A DNA stretch of 64,000 nucleotides from an uncultured Ignavibacteria bacterium (GTDB lineage: Bacteria > Zixibacteria > MSB-5A5 > CAIYYT01). Under the pieces are notes generated by a model, which was not told the DNA's origin, searched no databases, and saw nothing but the letters and a program-made list of their open reading frames with translations. Where the stretch lies: the NCBI GenBank assembly GCA_964370935.1, contig CAYJKI010000003.1, positions 26,413-90,412 of the forward strand, written 5' to 3'. Below are positions 1-64,000 of the stretch, piece after piece; the first letter of the stretch is position 1, and each line of letters begins with the position of its first letter. Made by a program: the position numbers and the translations under genes.

Positions 1-592
1 TCTCCTTGTAGCTCTTCTCGACCTTCTCGAATTCAATGATAGCCCGCGCATAGTCGCGTTTGCCGTAATGACATTCTGCCAGCCAGTATTGGGCATCATC
101 TGTACGCGGCGTATCCGGGAACTGCCTGATAAACTCCTCGAATTGGAGAATTGCCAAGTCATAATTGCCGGATTTGAGGTCTGTGAAGGCGTTGTCGAAC
201 ATTTTGTTCTGGTCGATCGTCGGAAGTCCAGTCGATGGGGGAGTGGTAGTCGTGGATTCGGGAGCGAGCGGCCTGGTGGAAGCTGACGCGGTTTGACGTC
301 GATCCTGAATATCCCGGAGTTGCCGTTCAATGTCGGTCAGGCGGCCGTCGATGACACTCATCTTGTCGATCATCTCCGCCAACTGCGACTTGAGATCCGC
401 CTGATAGCGAACGTTGGCTTCAATCGTCAGCTTATAGAGAGAGTCAAGGCGACTCATATTTTCCTGTGTCTGCGAGGAGGACTTATACAGGTAGTCCAAT
501 TGACTCTGCATGGTCTCGATTTCGCTGCGCGAGGCGCAACTGACCAGTAGCAACGCCAGCCCCGCAATGCCCAGTATCCGTACTGCTTTCAT
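1..592 (-). CDS. cpoB: Tol-Pal system protein YbgF/CpoB, partial (3' end runs off the window edge)
   Basis: Not in the ORF track because no stop falls in the window. My translation of the minus strand from the ATG at 592-590 reads MKAVRILGIAGLALLLVSCASRSEIETMQSQLDYL... It has a lipobox (LVSC), a coiled-coil-like middle, a Thr/Pro linker and a TPR-like stretch (YWLAECHYGKRDYARAIIEFEKV). It lies directly downstream of pal, as in canonical tol-pal operons. It displaces + strand ORFs 68-286, 293-550 and 510-731. Confidence 0.75.
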   Translation of the reverse strand, partial: MKAVRILGIAGLALLLVSCASRSEIETMQSQLDYLYKSSSQTQENMSRLDSLYKLTIEANVRYQADLKSQLAEMIDKMSVIDGRLTDIERQLRDIQDRRQTASASTRPLAPESTTTTPPSTGLPTIDQNKMFDNAFTDLKSGNYDLAILQFEEFIRQFPDTPRTDDAQYWLAECHYGKRDYARAIIEFEKVEKSYKE

Positions 593-615
593 TGACCTTC
601 CTGTTGCAAAGCAAG

Positions 616-637
616 AAGGGCGGTCGAAACCGCCCTT
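616..637 (-). terminator. Intercistronic hairpin between pal and cpoB (possible attenuator or partial terminator)
   Basis: Perfect 9-bp stem aagggcggt / accgccctt (616-624 and 629-637) with a 4-nt loop, 10 nt downstream of the pal stop. The T tail on the minus strand is weak (cttgctttg). Confidence 0.35.
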
Positions 638-646
638 GATTGCTGG

Positions 647-1156
647 TTACTTTGTTACGAACTCGGCTCTTCGATTTTTCGCCCAGGCATCTTCGTTTGA
701 TCCAAACGCCGCCGGACGTTCCTTGCCGTAGCTGATGATCGATATCCGGTCTCTCGGAATACCCATGCTGACCAAGTAGTCCATGGCAGAACGGGCGCGC
801 TTCTCACCGAGTGCCAGGTTGTACTCAACCGTGCCGCGCTCATCGCAGTGTCCCTCGATCTGAATACGAACGTCGCTCTTTTCTTTCATGACTTCGTAAT
901 TGTTCTTCAAACCCGACTTGGCATCGTCGCGAAGATTGTATTTGTCGAAATCGAAGTAGATGGTTACGAAATCAAGCGGGGTGCTTGTATCGACCTGTTC
1001 ACCTTGGTCGGTATTCCCCTGATCGCCGGTATTACCGCCAGTAGTCTCGGTAGAGCGATCTTCCATTTCAGGTTCCACCGCCGGCTTCTTGCCGCAACCG
1101 GAAACCAAAATCGTAAAAGTAAGCAAAGCTAAAAGGACGAAATATTTTTTCATCAC
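647..1156 (-). CDS. pal: Peptidoglycan-associated lipoprotein Pal (OmpA family)
   Basis: Signal peptide with lipobox (ILVSGC). OmpA-like C-terminal domain (IYFDFDKYNLRDDA..., HCDERGTVEYNLALGEKRA..., AKNRRAEF). Sits in tol-pal context downstream of tolB. Confidence 0.92.
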   Translation of the reverse strand: MMKKYFVLLALLTFTILVSGCGKKPAVEPEMEDRSTETTGGNTGDQGNTDQGEQVDTSTPLDFVTIYFDFDKYNLRDDAKSGLKNNYEVMKEKSDVRIQIEGHCDERGTVEYNLALGEKRARSAMDYLVSMGIPRDRISIISYGKERPAAFGSNEDAWAKNRRAEFVTK

Positions 1157-1305
1157 GTCTCCTCCGTGTTTTATAAATTATCCATTCAAACTACACGATA
1201 AAGCACTCGCGCGTTCCCACGATTGTGCATTCAAAGAATCTCCACTCAATTATATACGCAGTTCAACACATTTGTCAATTGAAACAGGTGAAAATGCACT
1301 CTCCG

Positions 1306-2649
1306 CTAAGGGATATACGGCTGCCAGGCCGGATTCGAAGATTGTCCATCACTGGTGATCTTTTTGATCTTCTGGCTGAACCGGTCCATAATATATAGAT
1401 CACTCTTTTTGCCCTGATATTTGCAATAGACCAGATGCCAGCCATCCGGCGACCAGTGGGGGTTTTCATTCGAGCCGGTCTGGTCGAGCTTCTGGAAGTT
1501 CTGTCCGGTAACGTCAATCGTGCAAACCCGGAACCTGCCATCATCGCCACGCGAGACAAACACCATTACGTCACCTTTTGGTGAGAACCTCGGGGAGTCG
1601 TTGTATTTGCCCTCGTAGGTCAACCGAGTCACCCCGAATCCCTCGGAGTCCATGACGAATATTTGGGGCTGTCCGGCGCGATCCGATGAGAAGGCGATCT
1701 CCCGTCCCGTTGGCGACCAGGTACCCGAGACCTCGATGGAAGGTAACTGCGTGAGGCGCCGTTTGATCTTTCCTTTGCGGTCGACGACATAGAGTTCGGA
1801 GTTGCCGTCTTTGGAGAGGGTAATGACGATTTCTTTGTTGTCCGGAGACACCTCTGCGGCATTGTTGGAGCCCTGGTAGGCGGATATCGCCTGTGATTTG
1901 CCGGTGCGGATATCGCGTTCCCAAACCTCCATGCGGCCGGTCCGGTAGGTCGTGAACAGCAGCTTCTCTTCCTTTCGATCCCAGGCGGGTGAGAGATTCA
2001 GAGTCTTGTCAGCTGTGATCTGAATCGGGTTGGCGCCATCATAGTCGCAAAGGTACAATTCCTTGTGTCCGGTCTCTGACGAGACATAGGCAATCCTCGT
2101 GGTGAAGAATCCCTTTTCGGCGGCGATGTGCTCAACTGCCGCGTCGGATATCATGTGCGCCAGCCGGCGGTAATTTGCAATTGTTGTCGATAGCTTTTCC
2201 GAGGTCAACTCTTGAATCCGCGGGCTAAGTTCGTGGATGCGATACAGCACCTTGACTTCACCGCCGACCAACTCGATATCGCCTTCTATCAAGTAGTCGG
2301 CGCCCATCCGCTGCCAGACATCCGGAGTAATATCTTTAATTTCCCAAACATCGAGATAGAACTGGCTTTTGGGGATGGTATCGAAAAAGATGTGGAAGTC
2401 GAGATCATCAGTGACGATTTTCTGCATTGCCTTTGCGAGTGAATCGGTAGTCAACGAGAGCTGGCCTATGACCTTGAAATCGCCGATTGCGACCTTGTAC
2501 GGCTTCCAGTTTCCGGTGCGGATCTTTTGCGCGAGATCGAGAGTCTGCGCGTCTGCGAATTCGAATGTCGCTGCCAAGCCGACTATCGCCAATATAATCA
2601 CTGCCGTAATGTAGAAGGTGATGTTGCGTTTCATTGTGCGATTTGCCAA
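1306..2649 (-). CDS. tolB: Tol-Pal system beta-propeller protein TolB
   Basis: 447 aa with an N-terminal signal/anchor and a TolB N-domain. Repeated WD40-like PD40 propeller motifs are present (SPAWDRKEEKLLFT, EVSPDNKEIVIT, TWSPTGREIAFSSDR, PRFSPKGDVMVFVS, PHWSPDGWHLVY). Located between the tolA-like gene and pal. Confidence 0.93.
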   Translation of the reverse strand: MANRTMKRNITFYITAVIILAIVGLAATFEFADAQTLDLAQKIRTGNWKPYKVAIGDFKVIGQLSLTTDSLAKAMQKIVTDDLDFHIFFDTIPKSQFYLDVWEIKDITPDVWQRMGADYLIEGDIELVGGEVKVLYRIHELSPRIQELTSEKLSTTIANYRRLAHMISDAAVEHIAAEKGFFTTRIAYVSSETGHKELYLCDYDGANPIQITADKTLNLSPAWDRKEEKLLFTTYRTGRMEVWERDIRTGKSQAISAYQGSNNAAEVSPDNKEIVITLSKDGNSELYVVDRKGKIKRRLTQLPSIEVSGTWSPTGREIAFSSDRAGQPQIFVMDSEGFGVTRLTYEGKYNDSPRFSPKGDVMVFVSRGDDGRFRVCTIDVTGQNFQKLDQTGSNENPHWSPDGWHLVYCKYQGKKSDLYIMDRFSQKIKKITSDGQSSNPAWQPYIP

Positions 2650-2667
2650 TTATGTTCTCTCTTTCCC

Positions 2668-3414
2668 TTACATTCCCGGTACGTACTCAAAGTCGAGATG
2701 CAGGCCAATGTACTGATAGTTGAAACTTGCGGGAAATGCCGGGAATTGTCCCGCGCGCTTAATTGCCAGCACGCAGCCCTGATCGAAGGCAGTCATGCCC
2801 GATGATTTCTCTATGATCGGTTCACCGACGACATAGCCGTATCGGTCAATTTGAAAGTATACGGTACACGTAATCGGATTGACGTCCGTTACGACATTCC
2901 GCCAGTTGCGCTCAATAACCTTCAGCACCATGCCGATGTTGTACGGCAAGTTCCCGCTGCCGGAACCAACTCCGGTACCGGCGCCGGTTCCGCCGACCTT
3001 CTCATTGACTTCGATGCCGCCGTCGCTGTTGATCTTCGGCGTATTGTCTTTGCTCTCTGACTTTGATTCCGACCCTTCGTCGTTTGCAGTGCGCTTTGAT
3101 TCTTCCTTCTTTTTTTCCGGCTCTTTCTTCTTGGGCTTCTCTTTTGGTTTCTCGACGGGTGCTGCTTTCTTTTCCGGAGGCTTAATTTTTGGCGTGTCGT
3201 CGACTTCGTCTGGGGTCTTGCCGGATTTTGGCGGCGCGATATTAGCCGGTTCGGGATCGGAGCGTTTCGCACCGCCGCCCATTTCTTCAAAGGTCTTGAC
3301 GATGATGATCTCCGGCTTCGGACGCAACATCGCAGAGATCGGATTGATTACTGCAATTATCGCGATCAGCGTCAAGTGAGCGACCAGCGATATGATCAGA
3401 TCCTTCTTCAACAT
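2668..3414 (-). CDS. TolA/TonB-family energy-transducer protein
   Basis: N-terminal TM helix (LIISLVAHLTLIAIIAVI), a long Lys/Pro/Glu-rich linker (KPPEKKAAPVEKPKEKPKKKEPEKKKEE) and a C-terminal TonB_C/TolA_C-like domain. Occupies the tolA position between tolR and tolB. Confidence 0.8.
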   Translation of the reverse strand: MLKKDLIISLVAHLTLIAIIAVINPISAMLRPKPEIIIVKTFEEMGGGAKRSDPEPANIAPPKSGKTPDEVDDTPKIKPPEKKAAPVEKPKEKPKKKEPEKKKEESKRTANDEGSESKSESKDNTPKINSDGGIEVNEKVGGTGAGTGVGSGSGNLPYNIGMVLKVIERNWRNVVTDVNPITCTVYFQIDRYGYVVGEPIIEKSSGMTAFDQGCVLAIKRAGQFPAFPASFNYQYIGLHLDFEYVPGM

Positions 3415-3441
3415 GCTGTCTTGCCGTGACTCTCCGTTGTT

Positions 3442-3876
3442 CTACTTGGAGCGTTTCGGTTTGAGATCGCCTTCAGGTAACTTCGTAACCAAACCGACTT
3501 CGGCGATGCCTGCCGCTTTGATGTAGCCCATCACCATGATGACATTACCGTGCGTGACTGACTTGTCCGCCCGCAGGAAGACCGCCTTCTCCTCGGCGCT
3601 GGCGTATGCTTCTTTGATGCGCGCCTCGAATTGCGCCGGTTCGACAACGCGATCGTCTATGTAGTATACGCCGCGTTCATCGATTGTAACAACCACGCCT
3701 TCCGAGAGTGTGGCGTCGGCAACCTTGGTTTGCGGCAGATCGACATTGATACCCGATTGCATCAGCGGAGCGCTGATCATAAAGACGATCAGGATCACCA
3801 AAACGACGTCCACCAGATTGGCGACGTTGATGTCGTGCATTTTCGTATATGAGCGCTGACGGCGTTTGTGAGCCAC
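3442..3876 (-). CDS. tolR: Biopolymer transport protein TolR/ExbD
   Basis: 144 aa. ExbD/TolR signature (DINVANLVDVVLVILIVFMISAP plus a periplasmic domain). The GTG start overlaps the tolQ stop by 1 nt (taGtg). Confidence 0.9.
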   Translation of the reverse strand: MAHKRRQRSYTKMHDINVANLVDVVLVILIVFMISAPLMQSGINVDLPQTKVADATLSEGVVVTIDERGVYYIDDRVVEPAQFEARIKEAYASAEEKAVFLRADKSVTHGNVIMVMGYIKAAGIAEVGLVTKLPEGDLKPKRSK

Positions 3877-4607
3877 TAAATCTGCTCCTTGGTCAGGGCG
3901 GCCAGGAACTCCAGCGAGAAGTTGTTCAAGTCATCAGCGAAGAATTTCAATTTCGTGCTCGCCCAGTTGTATGCCATGACCGCAGGTATTGCTACAGCCA
4001 GACCGACGATGGTCGCGATTAAGGCTTCCGCGATACCGGGCGCCACTACAACCAATGAGGCCGAGCCCTGCTGCCCGATATTCATAAACGAATTCATGAT
4101 GCCGTAGCAGGTTCCGAGCAGGCCGATGAACGGCGCGGAGTTGGCTGCGGTAGCGAGGAAGGCGACGTTTCTTTCCAGTATTTTGATCTGTTCGTTGGAC
4201 TCTTTTTCGAGGATACGATCGATAGCTTCCATCTCGTCCGGCTCAAGCTTGACAACCTCACCGGGTTTACGGTCGCTGCCGTTTTTGGCGGCAATCAGCG
4301 ATTCCCACTCGCGGTAGCCTTCTTCAAAGACGCGAGTCATCGGCGAAGACTTGTAGAGCAGGCACTTGGAATGCGCTTCCTTGACGCTGGTTCTGCGGCG
4401 GAAGGTGTGATGAAACCGGGCGCCGTCGGCATGGGCGGCTTTGTAGACTTTCCACTTATTGAGAATTATTCCCCAGGTCATCAAGCTCATGACCAACAGA
4501 ACACCCAAAATCAACCAGCCGAAGAACGACATGTGGGAGAGTAATTCCCACAGCCCACCCTGTATTAGAAGAACTTTTGCGATTGGCAAATCCCACTCCG
4601 AGAACAA
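3876..4607 (-). CDS. tolQ: Tol-Pal system proton-channel protein TolQ (MotA/TolQ/ExbB family)
   Basis: 243 aa with three TM segments. Conserved C-terminal motif (ATAANSAPFIGLLGTCYGIMNSF...VAPGIAEALIATIVGLAVAIPA). Confidence 0.9.
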   Translation of the reverse strand: MFSEWDLPIAKVLLIQGGLWELLSHMSFFGWLILGVLLVMSLMTWGIILNKWKVYKAAHADGARFHHTFRRRTSVKEAHSKCLLYKSSPMTRVFEEGYREWESLIAAKNGSDRKPGEVVKLEPDEMEAIDRILEKESNEQIKILERNVAFLATAANSAPFIGLLGTCYGIMNSFMNIGQQGSASLVVVAPGIAEALIATIVGLAVAIPAVMAYNWASTKLKFFADDLNNFSLEFLAALTKEQI

Positions 4608-4737
4608 AGTTTAAGCACTCCGCCTGATGACTAAGTAGTATACAGACCAACAAGGCGGTTATTTCCCTCAACAATGTAGAAACTTGTCAGTGAACGGCAA
4701 ATCCTTTTATGGTATTGCGCGCCAACAGGATAACGTA

Positions 4738-6165
4738 TCAGCCGGCAGTGGGGTCTGTGAGGTCATCAATGCTGTCATTTCTCCCAGGAAAAATGACAAT
4801 GTTATCTGCGATTTGAGCCGAGAACTTTTTGTCATGCGTTATGACAATGATATCGCGACCGGATTGGTGCAGGCGCAAAATCAAGTCTCGCACTCGAGCC
4901 CGTCCGTGCCAATCCAATCCAGCGGTTGATTCATCGAAGATCATGACCTGTCGATCAAGCGCCATGATTGATGCAACTGCAACCAGTCGCTGTTCACCGG
5001 AAGATAAGGTTAGTGGATTGCGTGTGAGAAACAGATCAGGGTCGAGTCCAACTTGCTCAAGTGCGGCGTGGACCTTAGCGGCAATCGACTCTTCGGGCAC
5101 CTTCTGGTTGCGCAGTCCGAATGCGATTTCTTCGAATACTGTCTCGGCAAAGATCGCCGACTCGGGAATCTGGAATACGACTCCTACCTTTTTCAATCGG
5201 TCATTGAGTGAACCTGCGATACCGTTTAAGAGAATCTCACCTTCTTGGGGATCGAGCAGACCAGCGATGAGCAGACCGATTGTAGTTTTTCCGCTACCCG
5301 AAGGTCCGGAGAGAACTGTTACTTCGCCCGAGTGGAAAATCAACTTGCTCCAGTTCAATGACTCGGTGGAGTTTGGATAGTTGAATCGGACATCGCGCAT
5401 TTCAACGGCTGGAGCGGCGTAATTGTGAGTTAGTTGCCGTTGTTTGTTTGGGTTTTCCGTATCCAGAATTTCGGTGAACATTGAAGACGACTGAAATTCC
5501 TGTGCAGGACCGTCAAAGATGATCTGTCCACTTTCCATGAAGACCACGCGATCATATTCTTCGATGTCGGCAGTATTCTGCGTCGCAGCAAGTATGCACC
5601 ACTCGCGCGAACCGAACACTGTTTCGAGAATGAACTCTTGTCCTTCCTGATCAAGATAGCTCGTTGGTTCGTCAAGGATCAGAATCTTCGGAGAAGAAAT
5701 CAGCGTCGCCGCCAGCGCCAATCGTTGTTTCTCACCCGCCGAAAGTTGTGATGGGTGCCGGTGCAGCAAATCGAGTAGCCGAAATCGCGCGGCGAATTCG
5801 GTAATGCGGGCCCCTATCTCGTCGCGGTTAATGTTGAGATTCTCAAGTGTGAAGGCGAGTTCAGCCTTAACAGATGCGGTTAGAATTTGGTCTTCCGGAT
5901 TTTGGAAGATGAAACCAAGCTGGGCTCTTTGTCGATTGAACCGATGATGATCGCGAGTCGACAAGCCGGAGATCGTGACTTCACCGAACTCTGGCGCAAC
6001 CATGCCCGCCGCGAGTTTGAGAAGCGTCGACTTCCCGGAGCCGTTGCGTCCAAGCAGGCAGACTCGTTCACCCGAGGCAACAGTGAGGTTGATGTTTCGT
6101 AGCGCAAAAGTGTTTGCGCCATAACCGAAGCTAACATTTGTGAATTGAATCATACTTAACAGCAC
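4738..6165 (-). CDS. ABC transporter ATP-binding protein with duplicated ATPase domains (ECF/CbiO-like)
   Basis: Two Walker A motifs (GRNGSGKST, GPSGSGKTT), two ABC signatures (LSAGEKQRLALA, LSSGEQRLVAVA) and two Walker B motifs (ILILDEPTS, VMIFDEST). No permease or S/T component is adjacent. Confidence 0.88.
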   Translation of the reverse strand: MLLSMIQFTNVSFGYGANTFALRNINLTVASGERVCLLGRNGSGKSTLLKLAAGMVAPEFGEVTISGLSTRDHHRFNRQRAQLGFIFQNPEDQILTASVKAELAFTLENLNINRDEIGARITEFAARFRLLDLLHRHPSQLSAGEKQRLALAATLISSPKILILDEPTSYLDQEGQEFILETVFGSREWCILAATQNTADIEEYDRVVFMESGQIIFDGPAQEFQSSSMFTEILDTENPNKQRQLTHNYAAPAVEMRDVRFNYPNSTESLNWSKLIFHSGEVTVLSGPSGSGKTTIGLLIAGLLDPQEGEILLNGIAGSLNDRLKKVGVVFQIPESAIFAETVFEEIAFGLRNQKVPEESIAAKVHAALEQVGLDPDLFLTRNPLTLSSGEQRLVAVASIMALDRQVMIFDESTAGLDWHGRARVRDLILRLHQSGRDIIVITHDKKFSAQIADNIVIFPGRNDSIDDLTDPTAG

Positions 6166-6217
6166 CCGCAGGTGCTTGCAAGTATCGACTATTCGTGCGA
6201 GACGGTCAAGCCCTCAT

Positions 6218-6775
6218 CTACTGGATTCCGAGCGACTCCAGATATGCGAGTACTTCCAGCGCCTGTTCGCCGCCTTTCTTGGCGTGATGGATAAGGCTTA
6301 GGCCATGGGCGCCACGGCTGTGAATCAAGTAGGGATAGCTGGTCAGGAACCCTCTGACGATTTCCGTCTGGCCCAGCATTGTTGCCGTAAACAGATTGGC
6401 TCGGGCACCCTGGGACATTAGATAGAGTGCTATGTCGCGGTCGCCGACGTGTGAGGCGGCTTCGATTCCGGCCTCGAAGTCACCGCCGCCCCAATCCCAG
6501 CTCACGTGCAGAAGCTGTGGGGTCTCGGTCAGCATCTGTTGGACGGCAGTGAGGTCAGAGTGGCTGACGCGCACAAATTCTTTCACCAGTGCGCCTTCGA
6601 TCTGGGGGCCTTTGTCCTTTGCTGGCTTTTTGTTTTTGATGGCCGATGAATCCGGTTGGGACATTTGACCCAAGAGTACTTGCGGCGTTAGCAGTGCCGC
6701 CATCCCAGCCGCCGCAGTTCCGAAAAACGCACGCCGGTCAGTGGTGCCGTTAATCAACGAAGATACATCAATCAT
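6218..6775 (-). CDS. Ankyrin-repeat protein with a twin-arginine (Tat) signal peptide
   Basis: N-terminus has TDRRAFFGTAAAGMAALL, a Tat-like RR motif followed by a hydrophobic region. ANK-like repeats follow (GIEAASHVGDRDIALYLMSQGA; AHGLSLIHHAKKGGEQALEVLAYLESLG). Confidence 0.65.
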   Translation of the reverse strand: MIDVSSLINGTTDRRAFFGTAAAGMAALLTPQVLLGQMSQPDSSAIKNKKPAKDKGPQIEGALVKEFVRVSHSDLTAVQQMLTETPQLLHVSWDWGGGDFEAGIEAASHVGDRDIALYLMSQGARANLFTATMLGQTEIVRGFLTSYPYLIHSRGAHGLSLIHHAKKGGEQALEVLAYLESLGIQ

Positions 6776-6974
6776 ACCAGCTACTCCTTGTTGTAGGTAA
6801 TTTCACGGCGAATAGTATGTGCCGTTGCGGCATCTCTGGTTTTTGGATACGAAAACTGGAGTCGGTTAGTCGATGAAATTTCTAAAAGAGCAGGATTTTA
6901 TATGAAGGAGATTTTTCCGTAACGATTGTCGTTCGCTTTCCCCCTTTGACAGTTTTGATGCCCGGACTGATGTC

Positions 6975-7400
6975 CTAAACTACCATTGATTTGCCAGCAG
7001 GCGGCAATAGTGGATATGCCGCTTTGGCGGCATGACTCCGGTCGCGCGAGGTGTTTCCGGAGAGCATGATGACTTCGCTTTTATTATCTAACCATTCCAG
7101 CAATTCGAATCCGTCACCGTCAGGAAGGAAGTAGTCGACGAGGACTATCTGGTACTGGTTTTTGCGCGTGAATTCATAGGCTTGTTTAATGGTCAGGGCA
7201 GCATCAATAGCGGCGAATCCCTGTCCGACCATTGCTATACGTGCGTGAGTCAAGTCGCAGGGATTGGCCTCGACGACGAGGACTCGTCCCTTCTCGGCAG
7301 ATCCCAATTGCTCGACTACGATCTCAACGAGTTCACCCTTACGGCATCGACTTGCGGCTAACATTGGCTCTCCTTCGACCGATTCCCGGTCGGTTTCCAT
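6975..7400 (-). CDS. Stand-alone response-regulator receiver domain, possibly C-terminally truncated
   Basis: CheY-like layout: RVLVVEAN (beta1), IVLVDYFLPDGDGFELLEWL (phospho-acceptor Asp region) and VIMLSG (conserved Ser/Thr position). The sequence stops shortly after the beta5 region with no clear alpha5 and no output domain. The start codon is uncertain. Confidence 0.6.
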   Translation of the reverse strand: METDRESVEGEPMLAASRCRKGELVEIVVEQLGSAEKGRVLVVEANPCDLTHARIAMVGQGFAAIDAALTIKQAYEFTRKNQYQIVLVDYFLPDGDGFELLEWLDNKSEVIMLSGNTSRDRSHAAKAAYPLLPPAGKSMVV

Positions 7401-7712
7401 TTCAGAGTTTCTGATTCAATTGTCGTCAATATACAGGACTTTCTTTATCCTGTCAATTTAAAAAGATATAAAATCTATCCCATTTTACTATTCAATTGGA
7501 CTAAGAGTGATGTAAGTGATTTGTGCACAATCAATTACAGTTCATTACGATTGTGCTTTCATAATACACTGATAGGATAAGCACGATTAAACTAATCTAA
7601 GTTTGAGTTTGCGTTAGGGAAATTGAAGCATAGATTGCGACTTATGAGTCAGGAATCTATTGGTTTCCTATAATTGAAATTCCAAGGCATTGGTCCAAGG
7701 GCAGAATAGACT

Positions 7713-8147
7713 ATGTTATATCCTCAATCGACAGCTTACACGATCCAAGCACTTGGTTATTTGGCGACGCTTGCGCCGGGTGAGTCGATCAAGGCACGGG
7801 CGTTGGCACACGCCCTCGGTATGCCTGAACCATACCTCGCCAAGGTCCTTAGTCAGTTGGTCCGCAAGCGATTCATTTCATCGAGCAAAGGTCCGAACGG
7901 TGGGTTTGCATTGGCAGTCGACCCCAAAACAGTTACTCTTTATCGTATCATGGCGGCAACTGACAGTCTTCGGGCTCTGGAAGATGAGTGCGTGATGGGA
8001 CTACGCGCTTGCTCTTCAGAGGCACCATGTGCTTTTCACGATAGTTGGCTTAAATTCAAAGAGCGGGTCATAATGCAGGCACAAGAATTGACAATCTCCG
8101 ATCTATCCGAAATCGTGATGGCTAAACTGCGTTTGAACGGGAAGTAA
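7713..8147 (+). CDS. Rrf2-family transcriptional regulator (IscR/NsrR-like, predicted Fe-S binding)
   Basis: N-terminal wHTH typical of Rrf2 (STAYTIQALGYLA...ARALAHALGMPEPYLAKVLSQLVRKRFISSSKGPNGGF). Cys/His cluster ECVMGLRACSSEAPCAFH has C-x6-C-x5-C-x2-H spacing, resembling the IscR cluster ligands. Confidence 0.85.
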   Translation: MLYPQSTAYTIQALGYLATLAPGESIKARALAHALGMPEPYLAKVLSQLVRKRFISSSKGPNGGFALAVDPKTVTLYRIMAATDSLRALEDECVMGLRACSSEAPCAFHDSWLKFKERVIMQAQELTISDLSEIVMAKLRLNGK

Positions 8148-8350
8148 TCTCGCAACTAAATCCTACCCACCGGAAGAGCCAAGTCGACTTCACTCCATCC
8201 AGACAACTACGATATTCGCCGTTAGGGAAGCACCCGCGCGACTGCCTGAATCTTGTTACCAATTGGTTGCGGAAGCGATATAATGAGAACGGTTACAAAT
8301 GCGGGTAAGTGGATGGAATTAATGGCATTGTTGTTGGGAGACACAAGTAG

Positions 8351-9655
8351 GTGAATCTGCGGTCGAGTGAGGGTTTTCCGAAAGTCGCGGTTATCGGGGC
8401 CGGTGCAGCCGGCTACTTTGCTGCGATCACCTGTGCCGAGAATTTCCGACGTGCACGGGTTGTAATCCTCGAGGCCAGCCGCCAGCCTCTTTACAAGGTT
8501 GGAATTTCCGGAGGCGGGCGCTGCAATGTCACCAACAACAATTTCGAGATTGATCGTCTTCTACAGGGTTACCCGCGTGGGCACAAGGAACTGATTGGAC
8601 CATTTCAGCGATTTGCCACGCGCGATACAGTCAATTGGTTTGCCGCTCGCGGCGTTAAGCTCAAAGCCGAAGCCGATGGCCGTATGTTTCCGATAAGCGA
8701 TGATTCAGCCACCATTATAAAGTGTCTTGAGGAAGCCGCGGAGAAGGCGGGAGTACATGTATGGCTACACGCACGCGTCGATGCCGTCCAGGCCCGCGAG
8801 AATTCCGGATTCACTATCTCGCTGAAGGAAGGTGAAGCGCAGGAATTTGACCGCGTCTTGATTGCCACCGGTTCAAGTCCCTCTGGATATAAGGTTGCCC
8901 AGTCGCTGGGCCACACGATTGTTCCGCCGGTGCCTTCGCTGTTTACGTTCAATATCAAGGACGATCGTTTGAAGGACTTCGCCGGACTTAGTTTTGAAGA
9001 CGCGCATCTTAAACTCCGATTCCCTGATGACAAGCGTCTCAAATGGAGCGGACCGCTGTTAATCACGCACTGGGGATTGAGCGGTCCGGCAGTGCTCAAG
9101 CTATCTGCTTGGGGCGCCAGGCTTCTCTATGCCAGCCGCTATCAAGCGGACCTCGTTGTGAACTTTCTCGGGACGATGAGTAATTCAGAAGTCTTGCAGC
9201 TCATGCGGGATTACCGAAATGAATTCCCCAAACGCACAATTGTCGGCCACAATTTTCTTCCGATTGTCAAGCGCTACTGGGAGCGCACTGTTCGGCGAGC
9301 CGGTATAGACGACGACACCAATTGGTCGCACGTCACCCGCGAGCAGACGCAGCAAATTGCTGACGAGCTAACGACGGCGGTTTTCAAAGTGACCGGCAAG
9401 GGAGAATTCAAGGAGGAGTTTGTTACAGCTGGTGGCGTGAAGTTGAAAGAGGTTGATTTTCGCTCGATGGAGAGCCGTCTGTGCCCAGGTCTCTATTTCG
9501 CCGGTGAAGTGCTCGATATAGACGGCATCACAGGCGGTTACAATTTTCAGGCGGCGTGGAGCACCGGATGGATAGCGGGGAAGAGCATCGGATTGGTGGA
9601 AGATTACACCAAATTTGAAAGCGGAAGCCCAGGGAAGGAGAATAATGATGAATGA
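8351..9655 (+). CDS. HI0933/BaiN-family FAD-dependent oxidoreductase (flavoprotein)
   Basis: GTG start. Dinucleotide-binding motif VAVIGAGAAGYFAA. Family-typical ISGGGRCNVTN, LITHWGLSGPAVL and a C-terminal FAGEVLDIDGITGGYNFQAAWSTG. Confidence 0.85.
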   Translation: MNLRSSEGFPKVAVIGAGAAGYFAAITCAENFRRARVVILEASRQPLYKVGISGGGRCNVTNNNFEIDRLLQGYPRGHKELIGPFQRFATRDTVNWFAARGVKLKAEADGRMFPISDDSATIIKCLEEAAEKAGVHVWLHARVDAVQARENSGFTISLKEGEAQEFDRVLIATGSSPSGYKVAQSLGHTIVPPVPSLFTFNIKDDRLKDFAGLSFEDAHLKLRFPDDKRLKWSGPLLITHWGLSGPAVLKLSAWGARLLYASRYQADLVVNFLGTMSNSEVLQLMRDYRNEFPKRTIVGHNFLPIVKRYWERTVRRAGIDDDTNWSHVTREQTQQIADELTTAVFKVTGKGEFKEEFVTAGGVKLKEVDFRSMESRLCPGLYFAGEVLDIDGITGGYNFQAAWSTGWIAGKSIGLVEDYTKFESGSPGKENNDE

Positions 9656-10406
9656 ATTTCTCAAGACAGCGCTTCTTGCCGCACAACGTGCTGACGAGAT
9701 TGCGATAAAGTACTTCCGTGACGGCGTTTCCGTAGAAATCAAGTCAGACCAAACACCGGTTACTGTCGCTGACCGTGAAGTTGAACGGGTCATCATAGAG
9801 ACGATCAAGAGAGACTTTCCTGACCACGGTTTTCTTGGCGAAGAGACCGGCAAGTCCTCGAATTCTAGCGACTATGTCTGGATCATCGACCCCATCGATG
9901 GCACCAAGAATTTCATCAGGAACATCCCGCTGTTCGGCACCCAGATCGCCCTGATGCACAAGCAGAAGTTGATCGTGGGAGTCTCGAGCATGCCCGCCAT
10001 GGGCGAGCTGCTTTATGCTGCTGATAACGCCGCATTTCTGAACGGTAAACCGGTGCGCGTGAGCGACGTTTCAGAGCTTGCACGGTCTGCCATGTCCTTT
10101 GCTGGACTGAATCGCTGGCCGGAGCAGATTCCCCAGGCAGAGTTGCTCAATCTCTTCGGTTCCATCGATCGTGTCCGCGCCTTTGGTGATTGCTACCCGT
10201 TCCATTTGGTTGCCACCGGTCGTCTCGAGGCCGTGGTCCAATCGAAGATTCACATTTGGGACATCGCAGCCCTGGTTGCGATTATTGAAGCAGCAGGAGG
10301 CAGATGTACCGATTTCGCAGGAAACCGCATTAGAATTGACAGCACCAACCTTCTGGCCAGCAATGGACGAATTCACGATCAAATACTGGACTACCTCAAG
10401 CACTGA
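9645..10406 (+). CDS. Inositol monophosphatase-family phosphatase (SuhB/HisN-like)
   Basis: IMPase motifs FLGEE, WIIDPIDGTKNF and WDIAA. I prefer the ATG at 9645 (MMNEFLK...), preceded by ggaaggag at 9633-9640, over the ORF-track start at 9615, which overlaps the upstream gene by 41 nt. Confidence 0.85.
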   Translation: MMNEFLKTALLAAQRADEIAIKYFRDGVSVEIKSDQTPVTVADREVERVIIETIKRDFPDHGFLGEETGKSSNSSDYVWIIDPIDGTKNFIRNIPLFGTQIALMHKQKLIVGVSSMPAMGELLYAADNAAFLNGKPVRVSDVSELARSAMSFAGLNRWPEQIPQAELLNLFGSIDRVRAFGDCYPFHLVATGRLEAVVQSKIHIWDIAALVAIIEAAGGRCTDFAGNRIRIDSTNLLASNGRIHDQILDYLKH

Positions 10407-10424
10407 TCGCGACAGAATTAGTTA

Positions 10425-11582
10425 GTGAAACGTATAATGAGAAGTATGACAATATCGACTCATGAGATTCGCAGGAGCTTGGTCACTCTCGTCTTGGTTT
10501 CTTTGCTCACTTCTTCATTGGCGTGTTCACAGAATACGAACAGCCTGGCGGGTGACCTTGCAAGTATTAAGCTCCCGCCCGGTTTCAAGATCAACATCTA
10601 TGCCGAGGACGTTAAGGGTGCACGATCACTTGCCCAGGGAAGTGATGGCACTTTATTTGTCTCGACGCGGGGCGAGCAGGTCTATGCAATCCGCGACACC
10701 AACCGCGACTTTCGCGCCGACCAGAAATTCATCATTGCATCGGGGCTTTTTATGCCGAACGGTGTCGCCTTTCACGATGGTTCGCTGTATGTCGCCGAGG
10801 TCAACCGCGTTCTCCGTTTTGACAATATCGAATCACGGCTGGCGAACCCGCCGGAACCGGTAGTGGTTTCAAGCGCGTTTCCGTCTGATACCTGGCACGG
10901 GTGGAAGTTCATTCGCTTTGGACCTGACGGAAAGCTTTACATCCCTGTTGGCGCTCCCTGTAACGTGTGCGAACGAGAGGATCAACGGTACGCTACCATC
11001 ATGCGCATGAACATCGACGGCAGTGGATTGGAAGTATTCGCGCGCGGCATTCGCAATACAGTCGGATTTGACTGGCACCCTGTGACCAAGGAACTGTGGT
11101 TCACGGACAATGGCCGGGATATGCTCGGCGACGACATCCCGCCGGATGAACTCAATCACGCTCCGAATCAGGGATTGCATTTCGGCTTTCCGTATTGCCA
11201 CGCCGGTACAATTCTCGATCCGGAAGAAGGGGATGGGAAAAACTGCCTGATGTACACACCACCGGCGCAGAGGCTGGGACCGCACGTAGCGTCGCTCGGG
11301 ATGCGTTTTTACACCGGATCAATGTTTCCGCAAGAATATCGCAATCGTATATTCATCGCTGAACATGGCTCGTGGAATCGCAGTAAGCCGATCGGCTATC
11401 GAATTACGACGGTTCGTCTGGAAGGCAACAAGGCGGTTGCCTACGAGGTTTTTGCCGAAGGGTGGCTGACCGCTTCCGGTCCGACCGGTCGGCCAGTCGA
11501 CATTGAGCAGCTTTCCGATGGATCGCTTCTGATTTCGGATGATCACGGGGACAGAATCTACCGCATTACCTATTCCAAGTAG
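10425..11582 (+). CDS. PQQ-dependent sugar (glucose/sorbosone) dehydrogenase-family protein, exported
   Basis: Signal/lipoprotein-like N-terminus (LLTSSLACSQ). Beta-propeller sGDH/sorbosone dehydrogenase motifs (GVAFHDGSLYVAE, IRNTVGFDWHP, LWFTDNGRD, DELN, HFGFPYCH, LLISDD). Confidence 0.8.
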   Translation: MKRIMRSMTISTHEIRRSLVTLVLVSLLTSSLACSQNTNSLAGDLASIKLPPGFKINIYAEDVKGARSLAQGSDGTLFVSTRGEQVYAIRDTNRDFRADQKFIIASGLFMPNGVAFHDGSLYVAEVNRVLRFDNIESRLANPPEPVVVSSAFPSDTWHGWKFIRFGPDGKLYIPVGAPCNVCEREDQRYATIMRMNIDGSGLEVFARGIRNTVGFDWHPVTKELWFTDNGRDMLGDDIPPDELNHAPNQGLHFGFPYCHAGTILDPEEGDGKNCLMYTPPAQRLGPHVASLGMRFYTGSMFPQEYRNRIFIAEHGSWNRSKPIGYRITTVRLEGNKAVAYEVFAEGWLTASGPTGRPVDIEQLSDGSLLISDDHGDRIYRITYSK

Positions 11583-11587
11583 TCAAA

Positions 11588-12091
11588 ATGGCTGTACGCG
11601 AAATACTCTTGCTTGGCAATCCGCTTCTGCTTCAGTCATGTGATGAAGTGCGGCGCGACGAGCTCGAATCGTTAGGGCCGGTCATTCAGGATCTCCACGA
11701 TACGTTGCTTGATTTTCGTCGGCGTTACAATGCCGGTCGTGCAATTGCAGCACCGCAAATCGGCGTGATGAAGCGATTGGTCTTTATGCAGATCGATGAA
11801 CCGACTGTTTTCATCAATCCGGCCCTCAACGAGTTGAGTGAAGACACATTTGAGCTTTGGGACGACTGTATGTCGTTTCCGGACTTGTTCGTGCGAGTCC
11901 GCCGGCATTGCAGTTGTCAGATTACTTACCGCGACCTCGAGTGGATTGAGCGCAAGATGACGCTCAAGGACGATCTCTCGGAGTTATTACAACACGAAAT
12001 AGACCATCTTAATGGCATCCTAGCCGTTTCTCGGGCGATCGACGGTGCTTCCTTCTCCCTGCGAAGTCAGCGCCGGCACCTCTCGCGTTAA
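11588..12091 (+). CDS. Peptide deformylase paralogue (divergent motifs)
   Basis: The three PDF motifs are present but non-canonical: GRAIAAPQIG (motif 1), DDCMSFPD (motif 2, Cys retained) and QHEIDHLNG (HExxH). Confidence 0.8.
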   Translation: MAVREILLLGNPLLLQSCDEVRRDELESLGPVIQDLHDTLLDFRRRYNAGRAIAAPQIGVMKRLVFMQIDEPTVFINPALNELSEDTFELWDDCMSFPDLFVRVRRHCSCQITYRDLEWIERKMTLKDDLSELLQHEIDHLNGILAVSRAIDGASFSLRSQRRHLSR

Positions 12092-12174
12092 CTCTTCGCA
12101 TTGAAACTACTTGCGCAGCAATTGCTGGATTCGTGGCTGTGAACAATCCGTGCATCAAGAGGGGTAAATACCTG

Positions 12175-12202
12175 TTGACTCTCAACTTCGTGTGGTTATA
12201 TT
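12175..12202 (+). promoter_or_regulatory. Candidate sigma70-type promoter for secDF
   Basis: ttgact (12175-12180), a 16-nt spacer, then tatatt (12197-12202), about 65 nt upstream of the secD ATG. An RBS (ggagga) lies just before 12269. Confidence 0.35.
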
Positions 12203-12268
12203 ACCCGACTAATTGTCTGAGACCTCAATTGGGTTCATTTGAATTAACGACGGAGGATATTCCCTGAT

Positions 12269-13909
12269 ATGAAAGGCGATACCTGGAAGGTAGTTTTGAC
12301 GATTGTATTGATCGTCGTAGCTATCGTTTATCTTTGGCCCACCTACCAGTATTTCACGATGAGTGATTCTGCGCGCGAAACAATGAGGACGAGCGATCCG
12401 GATGGATTTGCCGCACTCCAGAAAAAGGCGCTGAAACTGGGACTTGACCTTCAAGGCGGCATGCGTGTTGTGCTTGAAGTTGACAAATCGAAATTGGACG
12501 AGAACGCTGCAAAAGATGCACGCGAGCGCGCCCTTGAAATCATTCGCAATCGCGTGGATGAGTTTGGCGTTGCCGAGCCGGTCATTCAGGCGCAGGGCGA
12601 CGACCGAATTGTGGTTGAGTTGCCGGCGCTTCAGGATCCTGATCGTGCGCGCAATCTCATCGGCAAAACGGCTCTGCTTGAGTTCAAGATTGTCGAGAGC
12701 CCGGAAAACAGCGATATGCTGGTGAAGCGTTTGGATCCGATCGCGGCCAAGATAGCCGGCGGAGAATCCAGCACTGCCCCTGCCGATACTTCGGCCAATC
12801 CTTTCGTCGACCCATTCGGAGATACGACAAAGACGGCGGATTCCGCGAGCGCTTTTGCGGATATTGACGATGCAAGTGCAACCGGGTTATCCCAGTACAT
12901 GAGTTATGCCGGCCCGTTCTATGCAGTCGCCGAAACTGATTTTAATACAGTTAATCGCATTCTCGATGATCCCACAATTAAGGCGGCTATTCCACCCGAT
13001 GTCGAATTTGCCTGGAGTACCCGCAGTGAACTGATCAACGGCCAAAGAATTCGTCCGCTTTATCTTCTGAAGAAGAAGATCGAAATGAGCGGGACGCATT
13101 TGACTGACGCTAATCCGAATTATGACCAGTTCCACAAGCCGGTCGTCGACTTTGTATTTGATCGCGAAGGCGGCGAAATGTTTGGCCGCGTGACCGGGCC
13201 TAATATCGGCAAACCGCTGGCGATCCTGCTCGACGGTAAAGTTGAATCTGCACCAAATATCCGTTCTAAGATCCGCGATAAAGGTCAGATCACCCTCGGT
13301 GGAGCGGCGACGTTCTTTGATGCTAAGGACCTCGCGACGATTCTCCGCGCCGGTGCGCTTCCTGCGCCGGTGAAAATTGTCGAGAACAACGTCATTGGTC
13401 CGACACTTGGAAAAGACTCCATTGAAGCCGGAAAGCTCGGCTTGGGTGTGGCGCTGATTCTAATCATTCTGTTTATGTTGATCTACTACCGGACTTCCGG
13501 TGTTATCGCCAATCTGGTGCTTATCACCAACGTCTTCTTCCTGATGGCCGTGATGGCCGGACTGGGAGCCACGTTGACACTGCCGGGTATTGCCGGGATT
13601 ATCTTGACGATGGGCCTGGCGGTAGACTCTTCCGTGCTGATTTTTGAGCGCATTCGCGACGAAATTCGCGCCGGCAAGACGGTCAAAGCTGCAATTGATG
13701 CGGGATATTCGCGGGCTTCGGTTCCGATTATCGACAGCAACATTACCAACCTGATTGCCGCCGGCGTGCTTTATTATTTCGGCAGCGGCACGGTCAAGGG
13801 TTTTGCTGTCACACTAGGTGTCGGTATCATTGTATCGCTTTATACCGCACTGGTCATCGGTAAACTGGCATTCAACCTGCGCAAGGGCGCAGCTAAACTA
13901 AGCATATAG
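12269..13909 (+). CDS. secD: Protein translocase subunit SecD
   Basis: 546 aa. N-terminal TM, large periplasmic domain (LKLGLDLQGGMRVVLEV...) and a C-terminal 5-TM SecD/SecF domain (YYRTSGVIANLVLITNVFF...LTLPGIAGIILTMGLAVDSSVLIFERIRDE). Followed by secF. Confidence 0.93.
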   Translation: MKGDTWKVVLTIVLIVVAIVYLWPTYQYFTMSDSARETMRTSDPDGFAALQKKALKLGLDLQGGMRVVLEVDKSKLDENAAKDARERALEIIRNRVDEFGVAEPVIQAQGDDRIVVELPALQDPDRARNLIGKTALLEFKIVESPENSDMLVKRLDPIAAKIAGGESSTAPADTSANPFVDPFGDTTKTADSASAFADIDDASATGLSQYMSYAGPFYAVAETDFNTVNRILDDPTIKAAIPPDVEFAWSTRSELINGQRIRPLYLLKKKIEMSGTHLTDANPNYDQFHKPVVDFVFDREGGEMFGRVTGPNIGKPLAILLDGKVESAPNIRSKIRDKGQITLGGAATFFDAKDLATILRAGALPAPVKIVENNVIGPTLGKDSIEAGKLGLGVALILIILFMLIYYRTSGVIANLVLITNVFFLMAVMAGLGATLTLPGIAGIILTMGLAVDSSVLIFERIRDEIRAGKTVKAAIDAGYSRASVPIIDSNITNLIAAGVLYYFGSGTVKGFAVTLGVGIIVSLYTALVIGKLAFNLRKGAAKLSI

Positions 13910-13925
13910 TTGGAGATTTGGGAAA

Positions 13926-14849
13926 ATGCAGCTAATTGGTCAGACTAAGATAGATTTCATCGGAAAGCGCAAGTACGCCTACGTGCTTTCGAGTATTCTG
14001 GTGATTCTCGGGATTGTCTCACTGGCAATCATCTTCCTCGGGCAAGCCGATCTCTCGATCGATTTCTCCGGTGGAACGATGATTCGAGGAAACTTCGATC
14101 AAGCCGTCTCGGTCGGCGATGTGCGTTCAGCGCTCGCAAGAGGCGGATATCAGGACGCCAGCATTCAGCAGGTCTTTGGCTCGGTTCAGAATATGTTCCT
14201 GGTACGGGTAGGTATCGCAACAAGCGGTTCCGGCGAAGAAACCGAAGCACACAAGATCATCGCAGTCTTTGAACGTGAATTTCCAGCAAACCGCTTCACG
14301 CTCGACTCGGTTCAGGAAGTCGGGCCAACAATCGGTAAGGAATTGCAGCGTCAGGCCGGTGTAGCGATGGTCATCGCCTTGATCGGTATCCTGATCTATA
14401 TCATGATTCGCTTCGACTTCCGCTTCTCCGTGGCGGCGATTGTCTCGACGTTCCACGATGTACTGGCAGTTCTGGGAATCATGTTTATTCTGCAGCGAGA
14501 AATTTCGCTGTTGGTTCTGTCGGCTTTACTGACCCTGATTGGTTATTCACTGCAAGACAAGGTGGTTGTCTTTGACCGAATTCGCGAGAACCTAAAGATG
14601 TTCCGCAAGAAGGGCGATTTTGTAGAGGCCATCAACCTGTCGATTAATCAAGTTCTGTCACGCACCCTGGTAACGCAGTTGAACGCCATCATCTGTATTT
14701 TGGTAATTTTGTTTGTGTGCGGACCGGTGGTGCGAGACTTCGCACTCGCCTTGGCGTTCGGACTATTGATTGGCACCTACTCCTCGATTTTTGTCGCTTC
14801 GACTTTGGTCGCGGAATGGGAACTGCGCTCGCCGAAACGCTTTAAATAG
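13926..14849 (+). CDS. secF: Protein translocase subunit SecF
   Basis: 307 aa. Contains IDFIGKRKYAYVLS, DFSGGT, a SecD/F membrane domain and DKVVVFDRIREN. Confidence 0.92.
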   Translation: MQLIGQTKIDFIGKRKYAYVLSSILVILGIVSLAIIFLGQADLSIDFSGGTMIRGNFDQAVSVGDVRSALARGGYQDASIQQVFGSVQNMFLVRVGIATSGSGEETEAHKIIAVFEREFPANRFTLDSVQEVGPTIGKELQRQAGVAMVIALIGILIYIMIRFDFRFSVAAIVSTFHDVLAVLGIMFILQREISLLVLSALLTLIGYSLQDKVVVFDRIRENLKMFRKKGDFVEAINLSINQVLSRTLVTQLNAIICILVILFVCGPVVRDFALALAFGLLIGTYSSIFVASTLVAEWELRSPKRFK

Positions 14850-14876
14850 CTGATTCGAATCATATTTTGACATGAC

Positions 14877-14905
14877 AAGGGTGTCCCACACGGGACGCCC
14901 TTTTT
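14877..14905 (+). terminator. Rho-independent terminator after secF
   Basis: Stem gggtgtccc / gggacgccc (9 bp with one G.U), loop acac, followed by ttttt at 14901-14905. Located 28 nt after the secF stop. Confidence 0.7.
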
Positions 14906-14991
14906 GTTAGAGTGAGGAAACTCTTGGCACATGGACGCTGTTTTCCTAAATTAGAAACAGTTAGAGTGTTTTGTCAGTGAAAGGAACCGTG

Positions 14992-16872
14992 ATGCAAAAT
15001 TTGACGCGCAATATCAACGACATCTTCAGAGTCGGTTTGGCGCTCGCCATGGAAGTCGCTGCCCCGACCCGATCCGGCGGTGTGCGTCAACGTTCGGACA
15101 TAGCTGAAAAGTACAAATGGCGGCTCGATCACATTTATAACTCCGCCGATGACTGGCGCAATGATCTAGTCCGAGTCAAGGACATGCTTCCCAAGGTTGC
15201 GACCTTTCAGGGAAATCTCGCTTCTTCGGGACAGGTGCTATTTGAGTGCTTCGATCATCGTGACAAGGCATCAGTTCTGTTTTACAAGTTGTACATCTAT
15301 GCTCATCTGAAACTGGATGAAGACAATCGCGACAGCCAGTACCAGTCCATGACGGACGAGATTGCCGCGCTGTCGACCGTCTTTGCCGAAGCGGGGTCAT
15401 TCATCACTCCGGAAATTATGGCGATCGATGATGACCGCCTTGACGAGATGAAAATCGAGTGTCCCGAGTTGCGGCTCTACGATCACCACCTCGATGAGAT
15501 GCGCCGCATGAAGGACCACATTCTTTCGCCGGAAGAAGAACGCATCCTTGCCCTGGTCGGCAATGTCAGCCGCGGGCCGTCGCAGATCTTCCGCATGATC
15601 GATGATGCCGACATCAAGTTCGGCGATGTTGTCGATGAAAAGGGCGAGAAGATCGCTTTGACAAAACAACGCTACTATGACTTGCTTGAGTCCAAAGACC
15701 GCCGCGTCCGCAAAGAGTCAATGGAGGTTTTCGTCAACGCTTATAAGGGATTTGTCAATACGCTTGGCGCAACGTTGTCGACCTCCGTCTATAAGGACTT
15801 GTTCTACGCCAAGACACGTCAGTACAAAACTTGCCTCGAGTCTGCACTTGACGCCGACAATATCCCGGAAGAGACCTACCGCAATCTGGTCACGACTGTA
15901 GATTCGCATTTGGGCGTCTTGCATCGCTATGCTACACTGCGCAAGAAAGTGCTGGGCGTTGATGAATTGAAGCCTTACGACATGTATGTTCCGTTGGTGC
16001 CGGATGCGAAAATCAAGATCTCGTATGATGATGCTGTCCGCCGAATTCTCGAGGGTTTGTGGCCACTCGGCAAGGACTATCTCGGCGATCTCAAGACCGC
16101 TTTTGAGTCCGGCTGGGTCGATGTCTATGAGTCGGAAGGCAAGGGGAGCGGGGCGTACTCCTGGAGTACCTATGCGACGCATCCCTATGTGCTGATGAAT
16201 TACAACGACACGCTCGATAACATGTTCACACTCGCGCACGAGATGGGACATGCGATGCACTCGTACTATTCCAAGAAGTTCCAGCCTTACATTTACTCGG
16301 GCCACTCGATCTTCACCGCCGAGGTAGCATCGACTACCAATGAAGAGCTGCTGATGCACTATATGCTCGATCGCGTCGAAACCAAAGAGCAGAAGGCGTA
16401 TTTGCTAAGCTACTACATTCAGCAGATCGTCGGGACTTTCTTCACGCAGGTGATGTACTCGCAATTTGAGTATGAGATTCACAAGGATGTGGAGGAAGGC
16501 AAACCGCTTTCGGCTGACGTGCTCCGGCAGACTTTCAGAAAGATCTACCAGAAGTTCTGGGGTCCGGAGATGATACTTGAAGAATACTCCGACATCAGCT
16601 GTCTGCGGATTCCGCACTTCTACCGGGCGTTCTATGTCTATCAGTATGCCACGAGCTATTCGGCAGCGACAATGATCGCTGAACGCTTACTCAAGGGCGA
16701 TGAACAACAGCGGGTAGCTTATCTCAAATTCCTGCAGTCGGGCGAGTCCAAGTATCCGATCGACACCTTGCAAGAGGCCGGCGTGGATTTGACCAAGTCC
16801 GATGCCATCGAGGCGACTGCGCGGTTATTCGGTCGATTAGTCGATGAACTGGAAGCGCTGTTAGTGAAGTAG
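14992..16872 (+). CDS. pepF: Oligoendopeptidase F (M3B metallopeptidase)
   Basis: Zinc motif LAHEMGHAMH, with M3B-typical length and N-terminal region (KYKWRLDHIY). The ORF track starts at TTG 14971. I prefer ATG 14992, 7 nt after aaaggaa. The start is uncertain by +/-21 nt. Confidence 0.88.
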   Translation: MQNLTRNINDIFRVGLALAMEVAAPTRSGGVRQRSDIAEKYKWRLDHIYNSADDWRNDLVRVKDMLPKVATFQGNLASSGQVLFECFDHRDKASVLFYKLYIYAHLKLDEDNRDSQYQSMTDEIAALSTVFAEAGSFITPEIMAIDDDRLDEMKIECPELRLYDHHLDEMRRMKDHILSPEEERILALVGNVSRGPSQIFRMIDDADIKFGDVVDEKGEKIALTKQRYYDLLESKDRRVRKESMEVFVNAYKGFVNTLGATLSTSVYKDLFYAKTRQYKTCLESALDADNIPEETYRNLVTTVDSHLGVLHRYATLRKKVLGVDELKPYDMYVPLVPDAKIKISYDDAVRRILEGLWPLGKDYLGDLKTAFESGWVDVYESEGKGSGAYSWSTYATHPYVLMNYNDTLDNMFTLAHEMGHAMHSYYSKKFQPYIYSGHSIFTAEVASTTNEELLMHYMLDRVETKEQKAYLLSYYIQQIVGTFFTQVMYSQFEYEIHKDVEEGKPLSADVLRQTFRKIYQKFWGPEMILEEYSDISCLRIPHFYRAFYVYQYATSYSAATMIAERLLKGDEQQRVAYLKFLQSGESKYPIDTLQEAGVDLTKSDAIEATARLFGRLVDELEALLVK

Positions 16873-16903
16873 TGAGACTTCCGGCCGACTGAACCGTTGG
16901 TGT

Positions 16904-17335
16904 TTATGTCGGCCTCTTTCCCCGAGCCTGCTGCAACGTAATCATCCGGTACAATCTTGAGCGGTTATAACGCTGAAGCATCGTCAGATAGAGATTCAAC
17001 ATGCCAAAGAGCACCATAATCACACTTCCGGTGCTTTGGCCGCGCCGCAGAAACATCACCACCATAACAATACAGAAGATCAGAAAGAGCAGATGGACGG
17101 TTTCGTTGAAACGCGACCAGCGTTCAGTTCGACTAATTGATTCGATTGATCGGGAGCTGACAACAAAGTAGGCGTATAATTCTCTCTTTGGTCGCAATTG
17201 GAGAACAAATCGACCCGCCGTGCCACGAACAACTTGCCCGAATATTCCGACGCCTAACGCGCGGTAGAGCGCGCCGCTTTCTTCAAAACTCTTTGGGAGA
17301 AAATACCAATCAAAGGTGCTTGCTTGAGCTGTCAT
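16904..17335 (-). CDS. Small membrane protein, CrtO (glycosyl-4,4'-diaponeurosporenoate acyltransferase)-like
   Basis: 143 aa with hydrophobic helices. The C-terminal LQRYNRSRL motif and an N-terminal ...GALYRALGVGIFGQ resemble my recollection of the staphylococcal CrtO family (..VQRYNRPRL..). The assignment is from memory only. Confidence 0.4.
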   Translation of the reverse strand: MTAQASTFDWYFLPKSFEESGALYRALGVGIFGQVVRGTAGRFVLQLRPKRELYAYFVVSSRSIESISRTERWSRFNETVHLLFLIFCIVMVVMFLRRGQSTGSVIMVLFGMLNLYLTMLQRYNRSRLYRMITLQQARGKRPT

Positions 17336-17400
17336 AGCTGAAAACGTCCATTATTGTTGGACGATTCGCAAGCTTCCATCGTGTCGGAATAGCCCTGCGG

Positions 17401-19089
17401 CTATCCTTCTTTTTGCTCGATCTTTGCCCAGGTATCTCGCAGACCGACTGTGCGATTGAACACGAGACGGTTTTCTTGGCTTTCTCTGTCGGTACAAAAG
17501 TAACCCGTGCGCATGAATTGATAGCGCGATCCCGGTTTCGAGTCTCTTAAGGCCGGTTCAACGAGCGCGTTGGTTAATACTTCGAGCGATTCGGGATTGA
17601 GATTCGATTTCCAGTCCTGTCCTTCCGGCACATTGTCGGGATTCTCGCTGCGGAAGAGACGATCATACAAGCGGACTTCCGCCGAAATAGCGTGCTGTGC
17701 CGAAACCCAGTGCAGAGTGCCCTTCACCTTGCGTCCCTCGCCGGCAGAACCACTCTTAGTCTCCGGATCGTAGCTGCAGCGCAGTTCGATGATTCTGCCA
17801 TCGGTGTCTTTGACGACCTCTTCGCACTTGATGATATAGGCGTTCTTGAGTCGCACTTCGGCGCCGGGCGAAAGACGGAAGTATTTCTTGGGTGGATCCT
17901 CGCGGAAGTCATCCTGCTCAATGAATAGTTCGCCGGAGAACGGAATCATTCGCGAGCCGGCCGACTCATCTTCCGGATTGTTGATTGCCTCAAGTTGTTC
18001 AACCTGACCCTTAGGGTAGTTGGTGATTACCAGCTTCAGTGGTCTTAGAACGGCCATGACGCGATGTGTTATCCGATTCAGGTGTTCGCGTACGCAATGT
18101 TCGAGCAATGCAATGTCCACGGTGCTGGCGGCTTTGGCTACGCCAATCCGGTCGCAGAATTCGCGGATTGCTTCGGGGGTGTATCCGAGGCGACGCATGC
18201 CGCAAATCGTGGGCATACGCGGATCATCCCAGCCGTTGACCAGACCTTCCTTGACCAATTGCAGCAGTTTGCGTTTGCTCATGACTGTGTAGGTCAAGTT
18301 TAGCCGCGCGAATTCAATTTGCTGCGGGTGATAGATTTCCAATTCGTCGAGAAACCAATTGTAAAGCGGACGGTGGTCTTCAAATTCCAGCGTGCAAATC
18401 GAGTGCGTGATCTTCTCCATCGAGTCCGACTGTCCGTGCGCGTAATCGTACATCGGGTAGATGCACCATTTGTCGCCGGTGCGGTGATGTGTGCTCCGGA
18501 GGATTCGATATAGCACCGGGTCGCGCATGTTGATGTTGCCAGACGCCATATCGATTTTGGCGCGCAAAGTCTTGGTACCGTCAGGGAACTCGCCTTTGCG
18601 CATGCGCTCGAACAGATCAAGATTCTCTTCGATCGAACGATTGCGATAGGGGCTCTCTTTGCCGGGCGAGGTCAAAGATCCGCGGTATTCGCGCACCTGG
18701 TCGCCGGTCAAGTCGCAGACAAAGGCTTTGCCTTTCTTGATTAGCTTGACCGCCCAATCATAGAGCTGGTCGTAATAATCCGATGCGTAGAAGAGCCGAT
18801 CCTGCCAGTCGAAGCCGAGCCACTTGACATCTTCGATAATGGCTTTGACATATTCGTCTTCTTCTTTTTCCGGATTTGTATCATCCATACGCAGATTAGT
18901 CTTGCCTCCGTATTCAGCTGCAAGGCCGAAATTAAGGCAGATCGATTTTGCGTGGCCGATATGCAGGTAACCGTTGGGCTCCGGCGGAAAACGCGTGTGG
19001 ACACGTCCCTCGAATTTGCCGGTCTTCAAGTCTTCTTCAACGATTTGCTTAATGAAATTCGACGGGCGAGTGATTTCTTCGTTCGCCAT
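17401..19089 (-). CDS. glnS: Glutamine--tRNA ligase (GlnRS)
   Basis: The N-terminus [15 protein letters not shown]...[26 protein letters not shown] nearly matches E. coli GlnRS. HIGH motif and VMSKR (KMSKS) motif present. 562 aa. Confidence 0.95.
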
Positions 19090-19208
19090 ATATTTTCAAC
19101 CTCTCACTGTCAACAGTTGTTCATCGCCTGAGGAGAATTCGCCATCGAGTTCACCACACCAAGTAACTCAAGCGTGGTTGTCGCATTCGATGTTATCGGC
19201 AAGGATAC

Positions 19209-19243
19209 AAAAAAACAGCAGAGATGCTAAGTGATTTCTCCGC
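19209..19243 (-). terminator. Candidate rho-independent terminator after the CotH-family gene
   Basis: On the minus strand: gcggaga...tctctgc (7-bp stem with one G.U, 12-nt loop), then tgttttttt (A-run 19209-19215 on the + strand). Located about 40 nt past the stop at 19284. Confidence 0.45.
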
Positions 19244-19283
19244 TCAATTCAGGGGAGATAGGGCAAAACGCGAGGTCCGTCGT

Positions 19284-21476
19284 TCAAAGACAGGCGGCGC
19301 AAGGCTCCGGTCCGCCGGCGAAAAAGTAATTAACGAGGAAAACGACGTCGGAAATAGTGGGAGTACCATCGCAGTCGGTGTCGGCAATAGAAATGGGACT
19401 GGGTGCCGGTCCGCCGGCAAACATGTAATTGATGAAGAAGACCACGTCAGCGATTGTAATTACACCGCTTCCATCCATGTCGCCGCAAGCAACAGCCGCA
19501 CAAATATTTGCTGTTCCTGCACTGGGGGGCATTGATGCAAAGGCGCCGGTGCCATCAGGACAGCGACCCATGCTGATGTCGGTCGTCTGTGCTCCAAAGG
19601 TAAGAGAGTCAATGATCACCAACTCCGGCGAAGTCAATACTACAGCTTCGCCTCCTGCCGAGAGTTTGAAATTGGCGTGCAGACCCTGCTGGCCGTTGTC
19701 TTCGTCGGCCCAAACGATCAAATGACTTTGAGCGGCAATGAGGGTGTCCGGGAAAGTCCACTTGCCGGGATTAAGAGCGTTATCCGAGAGGTGGTGACCG
19801 GAGAGCGAAATTGGCGCGGTTGTCGGATTGTATAATTCGATCCAGTCTTCATATTCACCTGCCGGATCGGTGTTGGTGGCGGCATTGCTCGCCAGGAATT
19901 CATTGATAACGACTGCAGATGAATTATGCGAAACAACGGTTACCACCGAGTCCTCGTACTCCGCGCGTTGCGGCTCGAACTTGGCAGCGTTAGCATTCTC
20001 GGCGTAGATGTAGTAGTGGATATCCGCAGAACCAGCCTGGATCGATGCTCCGTATACCCCGTCATTTGCCCCGCCGTCGCCATGTGCACCATCGTCGAAC
20101 ATTGCGACCTTGGTAAACGGCTCGATTAAGTTGTCACGAAATGCCAGTTTCACAATCGTGGCGTTAGTCACATTGGTATTAAATGTCAGCGACTGATTGG
20201 CGTCGACAAGCTGGGGGGAATGAGTGACCGCTGTGATGATTGGCGCCGGACTGTCAATTGGTGCAAGGTCGTTCAGATAGGCGGTGCGCACAGACATCAG
20301 TTCTGCGACTCCGGGTATCAAGCCGACCGTGTTGTTGATGTTGGCGAGAAATGCACCATAGCTGGTATACAGGTTGGGGTCGGCCTGTACATGGGCGTCG
20401 ACAATTTCCTGTAATTCCATTGCCCGGTTCAGATACCAGCCGTTCAAGAGATTTTCTTCGAGCATCGTCTTCATGTGGGCGATGTAGATTTTCTTATAAG
20501 TCGGGTTCGTGAGGATTTTGCTGATGATCGGATAATTCGGATTGGTCTCATTCAAGAAAGGTGATAGCTGCTGTAATTGGCTAAGGCTCAAGCCCGCCGT
20601 GCCAAAAACTTTCCGATAACTTCCGAAGCACATGTTCAAGTCCCAAATAATCGGGTTGAACCGGTGCGAGTCGTCCTGATAAAGATAAAAATTGTGTCCA
20701 AAATTAATCGGTGAGTCAAGATTGACCATGAGGTTGTCAAAGGCCAGCATCCACAAGTGGCGGTCGACGTTAAGTACGGTTTCGACATCGGCAGGGAAGT
20801 TGTTCAACGTATCAAGGAAGTCGATCAGGTTCTTCCAACCGGCATCAGAATCCAATTCATATTGGTATTGATAACTTGCCGAATCTTGTCCCAGATATCC
20901 CCAAACCACGTAGACCTGCGCTGGTCCGGTGATTTCACCTTTAAAACGTGCATTGCCGTCGCTGTGAAAATGTGTCCGCATGAACAATTTGTCGACGTCT
21001 TGCACGCTGACGTAAAGCCCCAGCAGGGTGCCGTTGACGTAGACATTGGCGTAATTGGCGAGCGATGCCGGCATATATTTGCGAGCTATTTCATAACCAA
21101 GAACTTCACGCACAAAGCTTGGATCATACCAGGCATTGGCGAGCTTGAGAGTGCCGTAGCCCTCGATCTCCTGATTGTCTCGGATGTAGTCGAGCTTGAT
21201 GTTGAAAGGATTCTTTACCCGGTTGGTGCTATAAGTGCTTTGCCCCTTATATCTCACGCCCACGCTGTCGTAAACTACGCCGTCGATAATTGCCGTGCCC
21301 AACAATCGCTCTTCCTCTCCGGCAGCGTACAGGTCATCGAGAATACGATCCCAATTGCTTTGCGGGAAAATCAGCTCTATTGTCCGGACGCTGTCGATGT
21401 CATAGAAGCCTTGACCGAAGGCCGGAGTGCCCACCAAAAAGCACAAAGTAATTAGGAGTATGCTTCTGAAGCTCAC
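19284..21476 (-). CDS. Secreted CotH-family (atypical kinase fold) protein with lamin-tail domain and C-terminal dockerin-like repeats
   Basis: CotH-like core (KNPFNIKLDY, GTLKLANAWYDPSFVREVLGYEIA, VNGTLLGLYVSVQDVDKLF, HNFYLYQDD..RFNPIIWDLNMCFG). LTD region (VVINEFLASN...YEDWIELYNPT...IVWADED). Two dockerin-type repeats (DMDGSGVITIADVVFFINY and DTDCDGTPTISDVVFLVNY). The ORF track starts at TTG 21524. I prefer GTG 21476, 5 nt after gaggaaa, which gives a classical signal peptide (SFRSILLITLCFLVGTPAFG/QG). Confidence 0.8.
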   Translation of the reverse strand: MSFRSILLITLCFLVGTPAFGQGFYDIDSVRTIELIFPQSNWDRILDDLYAAGEEERLLGTAIIDGVVYDSVGVRYKGQSTYSTNRVKNPFNIKLDYIRDNQEIEGYGTLKLANAWYDPSFVREVLGYEIARKYMPASLANYANVYVNGTLLGLYVSVQDVDKLFMRTHFHSDGNARFKGEITGPAQVYVVWGYLGQDSASYQYQYELDSDAGWKNLIDFLDTLNNFPADVETVLNVDRHLWMLAFDNLMVNLDSPINFGHNFYLYQDDSHRFNPIIWDLNMCFGSYRKVFGTAGLSLSQLQQLSPFLNETNPNYPIISKILTNPTYKKIYIAHMKTMLEENLLNGWYLNRAMELQEIVDAHVQADPNLYTSYGAFLANINNTVGLIPGVAELMSVRTAYLNDLAPIDSPAPIITAVTHSPQLVDANQSLTFNTNVTNATIVKLAFRDNLIEPFTKVAMFDDGAHGDGGANDGVYGASIQAGSADIHYYIYAENANAAKFEPQRAEYEDSVVTVVSHNSSAVVINEFLASNAATNTDPAGEYEDWIELYNPTTAPISLSGHHLSDNALNPGKWTFPDTLIAAQSHLIVWADEDNGQQGLHANFKLSAGGEAVVLTSPELVIIDSLTFGAQTTDISMGRCPDGTGAFASMPPSAGTANICAAVACGDMDGSGVITIADVVFFINYMFAGGPAPSPISIADTDCDGTPTISDVVFLVNYFFAGGPEPCAACL

Positions 21477-21752
21477 AGTTTCCTCGCGAGTTACCGATGG
21501 CTGGCTGAAATGGACGATTGTCAAGCGCCTCTAAGTGAGGCTGACACAAAGATGATAATCCGTTATCGTCATTATCGCAACGAAATTCGTTCTTTGAGGG
21601 CCTGACATTTTAACATTCCCGGGGGCTTGTCAAACCCGAGCCTACCTTCCGGTGACTGGTAATGGTGAGTCGTTGATATGATACCAGCCCTGAATATCTC
21701 CTTGCCAATCATGGCTCTCTGATTATCTTGTTTAAATAACAGGAGTAAATGC

Positions 21753-23417
21753 ATGCAAGTAGTCAATATTCGACAAATCTTTGTTCTCGGGCTCATCCTT
21801 GTGTCCACTTCCGCATACTCGCAAACCTGGAATTGGGCGGAACAAATCGCCACCTTTTCGACGGGGGGATTCGGCACAAATAGGGTGAGCGCCATCTCGG
21901 TCGATGCAAACGAGAACGTCTACATCGTTGGTGATTATGGCGACAGCGCCTTGATTGGCGGCACCAAGGTCAAGGGCTTCGGCAACGGCGCCGAAATGTA
22001 TGTAGCGAAACTCAACAGCGCAGGACCACCAGCTTGGGTGAGAAGTTTTGGCTCGTCGGGATTTCTCGATCAGTCAATTGACATAACGAATGATCCTGAC
22101 GGAAATGCCTATGTCTGCGGGAGTTTCTTTGGCCCCTGGGATTTTGGAACACAGCAGTTTCCGTTCGTATCAGCGACCGTCGGCTTGGCCAAGTACAACA
22201 GCAACGGCGATGTCTTGTGGGCGGAGAAGATTCCAGCAGAGACGGCAGGACCGGGCGGAATCTTTTGCGGATCCAACCACGTCTATGTTGCCATAGGCCG
22301 GACGCTGGCGAAATACACGCTCGATGGCGATACGGTCTGGACGCGAACAGCACCAACTAACCCGGCTTATTATTTACAATATCGTGATGTCAAAGTTGAC
22401 ATCTGGGGCTGTGTGCTCGTGACGGGGCAGTTCAAAGGCTCTATTACTTTTGGCACAACGACGCTTAGCTCGTCAAGCATCAACGATCCGGACATCTTCC
22501 TGGTGATGTATGACGCTGACGGCAACGTCGAGTGGGCCAAACAAGCCGGCGCCGTATCAACTCCGGGGCAGGTAGACATTGGCCTTGGAATAGCGACTAC
22601 GGAGCACGGCGAGGTTTATCTAGTCGGTAAGTACAATGGGAAGGCGGGATTTGAGACCGACTCTGTATCTGCCGGAGCTGCTATTGAAGGTCTGTTTGTT
22701 GCCAAATACACTAATACCGGCGTGTTTCAATGGGTGAAAGGGAGCAGTGGACCACTCGGTGCCACAGCCACAGCTCATTCCATCGCGGTTCTCGCAAATG
22801 GCGACCTCCTAATCGGAGGGAATTACGGAATTGGATTGACCTTCGCTGACACGACTCTCAATACCTTTGGAAGTGATGTCCTGGTAGCGCGATTAACATC
22901 CGATGGTGCTCGACGCTGGATGAAAAGAAGTGATACCTTCGCCACGAGTGCGCTAAGTTATGCTCTGGCGACAAATGCGACCGGAACTGCTGCCTATAGC
23001 GGTGGACAATTCAGCACCGATATCACTTTCGGACCAAACACTCTGACAATCGCCTTTGGAGTCAATGATGGCTTCCTGGCAAAAATGACTCTCAATACCG
23101 TTACCGCCGTCCGCGAAATGACCAATAAGCCGTTGCCGAAGTCATATTCTCTATCGCAAAATTATCCCAACCCCTTCAATCCGACGACAACCATCGAATT
23201 CAAAGTCGCCGCAGCATCAAGAGTCTCGGTTGACATATTTAACATGCTCGGACAACGCGTGCGCAAATTGGTGGATGAACACTTGCCGGCAGGGAACTAC
23301 GCAACCGAGTGGGACGGTGGCGACGAATCGGGCAACAGGGTCGCTTCCGGCGTGTATCTCTACCGTCTCCAAGCTGGTGATTTCACTGATACGCGCAAGA
23401 TGACGTTGTTGAAGTAG
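21753..23417 (+). CDS. Secreted beta-propeller repeat protein with T9SS C-terminal sorting domain
   Basis: Signal peptide present. Repeated SBBP-like units (DANENVYIVGDY, DPDGNAYVCGSF, GDVLWAE, GNVEWAKQ, GVFQWVK). C-terminus NYPNPFNPTTTIEF...GVYLYRLQAGDFTDTRKMTLLK is typical of type A T9SS CTDs. Confidence 0.8.
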   Translation: MQVVNIRQIFVLGLILVSTSAYSQTWNWAEQIATFSTGGFGTNRVSAISVDANENVYIVGDYGDSALIGGTKVKGFGNGAEMYVAKLNSAGPPAWVRSFGSSGFLDQSIDITNDPDGNAYVCGSFFGPWDFGTQQFPFVSATVGLAKYNSNGDVLWAEKIPAETAGPGGIFCGSNHVYVAIGRTLAKYTLDGDTVWTRTAPTNPAYYLQYRDVKVDIWGCVLVTGQFKGSITFGTTTLSSSSINDPDIFLVMYDADGNVEWAKQAGAVSTPGQVDIGLGIATTEHGEVYLVGKYNGKAGFETDSVSAGAAIEGLFVAKYTNTGVFQWVKGSSGPLGATATAHSIAVLANGDLLIGGNYGIGLTFADTTLNTFGSDVLVARLTSDGARRWMKRSDTFATSALSYALATNATGTAAYSGGQFSTDITFGPNTLTIAFGVNDGFLAKMTLNTVTAVREMTNKPLPKSYSLSQNYPNPFNPTTTIEFKVAAASRVSVDIFNMLGQRVRKLVDEHLPAGNYATEWDGGDESGNRVASGVYLYRLQAGDFTDTRKMTLLK

Positions 23418-23581
23418 AGTTTTATTCCAGTTTCCAAATCAGAATTCCTATTGAACTTTGCGCTCCCCCACTGGGGAGAGGGTAGGGTAACGAGCCCCTT
23501 CCCCCCAACATTCCCCTTGAATTTTCACCCATGCTGGGCTATCGTATCCGCCATGAGTAAACTTGACGAAAGGAACCGGCC

Positions 23582-25696
23582 GTGAAAGGAAGTCTCGACT
23601 TCATTTTTCGCCCGAAATCGATAGCCGTCATCGGCGCAACCAACCGCAAAGGATCGATCGGACGCGAACTACTCCATAACATCATCGATTACGAATTTGA
23701 AGGGAAAGTCTTCCCGGTCAACCCTACCAAGTCGGTCATTCACTCGATCAAGTGTTACTCAACCATTCTCGACGTGCCTGATTCGGTCGATTTAGCCGTG
23801 ATTGTGGTCCCGAAAGAACTCGTACTTGGTACCGTCGAGCAGTGCGGTGAAAAGGGTGTCAAGGGTCTCGTTATGATCACCGCCGGATTCAAAGAACAAG
23901 GCAAAGCCGGCGCCGAACTCGAACTTCAGGTCGCGGCGTTGGTGAAGCGTTACGGCATGCGCATGATCGGACCCAACTGCTTCGGTATCATCAACGCCGA
24001 CCCAAAGGTTCATCTCGATGCGACCTTCTCCAAGATTCGCCCGTCGTTCGGCAAGATAGGTTTGATTTCGCAATCCGGCGCGCTCGGCGAAGCAATTCTC
24101 GCGCAGGCGCAGGAAATCAATCTCGGCCTCTCGATGTTTGCTTCCATTGGCAACAAAGCCGACATCGACGGTAATCACATTATCGAATACTGGCGCGACG
24201 ACCCGACGGTGGAGATAATACTACTGTACCTCGAGAACTTCGGTGATCCGCGCACGTTCAGTAAAATCGCTCGCGAGGTCTCCCGCGTCAAACCGATCAT
24301 CGTGGTGAAATCCGGCAAGACCACTCAAGGCGCAGCGGCGGCCTCATCACACACCGGCGCGTTAGCGGGTCTTGATGTATCGGTGGATGCATTGTTTGAG
24401 CAGACTGGTGTGATTCGCGCCAACACGATTGAAGAAATGTTCGACGTCGCCAATGCGCTGGCGAAGATGCCGGTCCCCAAAGGCAACCGCGTCGCCATCG
24501 TCACCAACGCCGGCGGTCCGGGAATTCTTGCGACCGACGCTTTGATTGGTTCGGGAATGTCGTTGCCGCAGTTTGATCAGAAGACTGTCAAGGCGATTCA
24601 ACCGATATTGCCAAAGGGCACACCGGTTCACAATCCACTCGACCTCGTTGCCGGTGCGACCGGTGTTGAGTTCCGCAAATCGCTTTCGCATGTTGTTAAG
24701 GATCCGAACATTGATTCAGTCATTGCCATCTGTGTTCCACCCGTGACAATTGACCTCAATCTGGTGGCTGATGCGATTATTGACACGGCACACGAGTCTA
24801 AGCTGCCGATGTTCGCCTGTTTCATGGGAGTGACGTATGGCTCCGATGCTTTTGACCGTCTGCGTCAGGCTGATATTCCGGCGATGATTTTCCCGGAATC
24901 AATTGCAACGACGCTTGCGCATATCGACAAGTATCGCCGCTGGCTGTCGCGGCCTGAGGGTAAGATCGCCAAAATCAAGGGTGATCGCGACAAGGTCGCC
25001 GAAATCATTGCTCGCAATCGCGCTGCCAAGAATCCGGCCGTTGTCGGAGACGATGCGCTGCAAATCCTTGATGCTTATAAGATCGCGGTGGCCGCATACA
25101 AGTATGCCTTCTCAAAAGAGGAAGCCGCCAAGATTGCGCAGAAGATCGGTTTTCCGGTCGTGATGAAGGTCAACACGCCGCACATCCTGCACAAGACGGA
25201 GTACAAAGCCGTCGCCGTTGATCTGCGCACGCCCCAGGAGGTCATGGAGCAATATGGCGAAATGCAAAAGCGCATCAAAAAGGCGATGCCCAACTCCAAA
25301 GAGAAATTCTCGGTGGTGATTCAAGAGATGATCACCGGCGGAGTCGAGACTGTAATTGGTATGACGACCGACCCGTCGTTTGGACCGCTGATCATGTTTG
25401 GTCTGGGGGGTATCTATGTTGAAATCATGAAGGACGTATCTTTCCGGATTGCACCGCTCACGGATCTCGATGCGCGTGAGATGATTCAGAGTCTCAAGGG
25501 CTACAAATTGCTGACCGGCTTTCGCGGGTCTAAGCCTGTTGACATTGTTTCGATTGAAGATGCCATCACCAAACTCTCGCAACTGGTGCTCGACTTCCCC
25601 GACTTTGCCGAAATCGACATCAACCCCTTCATCGTCACTGCGGACCAAAATAACACTCGCGCCGTTGACGCAAGGTTTGTGTTAACAAAACCCTGA
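23582..25696 (+). CDS. ADP-forming acyl-CoA/acetyl-CoA synthetase (fused alpha-beta, NDP-forming family)
   Basis: GTG start. CoA-binding domain (PKSIAVIGATNRKGSIGRE). Succinyl-CoA-ligase-like domain with phosphohistidine loop (AASSHTGALAG). C-terminal ATP-grasp domain (GFPVVMKV...). 704 aa. Confidence 0.88.
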   Translation: MKGSLDFIFRPKSIAVIGATNRKGSIGRELLHNIIDYEFEGKVFPVNPTKSVIHSIKCYSTILDVPDSVDLAVIVVPKELVLGTVEQCGEKGVKGLVMITAGFKEQGKAGAELELQVAALVKRYGMRMIGPNCFGIINADPKVHLDATFSKIRPSFGKIGLISQSGALGEAILAQAQEINLGLSMFASIGNKADIDGNHIIEYWRDDPTVEIILLYLENFGDPRTFSKIAREVSRVKPIIVVKSGKTTQGAAAASSHTGALAGLDVSVDALFEQTGVIRANTIEEMFDVANALAKMPVPKGNRVAIVTNAGGPGILATDALIGSGMSLPQFDQKTVKAIQPILPKGTPVHNPLDLVAGATGVEFRKSLSHVVKDPNIDSVIAICVPPVTIDLNLVADAIIDTAHESKLPMFACFMGVTYGSDAFDRLRQADIPAMIFPESIATTLAHIDKYRRWLSRPEGKIAKIKGDRDKVAEIIARNRAAKNPAVVGDDALQILDAYKIAVAAYKYAFSKEEAAKIAQKIGFPVVMKVNTPHILHKTEYKAVAVDLRTPQEVMEQYGEMQKRIKKAMPNSKEKFSVVIQEMITGGVETVIGMTTDPSFGPLIMFGLGGIYVEIMKDVSFRIAPLTDLDAREMIQSLKGYKLLTGFRGSKPVDIVSIEDAITKLSQLVLDFPDFAEIDINPFIVTADQNNTRAVDARFVLTKP

Positions 25697-25731
25697 TACT
25701 AAATTCACCCTGGCGAAATAGCAGATTACCC

Positions 25732-25758
25732 GCCTTCCCGTAAAGCCTACGGGAAGGC
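25732..25758 (+). terminator. Strong hairpin after the acyl-CoA synthetase gene (terminator-like, poor T tail)
   Basis: Perfect 11-bp stem gccttcccgta / tacgggaaggc with a 5-nt loop, 36 nt after the stop. It is followed by ttaaacttc, which is not a classical U tract, so it could instead be a 5'-leader structure of the next gene. Confidence 0.4.
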
Positions 25759-25779
25759 TTAAACTTCGGAGGAAGCACT

Positions 25780-26592
25780 ATGTCCACCAATTCACGAAAT
25801 GTCCCGATTCTCAAGATTGCGATCATTCTAATGCTCGCACTTGTCGCTGTCGGCTGTGGTACCCAGATCGAATCCGGCGCCCGCGGCGTCAAGTACTTCA
25901 AGTTTGGCGGCGGTACCGAGATGGGGACTATCTATCCGGAAGGCTTCGCGTGGCACATGCCGTGGAACACGATTTATATCTACAAGGTCCAAACACAGGA
26001 AGCAAAAGAGACTCTCAAACTACTCACTTCCGACGGCGCAACAGTGTCGCTCGAAGTGTCGGTGTGGTATCGCCCAATTGTTGACAAACTTGATAGTTTG
26101 CAGATCACGATTGGACCCAGCTACTTCGATGTCGTAGTCGCGCCTGCTTTGCGTGGCGAGTCACGCTCGATTGCCGGTCGCTATACTCCCGAGGAGCTCT
26201 ATTCGTCCAAGCGTGAAGAAATCGCCGGACTGATGCTTGCCGCGGTTAAGGAGAAGCTCAAAGACAAATTCGTCGAATTCGAAAGCATCTTGATTCGCGA
26301 CGTTACTTTGCCGCAACGAATCTCCGAGGCGATTAATGAAAAGCTCGCCGCACAGCAAGAAGCCCAGCGCATGGAGTTCATTTTGCAGAAAGAACAGCAG
26401 GAAGCCGAACGCAAGCGCATTGAAGCGCAGGGTATCGCTGACTTCCAGAAGATAGTTTCCGCCGGAATCAACGACAAGTTGCTGGAATGGAAGGGAATCG
26501 AGACGACAGAGAAACTGGCGCAGTCGCCGAATGCGAAGATTGTCATCATCGGTAACTCCAGGAACGGACTGCCGCTGATACTGGGACAATAG
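25780..26592 (+). CDS. SPFH/band-7 (prohibitin/HflC-like) lipoprotein
   Basis: Lipobox LVAVGCG. SPFH domain followed by a coiled-coil (EKLAAQQEAQRMEFILQKEQQEAERKRIEAQGIADFQ). Confidence 0.85.
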   Translation: MSTNSRNVPILKIAIILMLALVAVGCGTQIESGARGVKYFKFGGGTEMGTIYPEGFAWHMPWNTIYIYKVQTQEAKETLKLLTSDGATVSLEVSVWYRPIVDKLDSLQITIGPSYFDVVVAPALRGESRSIAGRYTPEELYSSKREEIAGLMLAAVKEKLKDKFVEFESILIRDVTLPQRISEAINEKLAAQQEAQRMEFILQKEQQEAERKRIEAQGIADFQKIVSAGINDKLLEWKGIETTEKLAQSPNAKIVIIGNSRNGLPLILGQ

Positions 26593-26757
26593 AGCAAAAC
26601 AGTTCACTTGGGCTCGGGCGAATCTTCGCATGAAACGACAACGGGTCCAGATTTAGGCAATCTGGATCCGCTTGACGGATCGGCATCACAGATTATCTCG
26701 GCACCGCCGGCTTTCTTGTTGTAAAACGTATATGAGTACCTATATTCACTCGCGCTG

Positions 26758-27567
26758 ATGCATCCAGAGATTTTTCATATCGGTCCATTCGCCCTGCGCA
26801 GCTTCGGGCTTATGCTCGCATTGTCGTTCTTCCTGGGTATTGTTTACATCCGGATGCGCGCCCTGCGGGAGAGCATCGATGTCAACTTTGTACTTAACCT
26901 CGCTTTTGTCGTTATCTTTACCGGTATCATCGGTGCTCGAGTATTCTATGTCATATTCCATTGGTCGGATTTTTCGGATAATCTGTTGTCTTCATTTAAT
27001 CCGTTTGGTGCGAGCGGACAATTTGGGATTGCCGGACTGAATCTTTATGGCGGTGTCGTCTTTGCAATTGCCGCGACCTTAATCTATGTCAGACTGAAGA
27101 AACAACGTCTCTGGCAAGTGATGGATATCTTTGCACCGGCATTGGCCCTGGGGATATTCGTCAGCCGGATTGGCTGTTTTCTCAACGGATGCTGTTTTGG
27201 AATGCCGTGTGACCTGCCGTTCTGTGTATCATTTCCTGAAGGATCGATTCCGTATGCGCAGTTTGGCGACGCGCATCTGCATCCGACACAGATCTACTCT
27301 TCGCTCTACGGACTGGGGTTATTCTTTTTGCTCCATCGTTTTGACAAAGGGAAGAAGTTCTACGGCGCCACCTTTTCGCTGATGCTAATTATCGAGGCCG
27401 TCTTCCGCTTTGCGATCGAATATGTTCGTTATTACGAAGCGGAAATGGAAACGCAGATTGGCGGAGTGACTTTTACCTACAATCACCTGATAGCAGTTGC
27501 TCTCTTTGCCTTTGGTTTGGTGCTGTTCTTGATTCTACGCCGAAATAAATCAATAGCCCGAAATTAG
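26758..27567 (+). CDS. lgt: Prolipoprotein diacylglyceryl transferase
   Basis: N-terminus MHPEIFHIGPFALRSFGLMLALSFFLG. Lgt motifs GARVFYV, RIGCFLNGCCFG and HPTQIYSS are present. Confidence 0.92.
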   Translation: MHPEIFHIGPFALRSFGLMLALSFFLGIVYIRMRALRESIDVNFVLNLAFVVIFTGIIGARVFYVIFHWSDFSDNLLSSFNPFGASGQFGIAGLNLYGGVVFAIAATLIYVRLKKQRLWQVMDIFAPALALGIFVSRIGCFLNGCCFGMPCDLPFCVSFPEGSIPYAQFGDAHLHPTQIYSSLYGLGLFFLLHRFDKGKKFYGATFSLMLIIEAVFRFAIEYVRYYEAEMETQIGGVTFTYNHLIAVALFAFGLVLFLILRRNKSIARN

Positions 27568-27876
27568 TCGCCACTCAATCGTATCGCCGGCCGCCGGCAC
27601 GAAGTCATTCGCTGCCTTTGGTACAGGCTTATTATTAATGAAGTAAAGCCAATAAGCTGTTTTCGTGCTTTGGACCCCATTGACGCTCTTAACAAATACC
27701 CCCATTGATGAACTATCGTACTCCATCGGATATGTCGCCAGAGTCTGTGCAAAGGCCGACCGCTCGCCGTCGGCAATAAGAGAGTACCGCTGCAGAACCT
27801 CGCTTCTGTTTCCGCAGGCCTGAATCAGCACAGCAGTCAGCACTAAGACCAGCGTTTTCAGGAAAAAAACTCTCAC
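27550..27876 (-). CDS. DUF4430 (transcobalamin-like C-terminal fold) exported protein
   Basis: 108 aa with a signal peptide ending in a lipobox-like IQACG. Core GVQSTKTAYWLYFINNKPVPKAANDFVPAAGDTIEWR is typical of DUF4430. The 3' end overlaps the convergent lgt by 18 nt. Confidence 0.6.
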   Translation of the reverse strand: MRVFFLKTLVLVLTAVLIQACGNRSEVLQRYSLIADGERSAFAQTLATYPMEYDSSSMGVFVKSVNGVQSTKTAYWLYFINNKPVPKAANDFVPAAGDTIEWRLISGY

Positions 27877-28313
27877 ACTTCGTCGCTTTCACGTTTTGAG
27901 AAGAACATCAAGCCGTCATGATGGCGGTATCTCATCTTCTTGAAGAGAGTCTGCGACGGAATATTCTCGACTTCGATTAATGCATAAATGACCAATGCTC
28001 CTGATGCCTTCAGTCTCTCCTCGCATACGCGGATCAGCTCTTGCGCAACTCCGTGTTTGCGATAGTCCTTGACTACCGCCAATCGATTAACGCAGCCGCG
28101 GCGGCCATCGTAGGAACCGACAACCACACCAATCAACTTGTCATCGACACACGCTCCGATCAGATAATCAGGATTCTCTTCCATCTCGGCGAGAATGTGT
28201 GCTTTGCTGTCGCGTCCTTTGGGCTTGACATGCAAACCGCATTCGGTCCAGATGCGAATGATGTCCTCGTAATCTTCCGGGCGGAGGTTCCTGATTTGTA
28301 TCTTTACAGCCAT
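27873..28313 (-). CDS. GNAT-family N-acetyltransferase
   Basis: 146 aa with acetyl-CoA-binding motif A region (LAVVKDYRKHGVAQELI). Overlaps both neighbouring genes (4 nt and 10 nt). Confidence 0.85.
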   Translation of the reverse strand: MAVKIQIRNLRPEDYEDIIRIWTECGLHVKPKGRDSKAHILAEMEENPDYLIGACVDDKLIGVVVGSYDGRRGCVNRLAVVKDYRKHGVAQELIRVCEERLKASGALVIYALIEVENIPSQTLFKKMRYRHHDGLMFFSKRESDEV

Positions 28314-29299
28314 GGCTTTTGTTTGTCCTGCTGGAATTGCTCACTTGTCTTTTGCGAAAGACGCTGCTTCACCAGATTCAATAAGCCTTCGTACATTTGA
28401 AAATCGTTCTTGGCCTCCTCGAGAAGAAGTTGATTAAACTGGCCGCCTTCGATGGCGTAGTAAATCGCCTCTAATCGTTGCTGAAAAGTCTGATCAAACA
28501 GAGAAGGCATCGCCAACAAAGAACCGAACGCCGCTGTCTTGGAAACGCGTTCTATCATTCCAGCCGGTCCGTGTTGTTCAATCATCGCCGCCAGAAGCTT
28601 GAGTTGCTTGATCGTTTCCAGATAGGCGTTTGCCGGGGGAATCCCCTTGTCAACCATGGTACGGAAGACGGCATCGGTCAAACCTGCAAGTCCGCCGACC
28701 AGCAAGGTCTGTTCGCCGAACAAGTCTCCGACAGCCTCGTCATGAAAAGTCGTTTCGTAGATTCCGGCTTTTCCAGCGCCAATCGCGTCGGCCAGAGCCA
28801 GTCCGATCGGTTTTGCAGTGTCGGAAACATCTTGTCCGATCGCAAGAAAACAGGAAAGCCCGGTTCCGTTGAGATAGGTCTCACGCAGGTCTCGGCCGGG
28901 ACCATGCGGCGCAACAAGTATCACGCCGTGGTTTTCACAGAAGGCAATATTCTGAAAATGGAAATTCGATCCGTGCAAGAGGACGAATATGCGATGTACC
29001 TCATCGGTGGCAAAGTATTCTTCGTAGATTGCAGGTTGTTCGTGGTCAGGAATGGCGAAAATGATTACGTTGAATTCGGATAGATCGGAAAGCTCACCGG
29101 TCTTCACACTCTCTTTGACAGCGACATTACGAGATGTGCTCTGCTGACGGAGAAGCACCGTCACATCACAGCCGGAATCGCGCAAATTGAGAGCAAATGC
29201 GCGACCTTGCGAGCCATAGCCCACGACCGCAATGCGCTGATCTTTCAACACACTGCGGTCGCAGTCTTGGGAATGATATACCTTCAGTTCAGACATCAA
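28304..29299 (-). CDS. Ketol-acid reductoisomerase-like protein (class I KARI family, divergent)
   Basis: Rossmann motif IAVVGYGSQGRAFALNLRDSG, APHGPG and DLFGEQ are conserved. Other signature positions differ from my recollection of canonical IlvC (LHGSNFHF versus AHGFNIHF; YLETIKQLKLL versus YFE.LHE.KLI). No other ilv genes are nearby. Confidence 0.7.
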   Translation of the reverse strand: MMSELKVYHSQDCDRSVLKDQRIAVVGYGSQGRAFALNLRDSGCDVTVLLRQQSTSRNVAVKESVKTGELSDLSEFNVIIFAIPDHEQPAIYEEYFATDEVHRIFVLLHGSNFHFQNIAFCENHGVILVAPHGPGRDLRETYLNGTGLSCFLAIGQDVSDTAKPIGLALADAIGAGKAGIYETTFHDEAVGDLFGEQTLLVGGLAGLTDAVFRTMVDKGIPPANAYLETIKQLKLLAAMIEQHGPAGMIERVSKTAAFGSLLAMPSLFDQTFQQRLEAIYYAIEGGQFNQLLLEEAKNDFQMYEGLLNLVKQRLSQKTSEQFQQDKQKPWL

Positions 29300-29850
29300 A
29301 GAGTGAGATCTTTGAGAGTGAAGATCGGTTCAAACTTGATGTTCTTGGCAGCGAAGGCTTCGCTTCCGCCCTGAAGTCGATCAACTAATGCGATCACCTT
29401 GACAACTTCACAACCGGCTTCTTCCAGCGCTTCAATCGCTTTGAACGACGATGAACCAGTAGTGACGACATCTTCGACCACCACGACGCGCATCCCTTTG
29501 CGTAACGGTCCTTCGATACGCTTTTCGCGGCCGTGACCTGATTTCTCCTTGCGGATGATCAAGCCTGCCAGCGGTTTCTTTGATTCATAGGACAAAGTCG
29601 CAACACCGCCAATAATCGGATCGGCACCGAGTGTCAGTCCGCCGATTGCGTCGACTTTCTCACCGTCGACCATTTCCAGAATTACTCGCGACAGATAGTT
29701 GAGTCCCTCCGGCATCAGCGACAGCAGTTTGCCGTCGATGTAATAGGTTGATTTTTGCCCGGATGACAAAATGAAATCGCCGTGGACTACGGCATGCTTG
29801 TTAACCAGCTCCAAGAGCTTTGCCTTAAGTGATGATTTGTATTCAGACAC
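29296..29850 (-). CDS. pyrE: Orotate phosphoribosyltransferase
   Basis: 184 aa. Contains GDFILSSGQKSTYYIDGK and the PRPP-binding motif VVVVEDVVTTGSS. Confidence 0.9.
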   Translation of the reverse strand: MSEYKSSLKAKLLELVNKHAVVHGDFILSSGQKSTYYIDGKLLSLMPEGLNYLSRVILEMVDGEKVDAIGGLTLGADPIIGGVATLSYESKKPLAGLIIRKEKSGHGREKRIEGPLRKGMRVVVVEDVVTTGSSSFKAIEALEEAGCEVVKVIALVDRLQGGSEAFAAKNIKFEPIFTLKDLTL

Positions 29851-29912
29851 ATATACTCCTTCGTGGAGCAGGGAATATAGGCGGGATGGCCGGTGAAGTC
29901 AAGGTGCTGCGA

Positions 29913-31163
29913 TTATTCGTAGCGAAGGGACTCAATTGGATTGAGATTCGATGCTTTTACCGCCGGGAATAGTCCAAATACGACGCCGACCAAAAAGGCA
30001 AAGAAGAAAGAAAGGAATATTGAATTGGGGGCAATACTGGTATTCCAAGTCGCGAATTTCGCCAAGGCAAAGCTGGCGCCAATTCCGAGCAGAATTCCAA
30101 TTATTCCGCCGATCAGAGCAATTGAAACCGCTTCAATCAGAAATTGATAACGGATGTCGCGTTTGCGCGCACCGATGGCGATGCGAATTCCGATTTCGCG
30201 AGTACGTTCTGTAACCGAGACCAGCATGATATTCATGATTCCGATTCCGCCAACGAGCAGAGAGACTGCTGCGATCGAGGCCAGCAGCGTCGTTAGAGTT
30301 TTCGAAGCTTCCCCGAAGGTGCTTAGCATGTCAAGTTGGCTGCGAATCGAGAAATTGTTTGCCTCGTCAGGTCGCAGTTTGAGGTATTTACGCAGCACGC
30401 CTTCGACTTCGAGGGCGGCTGGATCCATGGATGCTATATCTGGTATTTTAATAGAAATCTGCGAGACCCGTTCAGTCCCAAACAGGCGCTTCTGCGCTGT
30501 TTCGATCGGAACGATTACCGTGTTGTCGGGGTCGCCCCAACCTTCGCCCTTGCTTTTGAGAACACCGACGATCTCGAAATTGACCCCTTTGATCTTAACT
30601 TGCTCGCCCACGACATTGCCGTCTCCGGGAAAGAGAGTTTCGCGCACCTTTTCGCCAATGATGCAGACTCTGGCACGGCGGGCGTTGTCGCTATTCGTGA
30701 AGAACTCACCTTGGGATACCGGCGAATTGCGCACCCATTCATAGGCTGGCTCGGTTCCGCAGATCTGCGAATAGGTTACTTGGTTGCCGAATTTGACTTG
30801 TGTGTATTGGTAGAACTCGGGGACGACGGCCTCAACCGACTTGCACTGTTCCCGGACAGCTTCAACGTGTTCGTGCTTGAACTCAACGGTGTTTCCGGCA
30901 GCGCGATTCATGTTGGGACCGGAGGCTCCGGGGCGTACCGTCAGAATATTCGTTCCAAGCTGTTGAATCTGTGTTTCGACGGCCTGCTTGGCACCTTCAC
31001 CAAGGGAGATCATTGTAATTACCGCGCCGACGCCGATGATAATACCGAGCATCGTAAGCACCAGGCGCACTCGATTAGCAAGCAGTGAATTCAACGCTAC
31101 AGCAAATGATTCCGAGAAATCCATACTCTTCTTACGTACCAATAAAAGGTTACGACTCATCAT
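29913..31163 (-). CDS. ABC transporter permease, MacB/FtsX family
   Basis: 416 aa. N-terminal TM, MacB-like periplasmic core domain and a C-terminal FtsX 3-TM domain (LLVGGIGIMNIMLVSVTERTREIGIRIAIGARKRDI). No cognate ATPase is adjacent. Confidence 0.85.
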   Translation of the reverse strand: MMSRNLLLVRKKSMDFSESFAVALNSLLANRVRLVLTMLGIIIGVGAVITMISLGEGAKQAVETQIQQLGTNILTVRPGASGPNMNRAAGNTVEFKHEHVEAVREQCKSVEAVVPEFYQYTQVKFGNQVTYSQICGTEPAYEWVRNSPVSQGEFFTNSDNARRARVCIIGEKVRETLFPGDGNVVGEQVKIKGVNFEIVGVLKSKGEGWGDPDNTVIVPIETAQKRLFGTERVSQISIKIPDIASMDPAALEVEGVLRKYLKLRPDEANNFSIRSQLDMLSTFGEASKTLTTLLASIAAVSLLVGGIGIMNIMLVSVTERTREIGIRIAIGARKRDIRYQFLIEAVSIALIGGIIGILLGIGASFALAKFATWNTSIAPNSIFLSFFFAFLVGVVFGLFPAVKASNLNPIESLRYE

Positions 31164-31231
31164 TGTTTGGACAACGATGGCCAGTCAAAACCTGTGAGGA
31201 AACAATATAGATGATTCGATGAGGGATTGCT

Positions 31232-31522
31232 ATGGTAAGTCGAAAAAAGCTATCTGAAGAAGAAATTGTTGCCCGTCTGGGTGATGTCCCGGGCTGGGGT
31301 TATATCGACGGACGACTGCGTTCGCAGTTTCAGACGCTAAATTTCAGCAATGGAGTGACTTTCGTCAATCAGATCGCCCGAATTGCCGACGATCTCAATC
31401 ACCATCCGGATGTGCTCTTAACATATCCGCGCGTGACAATTGATATCTATACTCACGATGTCGGCGGTCTGACGGAGTTCGATTTCACTCTGGCGAAGAA
31501 GATATCCGCGCTGTTAGAGTGA
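31232..31522 (+). CDS. 4a-hydroxytetrahydrobiopterin (pterin-4-alpha-carbinolamine) dehydratase
   Basis: 96 aa with a PCD/DCoH-type pattern (L..W.......L...F.F..F..A..F...IA..A...NHHPD). Confidence 0.85.
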   Translation: MVSRKKLSEEEIVARLGDVPGWGYIDGRLRSQFQTLNFSNGVTFVNQIARIADDLNHHPDVLLTYPRVTIDIYTHDVGGLTEFDFTLAKKISALLE

Positions 31523-31552
31523 TGCCCGCATCTTCCAACAGCCAGAAAGTTT

Positions 31553-33013
31553 CTACTTTCCGCTCGGTTCAGGTACTTCTTCCGTAATACCGGCCAGGCG
31601 CTTGGCCATTTCGACTTTCTCATCGACCTTGCCATAGGAACGAATCATTAACTTTGCGCCGTCAGGCGACCCGCCGCCATGCATACAGCCGGGGACACCT
31701 GCTCCGATTGTCGCCCACTCGACCAAGCGCGCAGCCTTCAGACGCGATTCAGCAGAAGAGCGCGCCGCCATGTATTTCTCGATGAGGTGACCGTATTTCG
31801 TAGACTTGAAGTCCTTATATGAAGGTATGCAGCCCGTTTCGGCGATGCCGCCTGCGATGTCCTGTGCGAGCCGAGAGGTCTCATATGGAAGGGTCGCAAC
31901 CAACACCTTGTTGACATTTGATAGTAGCTGGTCGCTCAACCACACACCAGACGGGTGCTTTTTTCCCATTGCTGCTGCAGCGATACCCATTCCAAAGGTC
32001 GTCTCGTTATTAATCTGCATCTGAATGACTTTGTCTTTGAATACTTTCGAATTCAATCCGTTGGTGCGGGCGGTTAGAAGCGCCGCGCCGATTTTGACAT
32101 CCCCTTGTCCGGCGACACAACCGCCGATAGCGGCGCGATAGTTGCAGATGAAGTTCAGCACCGCTGCCTGGGCAAATTTGTACTCGCCCGCCATAAACAC
32201 GCGTTCATTCGGGATGAAGACGTCTTCAAACAACAAGAAAGCCTGCGTGATTCCGCCCTCCTGGACTGCTGAATCAAAACCATCTTCATAGTCGCGGCCA
32301 TCGCTGGGATGGCGGGTTTCGACAATCGTGAGGTTCTCGGCATCGCGCGGCACAACAAAAGAGACAGCGTAATCGGCATCGTGTTCAGAATAGCCTGATC
32401 CGGGCAGGACAAAGATCGCGTTTGCGGCAGCAACTCCGCAGATCATTACCTTGGCGCCGCGCACGACAATACCGTCGGGCCGTCTTTCGACAATTCGCAG
32501 GAAATAATCGGGATCGCTTTGTTCGGCGACGCCTTTGGCGCGGTCGCCTTTGGGGTCGGTCAGGGCGCCGGAGATAGTGATATCGCGTTTTTGGGCGTCG
32601 CGTAACCACTCCCGGATGCGAAGATGGTAGTCAGTACCCATCTCCTTGTCGATGTCATAGGTCACGGCATACATTGAATTGAACGCGGTCCAGCCGACGC
32701 AACGTCCGCCGGTACAAGTGCCGGTCTTCTGAAACATCGTTCGTTTCAAGCGGCTATTGGCCCACATATCTTCGGGGCTTTGGATCAGAGAGAGATAGCG
32801 CGACACCGGTTCGCCAGTTAAGCTCGAAATTGTCGTGAATACATCCCGCAAGCTGGGATCGGCTGTCAACTTGAAGATTTGCCCATGACCTTCGACTGTC
32901 CGCTTGGTTGCCGGGTGCGTGGTGACGTCTTCAATTAATTCATCAAACTTGTGGATATTTGGTCGCATACGTTTGAGTGATGCGATATAATCTTCGTACG
33001 ACCTGACAGCCAT
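31553..33013 (-). CDS. 4-hydroxybutyryl-CoA dehydratase/vinylacetyl-CoA isomerase (AbfD)-family flavoenzyme
   Basis: 486 aa in the HpaB/AbfD family. C100-x3-C104 (TGTCTGGRCVGW) and C299 (AIGGCVAG) fall at the positions of three [4Fe-4S] ligands of Clostridium aminobutyricum AbfD (C99, C103, C299), as I recall them. Confidence 0.75.
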   Translation of the reverse strand: MAVRSYEDYIASLKRMRPNIHKFDELIEDVTTHPATKRTVEGHGQIFKLTADPSLRDVFTTISSLTGEPVSRYLSLIQSPEDMWANSRLKRTMFQKTGTCTGGRCVGWTAFNSMYAVTYDIDKEMGTDYHLRIREWLRDAQKRDITISGALTDPKGDRAKGVAEQSDPDYFLRIVERRPDGIVVRGAKVMICGVAAANAIFVLPGSGYSEHDADYAVSFVVPRDAENLTIVETRHPSDGRDYEDGFDSAVQEGGITQAFLLFEDVFIPNERVFMAGEYKFAQAAVLNFICNYRAAIGGCVAGQGDVKIGAALLTARTNGLNSKVFKDKVIQMQINNETTFGMGIAAAAMGKKHPSGVWLSDQLLSNVNKVLVATLPYETSRLAQDIAGGIAETGCIPSYKDFKSTKYGHLIEKYMAARSSAESRLKAARLVEWATIGAGVPGCMHGGGSPDGAKLMIRSYGKVDEKVEMAKRLAGITEEVPEPSGK

Positions 33014-33127
33014 GGCGAGCTCCTTAGTAGCAGTTTACCCCCTATAGTAGATAGTTCGGTAGAAATTAGCTAAAATCGAGCAGAAAGCAATGCCGATTTG
33101 CTGTTTATCCGCAATTCCAAGAAACCC

Positions 33128-33163
33128 AAAAAAATCGCGGCGGGCTTGCAGCGCCGCCGCGAT
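33128..33163 (-). terminator. Rho-independent terminator after the S8 peptidase gene
   Basis: On the minus strand: a 10-bp GC-rich stem (atcgcggcgg / ccgccgcgat, 33134-33143 and 33154-33163) followed by a 7-nt T run (A-run 33128-33134 on the + strand). Begins 29 nt after the stop. Confidence 0.7.
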
Positions 33164-33191
33164 GGTTATAATACCCGGGTGATGTCGAGAA

Positions 33192-35852
33192 TTACTTCAT
33201 CATCACCATCTTACGGGTTTCTGTCGCTCCGCCCGCAGTCATCTTGTAGAAATAAATGCCCGATGACACTTGCGAGCCGGACTGGTTGCGTCCATCCCAA
33301 ACGACGGAATGTTCTCCGGCCGCCTGTGCGGAACTAACGAGTGTTTTCACTCTTTCGCCCAGGACGTTAATGATCACCAACTCGACGTTGGTAGCTTCCG
33401 AGAGAATGTACTTAATGGTTGTGGTCGGATTGAATGGATTTGGATAATTCTGCGCCAACTCAAAAGCTGTCGGCAGCGGCGAGGTCTTGGTAATCGGTTC
33501 GCCGACTTCCTCGGTTTCGCCCTCCGCTACTATAAAAGACGAACTCGCGCCGACGCAGAAATTGTCGAAGTTGCTATTCGCACGGCTATAGCCGATACCC
33601 ACAGGTCCGCTTGGCGCTGAACCGAAGTTGTATGAGCCTAGCGTGGCGCCGTTCACCTTGAGTGTGGTATTACCGGTTGCGGTAACGACAACTTCCACAT
33701 CGTACCAAGTTGCGGTTGCGATAGCGGAACTGAACGTGGCGCGTGCAGTATTTTTGCCGGAGACGCGCGAATAAATTATCCAGCGATCCGTAACATCATT
33801 GCCTTCAATAAAACGATAGTTCTTGGCATCGATATAGTTGAAGATGATGCGGGCGTTGCGATTGGTACGCCCCGTATTCATCCTCACTTGACAGCTGATT
33901 GTCGGATTAGTAAAGGAACCGAACGGGGAAGTGCGCTTGGATTCCAGCGTCGTAGAATTGCCAGTTACGATTCCGCCGGAAACAGTCCAAGTACCGGTGC
34001 TGTTCACCCAGTTGGTGATATTGTTGTCGTTGAAGTCATCACACTGCTGTGCAGGCGGTGTGCTGACGGTGATGTATCCCGTCTTGGTTTCTCCGTCGGA
34101 ACCGCAGGCGTTGGTTGCCGTCAGCGTAACCGTGTAAGTACCGGGATTTGTGTACGAATGAACTGGGCTGGAAGATGTTGATGTCCCTCCGTCGCCAAAA
34201 GTCCATGCGTATGTCAACGGCGCTGTACCCGTCGACGAATTCGTGAACGTCACCGAAAGCGGGGCACTGCCGGAAGTCGGCGTGCCGCTGAAATTGGCTA
34301 CCGGCGCCGTGCATCCACCACCGGAATTGACACCGTTGTAGGCATTAACTCGGCCCACACCCAGTTTTCCGGCATAGGCGGAGTTGCACGAAAGGCCATC
34401 AATCGGATCCGCAGTGGTATACAGCTGATCACGCACTTGCGTCGCTGTCCAAGTCGGGTTCTTTGACCAGATCAGCGCGGCGACCGAAGCCGCAATAGGT
34501 GTAGCCATCGAAGTGCCATCCAATGTCGCAACATAATCGTTGGCGGCATCGGCGTGGTCGTGATACGAACTTAGAATCGCCACGCCCGGAGCCGAAATCT
34601 CGACCCAGGTGCCGTAGCTGGAGAAGCTGGCTCGGCAATCATTTTGATCGGTCGCGGCAACGGCGATGATATCCGTCCGCGCCGTCATGTAGTCTGAAGT
34701 CTGATTATTGGCGTTGCCGGCTGCCTTGAAAATCATTCCGCCGGCATTCAGGAAATAGGTGATGGCAACATCAATACCGCCGGAGTTTGAAGCGCCCCAC
34801 GAGCAGGAAGCGATCTTCGCACCGTTGTTAGCGGCATAATAGAATGCTGAAGCCGCAAAGTCCATGCGAACGTATCCGGCTTCCTGACCGAGATATGAGG
34901 CCGAGTAGCCAATACGCAGGGCCATAACCTTCACGCCATTGGCAGTCGGCTGCAATGTACCATTTCCCCAGCCACCGGCAGCAGCGCACGACGCATAGCC
35001 GTTGTTGTTGATAGCGCCGACATTGCCTGCGCAATGTGTGCCATGGCCGTTGAAGTCGCGCGGATCATTGTCGGCGGTTGCGCAGTCTTCGCCGGTCCAA
35101 CATCCGGTCAGACCGGTAACGAAATCGTATCCGACCCAGTCATCGACGTAGCCGTTGCCGTCGTCGTCGACGCCGGCCGTACCGTTCTTTTCGGCAAGGT
35201 TGATCCACATGTTGCCGTCGGCCGCAGTCGGGGTCGTCGAGGACGCCGCCGAGCCGCCAAGATCTTTGTGGTAGTAACGAACACCGGAATCCATTACGGC
35301 TACGATTACACCGGGATCACCGGACTCGATGTCCCAGGCTTCCGGAGCATCGATATCTTTATCATTTGACGCCTGATTCAGATGCCACTGTTCCGGATCA
35401 TAAAATCCATCGTTGGGAGTGGCATAGAGAGCATGAATTCCGATCGGCTCAACCGATTCCACCATCGGGTTGTTGCGGAATTCCGCCATGACATCTTCGA
35501 GCTTGTGCCCGCTCTCAAATTTGATCACATGATAGCGCGAAAGGTCAAGAATTTCGCCTCTGACGGAAATCGGTGTGGCGCCGGGGAATTGTTCGCGCAT
35601 CTGCGCGACTTCATACTGGCGCGACAGTGCGTCGATTCCGGCATTACCAATGGCGACGATTCCCAGTGCCGTCTGTGTCTGGCTGATTTTGCCAACTTCC
35701 GGCTTGAATTTTACAACGAACTCGTCAGGGACATAGCCGACAAAGTCGGGGACATCGGGACGAACGACATTGGCGACCTGGACGTCCGCCAGTGCCAGAG
35801 CGGCGAGTACTGCGATCAGCCCGAGAGCGATAACGAAAGTGCGTTTCATCAA
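33192..35852 (-). CDS. Secreted S8 (subtilisin-family) serine peptidase with PKD domain, lectin-like domain and T9SS C-terminal sorting domain
   Basis: Catalytic triad motifs VAVMDSGV (Asp), HGTHCAG (His) and GTSMATP (Ser). PKD domain (PVANFSGTPTSGSAPLSVTFTN...YAWTFGDGGTS...HSYTNPGTYTVTLTATN). C-terminus NYPNPFNPTTTIKY...GIYFYKMTAGGATETRKMVMMK. Confidence 0.9.
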   Translation of the reverse strand: MMKRTFVIALGLIAVLAALALADVQVANVVRPDVPDFVGYVPDEFVVKFKPEVGKISQTQTALGIVAIGNAGIDALSRQYEVAQMREQFPGATPISVRGEILDLSRYHVIKFESGHKLEDVMAEFRNNPMVESVEPIGIHALYATPNDGFYDPEQWHLNQASNDKDIDAPEAWDIESGDPGVIVAVMDSGVRYYHKDLGGSAASSTTPTAADGNMWINLAEKNGTAGVDDDGNGYVDDWVGYDFVTGLTGCWTGEDCATADNDPRDFNGHGTHCAGNVGAINNNGYASCAAAGGWGNGTLQPTANGVKVMALRIGYSASYLGQEAGYVRMDFAASAFYYAANNGAKIASCSWGASNSGGIDVAITYFLNAGGMIFKAAGNANNQTSDYMTARTDIIAVAATDQNDCRASFSSYGTWVEISAPGVAILSSYHDHADAANDYVATLDGTSMATPIAASVAALIWSKNPTWTATQVRDQLYTTADPIDGLSCNSAYAGKLGVGRVNAYNGVNSGGGCTAPVANFSGTPTSGSAPLSVTFTNSSTGTAPLTYAWTFGDGGTSTSSSPVHSYTNPGTYTVTLTATNACGSDGETKTGYITVSTPPAQQCDDFNDNNITNWVNSTGTWTVSGGIVTGNSTTLESKRTSPFGSFTNPTISCQVRMNTGRTNRNARIIFNYIDAKNYRFIEGNDVTDRWIIYSRVSGKNTARATFSSAIATATWYDVEVVVTATGNTTLKVNGATLGSYNFGSAPSGPVGIGYSRANSNFDNFCVGASSSFIVAEGETEEVGEPITKTSPLPTAFELAQNYPNPFNPTTTIKYILSEATNVELVIINVLGERVKTLVSSAQAAGEHSVVWDGRNQSGSQVSSGIYFYKMTAGGATETRKMVMMK

Positions 35853-36079
35853 TTTGCATCCTCCACGTTTTCCGTGTCATCGTGTGGTAGACTCTAATTC
35901 TGTACTGGATGATTTCCCCCTTGCAAACAGGGGCATGCGAGCGAAGTTCTTACGGGTTTCCCACCTCCTTTTTCATTATTACCGCAAGCAACAAAACCGC
36001 CGTGACTGTCACGGCGCGGCAAGGCGATAGTAATAAGCCGTTCATCGACTGCAATTCGAGCCTTGTTACAAGTGTCTAA

Positions 36080-37429
<1,350 letters not shown>

Positions 37430-37450
37430 TACTCTCGGAGGAGTAAATAA

Positions 37451-37762
37451 ATGGATTTTCTATTAATGGCCGCTCCCCAAGGTGGGGAGGGTGGCGCAGG
37501 CAGTATCTGGGGTATGGTTCTGCCATTCGCTCTCATGATTCTGGTTCTCTATTTTCTGATGATTCGCCCCCAACAGAAGCGCCAGAAAGAGCACACCAAG
37601 ATGCTTAGCGAACTTAAGAAGGGCGACCGGATCATAACCACTGGCGGAATGTACGGTACCATCTTTGGGTTCTCCGAAGATGAGAGTAAGATTATCATCA
37701 AAGTTTCCGATGAAGTCAAAATGGAGTTCCTTAAGTCAGCTATAGCGCAGAAAGTTGCCTAA
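37451..37762 (+). CDS. yajC: Preprotein translocase subunit YajC
   Basis: 103 aa with a single TM. Contains YFLMIRPQQKRQKEHTKMLSELKKGDRIITTGGMYGTI. Confidence 0.9.
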   Translation: MDFLLMAAPQGGEGGAGSIWGMVLPFALMILVLYFLMIRPQQKRQKEHTKMLSELKKGDRIITTGGMYGTIFGFSEDESKIIIKVSDEVKMEFLKSAIAQKVA

Positions 37763-37764
37763 AC

Positions 37765-38268
37765 GTGGCCCGGCAGAAGATTGTCATATATGGCGATGAA
37801 GTTCTGCGCGAAATGTGCACGCCGGTGAAGGAGATCACTCCGGAACTCAAGGAGTTCATTGAGGAGATGTTTGTCACCTTGCGCCGTGTCAAGGGAGTCG
37901 GACTATCTGCTCCCCAAGTTGGAGTAACCGAGCGTTTTTTTATCCTGGATCTCGAAGCGGTTGAGTTGGAGCATGACAAAGTGGTCATGATCAATCCCGA
38001 AATCCTGTCGACCTCGGGTGAGCAGTGCGGAGAGGAAGGCTGTTTGTCCTTCCCGGGTTTGTTCGTGGAAGTCTCTCGCGCCAATGAAGTCGTTTGCCGC
38101 TATGCCGACTTGGATGGGAAGCAGAAAGTAGTCCGTGCGGAAGGTTTGTTTGCCCGAGCTATCCAGCACGAGACTGACCATCTCAACGGCGTTTTGTTTA
38201 TAGATCATATAGACCCGGTGGAGCGTGAAATGCTCTCCGGGAAGTTGAAAAAAATAAAGGTATCCTAA
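37765..38268 (+). CDS. def: Peptide deformylase (canonical)
   Basis: GTG start. Motifs GVGLSAPQVG, EGCLSFPG and QHETDHLNG. Immediately upstream of fmt. Confidence 0.93.
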   Translation: MARQKIVIYGDEVLREMCTPVKEITPELKEFIEEMFVTLRRVKGVGLSAPQVGVTERFFILDLEAVELEHDKVVMINPEILSTSGEQCGEEGCLSFPGLFVEVSRANEVVCRYADLDGKQKVVRAEGLFARAIQHETDHLNGVLFIDHIDPVEREMLSGKLKKIKVS

Positions 38269-38287
38269 TACAAAGAATAACCACTGG

Positions 38288-39229
38288 ATGCGGTTGGTCT
38301 TCTTCGGTACGCCCAGGTTCGCGCAAATCGCGCTGGAACGGCTATTGCGGTCGCGACATCAAGTTGCGGCAGTCGTGACAGTTCCTGATAAGCCGACTGG
38401 ACGGGGAAGAAAACAGACACCATCAGAGGTCAAAGAATTTGCTTTGAGCAAAAACCTCGAGGTCTTGCAGCCGGACAAATTGACTGACGCGGGATTCCTG
38501 CGACGCATCGGCGAAATTGCCGCCGAACTCTTTGCAGTCGTTGCATTCCGAATCCTGCCGGAAAAGCTATTCGCATTACCGCGCCATGGCGCGATAAATC
38601 TGCATGCCTCCCTGTTGCCGCGCTATCGCGGCGCCGCCCCGATCGAACGGGCAATAATAGACGGCGCCTCGAAAACCGGAGTCACGACATTTCGCATCGC
38701 GAAATCGGTCGACACCGGCGGCATCTTGCTCGCTCGCGAAGTCTCGATCGGTCCTTATGAGACCTACGAAGACCTCTACCCGAAGCTCGCTGACATCGGC
38801 GCAAACCTGCTCGTCGAGACTATCGACGGCCTTGAGGACGGTGGGCTTAGCCCCGTCCCGCAGGATGATACGCTGGCGTCACCCGCTCCCAAAATCACAC
38901 CCGCCGACAGTCCCATCGACTGGTCCCGTCCAGCCATTGCAATCGTCAATCAGATTCGTGGCCTCGCCGGTTCCGCTGATGCATATACTGTCCTCGACGG
39001 GAAACGTCTCAAAATCCTCCGCGCCGCTTTGTCGGAACAGGTCAATGGGACCCACGTTCCCGGCGAGATTATTGCGGCAGACAAATCTCATGGCCTGATC
39101 GTGGCATCAGGCGCCGGCGCTGTCCGGTTGGTCGAGGTTTGTCTCGAAGGCAAAAAACGGATGGACTCAAATGCGTTTCTCAATGGTGTGCGGCTTACGC
39201 CGGGTGTTCGGCTGATCTCCGCATCCTGA
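38288..39229 (+). CDS. fmt: Methionyl-tRNA formyltransferase
   Basis: MRLVFFGTPRFA, HASLLPRYRGAAPIERAI and a C-terminal Fmt domain. Sits in def-fmt synteny. Confidence 0.93.
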   Translation: MRLVFFGTPRFAQIALERLLRSRHQVAAVVTVPDKPTGRGRKQTPSEVKEFALSKNLEVLQPDKLTDAGFLRRIGEIAAELFAVVAFRILPEKLFALPRHGAINLHASLLPRYRGAAPIERAIIDGASKTGVTTFRIAKSVDTGGILLAREVSIGPYETYEDLYPKLADIGANLLVETIDGLEDGGLSPVPQDDTLASPAPKITPADSPIDWSRPAIAIVNQIRGLAGSADAYTVLDGKRLKILRAALSEQVNGTHVPGEIIAADKSHGLIVASGAGAVRLVEVCLEGKKRMDSNAFLNGVRLTPGVRLISAS

Positions 39230-39249
39230 CAACTGTCAGGAGCAGTACA

Positions 39250-40803
39250 TTGAAAAAAGAAATCATCGTCAACGTCGGCGAGCACGAGACTCGTATCGCC
39301 GTCACCGAAGACGACAAACTGGTCGAGCTGCACGTTGAGCGCGCCGACTCCGAACGCATGGTCGGCGACATGTACAAGGGCCGCGTCACGGGAATTGTCC
39401 AGGGTATGCAGGCCGCCTTCGTCGACATCGGCATGGAAAAAGCCGCCTTCCTCCACATCTCTGACATCAGCCTTGAATCCGATTCAGCGGCGCGCTACGA
39501 TATCGACGCCGAAGAGGAAGAGGTCAATGCCGAAGTCACCCGGCGTCACAAGTACGAGAGCATCGAAGCGATCCTCAAGGTCGGTCAGGAATTGGTCGTG
39601 CAAATCATCAAGGAACCGATCAGCACCAAGGGTCCGCGCGTTACCAGCGACTTGTCGCTGCCGGGACGCTATTCGGTCCTCGCGCCGGGGTCGAACTACA
39701 TTCGCGTTTCCAAGCGCATTATTAACTTTGCTGAACGGCGCCGTCTACGCCGGCTGGTGTATGATGTCAAGCCGGAAGGGGTCGGCATCATTGTTCGCAC
39801 CGAAGGCGAAGGCCGGACAGAGAAAGAGTTCACCAACGACATTCGCCGTTTGCTGAAGATCTGGTACAAAGTCAAGACCAAGGCCGATCGCGCGCGGCCG
39901 GGGACGTTGCTGCACAAGGAAGAGTCGATGACCTCGTCGGTCATGCGCGACGTTTTCACCAACGATGTCGACCGCCTGATTGTCGACGACAAAGACATCT
40001 TCCGTGACACCATGAAGTATGTCAAGTCGATCGATCCGGAATTGAAGAACCGCATTGAGCTGTATGAATCCGATGTGCCGGTATTCGACACCTACAATAT
40101 CGAACCGGAAATCGACAAGATGATCGACCGCAAGATCTGGTTCCGCAAGGGCGGCTACTTGATCATCGATCACACCGAAGCCCTCACGACCGTCGACATC
40201 AACTCCGGCCGTTTCGTCGGCACGAAAAAGGATCCGGAGAATATGATCCTGCAGACCAATCTCGAGGCCGCTCACGAAGCTGCACGCCAGATTCGCCTGC
40301 GCGATATCGGCGGCTTGATCATTCTCGACTTCATTGACATGTACTCGCATGCCAATCGCAAAGTTCTGTTCGAGGAATTCAAGAGTTGTTTCGACAACGA
40401 CCGAGCCAAAAATTCGATTCTTCCGGTGAGCGATTTCGGCCTAATCGAAATGACCCGCGAACGCACCAAGCCGTCGATCATGTACACGCTGTCCGAATCG
40501 TGTCCAACCTGTCACGGTTTTGGCCGCATCATGTCGAAGGAAACGATGGCGATGAAGGTCGAACGCTGGTTTATGCGCGCCAAGGTCGCCAAGGCCGGCA
40601 AGCGCTACCAAGTGCGCTTCCATCCCGATGTCGCCAAGTTCATGATGAACGAGGATGTCAACCGCATCAAGGAAATCGAAAAAGCCCACCGCTTCAAAAT
40701 CGAGATGGTCGCCGATGAACTCTTGGCACAGGATGATTACCGCATCATCGACATGATCGAGGATGTGGACATCACTGCGTTGTATCAGGGGGTACGGCCG
40801 TAG
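39250..40803 (+). CDS. rng: Ribonuclease G/E-family endoribonuclease (Rng/CafA-like)
   Basis: S1 domain (MVGDMYKGRVTGIVQGMQAAFVDIG), the DNase-I-like/RNase E catalytic region (TEALTTVDINSGRF, GGLIILDFIDM) and Zn-link CPTCHGFGRI. I prefer the TTG at 39250 (LKKEIIVNVGEHETRIAV). The ORF-track start at 39139 would overlap fmt by 91 nt. Confidence 0.88.
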   Translation: MKKEIIVNVGEHETRIAVTEDDKLVELHVERADSERMVGDMYKGRVTGIVQGMQAAFVDIGMEKAAFLHISDISLESDSAARYDIDAEEEEVNAEVTRRHKYESIEAILKVGQELVVQIIKEPISTKGPRVTSDLSLPGRYSVLAPGSNYIRVSKRIINFAERRRLRRLVYDVKPEGVGIIVRTEGEGRTEKEFTNDIRRLLKIWYKVKTKADRARPGTLLHKEESMTSSVMRDVFTNDVDRLIVDDKDIFRDTMKYVKSIDPELKNRIELYESDVPVFDTYNIEPEIDKMIDRKIWFRKGGYLIIDHTEALTTVDINSGRFVGTKKDPENMILQTNLEAAHEAARQIRLRDIGGLIILDFIDMYSHANRKVLFEEFKSCFDNDRAKNSILPVSDFGLIEMTRERTKPSIMYTLSESCPTCHGFGRIMSKETMAMKVERWFMRAKVAKAGKRYQVRFHPDVAKFMMNEDVNRIKEIEKAHRFKIEMVADELLAQDDYRIIDMIEDVDITALYQGVRP

Positions 40804-40876
40804 GGGGGCGGACTTGTTCGCTGTCCGCACAATCATTACGCAACAGTCATCAAACTACTGACATTACGAAGCTGTC

Positions 40877-40896
40877 ATCCCGGCGAAAGCCGGGAT
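40877..40896 (+). repeat. REP-like GC hairpin (atcccggc-gaaa-gccgggat) downstream of rng
   Basis: 8-bp perfect stem with a GAAA loop, in the context gctgtcATCCCGGCgaaaGCCGGGATccagc. A second hairpin (gcggac...gtccgc) lies at about 40808-40828, directly after the stop. Confidence 0.5.
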
Positions 40897-41012
40897 CCAG
40901 CTTTAGTGTCCGCCAATCTCACCATTCATTCAGACTTGCTTCGTCTGTCAACCGATGCTATACTAATTTGACTATCTTCAATGGGAGTGTGGATACACCA
41001 AAGGGAAATTGA

Positions 41013-41900
41013 ATGACAATGAAGTTACGGAAAGTGGCTTTCCTGTTTATCGCTGTGTGCACCGCAATTGTTTGTGCAATCCATACCGATGCCGCCGCCC
41101 GTACTTGGACGCTCTCGGAACTGGACACGCTTTCGAGTCGCGAGTGGCTCTGGATTGATGCGAAGTACCAAGAGCCGATTTCAGAATACTACACAGAGAC
41201 TGATCGCCCCGATAAACTACCGGTACGATCTCGATACATTGCTCCGAAGTACCCGAAGGAGGCATCGAAAACGGGTGCAGAAGGATCGGTCTGGGTAAAG
41301 ATACTCATCGACGAGAAGGGAAAAGTAAGAGTCGCACGCATTCTGGAAGATTCCGGTACGGACGTTGGATTTGAAGAAGCAGCACTGTCAGCAGCTATTA
41401 AATCTACATGGAAACCAGCCATCAAAAATGGCAAGCGTGTCCCAATCTGGGTCACTTACGAGTCTGCCTTTTACTTGAACATAACCGACGACGGAAGACC
41501 GATTCGGCAAATAGAGCGTTGGCACTGGTCAGCTCGTGCGGACGAAGTGTCACTCAATTCCGGATACGATTGGCAAAAACCGGCAGAGGAAGACGGTCCG
41601 GACATGGACGAATTCATCGAAGTTGAGAACAGACCGGAAAAAGTAAAGGATGGGTTCATCAGTTATCCGGAAGAAGCGAGAAAGGCCGGGATGGACGGAA
41701 GCGTTTGGGTAAAAGTGTTGATTAGCCGCAGCGGACAGGTTGCCCAAGCGATGGTCGTCAAGGAGTCGGGATGTGAATGCGGCTTTGAGGAAAGTGCCCT
41801 TTGGGGTGCGATTAACTGTAAATGGAAACCTGCGACGTTTGAAAATCAGCCATTGGCACTCTGGGTGACTTATGAAATCAAGTTCGTATTGAAGCATTAG
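41013..41900 (+). CDS. Exported protein with two tandem TonB_C-like domains
   Basis: Signal peptide (VAFLFIAVCTAIVCAIHTDAAA). Two copies of the TonB C-terminal pattern: YPKEASKTGAEGSVWVKILIDEKGKV...WKPAIKNGKRVPIWVTYESAF and YPEEARKAGMDGSVWVKVLISRSGQV...WKPATFENQPLALWVTYEIKF. No Pro-rich spacer is present. Confidence 0.75.
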   Translation: MTMKLRKVAFLFIAVCTAIVCAIHTDAAARTWTLSELDTLSSREWLWIDAKYQEPISEYYTETDRPDKLPVRSRYIAPKYPKEASKTGAEGSVWVKILIDEKGKVRVARILEDSGTDVGFEEAALSAAIKSTWKPAIKNGKRVPIWVTYESAFYLNITDDGRPIRQIERWHWSARADEVSLNSGYDWQKPAEEDGPDMDEFIEVENRPEKVKDGFISYPEEARKAGMDGSVWVKVLISRSGQVAQAMVVKESGCECGFEESALWGAINCKWKPATFENQPLALWVTYEIKFVLKH

Positions 41901-42003
41901 GCCATAGGTGGTGGACTCTACAAAGAAGAATACTTAAAGAAGAATATTTGCGGCGATCGTCAATTTGACCGCCATCTGTTGGACCATGCAATCTTGTCCA
42001 CAA

Positions 42004-42507
42004 CTATCTCGTCACCCGGCACTCCCAGACACTATCCGCTACTTGAATCCATTCCTGCGAATCGAGTCTCGCAGGTGCGCTGAACGTAGATTCTACTTTT
42101 CTAAGCACGACTGACGAATCGCGCACAATCAGAGAGTATGAGTCGACCTTCTGATTGCCACCAAGCTTGAGATTGTATTCACCCCTTGACAGTCGCAATG
42201 TGCATTCGCCGGCGGCAGGTCCAAATGCCGTGAGGCACATGGTAGGTGCTTTCGGCTTGCCAAGACTGATTGTCACGGTTGAGGAATCGAGATTGGTTTT
42301 GACAGGAAGAGTGTAGTTCGTGCACTCAAAGAAACCTTGGAAGAACCGAACGGTCACTTCCGTGCTGTCGGCGTCCAGCGTGCGTGCCTTCGCAATCCAG
42401 AAAGTTACAGATTCGGGATCGATTACAATCTTGGCGCCATTCGTGGCGAGTAGGGGAGTCAGCATCAACCCGACAAGGAGTAGAAACAAAAATCGATTCA
42501 CGTTCAC
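42004..42507 (-). CDS. Hypothetical secreted protein
   Basis: 167 aa with an N-terminal signal peptide (FLFLLLVGLMLTPLLA), four Cys and beta-rich composition. I recognise no motif. Called only from ORF length, signal peptide and fit between neighbours. Confidence 0.5.
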   Translation of the reverse strand: MNVNRFLFLLLVGLMLTPLLATNGAKIVIDPESVTFWIAKARTLDADSTEVTVRFFQGFFECTNYTLPVKTNLDSSTVTISLGKPKAPTMCLTAFGPAAGECTLRLSRGEYNLKLGGNQKVDSYSLIVRDSSVVLRKVESTFSAPARLDSQEWIQVADSVWECRVTR

Positions 42508-42570
42508 CTCGCAAAGTATGTTGTATCAACAATACAATCCGGCGGCGAGTCTATTCCCTCAATGTCAGCG

Positions 42571-43674
42571 TTACTCCACCCTTATCCCTACCACCTCCGG
42601 TCGATTCCCCGACCGCAGCGGCGGTCCCCAGGTGCCGGCGCCGCAGGAAGTGTAGAGGTTGTAGCGTCCATCAGTATACAGCCCATAATCAAGGCCATTG
42701 TATACACGCTTCGTGATGTAGTTAAACGGCCACATCTGTCCGCGATGAGTATGCCCCGCCAACTGTAAGCTGACGCCAGCCTTCTTCATGATCTCAACAA
42801 AGCGCGGCTCATGAAAGAGTACGACACTCGGCTGCGCCGGATTGATCTGCTCAACAATTGAATCCAGCTTCGCGGAGTTTCCGATAGTGAGATAGTCTAT
42901 TCCCACCAACTGTACTCCTTCGAGATCGACAATCTCATCGCGCAGAATCCGCACATTGGTGTTTTGCAGAGCATCAAACGATTTCTGCAATCCCACATAG
43001 GTCTCATGATTGCCGGTGATGAAGTAGACGCCCAGTGGCGCCTGAATTTGATTCAGCGGTTCGACCAGATGACTCAAGTCCTCACCCGCGCCGTCGAATA
43101 AGTCGCCGGTGATCACCACGACATCCGGCTTGGCGCTGTTGATGAGGTTTACGACCTTCTGCGCAAATCCGGATCGATTGATCGCGCCGAGATGAATATC
43201 CGAAGCCTGGACAATCGTGCGGCCTTTCCATTGCTCCGGAAGATTCTCGATTTGGACCGAGACATTTTTCAACACCGGATTCGCCGCATTCCAGAATCCA
43301 TAGAGCGAGAACAACAGTGCGACGATGTAAATCGGCGCGGTTATCCAGACCGTGCTGACGTTCACTCCGATTGCCTTCACGACAAGGAACGCAACCCAAC
43401 ACAGGACAGTCGCCATCATCAAATACAGAAAGATGCCGAGCCAACCGGCGGAGATGACATAAAAGAAGCGCGTGACAACATTTTCGTGCGTGTGAACGAG
43501 CATTGACGTGATGATGAAGCTGAATGCCAGCGGCAGCATTGCGCCAAGCAGTATCTTGCGTAGTGGACCCGGTCCAATTTGGAAGAACTTGACGAGTGAG
43601 AGGAGAATTCCCGCGTGGGAGGCGGCGACAATCAGTGAAGCGATGGTGACGAAGACAAAGAAGCTGATTCTCAT
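42571..43674 (-). CDS. Membrane-anchored metallophosphoesterase (calcineurin-like, YkuE-type)
   Basis: About 4 N-terminal TM helices, then MPE motifs SDIHLG, GDLFDG, GNHE and GHTHRGQ. Confidence 0.85.
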   Translation of the reverse strand: MRISFFVFVTIASLIVAASHAGILLSLVKFFQIGPGPLRKILLGAMLPLAFSFIITSMLVHTHENVVTRFFYVISAGWLGIFLYLMMATVLCWVAFLVVKAIGVNVSTVWITAPIYIVALLFSLYGFWNAANPVLKNVSVQIENLPEQWKGRTIVQASDIHLGAINRSGFAQKVVNLINSAKPDVVVITGDLFDGAGEDLSHLVEPLNQIQAPLGVYFITGNHETYVGLQKSFDALQNTNVRILRDEIVDLEGVQLVGIDYLTIGNSAKLDSIVEQINPAQPSVVLFHEPRFVEIMKKAGVSLQLAGHTHRGQMWPFNYITKRVYNGLDYGLYTDGRYNLYTSCGAGTWGPPLRSGNRPEVVGIRVE

Positions 43675-43848
43675 GGTCTCTATGGTACGCGAATATTCTT
43701 AATATCGAAAGTTGTCCATGATTTTTCTTCCAGACGAGCGGAGCAATCATCGCGAGACGGACGGCGAACGGCTGAAATTCGTCTCCGTCTGCCTGTCGCC
43801 TTAACTGATGGCTCGCAACAATTTAACCAAAATACGACAAAATAAATG

Positions 43849-43877
43849 TTGACAAATGTGGTCTTTGCCGATAATGT
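43849..43877 (+). promoter_or_regulatory. Candidate sigma70-type promoter for the RRM protein gene (implies a ~175-nt leader)
   Basis: TTGACA (43849-43854), a 17-nt spacer, then TAATGT (43872-43877). The next ATG with an RBS (aggagaga) is at 44061. Confidence 0.45.
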
Positions 43878-44060
43878 ATTGTATGCAACCACAAGTCTTC
43901 CTCTTTAATTTTTAGGGTCAATGCATTTCGTAAGAGAATCAAGCCAAAGAAATTTATCAGGAGACGAGGCGCAATAGTGCGCAACAATCATTGTTTACCC
44001 GCGAACGCCGCGTAGTTGCCATCGCTGCCAATTCGCCGGTAAACCAAACAGGAGAGAGAA

Positions 44061-44423
44061 ATGAACATCTTTGTAGGCAATCTGTCACGTCAGGCAACGG
44101 AAGAGGATCTTCGTCAGGCGTTTTCGAGCTTCGGCAATGTAGCCAAGGCCACCATCATTAAAGACAAGTTCTCGGGCGAACCCCGTGGATTCGGCTTTGT
44201 TGAAATGGCGACCAAAGAGGAAGCAATGGCTGCTATCGCCGGCATGAACGGCAAGGAACTGCTTGGTCGTACCCTCAACGTCAACGAAGCCCGTCCGCGT
44301 GAAGCGGGTGGCGGCGGCGGCGGTTCTCGTGGTGGTGGCGGTGGTGATCGTCGCGGTGGCGGCGGTGGCCGTGGTGGTTTCGGCGAGCGTCGCGATTACG
44401 GCGGCGGACGTCGTAACGGATAA
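44061..44423 (+). CDS. Glycine/arginine-rich RNA-binding protein (single RRM domain)
   Basis: RNP-2 (IFVGNL) and RNP-1 (RGFGFVEM) motifs. The C-terminal RGG-type tail is [37 protein letters not shown]. Confidence 0.92.
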
Positions 44424-44492
44424 CATCCGCACCTGACAGCATTGCGGTGTTATCGTCCGCTGCAATGAATGCCTAATAAATAAGTCGATATG

Positions 44493-44523
44493 CGCCGCCC
44501 GGCTCAACCGGGCGGCGTTTTTT
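44493..44523 (+). terminator. Rho-independent terminator after the RRM protein gene
   Basis: 10-bp GC stem cgccgcccgg / ccgggcggcg, loop ctcaa, then tttttt (44518-44523). Confidence 0.85.
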
Positions 44524-44805
44524 GTTGGGAGGCAATATGTCTTGTCAACGCTCTCTTTTGAAGTACGCGCATTTGCTTCAAACACATCTGGACCTGATGC
44601 AAGACCAGTAACGGTATCGTGCATGTGAACCACTTCACGTGCAATTGAATTCCGCAAATCACTACATTTCCGATTGGAATCGCCAATTGGGTTAAGACCT
44701 ATTCAGTCTTGCTTTTACGTTCGCATTCAGAATAGTCCCAAAAATAGACAAAAAAGTTTCTTAATTACTTGACTAATTATGTCCGATAATGTAGGATGTA
44801 CACTG

Positions 44806-44834
44806 TTGACATTGTGAAAAATGTCACTTATTGT
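44806..44834 (+). promoter_or_regulatory. Candidate promoter with embedded palindrome upstream of the OFOR-NuoEF operon
   Basis: TTGACA (44806-44811), a 17-nt spacer, then TATTGT (44829-44834). The inverted repeat tgacatt-N6-aatgtca (44807-44813 and 44820-44826) overlaps the -35 element and spacer. The first-gene ATG is at 44846, so the leader would be very short. Confidence 0.4.
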
Positions 44835-44845
44835 GAGTAGGCGCT

Positions 44846-45568
44846 ATGACTGATCGCAGCTACATCTCGTTCGACAAACGCATCGTCATTTTTGCCGGCG
44901 CTTATGGCTCCGGCAAGACCGAGGTTGCGGTCAACTATGCCATCCAATTGGCGCAGCACTCCGAGGACCCCATTAGCATCATTGATCTCGACATCGTAAA
45001 TCCCTATTTCCGTTCGCGCGAGGCCGCCCTTGAGATGGAAACCTACGGCATTCGCCCGATCAATCCACTGGGCGAGCAAACCTTCGCCGACCTGCCGATT
45101 ATCGTTCCACAAATACGCGCCTCGATCGAAAGCAGTTCGGGACGGGTGATTATCGATGTCGGTGGGGATGATCTGGGAGCGCGAGTATTGAGTTCAATGC
45201 ACGACGCGCTGGAGAATGCCCAATACGAGTTTCTGATGGTGCTCAACGCCAACCGGCCGTTTACCTCGACTGTCGACGGGGCACTCAAGATGATGCACGA
45301 TATCGAAACCTCGGCGCGATTGAATTTCACTGGAATCGTCTCCAACACGCACCTGATCGGTGAGACCACACCGCAGACCATTCTCGATGGAATTAAGCTG
45401 GCGCAGGCCGTCGCTGCTCGGGCTGAAATACCGTTGGTGTTTGCAAGCGGGATGGATGAAGTGATAGCCAAACTTGAAAACCTGAATATATCAGTGCCGC
45501 TGTTTTCACTTTCACGACGCATGCTGAAGCCGTGGGAGCACGCAAGCAGCACGGCAAAAAACCATTAG
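44846..45568 (+). CDS. Uncharacterised P-loop NTPase (SIMIBI-like), first gene of the OFOR operon
   Basis: Walker A (IFAGAYGSGKTEVA), DLD after beta2 (ISIIDLDIVNPYF), Walker-B-like VIIDVGGDD and a possible specificity motif SNTHL. 240 aa. I cannot name a characterised family with confidence. Confidence 0.6.
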   Translation: MTDRSYISFDKRIVIFAGAYGSGKTEVAVNYAIQLAQHSEDPISIIDLDIVNPYFRSREAALEMETYGIRPINPLGEQTFADLPIIVPQIRASIESSSGRVIIDVGGDDLGARVLSSMHDALENAQYEFLMVLNANRPFTSTVDGALKMMHDIETSARLNFTGIVSNTHLIGETTPQTILDGIKLAQAVAARAEIPLVFASGMDEVIAKLENLNISVPLFSLSRRMLKPWEHASSTAKNH

Positions 45569-45591
45569 GCGAAGGCTGGACAAGGAAACTT

Positions 45592-45825
45592 ATGCCGGGT
45601 GTCATCATAGATAAGAACTACTGCAAAGGCTGTGAACTTTGCGTCAAAGCCTGTCCGCAGAAGATTCTCTCGATGTCCAAGGACATTACCATGCGCGGAT
45701 ATTTCTATGCCTTGATGCACGATCCTTCGCGCTGTATCGGCTGCCAACTGTGCGCGATTACCTGTCCTGATGCGGCGATAACTGTCAAGATGCACGGCAC
45801 GCGCTTCGTGCTGTACGAATATTGA
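45592..45825 (+). CDS. korD: 2-oxoacid:ferredoxin oxidoreductase delta subunit (2x[4Fe-4S] ferredoxin)
   Basis: CKGCELCVKACP and CIGCQLCAITCP. I start at ATG 45592, after aaggaaa. The ORF-track start at 45532 overlaps the upstream gene. Confidence 0.85.
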   Translation: MPGVIIDKNYCKGCELCVKACPQKILSMSKDITMRGYFYALMHDPSRCIGCQLCAITCPDAAITVKMHGTRFVLYEY

Positions 45826-45832
45826 GGCTGAC

Positions 45833-46909
45833 ATGACGCGAATATTAATGAAAGGCAATGAAGCCATCGCCGAAGCCGCTATCCGCGCAGGCGGTGTCCA
45901 CTACTTTGCCTATCCGATAACTCCGCAGAGCGAAGTCGGCGAATATTTGGCTAAACGCCTACCCGAAGTTGGCGGAGTGTTTGTTCAGGCCGAATCTGAA
46001 GTCGCTGTCGGCAACATGCTGTTTGGCGCGGCTTCAACCGGCAAGCGGGTGTTCACTTCGTCTTCCAGTCCGGGCGTGAGTCTGATGCAAGAAGCGATAT
46101 CTTACATGGCCGGAGCGCAGTTGCCGGTGGTGATTATCAATATCATGCGCGGAGGTCCAGGGCTTGGCGGAATTCTTCCAGCGCAGTCGGATTACTTTCA
46201 ATCCACCAAGGGTGGTGGGCATGGCGACTATCGATTGCTCGTTCTCGCTCCGGCAAGTGTGCAGGAAGCCGTGGATTTGACGATGTTGGGATTTCACCTT
46301 GCCGACAAGTACCGCAACCCGGTACTCGTTATCGGCGACGGCATGATTGGCCAGATGATGGAGCCGGTGGAATTTCCGGACAAGTACGACGAACCGGAAT
46401 TGCCCGCAAAAGATTGGGCGATCACCGGGGCGAAGGGACGCAAGCCGTTGATCACGAAGTCGCTGTTCCTTGACCCTTACGCGCTCGAACAGAACAACAT
46501 CGTAATTCATGCAAAGTACGAGCAGATGAAGGTGAACGAGATTCGCTTTGAACTATACAAAGTTTCCGCCAAGAATCGCATGCTGATCGTCTCTTATGGC
46601 ACCATGGCACGTATTTGCCAGACTGTCATCGATGATCTTGAAAGAGAAGGCGTCAGCATAGGCTTATTGCGGCCGATCTCGCTATGGCCATTCCCGGAGA
46701 TGCAGATTCGCACCGAGGCTGCCAAGGCTAACATCGAGCGTGTCCTGACAGTCGAGATGAGCATGGGACAAATGGTCGAGGATGTTGACAAAGCCGTGCA
46801 GGGCAAGAAGCCGGTTGACTTCTTCGGTCGTACCGGCGGTATCGTCCCTGCTCCGGAAGAGGTCCGCGAGCGCATTCTGGAACTGCTTGACGGCAAGAAG
46901 GGGAAATGA
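45833..46909 (+). CDS. korA: 2-oxoglutarate/2-oxoacid:ferredoxin oxidoreductase alpha subunit
   Basis: 358 aa. N-terminus MKGNEAIAEAAIRAGGVHYFAYPITPQSE is typical of the OFOR alpha subunit. Confidence 0.9.
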   Translation: MTRILMKGNEAIAEAAIRAGGVHYFAYPITPQSEVGEYLAKRLPEVGGVFVQAESEVAVGNMLFGAASTGKRVFTSSSSPGVSLMQEAISYMAGAQLPVVIINIMRGGPGLGGILPAQSDYFQSTKGGGHGDYRLLVLAPASVQEAVDLTMLGFHLADKYRNPVLVIGDGMIGQMMEPVEFPDKYDEPELPAKDWAITGAKGRKPLITKSLFLDPYALEQNNIVIHAKYEQMKVNEIRFELYKVSAKNRMLIVSYGTMARICQTVIDDLEREGVSIGLLRPISLWPFPEMQIRTEAAKANIERVLTVEMSMGQMVEDVDKAVQGKKPVDFFGRTGGIVPAPEEVRERILELLDGKKGK

Positions 46910-46919
46910 GGTGAGCAAT

Positions 46920-47696
46920 ATGAACGAAGTTAAAGATAATGCCACGACGATTACTTTTGCTCGCCCGCAGGCATTTAGCGATGTCGTTACTCACTATTGT
47001 CCCGGCTGCACTCACGGAATTATCCATCGCCTCGTTGCCGAGACTATAGACGAACTTAACATCCGCGAACGCACTGTCGGCGTGGCACCGGTGGGTTGTT
47101 CGGTTTTGATTTACAATTACTTCAACGTCGATTTCCTCGAATCCCCGCACGGCCGTGCCCCTGCACTGGCTACAGGGCTCAAACGGGTCAGCCCGGAATT
47201 GATAGTATTCACTTATCAGGGTGACGGCGATCTGGCGTCGATCGGGCTTAGCGAAATCGTGCATGCGGCCAACCGCGGCGAGAAGTTCACTACGATTTTC
47301 GTGAATAATGCCATTTACGGCATGACCGGCGGCCAAATGGCGCCGACGACCATGCCGGGACAGGTGACGTCAACTTCGCCGTATGGTCGTAATGTCGAAG
47401 AGGCCGGTTGGCCGATGCGTATCTGCGAACTGCTGTCAACCTTGCGGACTCCGGGATACATCGAACGTGTTGCCGTTCACACGCCGCAAAATATCGTTCG
47501 CACCAAGAAGGCGATTAGGACGGCATTCCAAAATCAAATTGACCGGCGTTGTTTCTCGCTCATTGAGGTGCTCTCGACTTGCCCGACCAACTGGGGACTG
47601 ACACCGTGCGAAGCCACGAACTGGGTGCAAAGCAATATGTCGCCGTATTATCCGCTTGGCGTTTTCAAGAAACCCGAGCCAAGGATCGAGGTGTAG
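46920..47696 (+). CDS. korB: 2-oxoglutarate/2-oxoacid:ferredoxin oxidoreductase beta subunit (TPP-binding)
   Basis: HYCPGCTHG. TPP motif GDGDLASIG...FVNNAIYGMTGGQ. Further Cys ligands (VGCS, STCPTNWG). Start is ATG 46920 or GTG 46911. The ORF-track start at 46782 lies inside korA. Confidence 0.9.
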   Translation: MNEVKDNATTITFARPQAFSDVVTHYCPGCTHGIIHRLVAETIDELNIRERTVGVAPVGCSVLIYNYFNVDFLESPHGRAPALATGLKRVSPELIVFTYQGDGDLASIGLSEIVHAANRGEKFTTIFVNNAIYGMTGGQMAPTTMPGQVTSTSPYGRNVEEAGWPMRICELLSTLRTPGYIERVAVHTPQNIVRTKKAIRTAFQNQIDRRCFSLIEVLSTCPTNWGLTPCEATNWVQSNMSPYYPLGVFKKPEPRIEV

Positions 47697-47697
47697 G

Positions 47698-48261
47698 GTG
47701 TCACAGTACGAAGTCACCTTCGCCGGATTCGGTGGACAGGGGATCATGACCGCGGGGCAGCTGTTGGCGTACGCGGGTATTCACGAGGGCAAGCAAGTTG
47801 TCTGGATACCGTCATACGGTCCGGAGATGCGCGGCGGCACAGCCTATTGCACAGTTGTGGTTTCGGACAGCCGCATCGGCTCGCCGATTATCAACACTCC
47901 ACTGGGATTGGTGGTATTCAATCGCCCGTCCCTGGAGAAGTTTGCACCGAGAGTGAGGCCGGGCGGGACAATTATCGTCAATTCGTCACTCATAGATATT
48001 ACTTCGAACCGAAGTGATGTTGCCGAAATTCTTGTCCCCGCCAATGATATTGCAATCAAAGCCGGCAACACCAAGACCGTCAACATGATTATGCTCGGCG
48101 CCTTTGTCGGAGCCACCGAAGTGGTATCCTACAATACCTTGATCGAACTGGTAAAGGAAAAGATGGGGAAGAAGAAAGATCTCCTGGAAATGAACCTGCA
48201 GGTCGTCGACGAGGGGTACCAATTTGCCAAGTCGGCGCTAAAAGCCAAGGTGAAGGCATGA
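47698..48261 (+). CDS. korC: 2-oxoglutarate/2-oxoacid:ferredoxin oxidoreductase gamma subunit
   Basis: GTG at 47698, 1 nt after the korB stop. VTFAGFGGQGIMTAGQLLA...PSYGPEMRGG is typical of the gamma subunit. Confidence 0.88.
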   Translation: MSQYEVTFAGFGGQGIMTAGQLLAYAGIHEGKQVVWIPSYGPEMRGGTAYCTVVVSDSRIGSPIINTPLGLVVFNRPSLEKFAPRVRPGGTIIVNSSLIDITSNRSDVAEILVPANDIAIKAGNTKTVNMIMLGAFVGATEVVSYNTLIELVKEKMGKKKDLLEMNLQVVDEGYQFAKSALKAKVKA

Positions 48262-48710
48262 ACCACGATTTCTCAAAATTACCCGATATCTTTGCCCGCC
48301 ATCCCCAGGACGCATCATCGCTGATCATGATCCTGCAGGATATTCAGAAAGAGTACCGATACCTGCCCTGCGAAGCGCTCAAGGAAACGGCAGTAAAATT
48401 GCAGGTTCCACTAAGTAAGGTCTTCTCGGTCGCGACCTTTTACAATGCCTTCAGTCTGAATCCCAAAGGCGAAAAAGTCATCCGCGTGTGCGTCGGCACG
48501 GCCTGCCACATTCGCGGCGCCAAGCTGATTCAGGATCAAATCGAAAATGAGTTGAAAATCAAAGCCGGACAGACAACTGCTGACATGAAATATTCACTCG
48601 AAGTCGTCGCATGTGTTGGAGCTTGCGCGATGGCGCCTGTGGTTATTGTTAATGAGCAGTACCACGGTTCGGTCAAGGTAACCGGGGCGAAGAAGTTGGT
48701 GAAGGGATAA
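48258..48710 (+). CDS. NuoE/HydC/HndA-like [2Fe-2S] thioredoxin-fold subunit
   Basis: 150 aa. Cys pattern CVGTACHIRGA...CVGACAMAPV. ATGA overlap with korC. Confidence 0.85.
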   Translation: MNHDFSKLPDIFARHPQDASSLIMILQDIQKEYRYLPCEALKETAVKLQVPLSKVFSVATFYNAFSLNPKGEKVIRVCVGTACHIRGAKLIQDQIENELKIKAGQTTADMKYSLEVVACVGACAMAPVVIVNEQYHGSVKVTGAKKLVKG

Positions 48711-48714
48711 CATC

Positions 48715-50571
48715 ATGAAAATCACCTCATCCCAACATCTCGAACAACTGCGCTCACTGTTCGTCGCCGATGAAGCCCGCCACAAGAAAAAAGTCATCGT
48801 TTGTTGCGGAACAGGCTGTCTTGCCAACGGCGCTGCCAAACTTGTGGAGGCATTTCATACTGCTCTGAAAGAGAACAATATCACCGATTTCTCGGTCGAA
48901 GCTGTCAAGGAGACCGGCTGTCATGGCTTCTGCGAACAGGGACCGCTGGTCGTAATCGAACCACAGGGGACATTCTATATCAAGGTCAAACCGAAGGACA
49001 TTCCGGAGATCATTTCCAAATCAATACAGGGTCAGGAGATCATTACTGACCGTCTGTTTACCGATCCGGTTACCAACAAACAGATCGAGAAGTACAACGA
49101 CGTCAAGTTCTTCAAGCATCAGCACCGTTTGGCACTGCGCAATCTCGGCAAGATCGCTGCCCATTCGATAAAAGAATCGATCGCTGCCGGCGGCTACGCG
49201 GGAATTGCGAAAGCATTAACTACTATGACGCCTGACTCGGTGATTGCCGAAGTCGACAAAGCCAATTTGCGCGGTCGAGGCGGCGGCGGGTTCCCGGCCG
49301 GTCGCAAATGGAAGACATGCAAGTCGGTCGAATCCGACGTTCGCTATGTCATTTGCAACGGCGACGAGGGCGACCCGGGCGCATTTATGGATCGTTCTAT
49401 TATGGAAGGCGATCCGCACAGCGTGCTCGAAGGCATGATGATTTGCGCTTATGCAGTGGGGGCGAAGCAAGGTTTTATCTATGTTCGCGAAGAATACCCG
49501 CTGGCGGTAATTCATCTTCAGAAGGCCATTGATGACTGCGTTGAGTATGGACTGCTTGGAGCGAATATTCTTGGGACAGACTTTTCCTTCAATATCCGCA
49601 TCGCTCGCGGTGCCGGCGCCTTCGTCTGCGGAGAATCATCTGCTCTCATGCGTTCCGTGGCGGGCGAAGTCGGCGAACCGCGTGCCAAGTACATCCGCTC
49701 TGTCGTTAAAGGTTTGCACGACAAACCAACGGTTCTTAACAACGTCGAAACCTATGTCAATGTACCGCTCATTATCGTTAAGGGCGCCGACTGGTTCAAG
49801 TCAATCGGTCGTCCGAATAATTCCGGTACCAAAGCTTTCTCTCTGGTCGGCAAGGTCCGCAATACCGGCCTGATTGAAGTCGCGATGGGAACAACCTTGC
49901 GCGAGATCATCTACGACATAGGTGGCGGCATTCTTGAAGACCGCCCGTTCAAAGCCGTTCAGACCGGCGGGCCTTCCGGCGGCTGTCTTCCGGATGCGAT
50001 GCTCGATTTGCCGGTTGATTTCGACTCACTCACCGAGAATGGTTCAATGATGGGCTCCGGCGGCATGATTGTTATGGACAACAAGACCTGTATGGTCGAT
50101 GTCGCGCGTTACTTTTTGAATTTCCTCGTCTCCGAGTCGTGTGGAAAATGCACGCCGTGTCGCGAAGGTCTTTATCAACTGCACGAAATGACCATCAAAG
50201 TCTGCGAAGGCAAAGCATCGATGGAGGACCTGGAGAAGATCGAGAAGCTTTCCGATATGGTTGTTCTCGGCTCGCTCTGTGGTCTCGGCAAGTCCGGCCC
50301 CAATCCAGTGCTGTCGACACTTCGCTATTTCCGTGACGAATACATCGCACATATCCGCGACAAGAAATGCCCCGCCGGCGTCTGTCGCGAGCTGATTACC
50401 TATACTGTGATTGAAGAGAAATGTACCGGTTGTCTGGCGTGTATCACCGCCTGTGCCTACAATGCAATCACCGGCAAGAAAAAAGAGCCGCACTACATAC
50501 ATCAGGAACGCTGCACCAAGTGCGGCGCCTGCGAAGCGGTCTGCAAGTTTGACGCAATCGAGGTGGCATAG
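48715..50571 (+). CDS. NuoF/HydB/HndC-like NAD(P)H-binding flavoprotein with extra FeS domains
   Basis: 618 aa. N-terminal thioredoxin-like 2Fe-2S domain (VIVCCGTGCLANG...GCHGFCEQGP). FMN/NADH site (RGRGGGGFPAGRKW, ICNGDEGDPGAFMDR). ESCGKCTPCREG (N3-type 4Fe-4S). C-terminal CTGCLACITAC...CTKCGACEAVC (2x[4Fe-4S]). Confidence 0.88.
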   Translation: MKITSSQHLEQLRSLFVADEARHKKKVIVCCGTGCLANGAAKLVEAFHTALKENNITDFSVEAVKETGCHGFCEQGPLVVIEPQGTFYIKVKPKDIPEIISKSIQGQEIITDRLFTDPVTNKQIEKYNDVKFFKHQHRLALRNLGKIAAHSIKESIAAGGYAGIAKALTTMTPDSVIAEVDKANLRGRGGGGFPAGRKWKTCKSVESDVRYVICNGDEGDPGAFMDRSIMEGDPHSVLEGMMICAYAVGAKQGFIYVREEYPLAVIHLQKAIDDCVEYGLLGANILGTDFSFNIRIARGAGAFVCGESSALMRSVAGEVGEPRAKYIRSVVKGLHDKPTVLNNVETYVNVPLIIVKGADWFKSIGRPNNSGTKAFSLVGKVRNTGLIEVAMGTTLREIIYDIGGGILEDRPFKAVQTGGPSGGCLPDAMLDLPVDFDSLTENGSMMGSGGMIVMDNKTCMVDVARYFLNFLVSESCGKCTPCREGLYQLHEMTIKVCEGKASMEDLEKIEKLSDMVVLGSLCGLGKSGPNPVLSTLRYFRDEYIAHIRDKKCPAGVCRELITYTVIEEKCTGCLACITACAYNAITGKKKEPHYIHQERCTKCGACEAVCKFDAIEVA

Positions 50572-51354
50572 ATGAGTACGGTCACAATTACTGTTAACGG
50601 CAAGATTGTCCGCGCCCAGACCGGCGAATATTTGCTCGGTGTGCTCCGGCGCGAAAAGATCGACATCCCGGCGCTCTGCCATCACGAAGCCGTCGAACCG
50701 TATGGTGGTTGCCGCCTTTGTACAGTTGAAGTCACCAAGGCCGAATGGAAGGGCTGGAGCGATCACGTCGTTTCTTGTCTTTATCCGATTGCTGATGGTC
50801 TGATTGTCCAGACACACTCGGCAAAGGTAATTGAACTTCGTAAGACGCTACTTGATCTCTATCTGGCGCGGCACCCGCAGACCAAACTGATTCAGGACAT
50901 GGCAGCCGACTACGGGGTGACCCAGACCAGCTATCAGACTGTTCCGGAACCAAATGACTGCATTCTTTGCGGGATCTGCGTGCGTATTTGCGATCGTATG
51001 GGTTTTTCGGCAATCTCGGCGGTCAACCGCGGCCATGGCCGAGAGATCGCGCCGCCACTCAATGAGGCGCCGCCTGATTGTGTTGGTTGTCTGGCTTGCG
51101 CGCTAAACTGTCCGACCGGTTACATCAAGTTCGAAGACGCGGGCTTCAAACGGACAATCTGGAAACGCGAGTTTGAGATATTGCGTGATGCTAAGACCGG
51201 CGCGCCGTCGATCACCAAGGAATTTTCCGAGTACCTGGTCAAGAACCGCGCGATTCCGCAGGAATACTTCAAGTACAACGATGAGTCGCATCGCAAGGAC
51301 ACTGCAGTAAACATGGGTAAAATCGTGCAATGGAATCGCGAGGTGTCATCATGA
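50572..51354 (+). CDS. NuoG/HydA N-terminal-like FeS protein (2Fe-2S plus ferredoxin-type clusters, no catalytic domain)
   Basis: 260 aa. Plant-type 2Fe-2S ferredoxin start (ITVNGKIV...PALCHHE...GGCRLCTVEV...VSC). Then CILCGICVRIC and CVGCLACALNCP. The ORF ends with no H-cluster or molybdopterin domain. It starts the nucleotide after the upstream stop. Confidence 0.8.
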   Translation: MSTVTITVNGKIVRAQTGEYLLGVLRREKIDIPALCHHEAVEPYGGCRLCTVEVTKAEWKGWSDHVVSCLYPIADGLIVQTHSAKVIELRKTLLDLYLARHPQTKLIQDMAADYGVTQTSYQTVPEPNDCILCGICVRICDRMGFSAISAVNRGHGREIAPPLNEAPPDCVGCLACALNCPTGYIKFEDAGFKRTIWKREFEILRDAKTGAPSITKEFSEYLVKNRAIPQEYFKYNDESHRKDTAVNMGKIVQWNREVSS

Positions 51355-51764
51355 AAATGCAGTACCAAGTCATCCCGCATCTTTGCATCGGTTGTCGCAC
51401 TTGCGAACTTGCTTGTTCATTTACGCACGCCCAAAACGGCAAACCGGGCCGCAGTCGGATTTATCCGCTCGATGCCGGTTACAAGGAAATGTGGGTACCG
51501 GTTGTCTGTTTGCAGTGTGAAGATCCAGCCTGCGTCAAGTCGTGCCTCGTCGACGCCATCAAGATGAATCCGACAACCGGAGCTTACGAAATCGATCGCG
51601 AAGTTTGCGTGCGCTGTATGGCGTGTGTGGCCGCTTGTCCGTTTGGTTGCTCATTGTTCGACCAACAGCACAATGAAGTGATCAAATGTGACTTGTGCGG
51701 TGGCGATCCGGCCTGCGCCCATTTTTGTCCAACCAAAGCGCTGGTCTACAAACCGCTGCCATAG
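51351..51764 (+). CDS. CooF/HybA-like 4Fe-4S polyferredoxin
   Basis: CIGCRTCELAC, CLQCEDPACVKSC, CVRCMACVAACP and CDLCGG..ACAHFCP. ATG 51351 forms an ATGA overlap with the upstream gene. Confidence 0.85.
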   Translation: MKMQYQVIPHLCIGCRTCELACSFTHAQNGKPGRSRIYPLDAGYKEMWVPVVCLQCEDPACVKSCLVDAIKMNPTTGAYEIDREVCVRCMACVAACPFGCSLFDQQHNEVIKCDLCGGDPACAHFCPTKALVYKPLP

Positions 51765-51815
51765 CCGATAGAGCTGATTACACCAGTTTCTGTAGCCACG
51801 ATACCTCACAAACTT

Positions 51816-51850
51816 AATCGCGACTATCTTGTATAGCCGCGATTTTTACT
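51816..51850 (+). terminator. Candidate rho-independent terminator closing the OFOR-NuoEF operon
   Basis: Stem aatcgcg(a)ctat / atag(c)cgcgatt (11 bp with one mismatch), loop cttgt, followed by tttact. Located 52 nt after the stop at 51764. Confidence 0.5.
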
Positions 51851-51904
51851 TCTCGAAATCTGTCCGTCTGCCGAAATAATAATACGTGTAGGAATGAACC
51901 AGCT

Positions 51905-52327
51905 ATGAATCGCCAAAGACTTTGCACCTTCGTATGCGCCTGTGAAATCGCCGGGTTCGTTCTGGTGATAGCACTCTCGTGGTTCGGAGAGCTGATTGAT
52001 ATTCCTCACGCATTATTCGAATTTCAACCTACACCCATTAACTACGTCGAAAGTATTTACGAGACGGTTTTTGTACTGGGCCTTTTGCTCTTCGTCCTAC
52101 TTATAACACGCTGGCTTTTCGGCAAGATTCGCCATCTGGAGGGGATGCTTGCCGTGTGTTCGTTCTGCAAGAAGATCAGAGTGAAAGACGGATGGGTGCC
52201 AATTGAGCAGTATATCCAGCACAATTCCGAGGCTACGTTTTCGCACAGCTATTGTCCAGACTGCGTTCAGACTCACTTTGGTGAGTTATTCATGAATGAT
52301 GAGGCTTCTACACCACTACGGCATTAG
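51905..52327 (+). CDS. Membrane protein with C-terminal CxxC...CxxC zinc-ribbon-like module
   Basis: 140 aa with two hydrophobic helices. C-terminal CSFCKKIRVKDGWVPIEQYIQHNSEATFSHSYCPDC. Confidence 0.6.
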   Translation: MNRQRLCTFVCACEIAGFVLVIALSWFGELIDIPHALFEFQPTPINYVESIYETVFVLGLLLFVLLITRWLFGKIRHLEGMLAVCSFCKKIRVKDGWVPIEQYIQHNSEATFSHSYCPDCVQTHFGELFMNDEASTPLRH

Positions 52328-52346
52328 GACGACAGGTCTTCGACAT

Positions 52347-53042
52347 TCAGTCGCCAATCTCGCTTCGGATTCGCTCCCACCACACTTGTACGATTTCCGG
52401 ATCACCATACCAAGGGTGACCGATGCGAAAGTCATGGCGGGCGTTCGGAATGGTCAGCATGCGTTCGGCGTCGTAGATGGCCGAATTGACGGGGATGATC
52501 CCGTCGCCCGATTCGCCGGCATCAGCGCCATGAAAGCGATAACGCAGCGCGATGGCGCGATTTGCAACGCGACCACGGGAAGAATAGTCAACATTGCCGA
52601 CCACCGAGAGGATCGGAACTGGCATACAGTCTTGTGCCAGGCATTCTCCGAGTCCCTTCCAGACGGTCAACCTGCGGACAACACCACGTCGGTGGGGGGT
52701 ACCGAGGGTAACTACGCTTTCGATATGGTTCGCAAATTCAGGCGTGAATTCTAATGTCGAATGTGGTGAAAGGTAAAGGCGAGTGACGATACCGCCCAAG
52801 CTGTGGGCAACAATCAAGATTCTATCACAATTGTTTTGAGCGACCGCAATTGCCAGGGTGTTTTCGAGTCGCTGTAGAAGTTTCTGCCATCCCGAGCGCC
52901 GTACAACTGAAGGCCACTCGCCCATGGCAATTGGCACGATGCTTACAGGCAGACCGCTTAGCCCGCGCAATTGCTCGGCCATTTTGCTGTAATGTCCGGG
53001 GGAAGTTGTGAAACCACCGATGATGACAATTGCGCGCTGCAT
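52347..53042 (-). CDS. Alpha/beta-hydrolase (lipase/esterase-like)
   Basis: 231 aa. N-terminal IVIIGGFTTS and nucleophile elbow VAHSLGG. A C-terminal Asp/His is plausible (GDGIIP..., ARHDF). Confidence 0.7.
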   Translation of the reverse strand: MQRAIVIIGGFTTSPGHYSKMAEQLRGLSGLPVSIVPIAMGEWPSVVRRSGWQKLLQRLENTLAIAVAQNNCDRILIVAHSLGGIVTRLYLSPHSTLEFTPEFANHIESVVTLGTPHRRGVVRRLTVWKGLGECLAQDCMPVPILSVVGNVDYSSRGRVANRAIALRYRFHGADAGESGDGIIPVNSAIYDAERMLTIPNARHDFRIGHPWYGDPEIVQVWWERIRSEIGD

Positions 53043-53187
53043 TCAGCCAAGATGGTGTAATCGTAGCTGTGGCGCAATACATCAAAACGGCCAGCACTGC
53101 AGTCAACGCCACTCGGTGTTCTCGTTGACATAGCGAGCCCAATCCGGTATTATTGCACCGATTAGATGATTATTCAGGAGGATACAA

Positions 53188-54027
53188 ATGCGGTCATTGG
53201 CTCTTGCGATACTTTCGGCAATTGTTTTGTTGTTCAACGCCTGTTCGGAGAAGAAACCCGAAACCGCCCAACCGGAAAAACCGGTACAACAGCCGTTGCA
53301 GGCCGCCGATTCCAGCGGAATTCGTCCGGTCAATTTCGTCTGGGGAAACCAGCAGCATCGAATGATTAACTTCTTCTTCCAACCAACTGACTCGCTGCGC
53401 GGATTTGCGCCCGACCTGCTTAAGAAGGCACTGGAAATATACAAATTTGATTGTGAAGTCCTGAATTGGTTTACACCGGAGCCGGTAGAATTCTACTGTT
53501 TTGAGAACATGGAAACAATGGCCATGTATACCTCGCGTGACGTACCGTTCTTCCTTGGCAATCGCATTTACTACGGCTACGGTCCGCCATTTGGTCGACC
53601 GTTCGCCGAGTTTGTCATGTCCAAGCTGCCTGATGGTCCGTCCCGATTTGCGTTTATACATGAAGGAGTTCCGATGTTGTTGGATTACACCGGCCGTAAC
53701 TACCATCAGGCGACCTTCAATTTTGTCGGTGAGCAAAAAATCCATCCGGTATCAGTTTTGACCAGCAATGCAGACTATGTCCAGCTCAATCAGGCGATGC
53801 GCGAAATTGAGGCAGCTTCGCTTTGCGGATACATGATGTGGGAGTGGGGATACGAGAAGTTCATGAAGATCTACCACAGTGACAAAGAATTTGCCGAAGC
53901 GCTCAAGGAAGCAACCGGCGTCGATGTAGCCCAGTTGGAGAAGCAATGGCTCGCGTTCCTTCCAGAGCACACGGATGAGAAGGAAGATGCACGACGTGGC
54001 GCTATGCAGCAAGGAGGCGGAAAATGA
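53188..54027 (+). CDS. Hypothetical lipoprotein
   Basis: RBS aggagg 7 nt upstream of the start. Lipobox LLFNAC. 279 aa with no recognised motif. Its stop overlaps the next start (ATGA). Confidence 0.6.
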   Translation: MRSLALAILSAIVLLFNACSEKKPETAQPEKPVQQPLQAADSSGIRPVNFVWGNQQHRMINFFFQPTDSLRGFAPDLLKKALEIYKFDCEVLNWFTPEPVEFYCFENMETMAMYTSRDVPFFLGNRIYYGYGPPFGRPFAEFVMSKLPDGPSRFAFIHEGVPMLLDYTGRNYHQATFNFVGEQKIHPVSVLTSNADYVQLNQAMREIEAASLCGYMMWEWGYEKFMKIYHSDKEFAEALKEATGVDVAQLEKQWLAFLPEHTDEKEDARRGAMQQGGGK

Positions 54028-54794
54028 GCGGCGAGAACCAGTGGCAGACTTCCATCACGGAGATTGCACCCAACTCTATTTGTGTGCGCGGTTATGACGT
54101 TGCCGAACTGATGGACCACACCAGCTTTAGCGATACAATCTTCCTGGTGTTGAAAGGTGAACTACCTGATCCGCGTCAGTCGGAGATGTTCCGCGCCATT
54201 ATGGTGTCCTCAGTGGATCACGGCGTGACGCCGCCATCGGTCCTGGCGGCACGGACAGTGATGTCGGCAGGCAACTCGCTGAACACCGCAGTCGCCGCCG
54301 GCATAATGGCCATTGGCGACGTCCACGGAGGTGCCATCGAGCAATCCGCACGAATCATGCAGGAGACTGCCAAGAAAGAGGGCGATGTCAATGCTCTGGC
54401 ACAAGCGCTCGTTGCGACCATGAAAGAGAAGAACCAGCGCATGCCCGGCTACGGCCACCGTCTGCATACGGCGGACCCGCGCACAGCCAAGCTATTTGCC
54501 ATCGCGGCGAAGAACCAGTTTTCCGGCAGACATACGTCGCTGGCGCAGGCGATTGAAAAGGCATTTGCTGAAATTGGCGGCAAACCGCTCCCGATCAATG
54601 TCGATGGTGCAATTGCTGCGGTCACGTCTGACATGGGATTCGACTGGCGGCTCGGGAAGGCATTCTTCATGTTGTCCCGCATTTCCGGTCTGATCGCCCA
54701 TGTGTATGAAGAGAAGACGACGCAGAAACCGATGCGAAAACTGGGTGACACAAATGCCGCCTATATCGGTCCGCCGCGACGGTCGCTTAAATAG
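54024..54794 (+). CDS. Short citrate-synthase-family protein (citryl-CoA lyase-like)
   Basis: 256 aa. Citrate-synthase catalytic-region motifs SSVDHGVTPPS, PGYGHRLHTADPR and PINVDGAIAAV. Lacks the large N-terminal part of true citrate synthases, as in citryl-CoA lyase. Confidence 0.7.
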   Translation: MSGENQWQTSITEIAPNSICVRGYDVAELMDHTSFSDTIFLVLKGELPDPRQSEMFRAIMVSSVDHGVTPPSVLAARTVMSAGNSLNTAVAAGIMAIGDVHGGAIEQSARIMQETAKKEGDVNALAQALVATMKEKNQRMPGYGHRLHTADPRTAKLFAIAAKNQFSGRHTSLAQAIEKAFAEIGGKPLPINVDGAIAAVTSDMGFDWRLGKAFFMLSRISGLIAHVYEEKTTQKPMRKLGDTNAAYIGPPRRSLK

Positions 54795-54839
54795 TTGAGC
54801 CACCAAGTCGAAGATTTTTCCGGTTAAAGGAGCTTGCAG

Positions 54840-55652
54840 GTGCGACGATCAATCGCTCCGTTACTTTTGTTATCAGTCTTGTGGTTGACCTCTTGCGGTC
54901 CCAAACCAGAGTCGACCTCGCCGATTGTGCGTCCGCCTGCTGCAGTCGGCGTGGCACCTTCGCATCTCACCGTAAGTGCGGTCTCGCAAGGGGCCGAGTT
55001 GCGGTGGCAGACAAATCAGCCGGAAAACCGTATCCTTAGCGGCTACAATGTGTATATGGCGCGCGAAGACGGCGAGTTTGAGAAGATCACCGCTTCACCC
55101 TACCCCGGTGATCTAGATCCCGACTACGTGAGCGAGTCGTTTCAAGCTGCGGGTCTGGACAACGGTGTGCGCTACCGCTTTCGAGTTAGTACCGTCTACC
55201 CGAACGAAGTTGAATTGTTCTGCAGCGACACGGTCGAGATTATCCCGCGTCCACAGGGCCGGATACGACTGAATTCGTCATTCAGCAAAGAAGATGCGGG
55301 TTTCTCATTCGCACGCCTTCAATCAGTTCCAACCGACGATCTATCCAATGACATGTATCTCGCCATAATCAACGATCAGGCACACCTTGCATCGCCGCAG
55401 CGAATCGATATCGTGCTCCGCCAAACAAGATACTTCCCGATTTTGCGCCGGTCCGGCGACATTTCCGAAACCTTGCCCACCCCGACGGGAAGTGGCAAGG
55501 AGCTACTTCCAGTCAAAGTTGGCGACCAGCTGTACATCTTGACTCAAGACGGCTGCTACGCGTTGGTTTTGGTTGAGAATATCAATCTCAAAGATGAGTC
55601 TCTGGAATTGACCTTTGTGTATCAAACGCGCCCTAAGACGTTAATCTTCTAA
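54840..55652 (+). CDS. Lipoprotein with fibronectin type III-like domain
   Basis: Lipobox WLTSC. FN3-like segment (LTVSAVSQGAELRWQ...SGYNVYMA...GVRYRFRVSTVY). I prefer GTG 54840, 7 nt after aaaggag, over TTG 54834. Confidence 0.6.
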   Translation: MRRSIAPLLLLSVLWLTSCGPKPESTSPIVRPPAAVGVAPSHLTVSAVSQGAELRWQTNQPENRILSGYNVYMAREDGEFEKITASPYPGDLDPDYVSESFQAAGLDNGVRYRFRVSTVYPNEVELFCSDTVEIIPRPQGRIRLNSSFSKEDAGFSFARLQSVPTDDLSNDMYLAIINDQAHLASPQRIDIVLRQTRYFPILRRSGDISETLPTPTGSGKELLPVKVGDQLYILTQDGCYALVLVENINLKDESLELTFVYQTRPKTLIF

Positions 55653-55659
55653 AACGACG

Positions 55660-58350
55660 ATGCCCGGCAACGACGAAACCGAATTACTTCTCTGGTGCGA
55701 TATCAAGGCGCCGGCAGTGACTGCACGCATTTTGTCACTGGAGTTGTTTGAACTCGGAATTGAAACTCTCCGTCCTATTGACGCTCTTGTCATTCCAGAG
55801 GAGGCGGAGTTTTCGGTCAGCAGCGCCAAGATCGAGAAATTTTTTCTATCTCTGCAGGGATCCAGAGGTCTCAAGTTTCTCAATCGCGATCTGTATTCAC
55901 AATCGCGGGAATGGCAGAAGACAGATGCTTATCTTGGCAAGGCTCCGCTCATTGACCTGGCATTCTTGTTGCGCCTCTTCTTTCCCACATTGACTGCACG
56001 AAGCCTTCAGGAATACGAGCGCGCCTTTGAATTGCCCAAAGGCGTATCGCCCGCCGAAGCGCTGACAAGGCTCTTTGATATACTCAATCAGCGTGTACGG
56101 GAATTGCCGGGCGGTTCAGTGCGCGCACTCAAGACGATATTCCGCGGCCTGACACCGGAGTATGGCGACTGGCTCAATCAATTGCCGCGCATCAAACCCG
56201 ATTCAAGCTATGTCATCAATCCAGAATACTTGAACACACTCGACCGATTTGAGAATCTCACCAGCGGCAGCCGCTTAAGTACCGACGATGTGCTCCAGCT
56301 TTTCTCCGAGTCCGGCAAGATGAGTCAACACATTGACGGCTACGAAATGCGCAAGGGTCAAGCCAAGTATGCGCAAGCAGTGCTCAAAAGCATCCAGCAG
56401 CATGCGACGGTTTTGCTTGAGGCGGCTACCGGCACGGGTAAGTCGCTCGGATATCTTTTGCCCCTTATCGCCTCGTGTGCTGAAAACGAAAATCGCGCCG
56501 TCATCGTCACCCGCACAAAATCATTGCAGGAGCAGCTCTTTCGGTCCGATTTGCGCAAAATCCGTAGTCTGATTCCCGACGGTTTTCGCGTCAGTCTTCT
56601 GAAAGGGCTGGGCAATTATCTATGCCTGCTGAAGTATAAGCTCTTCCTATCGGACTTAAGCGAACACATGGGGCGCATTCCGGCGGAATACATGGCGGCG
56701 TTGGTTGTGTGGGAGCATTCGACCGAATCGGGCGACTTGACGGAAACAGCGATTTTCGATCAACCCGACTCGGAAGATCTATTGCCGAAGATCACTCTCG
56801 AAGAGGGAAGCTGTCTCGGCAAGGATTGTCAGTTCTATAATGATTGTTACGCTTTTCGAGCCCGCAAGAGTGCCGCCCGCTCGAATATTGTTATTACCAA
56901 CTACGCATTGTTGTTTTCCGACCTGGTGTCCGGCGGCGACATCCTTGGCCGGTTTTCACACGCGATCTTCGACGAAGCCCATCGCCTTGAACATGAGGCG
57001 ATCAACTCCTTCTCGGAGGTTTTGCCAATGCAAGCTTTTGCCCGTTCCTTGGAGCGTCTGACCGACGAGAAGACTCTGCTGTTGCTGAACCAGGCACTGG
57101 AGACAGCCGACAGTCCGGAAATGATGGTTGGACTGGAGAATCTGCTGGCGCGGTTGCACTCACGCGTGAGCATCGCCGCTGAATCGGTGAGGCAGATATT
57201 GCGCCGCGGTTCGCGTTCGCAGCAGGATCGCGTGCGATTCAGAAGCAGTGAACCGATTCACGATATTCTTTGCGACCTTTGGGTGACCGAAAGAGACTAT
57301 CTGGCACAGCTGCGTGAGACCCTGTCACAGATCCAGCAGGGATTGACTCCGAAGTCGGAAGAAGACAAAGTCGAGGGACTCACCCAGCTGCGCCGCCAAA
57401 CGACCGCGATGGGGCGCTTTATCAACACACTGGAACACTTGAGTGCCGTAGCCGCGGAGTCGGAGGTGATGTGGGCGCACCTTCTTGATTCCGGCGAGGT
57501 ATGGATAACCGTTGCTCCACTCAATGTTGGTGAATTGCTCGCTCGCCGTTTGTACTCGAAATTCGACTCAATTGTCTTTACATCAGCGACGCTCGATTCC
57601 GAGGACGAATTCGAATGGACATCATCACGCCTGGGATTCAACGCCGATAGCGAACACACGGCTTACAGGGTCAAGATTCGCTCGCCATTTCCATTGGAGG
57701 AGCAACTACGCATCGGCCTGGCCCGCTATCTGCCGGCACCCAATGAACCTGGATATGCCGCCAAACTGTCAAGTCTGATCCTGAAGTTTCGCTCTTCGGC
57801 TCGCTTGCCTACTCTTGTGTTGTGCACTTCTTACCGGATGGTGGAGGATATTGCCAAGCCGCTGCTTGATTCGCAGGGGAAAGCCGGCGAGGTACTCTAT
57901 CAGACTCCCGATAATCTGCCGCAGACATTGCTGAATCGCTTCCGCTTGGCTCGAAACGCAATATTGATCGGAACTGAGTCATTCTGGGAAGGGATTGATC
58001 TTCCGGATGAATTACTGCGACTGTTGTTCATCACGCGGCTGCCATTTGCGGTCCCCGATGATCCGCTGGAGTTGGCGCGCCAAGAGCAAGCCGAGAAGAA
58101 GGGTGAGAACGCCTTTATGACAATTTCATTACCGCAAGCGGTGCTCAAGTATCGCCAGGGTGTGGGTCGTATGATTCGCAGCGCCAGTGACTGGGGGGCA
58201 GTAATCATCACCGATTCTCGCATGGGCCGCAAGAACTATGGGCGGATTCTTTTTGCTGCATCACCGGTGCAAGTCAGTGTCTACGACAACGAGTCGCAGC
58301 TTATCAGCGAAACGGCGCAATGGTTGAAATCGCAAGGAACGACTTTGTAA
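55660..58350 (+). CDS. dinG: DinG/XPD-family ATP-dependent DNA helicase with degenerate N-terminal exonuclease-like domain
   Basis: Walker A EAATGTGKS and DEAH box FDEAHRLE. Four Cys lie between them (NYLC..., EEGSCLGKDCQFYNDC), consistent with the XPD/DinG FeS domain. C-terminal helicase motifs (ILIGTESFWEGIDLP, QGVGRMIRS). About 230 aa precede the helicase core. Confidence 0.85.
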   Translation: MPGNDETELLLWCDIKAPAVTARILSLELFELGIETLRPIDALVIPEEAEFSVSSAKIEKFFLSLQGSRGLKFLNRDLYSQSREWQKTDAYLGKAPLIDLAFLLRLFFPTLTARSLQEYERAFELPKGVSPAEALTRLFDILNQRVRELPGGSVRALKTIFRGLTPEYGDWLNQLPRIKPDSSYVINPEYLNTLDRFENLTSGSRLSTDDVLQLFSESGKMSQHIDGYEMRKGQAKYAQAVLKSIQQHATVLLEAATGTGKSLGYLLPLIASCAENENRAVIVTRTKSLQEQLFRSDLRKIRSLIPDGFRVSLLKGLGNYLCLLKYKLFLSDLSEHMGRIPAEYMAALVVWEHSTESGDLTETAIFDQPDSEDLLPKITLEEGSCLGKDCQFYNDCYAFRARKSAARSNIVITNYALLFSDLVSGGDILGRFSHAIFDEAHRLEHEAINSFSEVLPMQAFARSLERLTDEKTLLLLNQALETADSPEMMVGLENLLARLHSRVSIAAESVRQILRRGSRSQQDRVRFRSSEPIHDILCDLWVTERDYLAQLRETLSQIQQGLTPKSEEDKVEGLTQLRRQTTAMGRFINTLEHLSAVAAESEVMWAHLLDSGEVWITVAPLNVGELLARRLYSKFDSIVFTSATLDSEDEFEWTSSRLGFNADSEHTAYRVKIRSPFPLEEQLRIGLARYLPAPNEPGYAAKLSSLILKFRSSARLPTLVLCTSYRMVEDIAKPLLDSQGKAGEVLYQTPDNLPQTLLNRFRLARNAILIGTESFWEGIDLPDELLRLLFITRLPFAVPDDPLELARQEQAEKKGENAFMTISLPQAVLKYRQGVGRMIRSASDWGAVIITDSRMGRKNYGRILFAASPVQVSVYDNESQLISETAQWLKSQGTTL

Positions 58351-58704
58351 CGGCGAAGCGCACAAACATCGACAGTTTAGGCAATCTGCGCAGGTTTTCG
58401 CGAATGCGGCCTGATCGTATGAAAGCTGTATCTCGTTGTTGTCTAACAACATCTCAAGACTGTCACAAACATGTCAGCGCAGATTCTGCGGTAGCCACGA
58501 CAGACTCCACCGTTGCACAAATGGCTCGCCTATTCTCTTGTTAGCATTCAAGTTACACCGCGAGAAAAAACGACGAACGGCACAGTATTTGGATAGTACG
58601 TAAATAGAGAAATTGTATCTTGCTGACGAATGCGGATTTGGTCGAGAATGATTGGGAAGAATTCGGCTAACCGACTGTATAAACAATGGAATTGAAAGAT
58701 CGAT

Positions 58705-58902
58705 ATGCCGAAGTTTGATCGGATCATCAGTTATGTCTCTGTAACAATCGTCTTGTTCGTCGGGATTGTGGTGATGTCGGGCTTCATAGGCATATTGGAG
58801 CCGGCCTATCGATTTGGTTTTGGATTAATCATTATCGCCTATGCCGGCGTCAGATTGCTGATGATCTTTAACTCGGGTCGCAAGAATCGGGAAAAGCCTT
58901 GA
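58705..58902 (+). CDS. Small two-TM membrane protein (hypothetical)
   Basis: 65 aa with two hydrophobic segments and a basic C-terminus. Sits at the head of the TPR/ExbBD cluster. The evidence is ORF plus hydrophobicity only. Confidence 0.4.
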   Translation: MPKFDRIISYVSVTIVLFVGIVVMSGFIGILEPAYRFGFGLIIIAYAGVRLLMIFNSGRKNREKP

Positions 58903-58971
58903 CGCTCCCGAACACCCAAGCTATATTGGCAGTCTTTAGTTTCGCCGACAACTGATTGGAGTACAAAGAGA

Positions 58972-60774
58972 ATGAAAAAGACCATAACAGCAACGATTTT
59001 CGCCCTGCTGTTGCTCGGCATGTCGGCCAGCGTTTATGCTGATGCCGCCACCGATGCCTCCGAATTGGTGATGCACCGCAAGTTTGACGAAGCCGTCACT
59101 TTCATCAATAACGCGATCGCCAAAGACCCGACTTATGCAGAGTTGTATTACTGGCTCGGGCGCGTCTATGTCGAGAAAGAGGACTGGACGCAAGCAGAAG
59201 CGCAATTCAACAAAGCCCTGGAGTTGAAGAAGAAGCACGACGAGGCCAAAGCTTATCTGGCGTTGGTTTTTATCGAAAGCGAACGTTGGGCTGAAGCCAA
59301 GAAGATCTTGGATGAAGGTGTTGCCAAGAGCAAGACGGCCAAGGGCCGCTTCCTGAATCATCTTGGACATTACCACGTAGCTAAGAAGGAGTTTTCCGAG
59401 GCAGATATCGCTTTGCGCAAAGCGGAACTTGAAGAGCCGGAAAATATCGAATACAAACGCGACCTTGCCGACATGAATTATGAAAACGGCGTCTATGCGG
59501 TAGCAATTTTGGGATACAAGGAAGTTCTCCAGCGCGATTCCAGTGATGTGGTTACCTATTACAAGCTGGCTCGCGCCTACTTCATGCAGAAGCAATTCAA
59601 AGAAGCCATCGACAATTCGGCCAAGGCCATTGGTTTAGATTCGAATTACACGCAAGCGTACTATCTCCAGGGTGATATCTTCATGATTCTCGGATTGTCC
59701 AAGGTCAGCGCTGCCCTCGAGAACGAGGGTGGAAACGGTAACGGATACACGGACATTTTCAAGAATGCAATCTGGGCTTACGAGCGCTATGTCGCAACCG
59801 GCGGCAAGGAGACTCTTGATCTTCTTTACCGTCTTGGTCAGGCTTATTATTACGTCGGTGGTTACGACCTGGCAATCGAGAAACTTTCCCGCGCGATCGA
59901 GATGGGTTCGGACAAGTCGGTAGCCTATGACTTTACGGCTAAGGCGCTGTTTCGATTGAAGCGCTACGATGAAGCAGTGAATGCCTACCGGGCGTATGAG
60001 AACAAGATTTCCCAAGGTGACTCCAATTTTGTCTGGGGACCGGAATACTTCGAATTCTTCCGCGACCGTGGTGTAACGTACTCACAGCTTTTTTATGATT
60101 CCAAGAAAGAAGGCGCTCCCGATACGACATTCCTCGACCAGGCGATCGTGAATCTGAAGAAAGCGGTAGAGCTCAAGCCAGATGAAAAGTCACTGATTTA
60201 TCGTCTCGGGTTTGATCTGTACAACCGAACCAGTTATGCGGAAGCGATTCCGTGGTTTGAGAAGCGCATCGCCATCGATTCAACGCATCTTCAGAGTTAT
60301 CAATACATCGCATTCAGCTATATCAAGATGAACGACTTTACCAGAGCTGTCGAATATCTGGAGTTGATGTACAAGCTGAAACCGGACTCCCCATTTGTTC
60401 TCAAGACCCTCTCGACCACCTATCTTTTCCAGATGAAGAACCGGGATAAGGCGATGGAGTGGTTGCGCAAATGGGCAGACACCGATACCAAGGACTACGA
60501 ACCTTATAAGTGGATAGGATTTATTTTTATCTCCGAAAAGCCGGCCAAGAAGGAACAGGCCATAGAAGCGCTCACCAAATGCTGGCAGCGTATGGAAGCA
60601 AATGGTGTTGACAAATGTAAGGAAATCGACGTGATTATTTGGATGTCGCAAGCTCTTAGTTTTTATGATACTCTTGACAAAGATGAGGAAGCTCTTAAGT
60701 GGGTCAATCGCGGATTGCAGTGTGCGCCGAACAATGAAACACTTAAGAACCTCAAAGAAAACCTGGATATATAG
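58972..60774 (+). CDS. Exported tetratricopeptide-repeat (TPR) protein
   Basis: 600 aa with a signal peptide (IFALLLLGMSASVYA). Many TPR-like units are present (e.g. YYWLGRVYVEKEDWTQAEAQFNKALELKKKHDEA). Confidence 0.8.
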   Translation: MKKTITATIFALLLLGMSASVYADAATDASELVMHRKFDEAVTFINNAIAKDPTYAELYYWLGRVYVEKEDWTQAEAQFNKALELKKKHDEAKAYLALVFIESERWAEAKKILDEGVAKSKTAKGRFLNHLGHYHVAKKEFSEADIALRKAELEEPENIEYKRDLADMNYENGVYAVAILGYKEVLQRDSSDVVTYYKLARAYFMQKQFKEAIDNSAKAIGLDSNYTQAYYLQGDIFMILGLSKVSAALENEGGNGNGYTDIFKNAIWAYERYVATGGKETLDLLYRLGQAYYYVGGYDLAIEKLSRAIEMGSDKSVAYDFTAKALFRLKRYDEAVNAYRAYENKISQGDSNFVWGPEYFEFFRDRGVTYSQLFYDSKKEGAPDTTFLDQAIVNLKKAVELKPDEKSLIYRLGFDLYNRTSYAEAIPWFEKRIAIDSTHLQSYQYIAFSYIKMNDFTRAVEYLELMYKLKPDSPFVLKTLSTTYLFQMKNRDKAMEWLRKWADTDTKDYEPYKWIGFIFISEKPAKKEQAIEALTKCWQRMEANGVDKCKEIDVIIWMSQALSFYDTLDKDEEALKWVNRGLQCAPNNETLKNLKENLDI

Positions 60775-60792
60775 GGTTCGAGGAAGTACCTG

Positions 60793-61488
60793 ATGGCTGA
60801 ACAGAAACAAATTGATCCGGCTGACGATCGGTATCGCTATATCGGTTTCGAAGTTTTCGGGTCAAAAAACGATCCTTTTTGGCGCAACGAAAATGAACGC
60901 AAGAGTTACATTGCCGGTTTGAAGGAGCAGATTGGATCAGTCTACCGCAATTCGGTAGTCTACTCCAATGTCGTCAGCAAAGTCGACCGCATCTTCATCA
61001 TTATCGCCAGCGCTATGATGATAATTGCTCCGTTCTTGACCTGGATGAAAGCGACAACGCTTTACGGACCGGCCGGTTTTAATGGTTTATTCGGCGTCCT
61101 GAATATGGGCGGATTTTGGTTCTATGTCCAGAAGATGGACGGCTGGGTGATTCCGCTGACCGTCTATCTCATGGCTGCCATGGCGGTGATCTCGCTGGTT
61201 CTCGGAGTGTTAGTCCTTTTGACGTTATTCCGCAAGGCGCCATCCGAGGACGTCTATGTCCAGAAGCTCAAGAGCACACTGCGCCTCAATGCTATTCCCT
61301 TTGGCATTTTTCTCTTGATCGTCTTATTGAGCCTCATTGGCCAGCGTATTCCTTTCGGTCAGTATCTCGGCATCAGTGAAATTGACTCCCGTTATTCGGT
61401 CGTCACACTGGTTCAGCTTTCAAGTGCCGGCTTCTGGCTCTCCGTTTTCGGGTTTATCCTGAATTTTAACAAGTCCAAGGAGATTTGA
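60793..61488 (+). CDS. Hypothetical integral membrane protein
   Basis: 231 aa with a soluble N-terminal ~60 aa followed by about 5 TM helices. No recognised motif. Confidence 0.55.
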   Translation: MAEQKQIDPADDRYRYIGFEVFGSKNDPFWRNENERKSYIAGLKEQIGSVYRNSVVYSNVVSKVDRIFIIIASAMMIIAPFLTWMKATTLYGPAGFNGLFGVLNMGGFWFYVQKMDGWVIPLTVYLMAAMAVISLVLGVLVLLTLFRKAPSEDVYVQKLKSTLRLNAIPFGIFLLIVLLSLIGQRIPFGQYLGISEIDSRYSVVTLVQLSSAGFWLSVFGFILNFNKSKEI

Positions 61489-61555
61489 ACGGGAGTTGCC
61501 CGTCAATTCGTAATTAGGTTGCTGTTCATAAATATGTATTTGGAGGATTAATTAG

Positions 61556-62314
61556 GTGAAACAGTCGATTTTTGTCACACTCAATGCGCTTATCGCGTTT
61601 GTAGTCGGCTATATCATTTGGGGCGTTATTCTCAAGTCACAGCCGGTTGGCACGATCGCGCATTCCACTTATCAGGGCGGACCACTGGTGGTAGTTCTTA
61701 TTGCCGTGCTTTTCATGCTTCTGGCTTTCGTAGTCGAGCGCTTCTTGTCCTTGCGCGTAGCGAAGGGCAAATCTTCCGTGCAAGTATTCTTCAAGAACCT
61801 GATTGCCATGCTGCGCAAGGGTGACTATGAAGGCGCTTTGGCGGCCTGCGACAAGCAGCGCGGTACCACGGCCAACGTTCTCCGTGCCGGTATCGACCGC
61901 TTCATGTCGGTCAAGGATGACAACAAGATTGACGCCGAGAAGAAGATTGCTCTCACGCAGTCAGCCATCGAAGAAGCCAACGCTCTCGAGGGACCACTGC
62001 TTGAGCGTAACCTGATCGCCATGTCCACTATCGCTTCCATCGCAACCATGGTCGGACTTCTGGGTACAACCATTGGTATGATTCGCGCATTCGCGGCGAC
62101 CGGCCATGCCTCCGGCGGCGTCATCGACGCAACCTCGCTGGCGACCGGTATTTCCGAAGCATTGGTGAATACCGCAGGCGGTTTGATCTCCGGTATTCTT
62201 GGTATTTTCTTTTATAACTATTTCGTGAACAAGGTTGACTCTTTCAACTACACGACCGACGAAGCAACCTATGAAGTTCTGCAACTGTTTAAGTCGGCGT
62301 CGGAGACCAAGTAA
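61556..62314 (+). CDS. exbB: MotA/TolQ/ExbB-family proton channel
   Basis: GTG start. C-terminal conserved segment (IASIATMVGLLGTTIGMIRAF...LATGISEALVNTAGGLISGILG). Confidence 0.88.
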   Translation: MKQSIFVTLNALIAFVVGYIIWGVILKSQPVGTIAHSTYQGGPLVVVLIAVLFMLLAFVVERFLSLRVAKGKSSVQVFFKNLIAMLRKGDYEGALAACDKQRGTTANVLRAGIDRFMSVKDDNKIDAEKKIALTQSAIEEANALEGPLLERNLIAMSTIASIATMVGLLGTTIGMIRAFAATGHASGGVIDATSLATGISEALVNTAGGLISGILGIFFYNYFVNKVDSFNYTTDEATYEVLQLFKSASETK

Positions 62315-62317
62315 ACA

Positions 62318-62791
62318 ATGGCTATCAAGAAGAAACGGCGGGTTTCGATCCGCATCGACATGACCCCGATGGTCGACATCGCGTTTCTGCTGCTGATTTT
62401 CTACATGGCGACCACGCAGTTCAAACCACCGGAGCAGAAAGCCGTGTCGTTGCCGTCGTCGCACTCGCAGATTCAACTGCCGTCCAAAGACAAGATTGTC
62501 GTGACGGTGACGCCGGATGATTCGATCTTCGTCGACTACGTCGAGAAGGTCGACAAGGAAATTGAAGGCCGAATGGTCGCTACGCTGGAACGTGTTTATA
62601 TGGAGGCTACACCGTACACGGTGGGCAAAGTGATTAACACGATTCGAGCGCGCAACCTAAACGCCCTCGTGATTATCAAGGCAGACAAAGATGTCAAATT
62701 CGGCACCATGCAGAAAGTAATGGATACCATGGTGGAAGAGAACTTATCGCGATTCCAGATCATTACCGAGCTGGAAGCGGAAGTCATTTAA
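62318..62791 (+). CDS. exbD: Biopolymer transport protein ExbD/TolR
   Basis: 157 aa. IDMTPMVDIAFLLLIFYM TM motif plus a periplasmic domain. Confidence 0.88.
   Translation: MAIKKKRRVSIRIDMTPMVDIAFLLLIFYMATTQFKPPEQKAVSLPSSHSQIQLPSKDKIVVTVTPDDSIFVDYVEKVDKEIEGRMVATLERVYMEATPYTVGKVINTIRARNLNALVIIKADKDVKFGTMQKVMDTMVEENLSRFQIITELEAEVI
62354..62397 (+). repeat. 44-nt segment identical to 62890-62933 (exbD paralogue TM region)
   Basis: atcgacatgaccccgatggtcgacatcgcgtttctgctgctgat occurs verbatim in both exbD genes. Confidence 0.9.
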
Positions 62792-62805
62792 GGAGGTGAC
62801 GTTCT

Positions 62806-63435
62806 GTGGCTGGTGATGTAATACAAAAAGAGTCTGGCGGAGGAAAACACAAAGGACTACGCCGACCCAAGCGTCGTCTCGGTATTCGTATCGACATGAC
62901 CCCGATGGTCGACATCGCGTTTCTGCTGCTGATCTTTTATATGGTCACGACCGTTTTCGCAATGCCGCAGGCGATGGAGATTAACCTTCCTCCCAAGGCA
63001 GAAGAAGAAGCGGCGGAAGACCGCATTAAGGTCAAAGAAAGTAACCTATTGCGCATTTACGTCGACAAATACGACGATTACTATTACAAGATCGGCGCCG
63101 AACGCGTCACGGGACAAGATATCAAGACTCCTTGGCCGATTCCTGCCGATTCAGTGCGCGAGTTGTTCATTCGATACAATTGGGAACGCCCGAAATTGAA
63201 TACTCTGCTGTTGATTCATCCCGAAGCTAAGTATTCGCGGATGGTTGACCTGCTTGATGAGGTCGAAGTTGCCGAAGCGCTCCTACGGCGCAACGAGGAG
63301 TTCATGACGGCGTACAAGGCTGCCAATCCCGAAGAAGAACGTTTCAGTTTCCGGTATTCGATCGATCACTGGTCAGACCGCGACACTAAGGTCTTCGAAG
63401 AACGCGTTTACAGTCAGACAGGAGGAGGTAGGTAA
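62806..63435 (+). CDS. ExbD/TolR-family protein, long paralogue
   Basis: GTG start. The same IDMTPMVDIAFLLLIFYM motif is present, but the periplasmic part is longer (209 aa) and unrelated-looking. Confidence 0.8.
   Translation: MAGDVIQKESGGGKHKGLRRPKRRLGIRIDMTPMVDIAFLLLIFYMVTTVFAMPQAMEINLPPKAEEEAAEDRIKVKESNLLRIYVDKYDDYYYKIGAERVTGQDIKTPWPIPADSVRELFIRYNWERPKLNTLLLIHPEAKYSRMVDLLDEVEVAEALLRRNEEFMTAYKAANPEEERFSFRYSIDHWSDRDTKVFEERVYSQTGGGR
62890..62933 (+). repeat. Second copy of the 44-nt identical exbD segment
   Basis: Same 44-mer as 62354-62397. The flanking sequence diverges immediately. Confidence 0.9.
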
Positions 63436-63437
63436 CT

Positions 63438-64000
63438 ATGTCAGCCAATGTCTATGTAAGCAAGTGGTCCGGAATCGGTGCGATTGAACTCAAGCGCACC
63501 TACCAGAAGAACATGCGCAATGCTATGTTCCTGGTGTTCGCGGCCTTTTTCTCGGTTTTTGCAATTATCGCGCTGGTGCGTATGTTGATGTCGAGCGATG
63601 CTCAAGAGGCGCAGTCAATCATCATTCGCGACTTGTCCGAACTCGGTCCGCCGCCGTCAGTGGCTTCGCGCCAGGTGCAGGTCAAGGTCTCGCAAGAAAT
63701 TGCGGCACCGAAATTTACATTGCCGGAAGCCGTACCTGACGAAGAAGTGACCGAAGACTTCGTTATCGTCTCACAGGAAGAGCTGGCGGAGATCAGTTCG
63801 CCGGTACTTACCGAAGGCGATGGTGCGGGAAACGTCCAATTCGATATTCCCATCGAAGAGTATATTCCGACACCTGATGAATTCGTGGCCGTCGAAGAGC
63901 GTCCCGTAAAGATTCAGGATGCACCGCTCAAGTACCCCGAAATCGCCCGTAAAGCCGGCATTGAGGGAAGTGTCTGGGTGAAAGTGCTCGTTGATCGCAG
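63438..64000 (+). CDS. tonB: TonB-family energy transducer (partial, runs off the window edge)
   Basis: Not in the ORF track because there is no stop. My translation from ATG 63438 reads MSANVYVSKWSGIGAIELKRTYQKNMRNAMFLVFAAFFSVFAIIALV... (TM), ending ...KYPEIARKAGIEGSVWVKVLVDR (start of TonB_C). Confidence 0.8.
   Translation, partial: MSANVYVSKWSGIGAIELKRTYQKNMRNAMFLVFAAFFSVFAIIALVRMLMSSDAQEAQSIIIRDLSELGPPPSVASRQVQVKVSQEIAAPKFTLPEAVPDEEVTEDFVIVSQEELAEISSPVLTEGDGAGNVQFDIPIEEYIPTPDEFVAVEERPVKIQDAPLKYPEIARKAGIEGSVWVKVLVDR

What the first reader, a model, noticed from the sequence alone, without database searches (positions are those of the whole stretch)
44846..51764. Nine-gene coupled operon joining a four-subunit 2-oxoacid:ferredoxin oxidoreductase to a hydrogenase-less NuoE/NuoF/NuoG-N-term (HydBC-type) flavin-FeS module
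Seen in sequence: nine same-strand genes are separated by -4 to +23 nt. There is an ATGA overlap at 48258-48261, abutting genes at 50571/50572 and an ATGA overlap at 51351-51354. The block is bracketed by a strong upstream terminator (44493-44523), a TTGACA-17-TATTGT promoter (44806-44834) and a downstream hairpin with T tail (51816-51850).
The products are:
- a P-loop NTPase;
- OFOR delta/alpha/beta/gamma in the oorDABC order (TPP motif GDGD...NN in beta);
- a NuoE/HydC-like 2Fe-2S protein;
- a 618-aa NuoF/HydB/HndC-like protein with an N-terminal thioredoxin-like 2Fe-2S domain, an FMN/NAD(P)H site (RGRGGGGFPAGRKW) and a C-terminal 2x[4Fe-4S] domain;
- a 260-aa NuoG/HydA N-terminal-only FeS protein;
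- a CooF-like polyferredoxin.
Established knowledge: NuoE/NuoF homologues with these extra FeS domains form the NAD(P)H-flavin core of electron-bifurcating [FeFe]-hydrogenases and formate dehydrogenases (HydABC/HndABCD type). In those enzymes the third subunit carries the catalytic domain.
Inference: no H-cluster, Mo/W-pterin or other catalytic domain is encoded here, so the only catalytic partner is the OFOR. The locus may therefore encode a complex that couples 2-oxoglutarate or 2-oxoacid oxidation (or reductive carboxylation) to NAD(P)(H), possibly with ferredoxin in a confurcating or bifurcating mode.
Basis: partly seen in the sequence, partly recalled or inferred. Interest (0 to 1): 0.8.

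Follow-up and report, generated by a model that had tools for sequence, protein, structure and literature searches.

The report
2-oxoacid oxidoreductase fused to Bfu module
This is a conserved nine-gene operon that joins a four-subunit 2-oxoacid:ferredoxin oxidoreductase to a hydrogenase-type NADH/ferredoxin electron-bifurcating (BfuABC) module; the idea is already published as the predicted "Por-Bfu" enzyme, but this is an undescribed variant found in at least four bacterial phyla.

Summary
**Observation.** It is confirmed in every detail. Nine + strand genes lie at 44846-51764 with gaps of 23, 7, 10, 1, -4, 4, 0 and -4 nt, and all cofactor motifs are intact.

**Interpretation.** It is supported by comparative genomics, but the concept is not new. 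OFOR + BfuABC was predicted as "Por-Bfu" (Schut 2022, PMC9304861), and no such enzyme has been purified.
- g6, g7 and g8 meet every sequence criterion of a Type 2 Bfu core.
- Their closest solved homologues are WorB and WorA of the bifurcating WorABCSL (9MQX).

**What is new.**
- The OFOR is a Kor/Vor-type enzyme in DABC order. It is only 24-31% identical to the PorCDAB of published-type loci.
- g9 is a WorS/AorA-like 4x[4Fe-4S] subunit, which the literature says Por-Bfu lacks.
- A Cys-free SIMIBI NTPase (g1) always comes first in the operon.
- The nine-gene order is colinear in 80 loci from Zixibacteria, Acidobacteriota, Myxococcota and Planctomycetota.
- ATGA overlaps are conserved at the OFOR-gamma/BfuC junction (49/55) and the BfuA/g9 junction (61/78).
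- In Zixibacteria a citryl-CoA lyase gene is linked in 33/37 loci, which hints at 2-oxoglutarate as substrate.

**Verdict.** This is a new variant of a known, predicted kind. Function remains untested.

The parts
44492..44524 (+). Intrinsic terminator of the upstream RRM RNA-binding-protein gene. It isolates the operon from upstream transcription.
   Evidence: The stem has 11 bp (10 GC) followed by a T run. Folding gives -26.3 kcal/mol, z -3.8.
44740..44845 (+). Conserved ~110-nt regulatory region. It holds two sigma-70-like promoters (TTGACT-17-TAGGAT at 44769-44797 and TTGACA-17-TATTGT at 44806-44834) and a Rex/CRP-like palindrome TGTGAAAAATGTCACT at 44813-44828. A second box, TGTGAACCACTTCACG, lies at 44624-44639.
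   Evidence: The region is nearly invariant in L002-L007 while sequence further upstream diverges. The palindromes are conserved in position in L002-L009, L026 and L027. The pattern count in the window is not above chance.
44846..45568 (+). g1: a 240-aa SIMIBI-class (MinD/CbiA-like) P-loop NTPase with Walker A GAYGSGKT and no cysteine. It is probably an assembly or maturation factor; its role is unknown.
   Evidence: Pfam gives a weak ParA hit. Homologues are named CbiA or MinD-like. The AF2 model has pLDDT 83.5. Foldseek finds Ffh/FtsY, ATPase-type HypB and AF2382 at TM ~0.5. g1 is the first gene in every complete locus.
45592..45825 (+). g2: OFOR delta subunit, 77 aa, 2x[4Fe-4S] (Cys 11, 14, 17, 21 and 48, 51, 54, 58).
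45833..46909 (+). g3: OFOR alpha subunit, 358 aa, VorB-subfamily type.
   Evidence: Pfam finds POR_N + PFOR_II. NCBIfam NF005507 scores 522 bits against a cut-off of 399. The best PDB matches are 1yd7, 8ys5 and 6n2n, which are Kor/OGOR-type.
46920..47696 (+). g4: OFOR beta subunit, 258 aa. It carries the TPP site (GDGD 101, NN 129-130) and candidate Cys ligands for the proximal [4Fe-4S] (27, 30, 60, 221).
47698..48261 (+). g5: OFOR gamma subunit (GTG start). Its stop overlaps the g6 start (ATGA).
   Evidence: Pfam POR hit at 1.7e-42. The junction is read. The -4 overlap is conserved in 49/55 loci.
48258..48710 (+). g6: BfuC (NuoE/HydC-like), 150 aa, [2Fe-2S] C1 (Cys 78, 83, 119, 123).
   Evidence: PF01257 at 2.5e-47.
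48715..50571 (+). g7: BfuB (NuoF/HydB-like), 618 aa. It has the B5 2Fe-2S domain, the FMN/NADH site, B1 (Cys 476, 479, 482, 522), the B2 site (C459, C497, H546, C552, C557) and B3/B4 (C570-580, C600-610).
   Evidence: The PDB matches 9mqx_B, 8a6t_B and 7t2r_B score E ~1e-219. The motif table is in the PMC9304861 supplement.
50572..51354 (+). g8: Type 2 BfuA (WorA-like), 260 aa. It has A1 [2Fe-2S] and two [4Fe-4S] (A2, A4). The His-ligated A3, A5 and any catalytic domain are absent. The Zn-finger cysteines are lost (D206, T209, N236, S239), and a C-terminal helix is predicted at 237-259.
   Evidence: The best PDB match is 9mqx_A at 3e-45. See also alignment A1, the Cys census and the AF2 model.
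51351..51764 (+). g9: WorS/AorA/HycB-type polyferredoxin, 137 aa, 4x[4Fe-4S]. It is the proposed single-unit wire between the OFOR and BfuA cluster A4, and it lacks the WorS oligomerising C-terminal helix.
   Evidence: PDB matches are 8c0z_C at 1e-31 and 9mqx_E at 8e-26. NCBIfam matches the N-terminal domain of PadI at 6.8e-25. The protein has 17 Cys. The -4 overlap with g8 is conserved in 61/78 loci.
51816..51853 (+). Hairpin with a U-rich tail; the likely operon terminator.
   Evidence: Folding gives -10.9 kcal/mol, z -3.0.
53188..54794 (+). Linked two-gene unit: an unknown ~279-aa protein with a lipobox-like N-terminus (53188-54027), then a citryl-CoA lyase-like protein (54024-54794) joined by an ATGA overlap. 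It is not part of the operon but is a conserved neighbour in Zixibacteria.
   Evidence: NF004869 scores 312 bits against a cut-off of 212. The unit lies next to the operon in 33/37 evaluable Zixibacteria loci, 29 upstream-divergent and 4 downstream.

Best explanation
**What it is.** The nine genes encode one multi-subunit enzyme plus a dedicated NTPase. It is a Kor/Vor-type four-subunit 2-oxoacid:ferredoxin oxidoreductase (delta, alpha, beta, gamma) wired to a Type 2 BfuABC flavin/FeS electron-bifurcating core.

**Proposed electron path (inferred).**
- The 2-oxoacid is decarboxylated at TPP in alpha/beta.
- Electrons pass the beta [4Fe-4S] and the two delta [4Fe-4S] clusters.
- They cross the four [4Fe-4S] clusters of g9, a WorS-like subunit docked on the C-terminal helix of BfuA.
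- They then follow BfuA A4-A2-A1 to BfuB B1 and FMN.

**Proposed reaction (inferred).** Four electrons from two turnovers are split at the FMN/B1/B5/C1 site. Two leave as a hydride to NAD+, and two leave at low potential through C1-B2-B3-B4 to ferredoxin. The net reaction is 2 R-CO-COO- + 2 CoA + NAD+ + 2 Fd(ox) -> 2 acyl-CoA + 2 CO2 + NADH + 2 Fd(red).

**Other points.**
- g1 is most likely an NTP-dependent assembly or maturation factor.
- In Zixibacteria the substrate is most likely 2-oxoglutarate, at low to moderate confidence.
- The benefit would be direct NADH supply and a stronger pull on 2-oxoacid oxidation in organisms reported to lack Rnf.

**Shown versus inferred.** Gene content, cofactor motifs, homology and conserved, coupled synteny are shown. 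Physical complex formation, the electron path, bifurcation, direction and substrate are inferred.
For: **(1) The Bfu core criteria are all met.**
- BfuB has the FMN site, B1, the N-terminal 2Fe-2S (B5), the C-terminal 2x[4Fe-4S] (B3/B4) and all five B2 ligands.
- BfuC has C1.
- BfuA has 12 Cys, matching A1 + A2 + A4 only.
- These rest and the criteria. Characterised non-bifurcating homologues lack B2-B5.

**(2) The closest solved structures are bifurcating enzymes.**
- g7 matches WorB, HydB and NiFe-HydB at E ~1e-219.
- g8 matches WorA at 3e-45 over residues 17-217.
- g9 matches AorA and WorS.
- In WorABCSL the WorA C-terminal helix recruits WorS and brings S4 within 10.7 A of A4. g8 has a predicted C-terminal helix at 237-259.

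**(3) A domain fusion links the polyferredoxin to an OFOR beta subunit.** g9 aligns to the N-terminal domain of PadI, the beta subunit of NAD-dependent phenylglyoxylate dehydrogenase. g4 aligns to its C-terminal part.

**(4) Synteny is conserved.**
- 53/53 evaluable Zixibacteria loci have all nine genes colinear.
- The gamma/BfuC ATGA overlap is present in 49/55 loci and the BfuA/g9 overlap in 61/78.
- The same nine-gene operon occurs in Myxococcota, Planctomycetota and Acidobacteriota.
- Pairwise distances of all nine genes correlate, r 0.77-0.93, over 81 operons.

**(5) No alternative catalytic partner is nearby.** None lies in the operon or in the 64-kb window.

**(6) The concept is already in the literature.** Schut 2022 proposed Por-Bfu, supported by co-expression in D. 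mccartyi. Zixibacterium RBG-1 was reported to lack Rnf and H2-evolving hydrogenases.

**(7) A substrate hint.** A citryl-CoA lyase gene is linked in 33/37 Zixibacteria loci. The best solved OFOR matches are 2-oxoglutarate enzymes.
Against: - No OFOR-Bfu of any type has been purified, so complex formation and bifurcation are inferences.
- The OFOR keeps its own delta ferredoxin-like subunit. In canonical enzymes delta is the exit to free ferredoxin, so a free-standing OFOR cannot be excluded.
- E0' of the acyl-CoA + CO2/2-oxoacid couple (~-500 mV) is already low enough to reduce either acceptor alone. The need for bifurcation is therefore not obvious; the Bfu authors note this themselves.
- The g8 model is mediocre (mean pLDDT 66.7; 62 for residues 241-250 and 44 for 251-260), and g8 lacks the Zn finger that buttresses the WorA helix.
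- The substrate is unresolved. The alpha subunit falls in NCBIfam's VorB (2-oxoisovalerate) subfamily. The citryl-CoA lyase linkage is absent outside Zixibacteria.
- The role of g1 has no direct evidence.
Confidence: 0.62

Rival explanations
1. Non-bifurcating NAD+-dependent OFOR. The Bfu module acts only as a diaphorase, so all electrons from 2-oxoacid oxidation end on NAD+. This would resemble phenylglyoxylate:NAD+ oxidoreductase, with no obligatory ferredoxin reduction.
For: - E0' of ~-500 mV makes direct NAD+ reduction strongly exergonic (Table 1 of PMC9304861).
- g9 resembles the N-terminal domain of PadI, from an NAD-linked OFOR.
- NAD-linked OFORs therefore have a precedent.
Against: g7 retains B2, B3, B4 and B5, and g6 retains C1. 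These are absent from all characterised non-bifurcating NuoF homologues and conserved in bifurcating ones. In the related WorABCSL neither NAD+ nor Fd is reduced alone, although both reactions are exergonic.
Confidence: 0.15
2. Two separate enzymes that are merely co-transcribed. One is a conventional ferredoxin-dependent OFOR. The other is a BfuABC+S module that works with another partner, or as an NADH/ferredoxin balancing device.
For: - The OFOR has the full canonical delta-alpha-beta-gamma set, including its own ferredoxin-like delta.
- Operons can group functionally related but physically separate enzymes.
- The authors of PMC9304861 raise the same question for Codh-Bfu.
Against: - The nine-gene order is invariant in 80 loci across >=4 phyla.
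- An ATGA overlap sits exactly at the OFOR-gamma/BfuC boundary in 49/55 loci, and all genes co-vary.
- A BfuABC without a third substrate has no thermodynamically sensible reaction.
- No alternative catalytic subunit is encoded in the operon or window.
Confidence: 0.1
3. The physiological direction is reversed. The enzyme would be a 2-oxoacid (2-oxoglutarate) synthase that carboxylates acyl-CoA using NADH plus reduced ferredoxin (confurcation). It would act in a reductive or reversible TCA cycle together with the linked citryl-CoA lyase.
For: - Bfu enzymes are reversible.
- Schut 2022 suggested pyruvate synthesis for gluconeogenesis as a role for Por-Bfu.
- A citryl-CoA lyase, a citrate-cleavage enzyme of rTCA variants, is linked in 33/37 Zixibacteria loci.
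Against: - Mixing NADH (-280 to -320 mV) with Fd(red) yields roughly -400 mV electrons. That is less reducing than Fd(red) alone, while the couple to be reduced is ~-500 mV (Table 1), so confurcation would hinder carboxylation.
- RBG-1 Zixibacteria were judged non-autotrophic.
- The citryl-CoA lyase linkage is missing in the other phyla.
Confidence: 0.1

Closest known systems
Por-Bfu (predicted pyruvate oxidoreductase-BfuABC; Schut et al. 2022, PMC9304861), prototype in Dehalococcoides mccartyi 195. Examples fetched here: L083, L086, L175.
   Same: - Four OFOR subunits are encoded directly upstream of bfuC-bfuB-bfuA.
- BfuA is Type 2 (A1, A2, A4 only).
- BfuB and BfuC carry the complete cofactor set.
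[quoted passage not shown]
- In an NJ tree without support values, Zixibacteria BfuB is sister to the group that contains L083.
   Different: - The OFOR here is Kor/Vor-type in DABC order. L083 has PorCDAB (PorB 422 bits against a cut-off of 405), and the two are only 24-31% identical.
- A WorS-like g9 and an NTPase g1 are present here and absent there.
- BfuA here has a ~21-residue tail after the Zn-finger position, predicted to be helical. The L083 BfuA ends 6 residues after the finger.
- The B2 ligand at the 'C476' position is Cys here and Thr in Dm Por and L083.
WorABCSL, the tungsten aldehyde oxidoreductase-Bfu of Acetomicrobium mobile (PDB 9MQX; PMC12318220).
   Same: - It supplies the best solved homologues of g7 (WorB), g8 (WorA) and, second best, g9 (WorS).
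- It is a Type 2 Bfu whose third-substrate module is on separate subunits.
- A polyferredoxin S subunit plugs into A4 through the BfuA C-terminal helix.
   Different: - The catalytic module here is a TPP OFOR, not a W-pterin WorL.
- g9 lacks the ~19 C-terminal residues that let WorS polymerise into a nanowire.
- The window's g8 has lost the four Zn-finger cysteines, which 39/80 Zixibacteria homologues keep.
- B2 is predicted to be all-Cys/His as in NiFe-Bfu, not the Thr/Zn type.
HydABC electron-bifurcating [FeFe]-hydrogenase (8A6T, 7P5H, 7Q4V) and NiFe-HydABCSL (7T2R).
   Same: The BfuBC core architecture is the same, with about 730 bits to HydB. The NiFe enzyme shares the Cys at the B2 'C476' position.
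   Different: g8 has no H-cluster, A3 or A5. No hydrogenase subunits are present.
Phenylglyoxylate:NAD+ oxidoreductase PadEFGHI (NCBIfam NF0457xx models).
   Same: It is an OFOR that delivers electrons to NAD+. Its beta subunit PadI carries an N-terminal polyferredoxin domain homologous to g9.
   Different: From my own knowledge, the NAD module there is a different flavoprotein (PadH), not a NuoEF/Bfu core. The Pad alpha, beta and gamma models score far below their cut-offs here.
Canonical four-subunit OFORs: OorDABC, KorDABC and VorABC (solved: 8YS5; related two-subunit OGOR: 6N2N; isolated alpha subunit: 1YD7).
   Same: The subunit set, gene order (DABC), TPP motif and FeS motifs are the same.
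   Different: Those enzymes use free ferredoxin or flavodoxin only. The beta, gamma and delta subunits here score well below every curated equivalog cut-off.

Membership tests
Bfu (BfuABC) electron-bifurcating family (PMC9304861) | BfuB has the NuoF core: FMN/NADH-binding domain, SLBB, and the N3-type [4Fe-4S] (B1). | tested here: met
   PF01512 at 5e-43, PF10589 at 4e-30 and SLBB are found. B1 ligands are Cys 476, 479, 482 and 522, and the motif RGRGGGGFPAGRKW is present.
Bfu (BfuABC) electron-bifurcating family (PMC9304861) | BfuB extras that non-bifurcating homologues lack: the N-terminal [2Fe-2S] B5, the C-terminal 2x[4Fe-4S] B3/B4, and the B2 Cys/His site. | tested here: met
   PF01257 matches residues 21-102, with Cys 31, 35, 69 and 73. 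The motifs CxxCxxCxxxC lie at 570-580 and 600-610. The B2 ligands are C459, C497, H546, C552 and C557.
Bfu (BfuABC) electron-bifurcating family (PMC9304861) | BfuC is a NuoE-like [2Fe-2S] protein (IPR002023), encoded next to BfuB. | tested here: met
   PF01257 matches full length at 2.5e-47. The ligands are Cys 78, 83, 119 and 123. The gene lies 4 nt upstream of g7.
Bfu (BfuABC) electron-bifurcating family (PMC9304861) | BfuA has at least a [2Fe-2S] and a ferredoxin-type 4Fe-4S domain. Type 2 has A1, A2 and A4 only. | tested here: met
   Fer2_4 + Fer4 are found. The 12 Cys are 36, 47, 50, 69; 130, 133, 136, 140; 170, 173, 176, 180. The H-x3-C-x2-C-x5-C (A3) motif is missing in the alignment to HydA.
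Bfu (BfuABC) electron-bifurcating family (PMC9304861) | Tightly coupled reduction of NAD+ and ferredoxin by the third substrate. | not testable with these tools
   This needs the purified enzyme.
Por-Bfu as published (seven subunits, A-G) | Four OFOR subunit genes lie contiguous with bfuCBA. | tested here: met
Por-Bfu as published (seven subunits, A-G) | The OFOR is of the pyruvate (PorCDAB) type. | tested here: not met
   g3 falls in the VorB subfamily (522 bits) and scores only 106 bits against PorA_Arch (cut-off 550). The gene order is DABC. Identity to the L083 PorCDAB is 24-31%.
Por-Bfu as published (seven subunits, A-G) | BfuA has a Zn finger but no C-terminal helix, and there is no WorS homologue (PMC12318220). 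| tested here: not met
   g9 is a WorS/AorA homologue. g8 has a tail with a predicted helix at 237-259 and no Zn-finger Cys. The L083 BfuA fits the published description.
WorA-WorS 'plug' architecture (9MQX) | The S subunit has four [4Fe-4S] clusters and is homologous to WorS. | tested here: met
   9mqx_E matches at 8e-26 over residues 7-135. There are four 4-Cys motifs.
WorA-WorS 'plug' architecture (9MQX) | The BfuA C-terminal alpha-helix adaptor is buttressed by a 4-Cys Zn finger. | tested here: inconclusive
   A helix is predicted at 237-259, but block-mean pLDDT falls from 62 (residues 241-250) to 44 (251-260). The Zn-finger cysteines are absent in the window (D, T, N, S) and present in 39/80 Zixibacteria homologues.
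WorA-WorS 'plug' architecture (9MQX) | The WorS C-terminal helix polymerises S subunits into a nanowire, and a W-pterin WorL is the catalytic subunit. | tested here: not met
   g9 ends 2 residues after the aligned region, whereas WorS has 19 more residues. No AOR/WOR-family gene is in the operon or window.
Four-subunit 2-oxoacid:ferredoxin oxidoreductase (delta-alpha-beta-gamma) | Alpha (POR_N + domain II), beta (TPP motif GDG...NN plus Cys ligands for one [4Fe-4S]), gamma (POR domain) and delta (2x[4Fe-4S]). | tested here: met
Four-subunit 2-oxoacid:ferredoxin oxidoreductase (delta-alpha-beta-gamma) | Defined substrate (2-oxoglutarate, 2-oxoisovalerate or pyruvate). | tested here: inconclusive
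   The alpha subunit is in the VorB subfamily. The best solved matches are OGOR-type. The beta, gamma and delta subunits are below all equivalog cut-offs. Citryl-CoA lyase is linked in Zixibacteria only.

The most novel reading that the evidence does not exclude
The nine-gene operon defines a distinct enzyme class that spans several phyla. Its parts are a SIMIBI NTPase, a Kor/Vor-type OFOR in DABC order, BfuCBA and a single WorS-like wire subunit.

On this reading the OFOR module was recruited to a Bfu core separately from the published PorCDAB-type Por-Bfu. The enzyme would serve as an NADH-yielding anaerobic counterpart of 2-oxoglutarate dehydrogenase in the TCA cycle of Zixibacteria, Acidobacteriota, Myxococcota and Planctomycetota. 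g1 would be a dedicated NTP-dependent assembly factor, and the operon may be under redox (Rex-like) control.
Probability: 0.35. Interest if true: 0.7.

Novelty: new variant of a known kind. Interest (0 to 1): 0.55.

Why it matters
- **Central carbon flux.** OFORs are the main entry and exit points of carbon in anaerobic central metabolism and are normally taken to be purely ferredoxin-linked. If this enzyme splits electrons between NAD+ and ferredoxin, redox and ATP budgets would change for four widespread, mostly uncultured sediment and soil phyla. It would also explain how organisms reported to lack Rnf obtain NADH from 2-oxoacid oxidation.
- **Test of the Bfu hypothesis.** Schut et al. propose that all Bfu enzymes bifurcate, even with low-potential third substrates. 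No OFOR-Bfu has been purified. This variant carries features of the solved WorABCSL (a WorS-like subunit and a BfuA C-terminal helix), so it makes a structurally interpretable test case.
- **Natural controls.** The Zn finger is present in some homologues and lost in others. The B2 ligand is Cys here and Thr elsewhere. Both variations can be used to probe disputed points of the Bfu mechanism.
- **Annotation.** Genome annotation currently labels these genes as NuoEFG, HoxU or CbiA, which is misleading.

Tried and rejected
- **Fetching the D. mccartyi prototype.** I used a BfuB fragment transcribed from the PMC9304861 supplement. It returned only relatives at <=70% identity. Three of the loci fetched in these scans (L083, L086, L175) still showed the published PorCDAB-type arrangement and served as comparators.
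- **Apparent extra g8 copies with a different context.** L045 and L056 come from one 'chromosome' (CP070824) that turned out to be N-scaffolded short contigs. L050 has an N run. None is informative.
- **Substrate assignment from curated families and solved structures.** The result is inconclusive: a VorB-subfamily alpha against OGOR-type best PDB matches. A literature search for OGOR specificity residues gave nothing usable.
- **Function of g1 from fold search.** Only generic SIMIBI NTPases were found at TM ~0.5. An Fe-S carrier role of the Mrp/NBP35 type is unlikely because g1 has no cysteine.
- **RNA elements.** Rfam finds no riboswitch or other RNA anywhere in the window.
- **Rex/CRP-like boxes.** They are conserved in position in close relatives. 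As a pattern they are not enriched in the window: 4 matches against 3.0 expected. I therefore report them only as a lead.
- **Search for a catalytic partner.** No hydrogenase, FDH or WOR gene lies in the 64-kb window. The whole genome could not be checked.
- **Literature.** I found no paper that describes this arrangement in Zixibacteria or Ca. Sulfomarinibacter.
- **Unknown 279-aa neighbour.** It has no Pfam or PDB sequence match.

Full report
**Observation**

| Gene | Coordinates | Product |
|---|---|---|
| g1 | 44846-45568 | P-loop NTPase |
| g2 | 45592-45825 | OFOR delta |
| g3 | 45833-46909 | OFOR alpha |
| g4 | 46920-47696 | OFOR beta |
| g5 | 47698-48261 (GTG start) | OFOR gamma |
| g6 | 48258-48710 | NuoE-like |
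| g7 | 48715-50571 | NuoF-like |
| g8 | 50572-51354 | short NuoG-like |
| g9 | 51351-51764 | polyferredoxin |

- The gaps are 23, 7, 10, 1, -4, 4, 0 and -4 nt.
- Pfam and NCBIfam confirm every domain call.
- A cysteine census shows complete ligand sets for every predicted cluster, and the TPP motif GDGD...NN in beta.
- The upstream terminator is strong (-26.3 kcal/mol). The downstream hairpin is weaker but real (-10.9 kcal/mol, U-rich tail).
- The TTGACA-17-TATTGT promoter sits in a ~110-nt stretch that is almost invariant in relatives whose g1 protein is only 70-94% identical. Sequence further upstream is unalignable.

**What the Bfu-like genes are**

The published definition of the Bfu family (Schut et al. 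2022, PMC9304861) asks for three things:
- a BfuB with FMN, B1, a B2 Cys/His site, C-terminal B3/B4 and an N-terminal B5;
- a BfuC with C1;
- a BfuA with at least A1 plus ferredoxin-type clusters.

g7 has all of these: B5 Cys 31, 35, 69, 73; B1 Cys 476, 479, 482, 522; B2 C459, C497, H546, C552, C557; B3/B4 at 570-580 and 600-610. g6 has C1.

g8 has 12 Cys, enough for A1 plus two [4Fe-4S] clusters. It lacks the His-ligated A3 motif, A5 and any catalytic domain. That makes it a Type 2 BfuA.

Characterised non-bifurcating NuoF homologues lack B2-B5.

The closest solved structures are:
- for g7, WorB (9mqx_B, E 7e-220), HydB (8a6t_B) and NiFe-HydB (7t2r_B);
- for g8, WorA (9mqx_A, 3e-45, residues 17-217).

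9MQX is the bifurcating tungsten aldehyde oxidoreductase WorABCSL (PMC12318220).

One detail stands out. The B2 ligand at the 'C476' position is Cys in g7 (KVCEGK), as in NiFe-Bfu, where B2 is a [2Fe-2S] cluster. In WorB, HydB and the D. mccartyi Por BfuB it is Thr, and there a Zn ion is seen or expected.

**The concept is already published**

Schut et al. list 'Por-Bfu' among the predicted, uncharacterised Type 2 Bfu enzymes.
- It has four pyruvate oxidoreductase subunits plus BfuABC.
- Its proposed reaction is 2-oxoacid oxidation coupled to simultaneous NAD+ and Fd reduction.

Only two papers in the library mention the term. That is a point in its favour, and it limits novelty.

**How this locus differs from published Por-Bfu**

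I fetched diverse BfuB loci and found published-type examples: L083, L086 and later L175.
- Their order is porC-porD-porA-porB-bfuC-bfuB-bfuA.
- Their OFOR subunits pass NCBIfam Por cut-offs (PorB 422 against 405).
- Those subunits are only 24-31% identical to the window's.
- The L083 BfuA has the CxxC...CxxC Zn finger and ends six residues later. No polyferredoxin and no NTPase gene is adjacent.

This is exactly what PMC12318220 says of Por-Bfu: a Zn finger, no C-terminal helix and no WorS homologue.

The window differs on each point.
- The OFOR is in oorDABC order. Its alpha subunit is in the VorB subfamily (522 bits against a cut-off of 399). Its best solved matches are 1yd7, 8ys5 and 6n2n, which are Kor/OGOR-type.
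- g9 is a homologue of AorA (8c0z_C, 1e-31) and WorS (9mqx_E, 8e-26) with four 4-Cys motifs.
- g8 carries about 21 residues beyond the Zn-finger position. AlphaFold2 predicts a helix at 237-259. Confidence is modest: mean pLDDT is 66.7, and the block means fall to 62 for residues 241-250 and 44 for 251-260.
- The four Zn-finger cysteines are D, T, N and S in the window. They are intact in 39 of 80 Zixibacteria homologues, so the finger is ancestral and dispensable.
- g9 lacks the ~19 C-terminal residues that WorS uses to polymerise. I therefore expect one wire unit rather than a nanowire.

One more link ties g9 to the OFOR. g9 aligns to the N-terminal domain of PadI, the beta subunit of NAD-dependent phenylglyoxylate dehydrogenase, and g4 aligns to its C-terminal part. 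This is a natural fusion of this polyferredoxin with an OFOR beta subunit.

**Conservation**

- A genome scan seeded with a g8 alignment gave 80 loci, almost all Zixibacteria MAGs. The nearest was 98% identical, so the window is most likely zixibacterial.
- All 53 loci with enough flank carry g1-g9 in the same order. The OFOR-gamma/BfuC junction is an ATGA overlap in 49/55 loci, and the BfuA/g9 junction in 61/78.
- An exhaustive representative search provided distant full-length g8 relatives.
- Scans seeded with two of them found the same nine-gene operon in three more phyla: Myxococcota, Planctomycetota (Phycisphaerae) and Acidobacteriota (Holophagae, Thermoanaerobaculia, Ca. Sulfomarinibacteraceae).
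- In total 80 loci plus the window have all nine genes at >=85% coverage and colinear. Pairwise distances of every gene pair correlate at r 0.77-0.93. The operon therefore evolves, and probably moves, as one unit.
- In an NJ tree without support values, the Zixibacteria BfuB clade is sister to a group that includes the Por-type L083. This suggests a shared Type 2 core with different OFOR modules.

**Context**

- The 64-kb window holds housekeeping genes and no hydrogenase, FDH or WOR gene. Rfam finds nothing.
- One neighbour is conserved: an unknown ~280-aa protein followed by a citryl-CoA lyase-like gene (NF004869, 312 bits against 212; window 53188-54794).
- This unit lies next to the operon in 33/37 evaluable Zixibacteria loci. 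It is usually upstream and divergent, and in the window's clade it is downstream. It is absent from the other phyla's loci.
- Together with the OGOR-type structural matches, this tilts the substrate guess towards 2-oxoglutarate. The VorB-subfamily hit keeps branched-chain 2-oxoacids open.
- g1 is a Cys-free SIMIBI NTPase with no close structural relative. Its invariant first position across phyla argues for a dedicated role, probably assembly, but that is analogy only.

**Mechanism and rivals**

The best-supported model is a single OFOR-Bfu complex.
- Electrons run TPP -> beta -> delta -> g9 -> A4-A2-A1 -> B1/FMN.
- They are then bifurcated to NAD+ and, through C1-B2-B3-B4, to ferredoxin.
- Zixibacterium RBG-1 was reported to lack Rnf and H2-evolving hydrogenases. 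Direct NADH formation would therefore be useful.

Three rivals remain: a plain NAD+-dependent OFOR, two co-transcribed but separate enzymes, and a reverse (synthase) role. Their confidence values are given in the rival explanations.
- The retained Fd-branch clusters weaken the first.
- The coupled, phylum-spanning synteny weakens the second.
- Thermodynamics (about -400 mV confurcated electrons against a -500 mV couple) weakens the third.

None is excluded without biochemistry.

**Verdict**

The kind is known as a prediction. This nine-gene architecture, with a WorS-like subunit, a different OFOR lineage and an NTPase, is not described in the literature I could search. I rate it a new variant of a known kind, with interest 0.55.

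Noticed in passing
window 53188-54794 (+); e.g. L059 2271-3954 (-): A two-gene unit is a conserved neighbour of the operon in Zixibacteria. It consists of an unknown ~280-aa protein (lipobox-like N-terminus, no Pfam or PDB match) and a citryl-CoA lyase-like protein, joined by an ATGA overlap. It lies next to the operon in 33/37 evaluable loci, in two different orientations. It is not found near the operon in the other phyla.
   Followed up: partly
window 44624-44639 and 44813-44828: Two Rex/CRP-FNR-like palindromes lie upstream of g1: TGTGAACCACTTCACG and TGTGAAAAATGTCACT. The second sits inside the promoter spacer. Half-sites and positions are conserved in L002-L009, L026 and L027 while the spacers vary. 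The pattern count in the window is not above chance. This may point to redox (NADH) control of the operon.
   Followed up: partly
L011-L079, about 150-190 nt upstream of g1: In Zixibacteria loci with the divergent citryl-CoA lyase arrangement, a different motif is conserved in the shared intergenic region: (C/A/T)GTTATTTTTTTCACA. Its function is unknown.
   Followed up: no
window g8 residues 206, 209, 236, 239 (50572-51354); alignment of L001-L080: The WorA-type Zn finger of BfuA is intact (CCCC) in 39/80 Zixibacteria homologues. It is partly or wholly lost in the rest (for example DTNS in 17, including the window), while the C-terminal tail length stays about 21 residues.
   Followed up: yes
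window 23582-25696 (+): A 704-aa ADP-forming acyl-CoA synthetase (ACD type; CoA_binding + Succ_CoA_lig + ATP-grasp_5). This is the usual ATP-yielding partner of OFORs. It lies 19 kb upstream of the operon.
   Followed up: no
window 44061-44423 (+): An RRM-type RNA-binding protein with a Gly/Arg-rich tail lies directly upstream, followed by the strong terminator. It is 99-100% identical in L002, L004 and L005.
   Followed up: no
window 11588-12091 and 37765-38268 (+): Two peptide deformylase paralogues are present. The second is followed by methionyl-tRNA formyltransferase.
   Followed up: no
window 19284-21524 (-): A 746-aa protein combines a CotH kinase domain with a lamin-tail domain.
   Followed up: no
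L045, L056 (CP070824.1): A record titled 'chromosome' of a Zixibacteria MAG is a concatenation of ~1-2.5 kb pieces separated by 100-N runs. Synteny cannot be read from it.
   Followed up: yes
L175 (Deltaproteobacteria MAG), L083, L086: The published seven-gene PorCDAB-BfuCBA arrangement coexists in the databases with the nine-gene type. L175 came up in the scan seeded with P0242, a distant g8 relative, so the two architectures share related BfuA proteins.
   Followed up: partly
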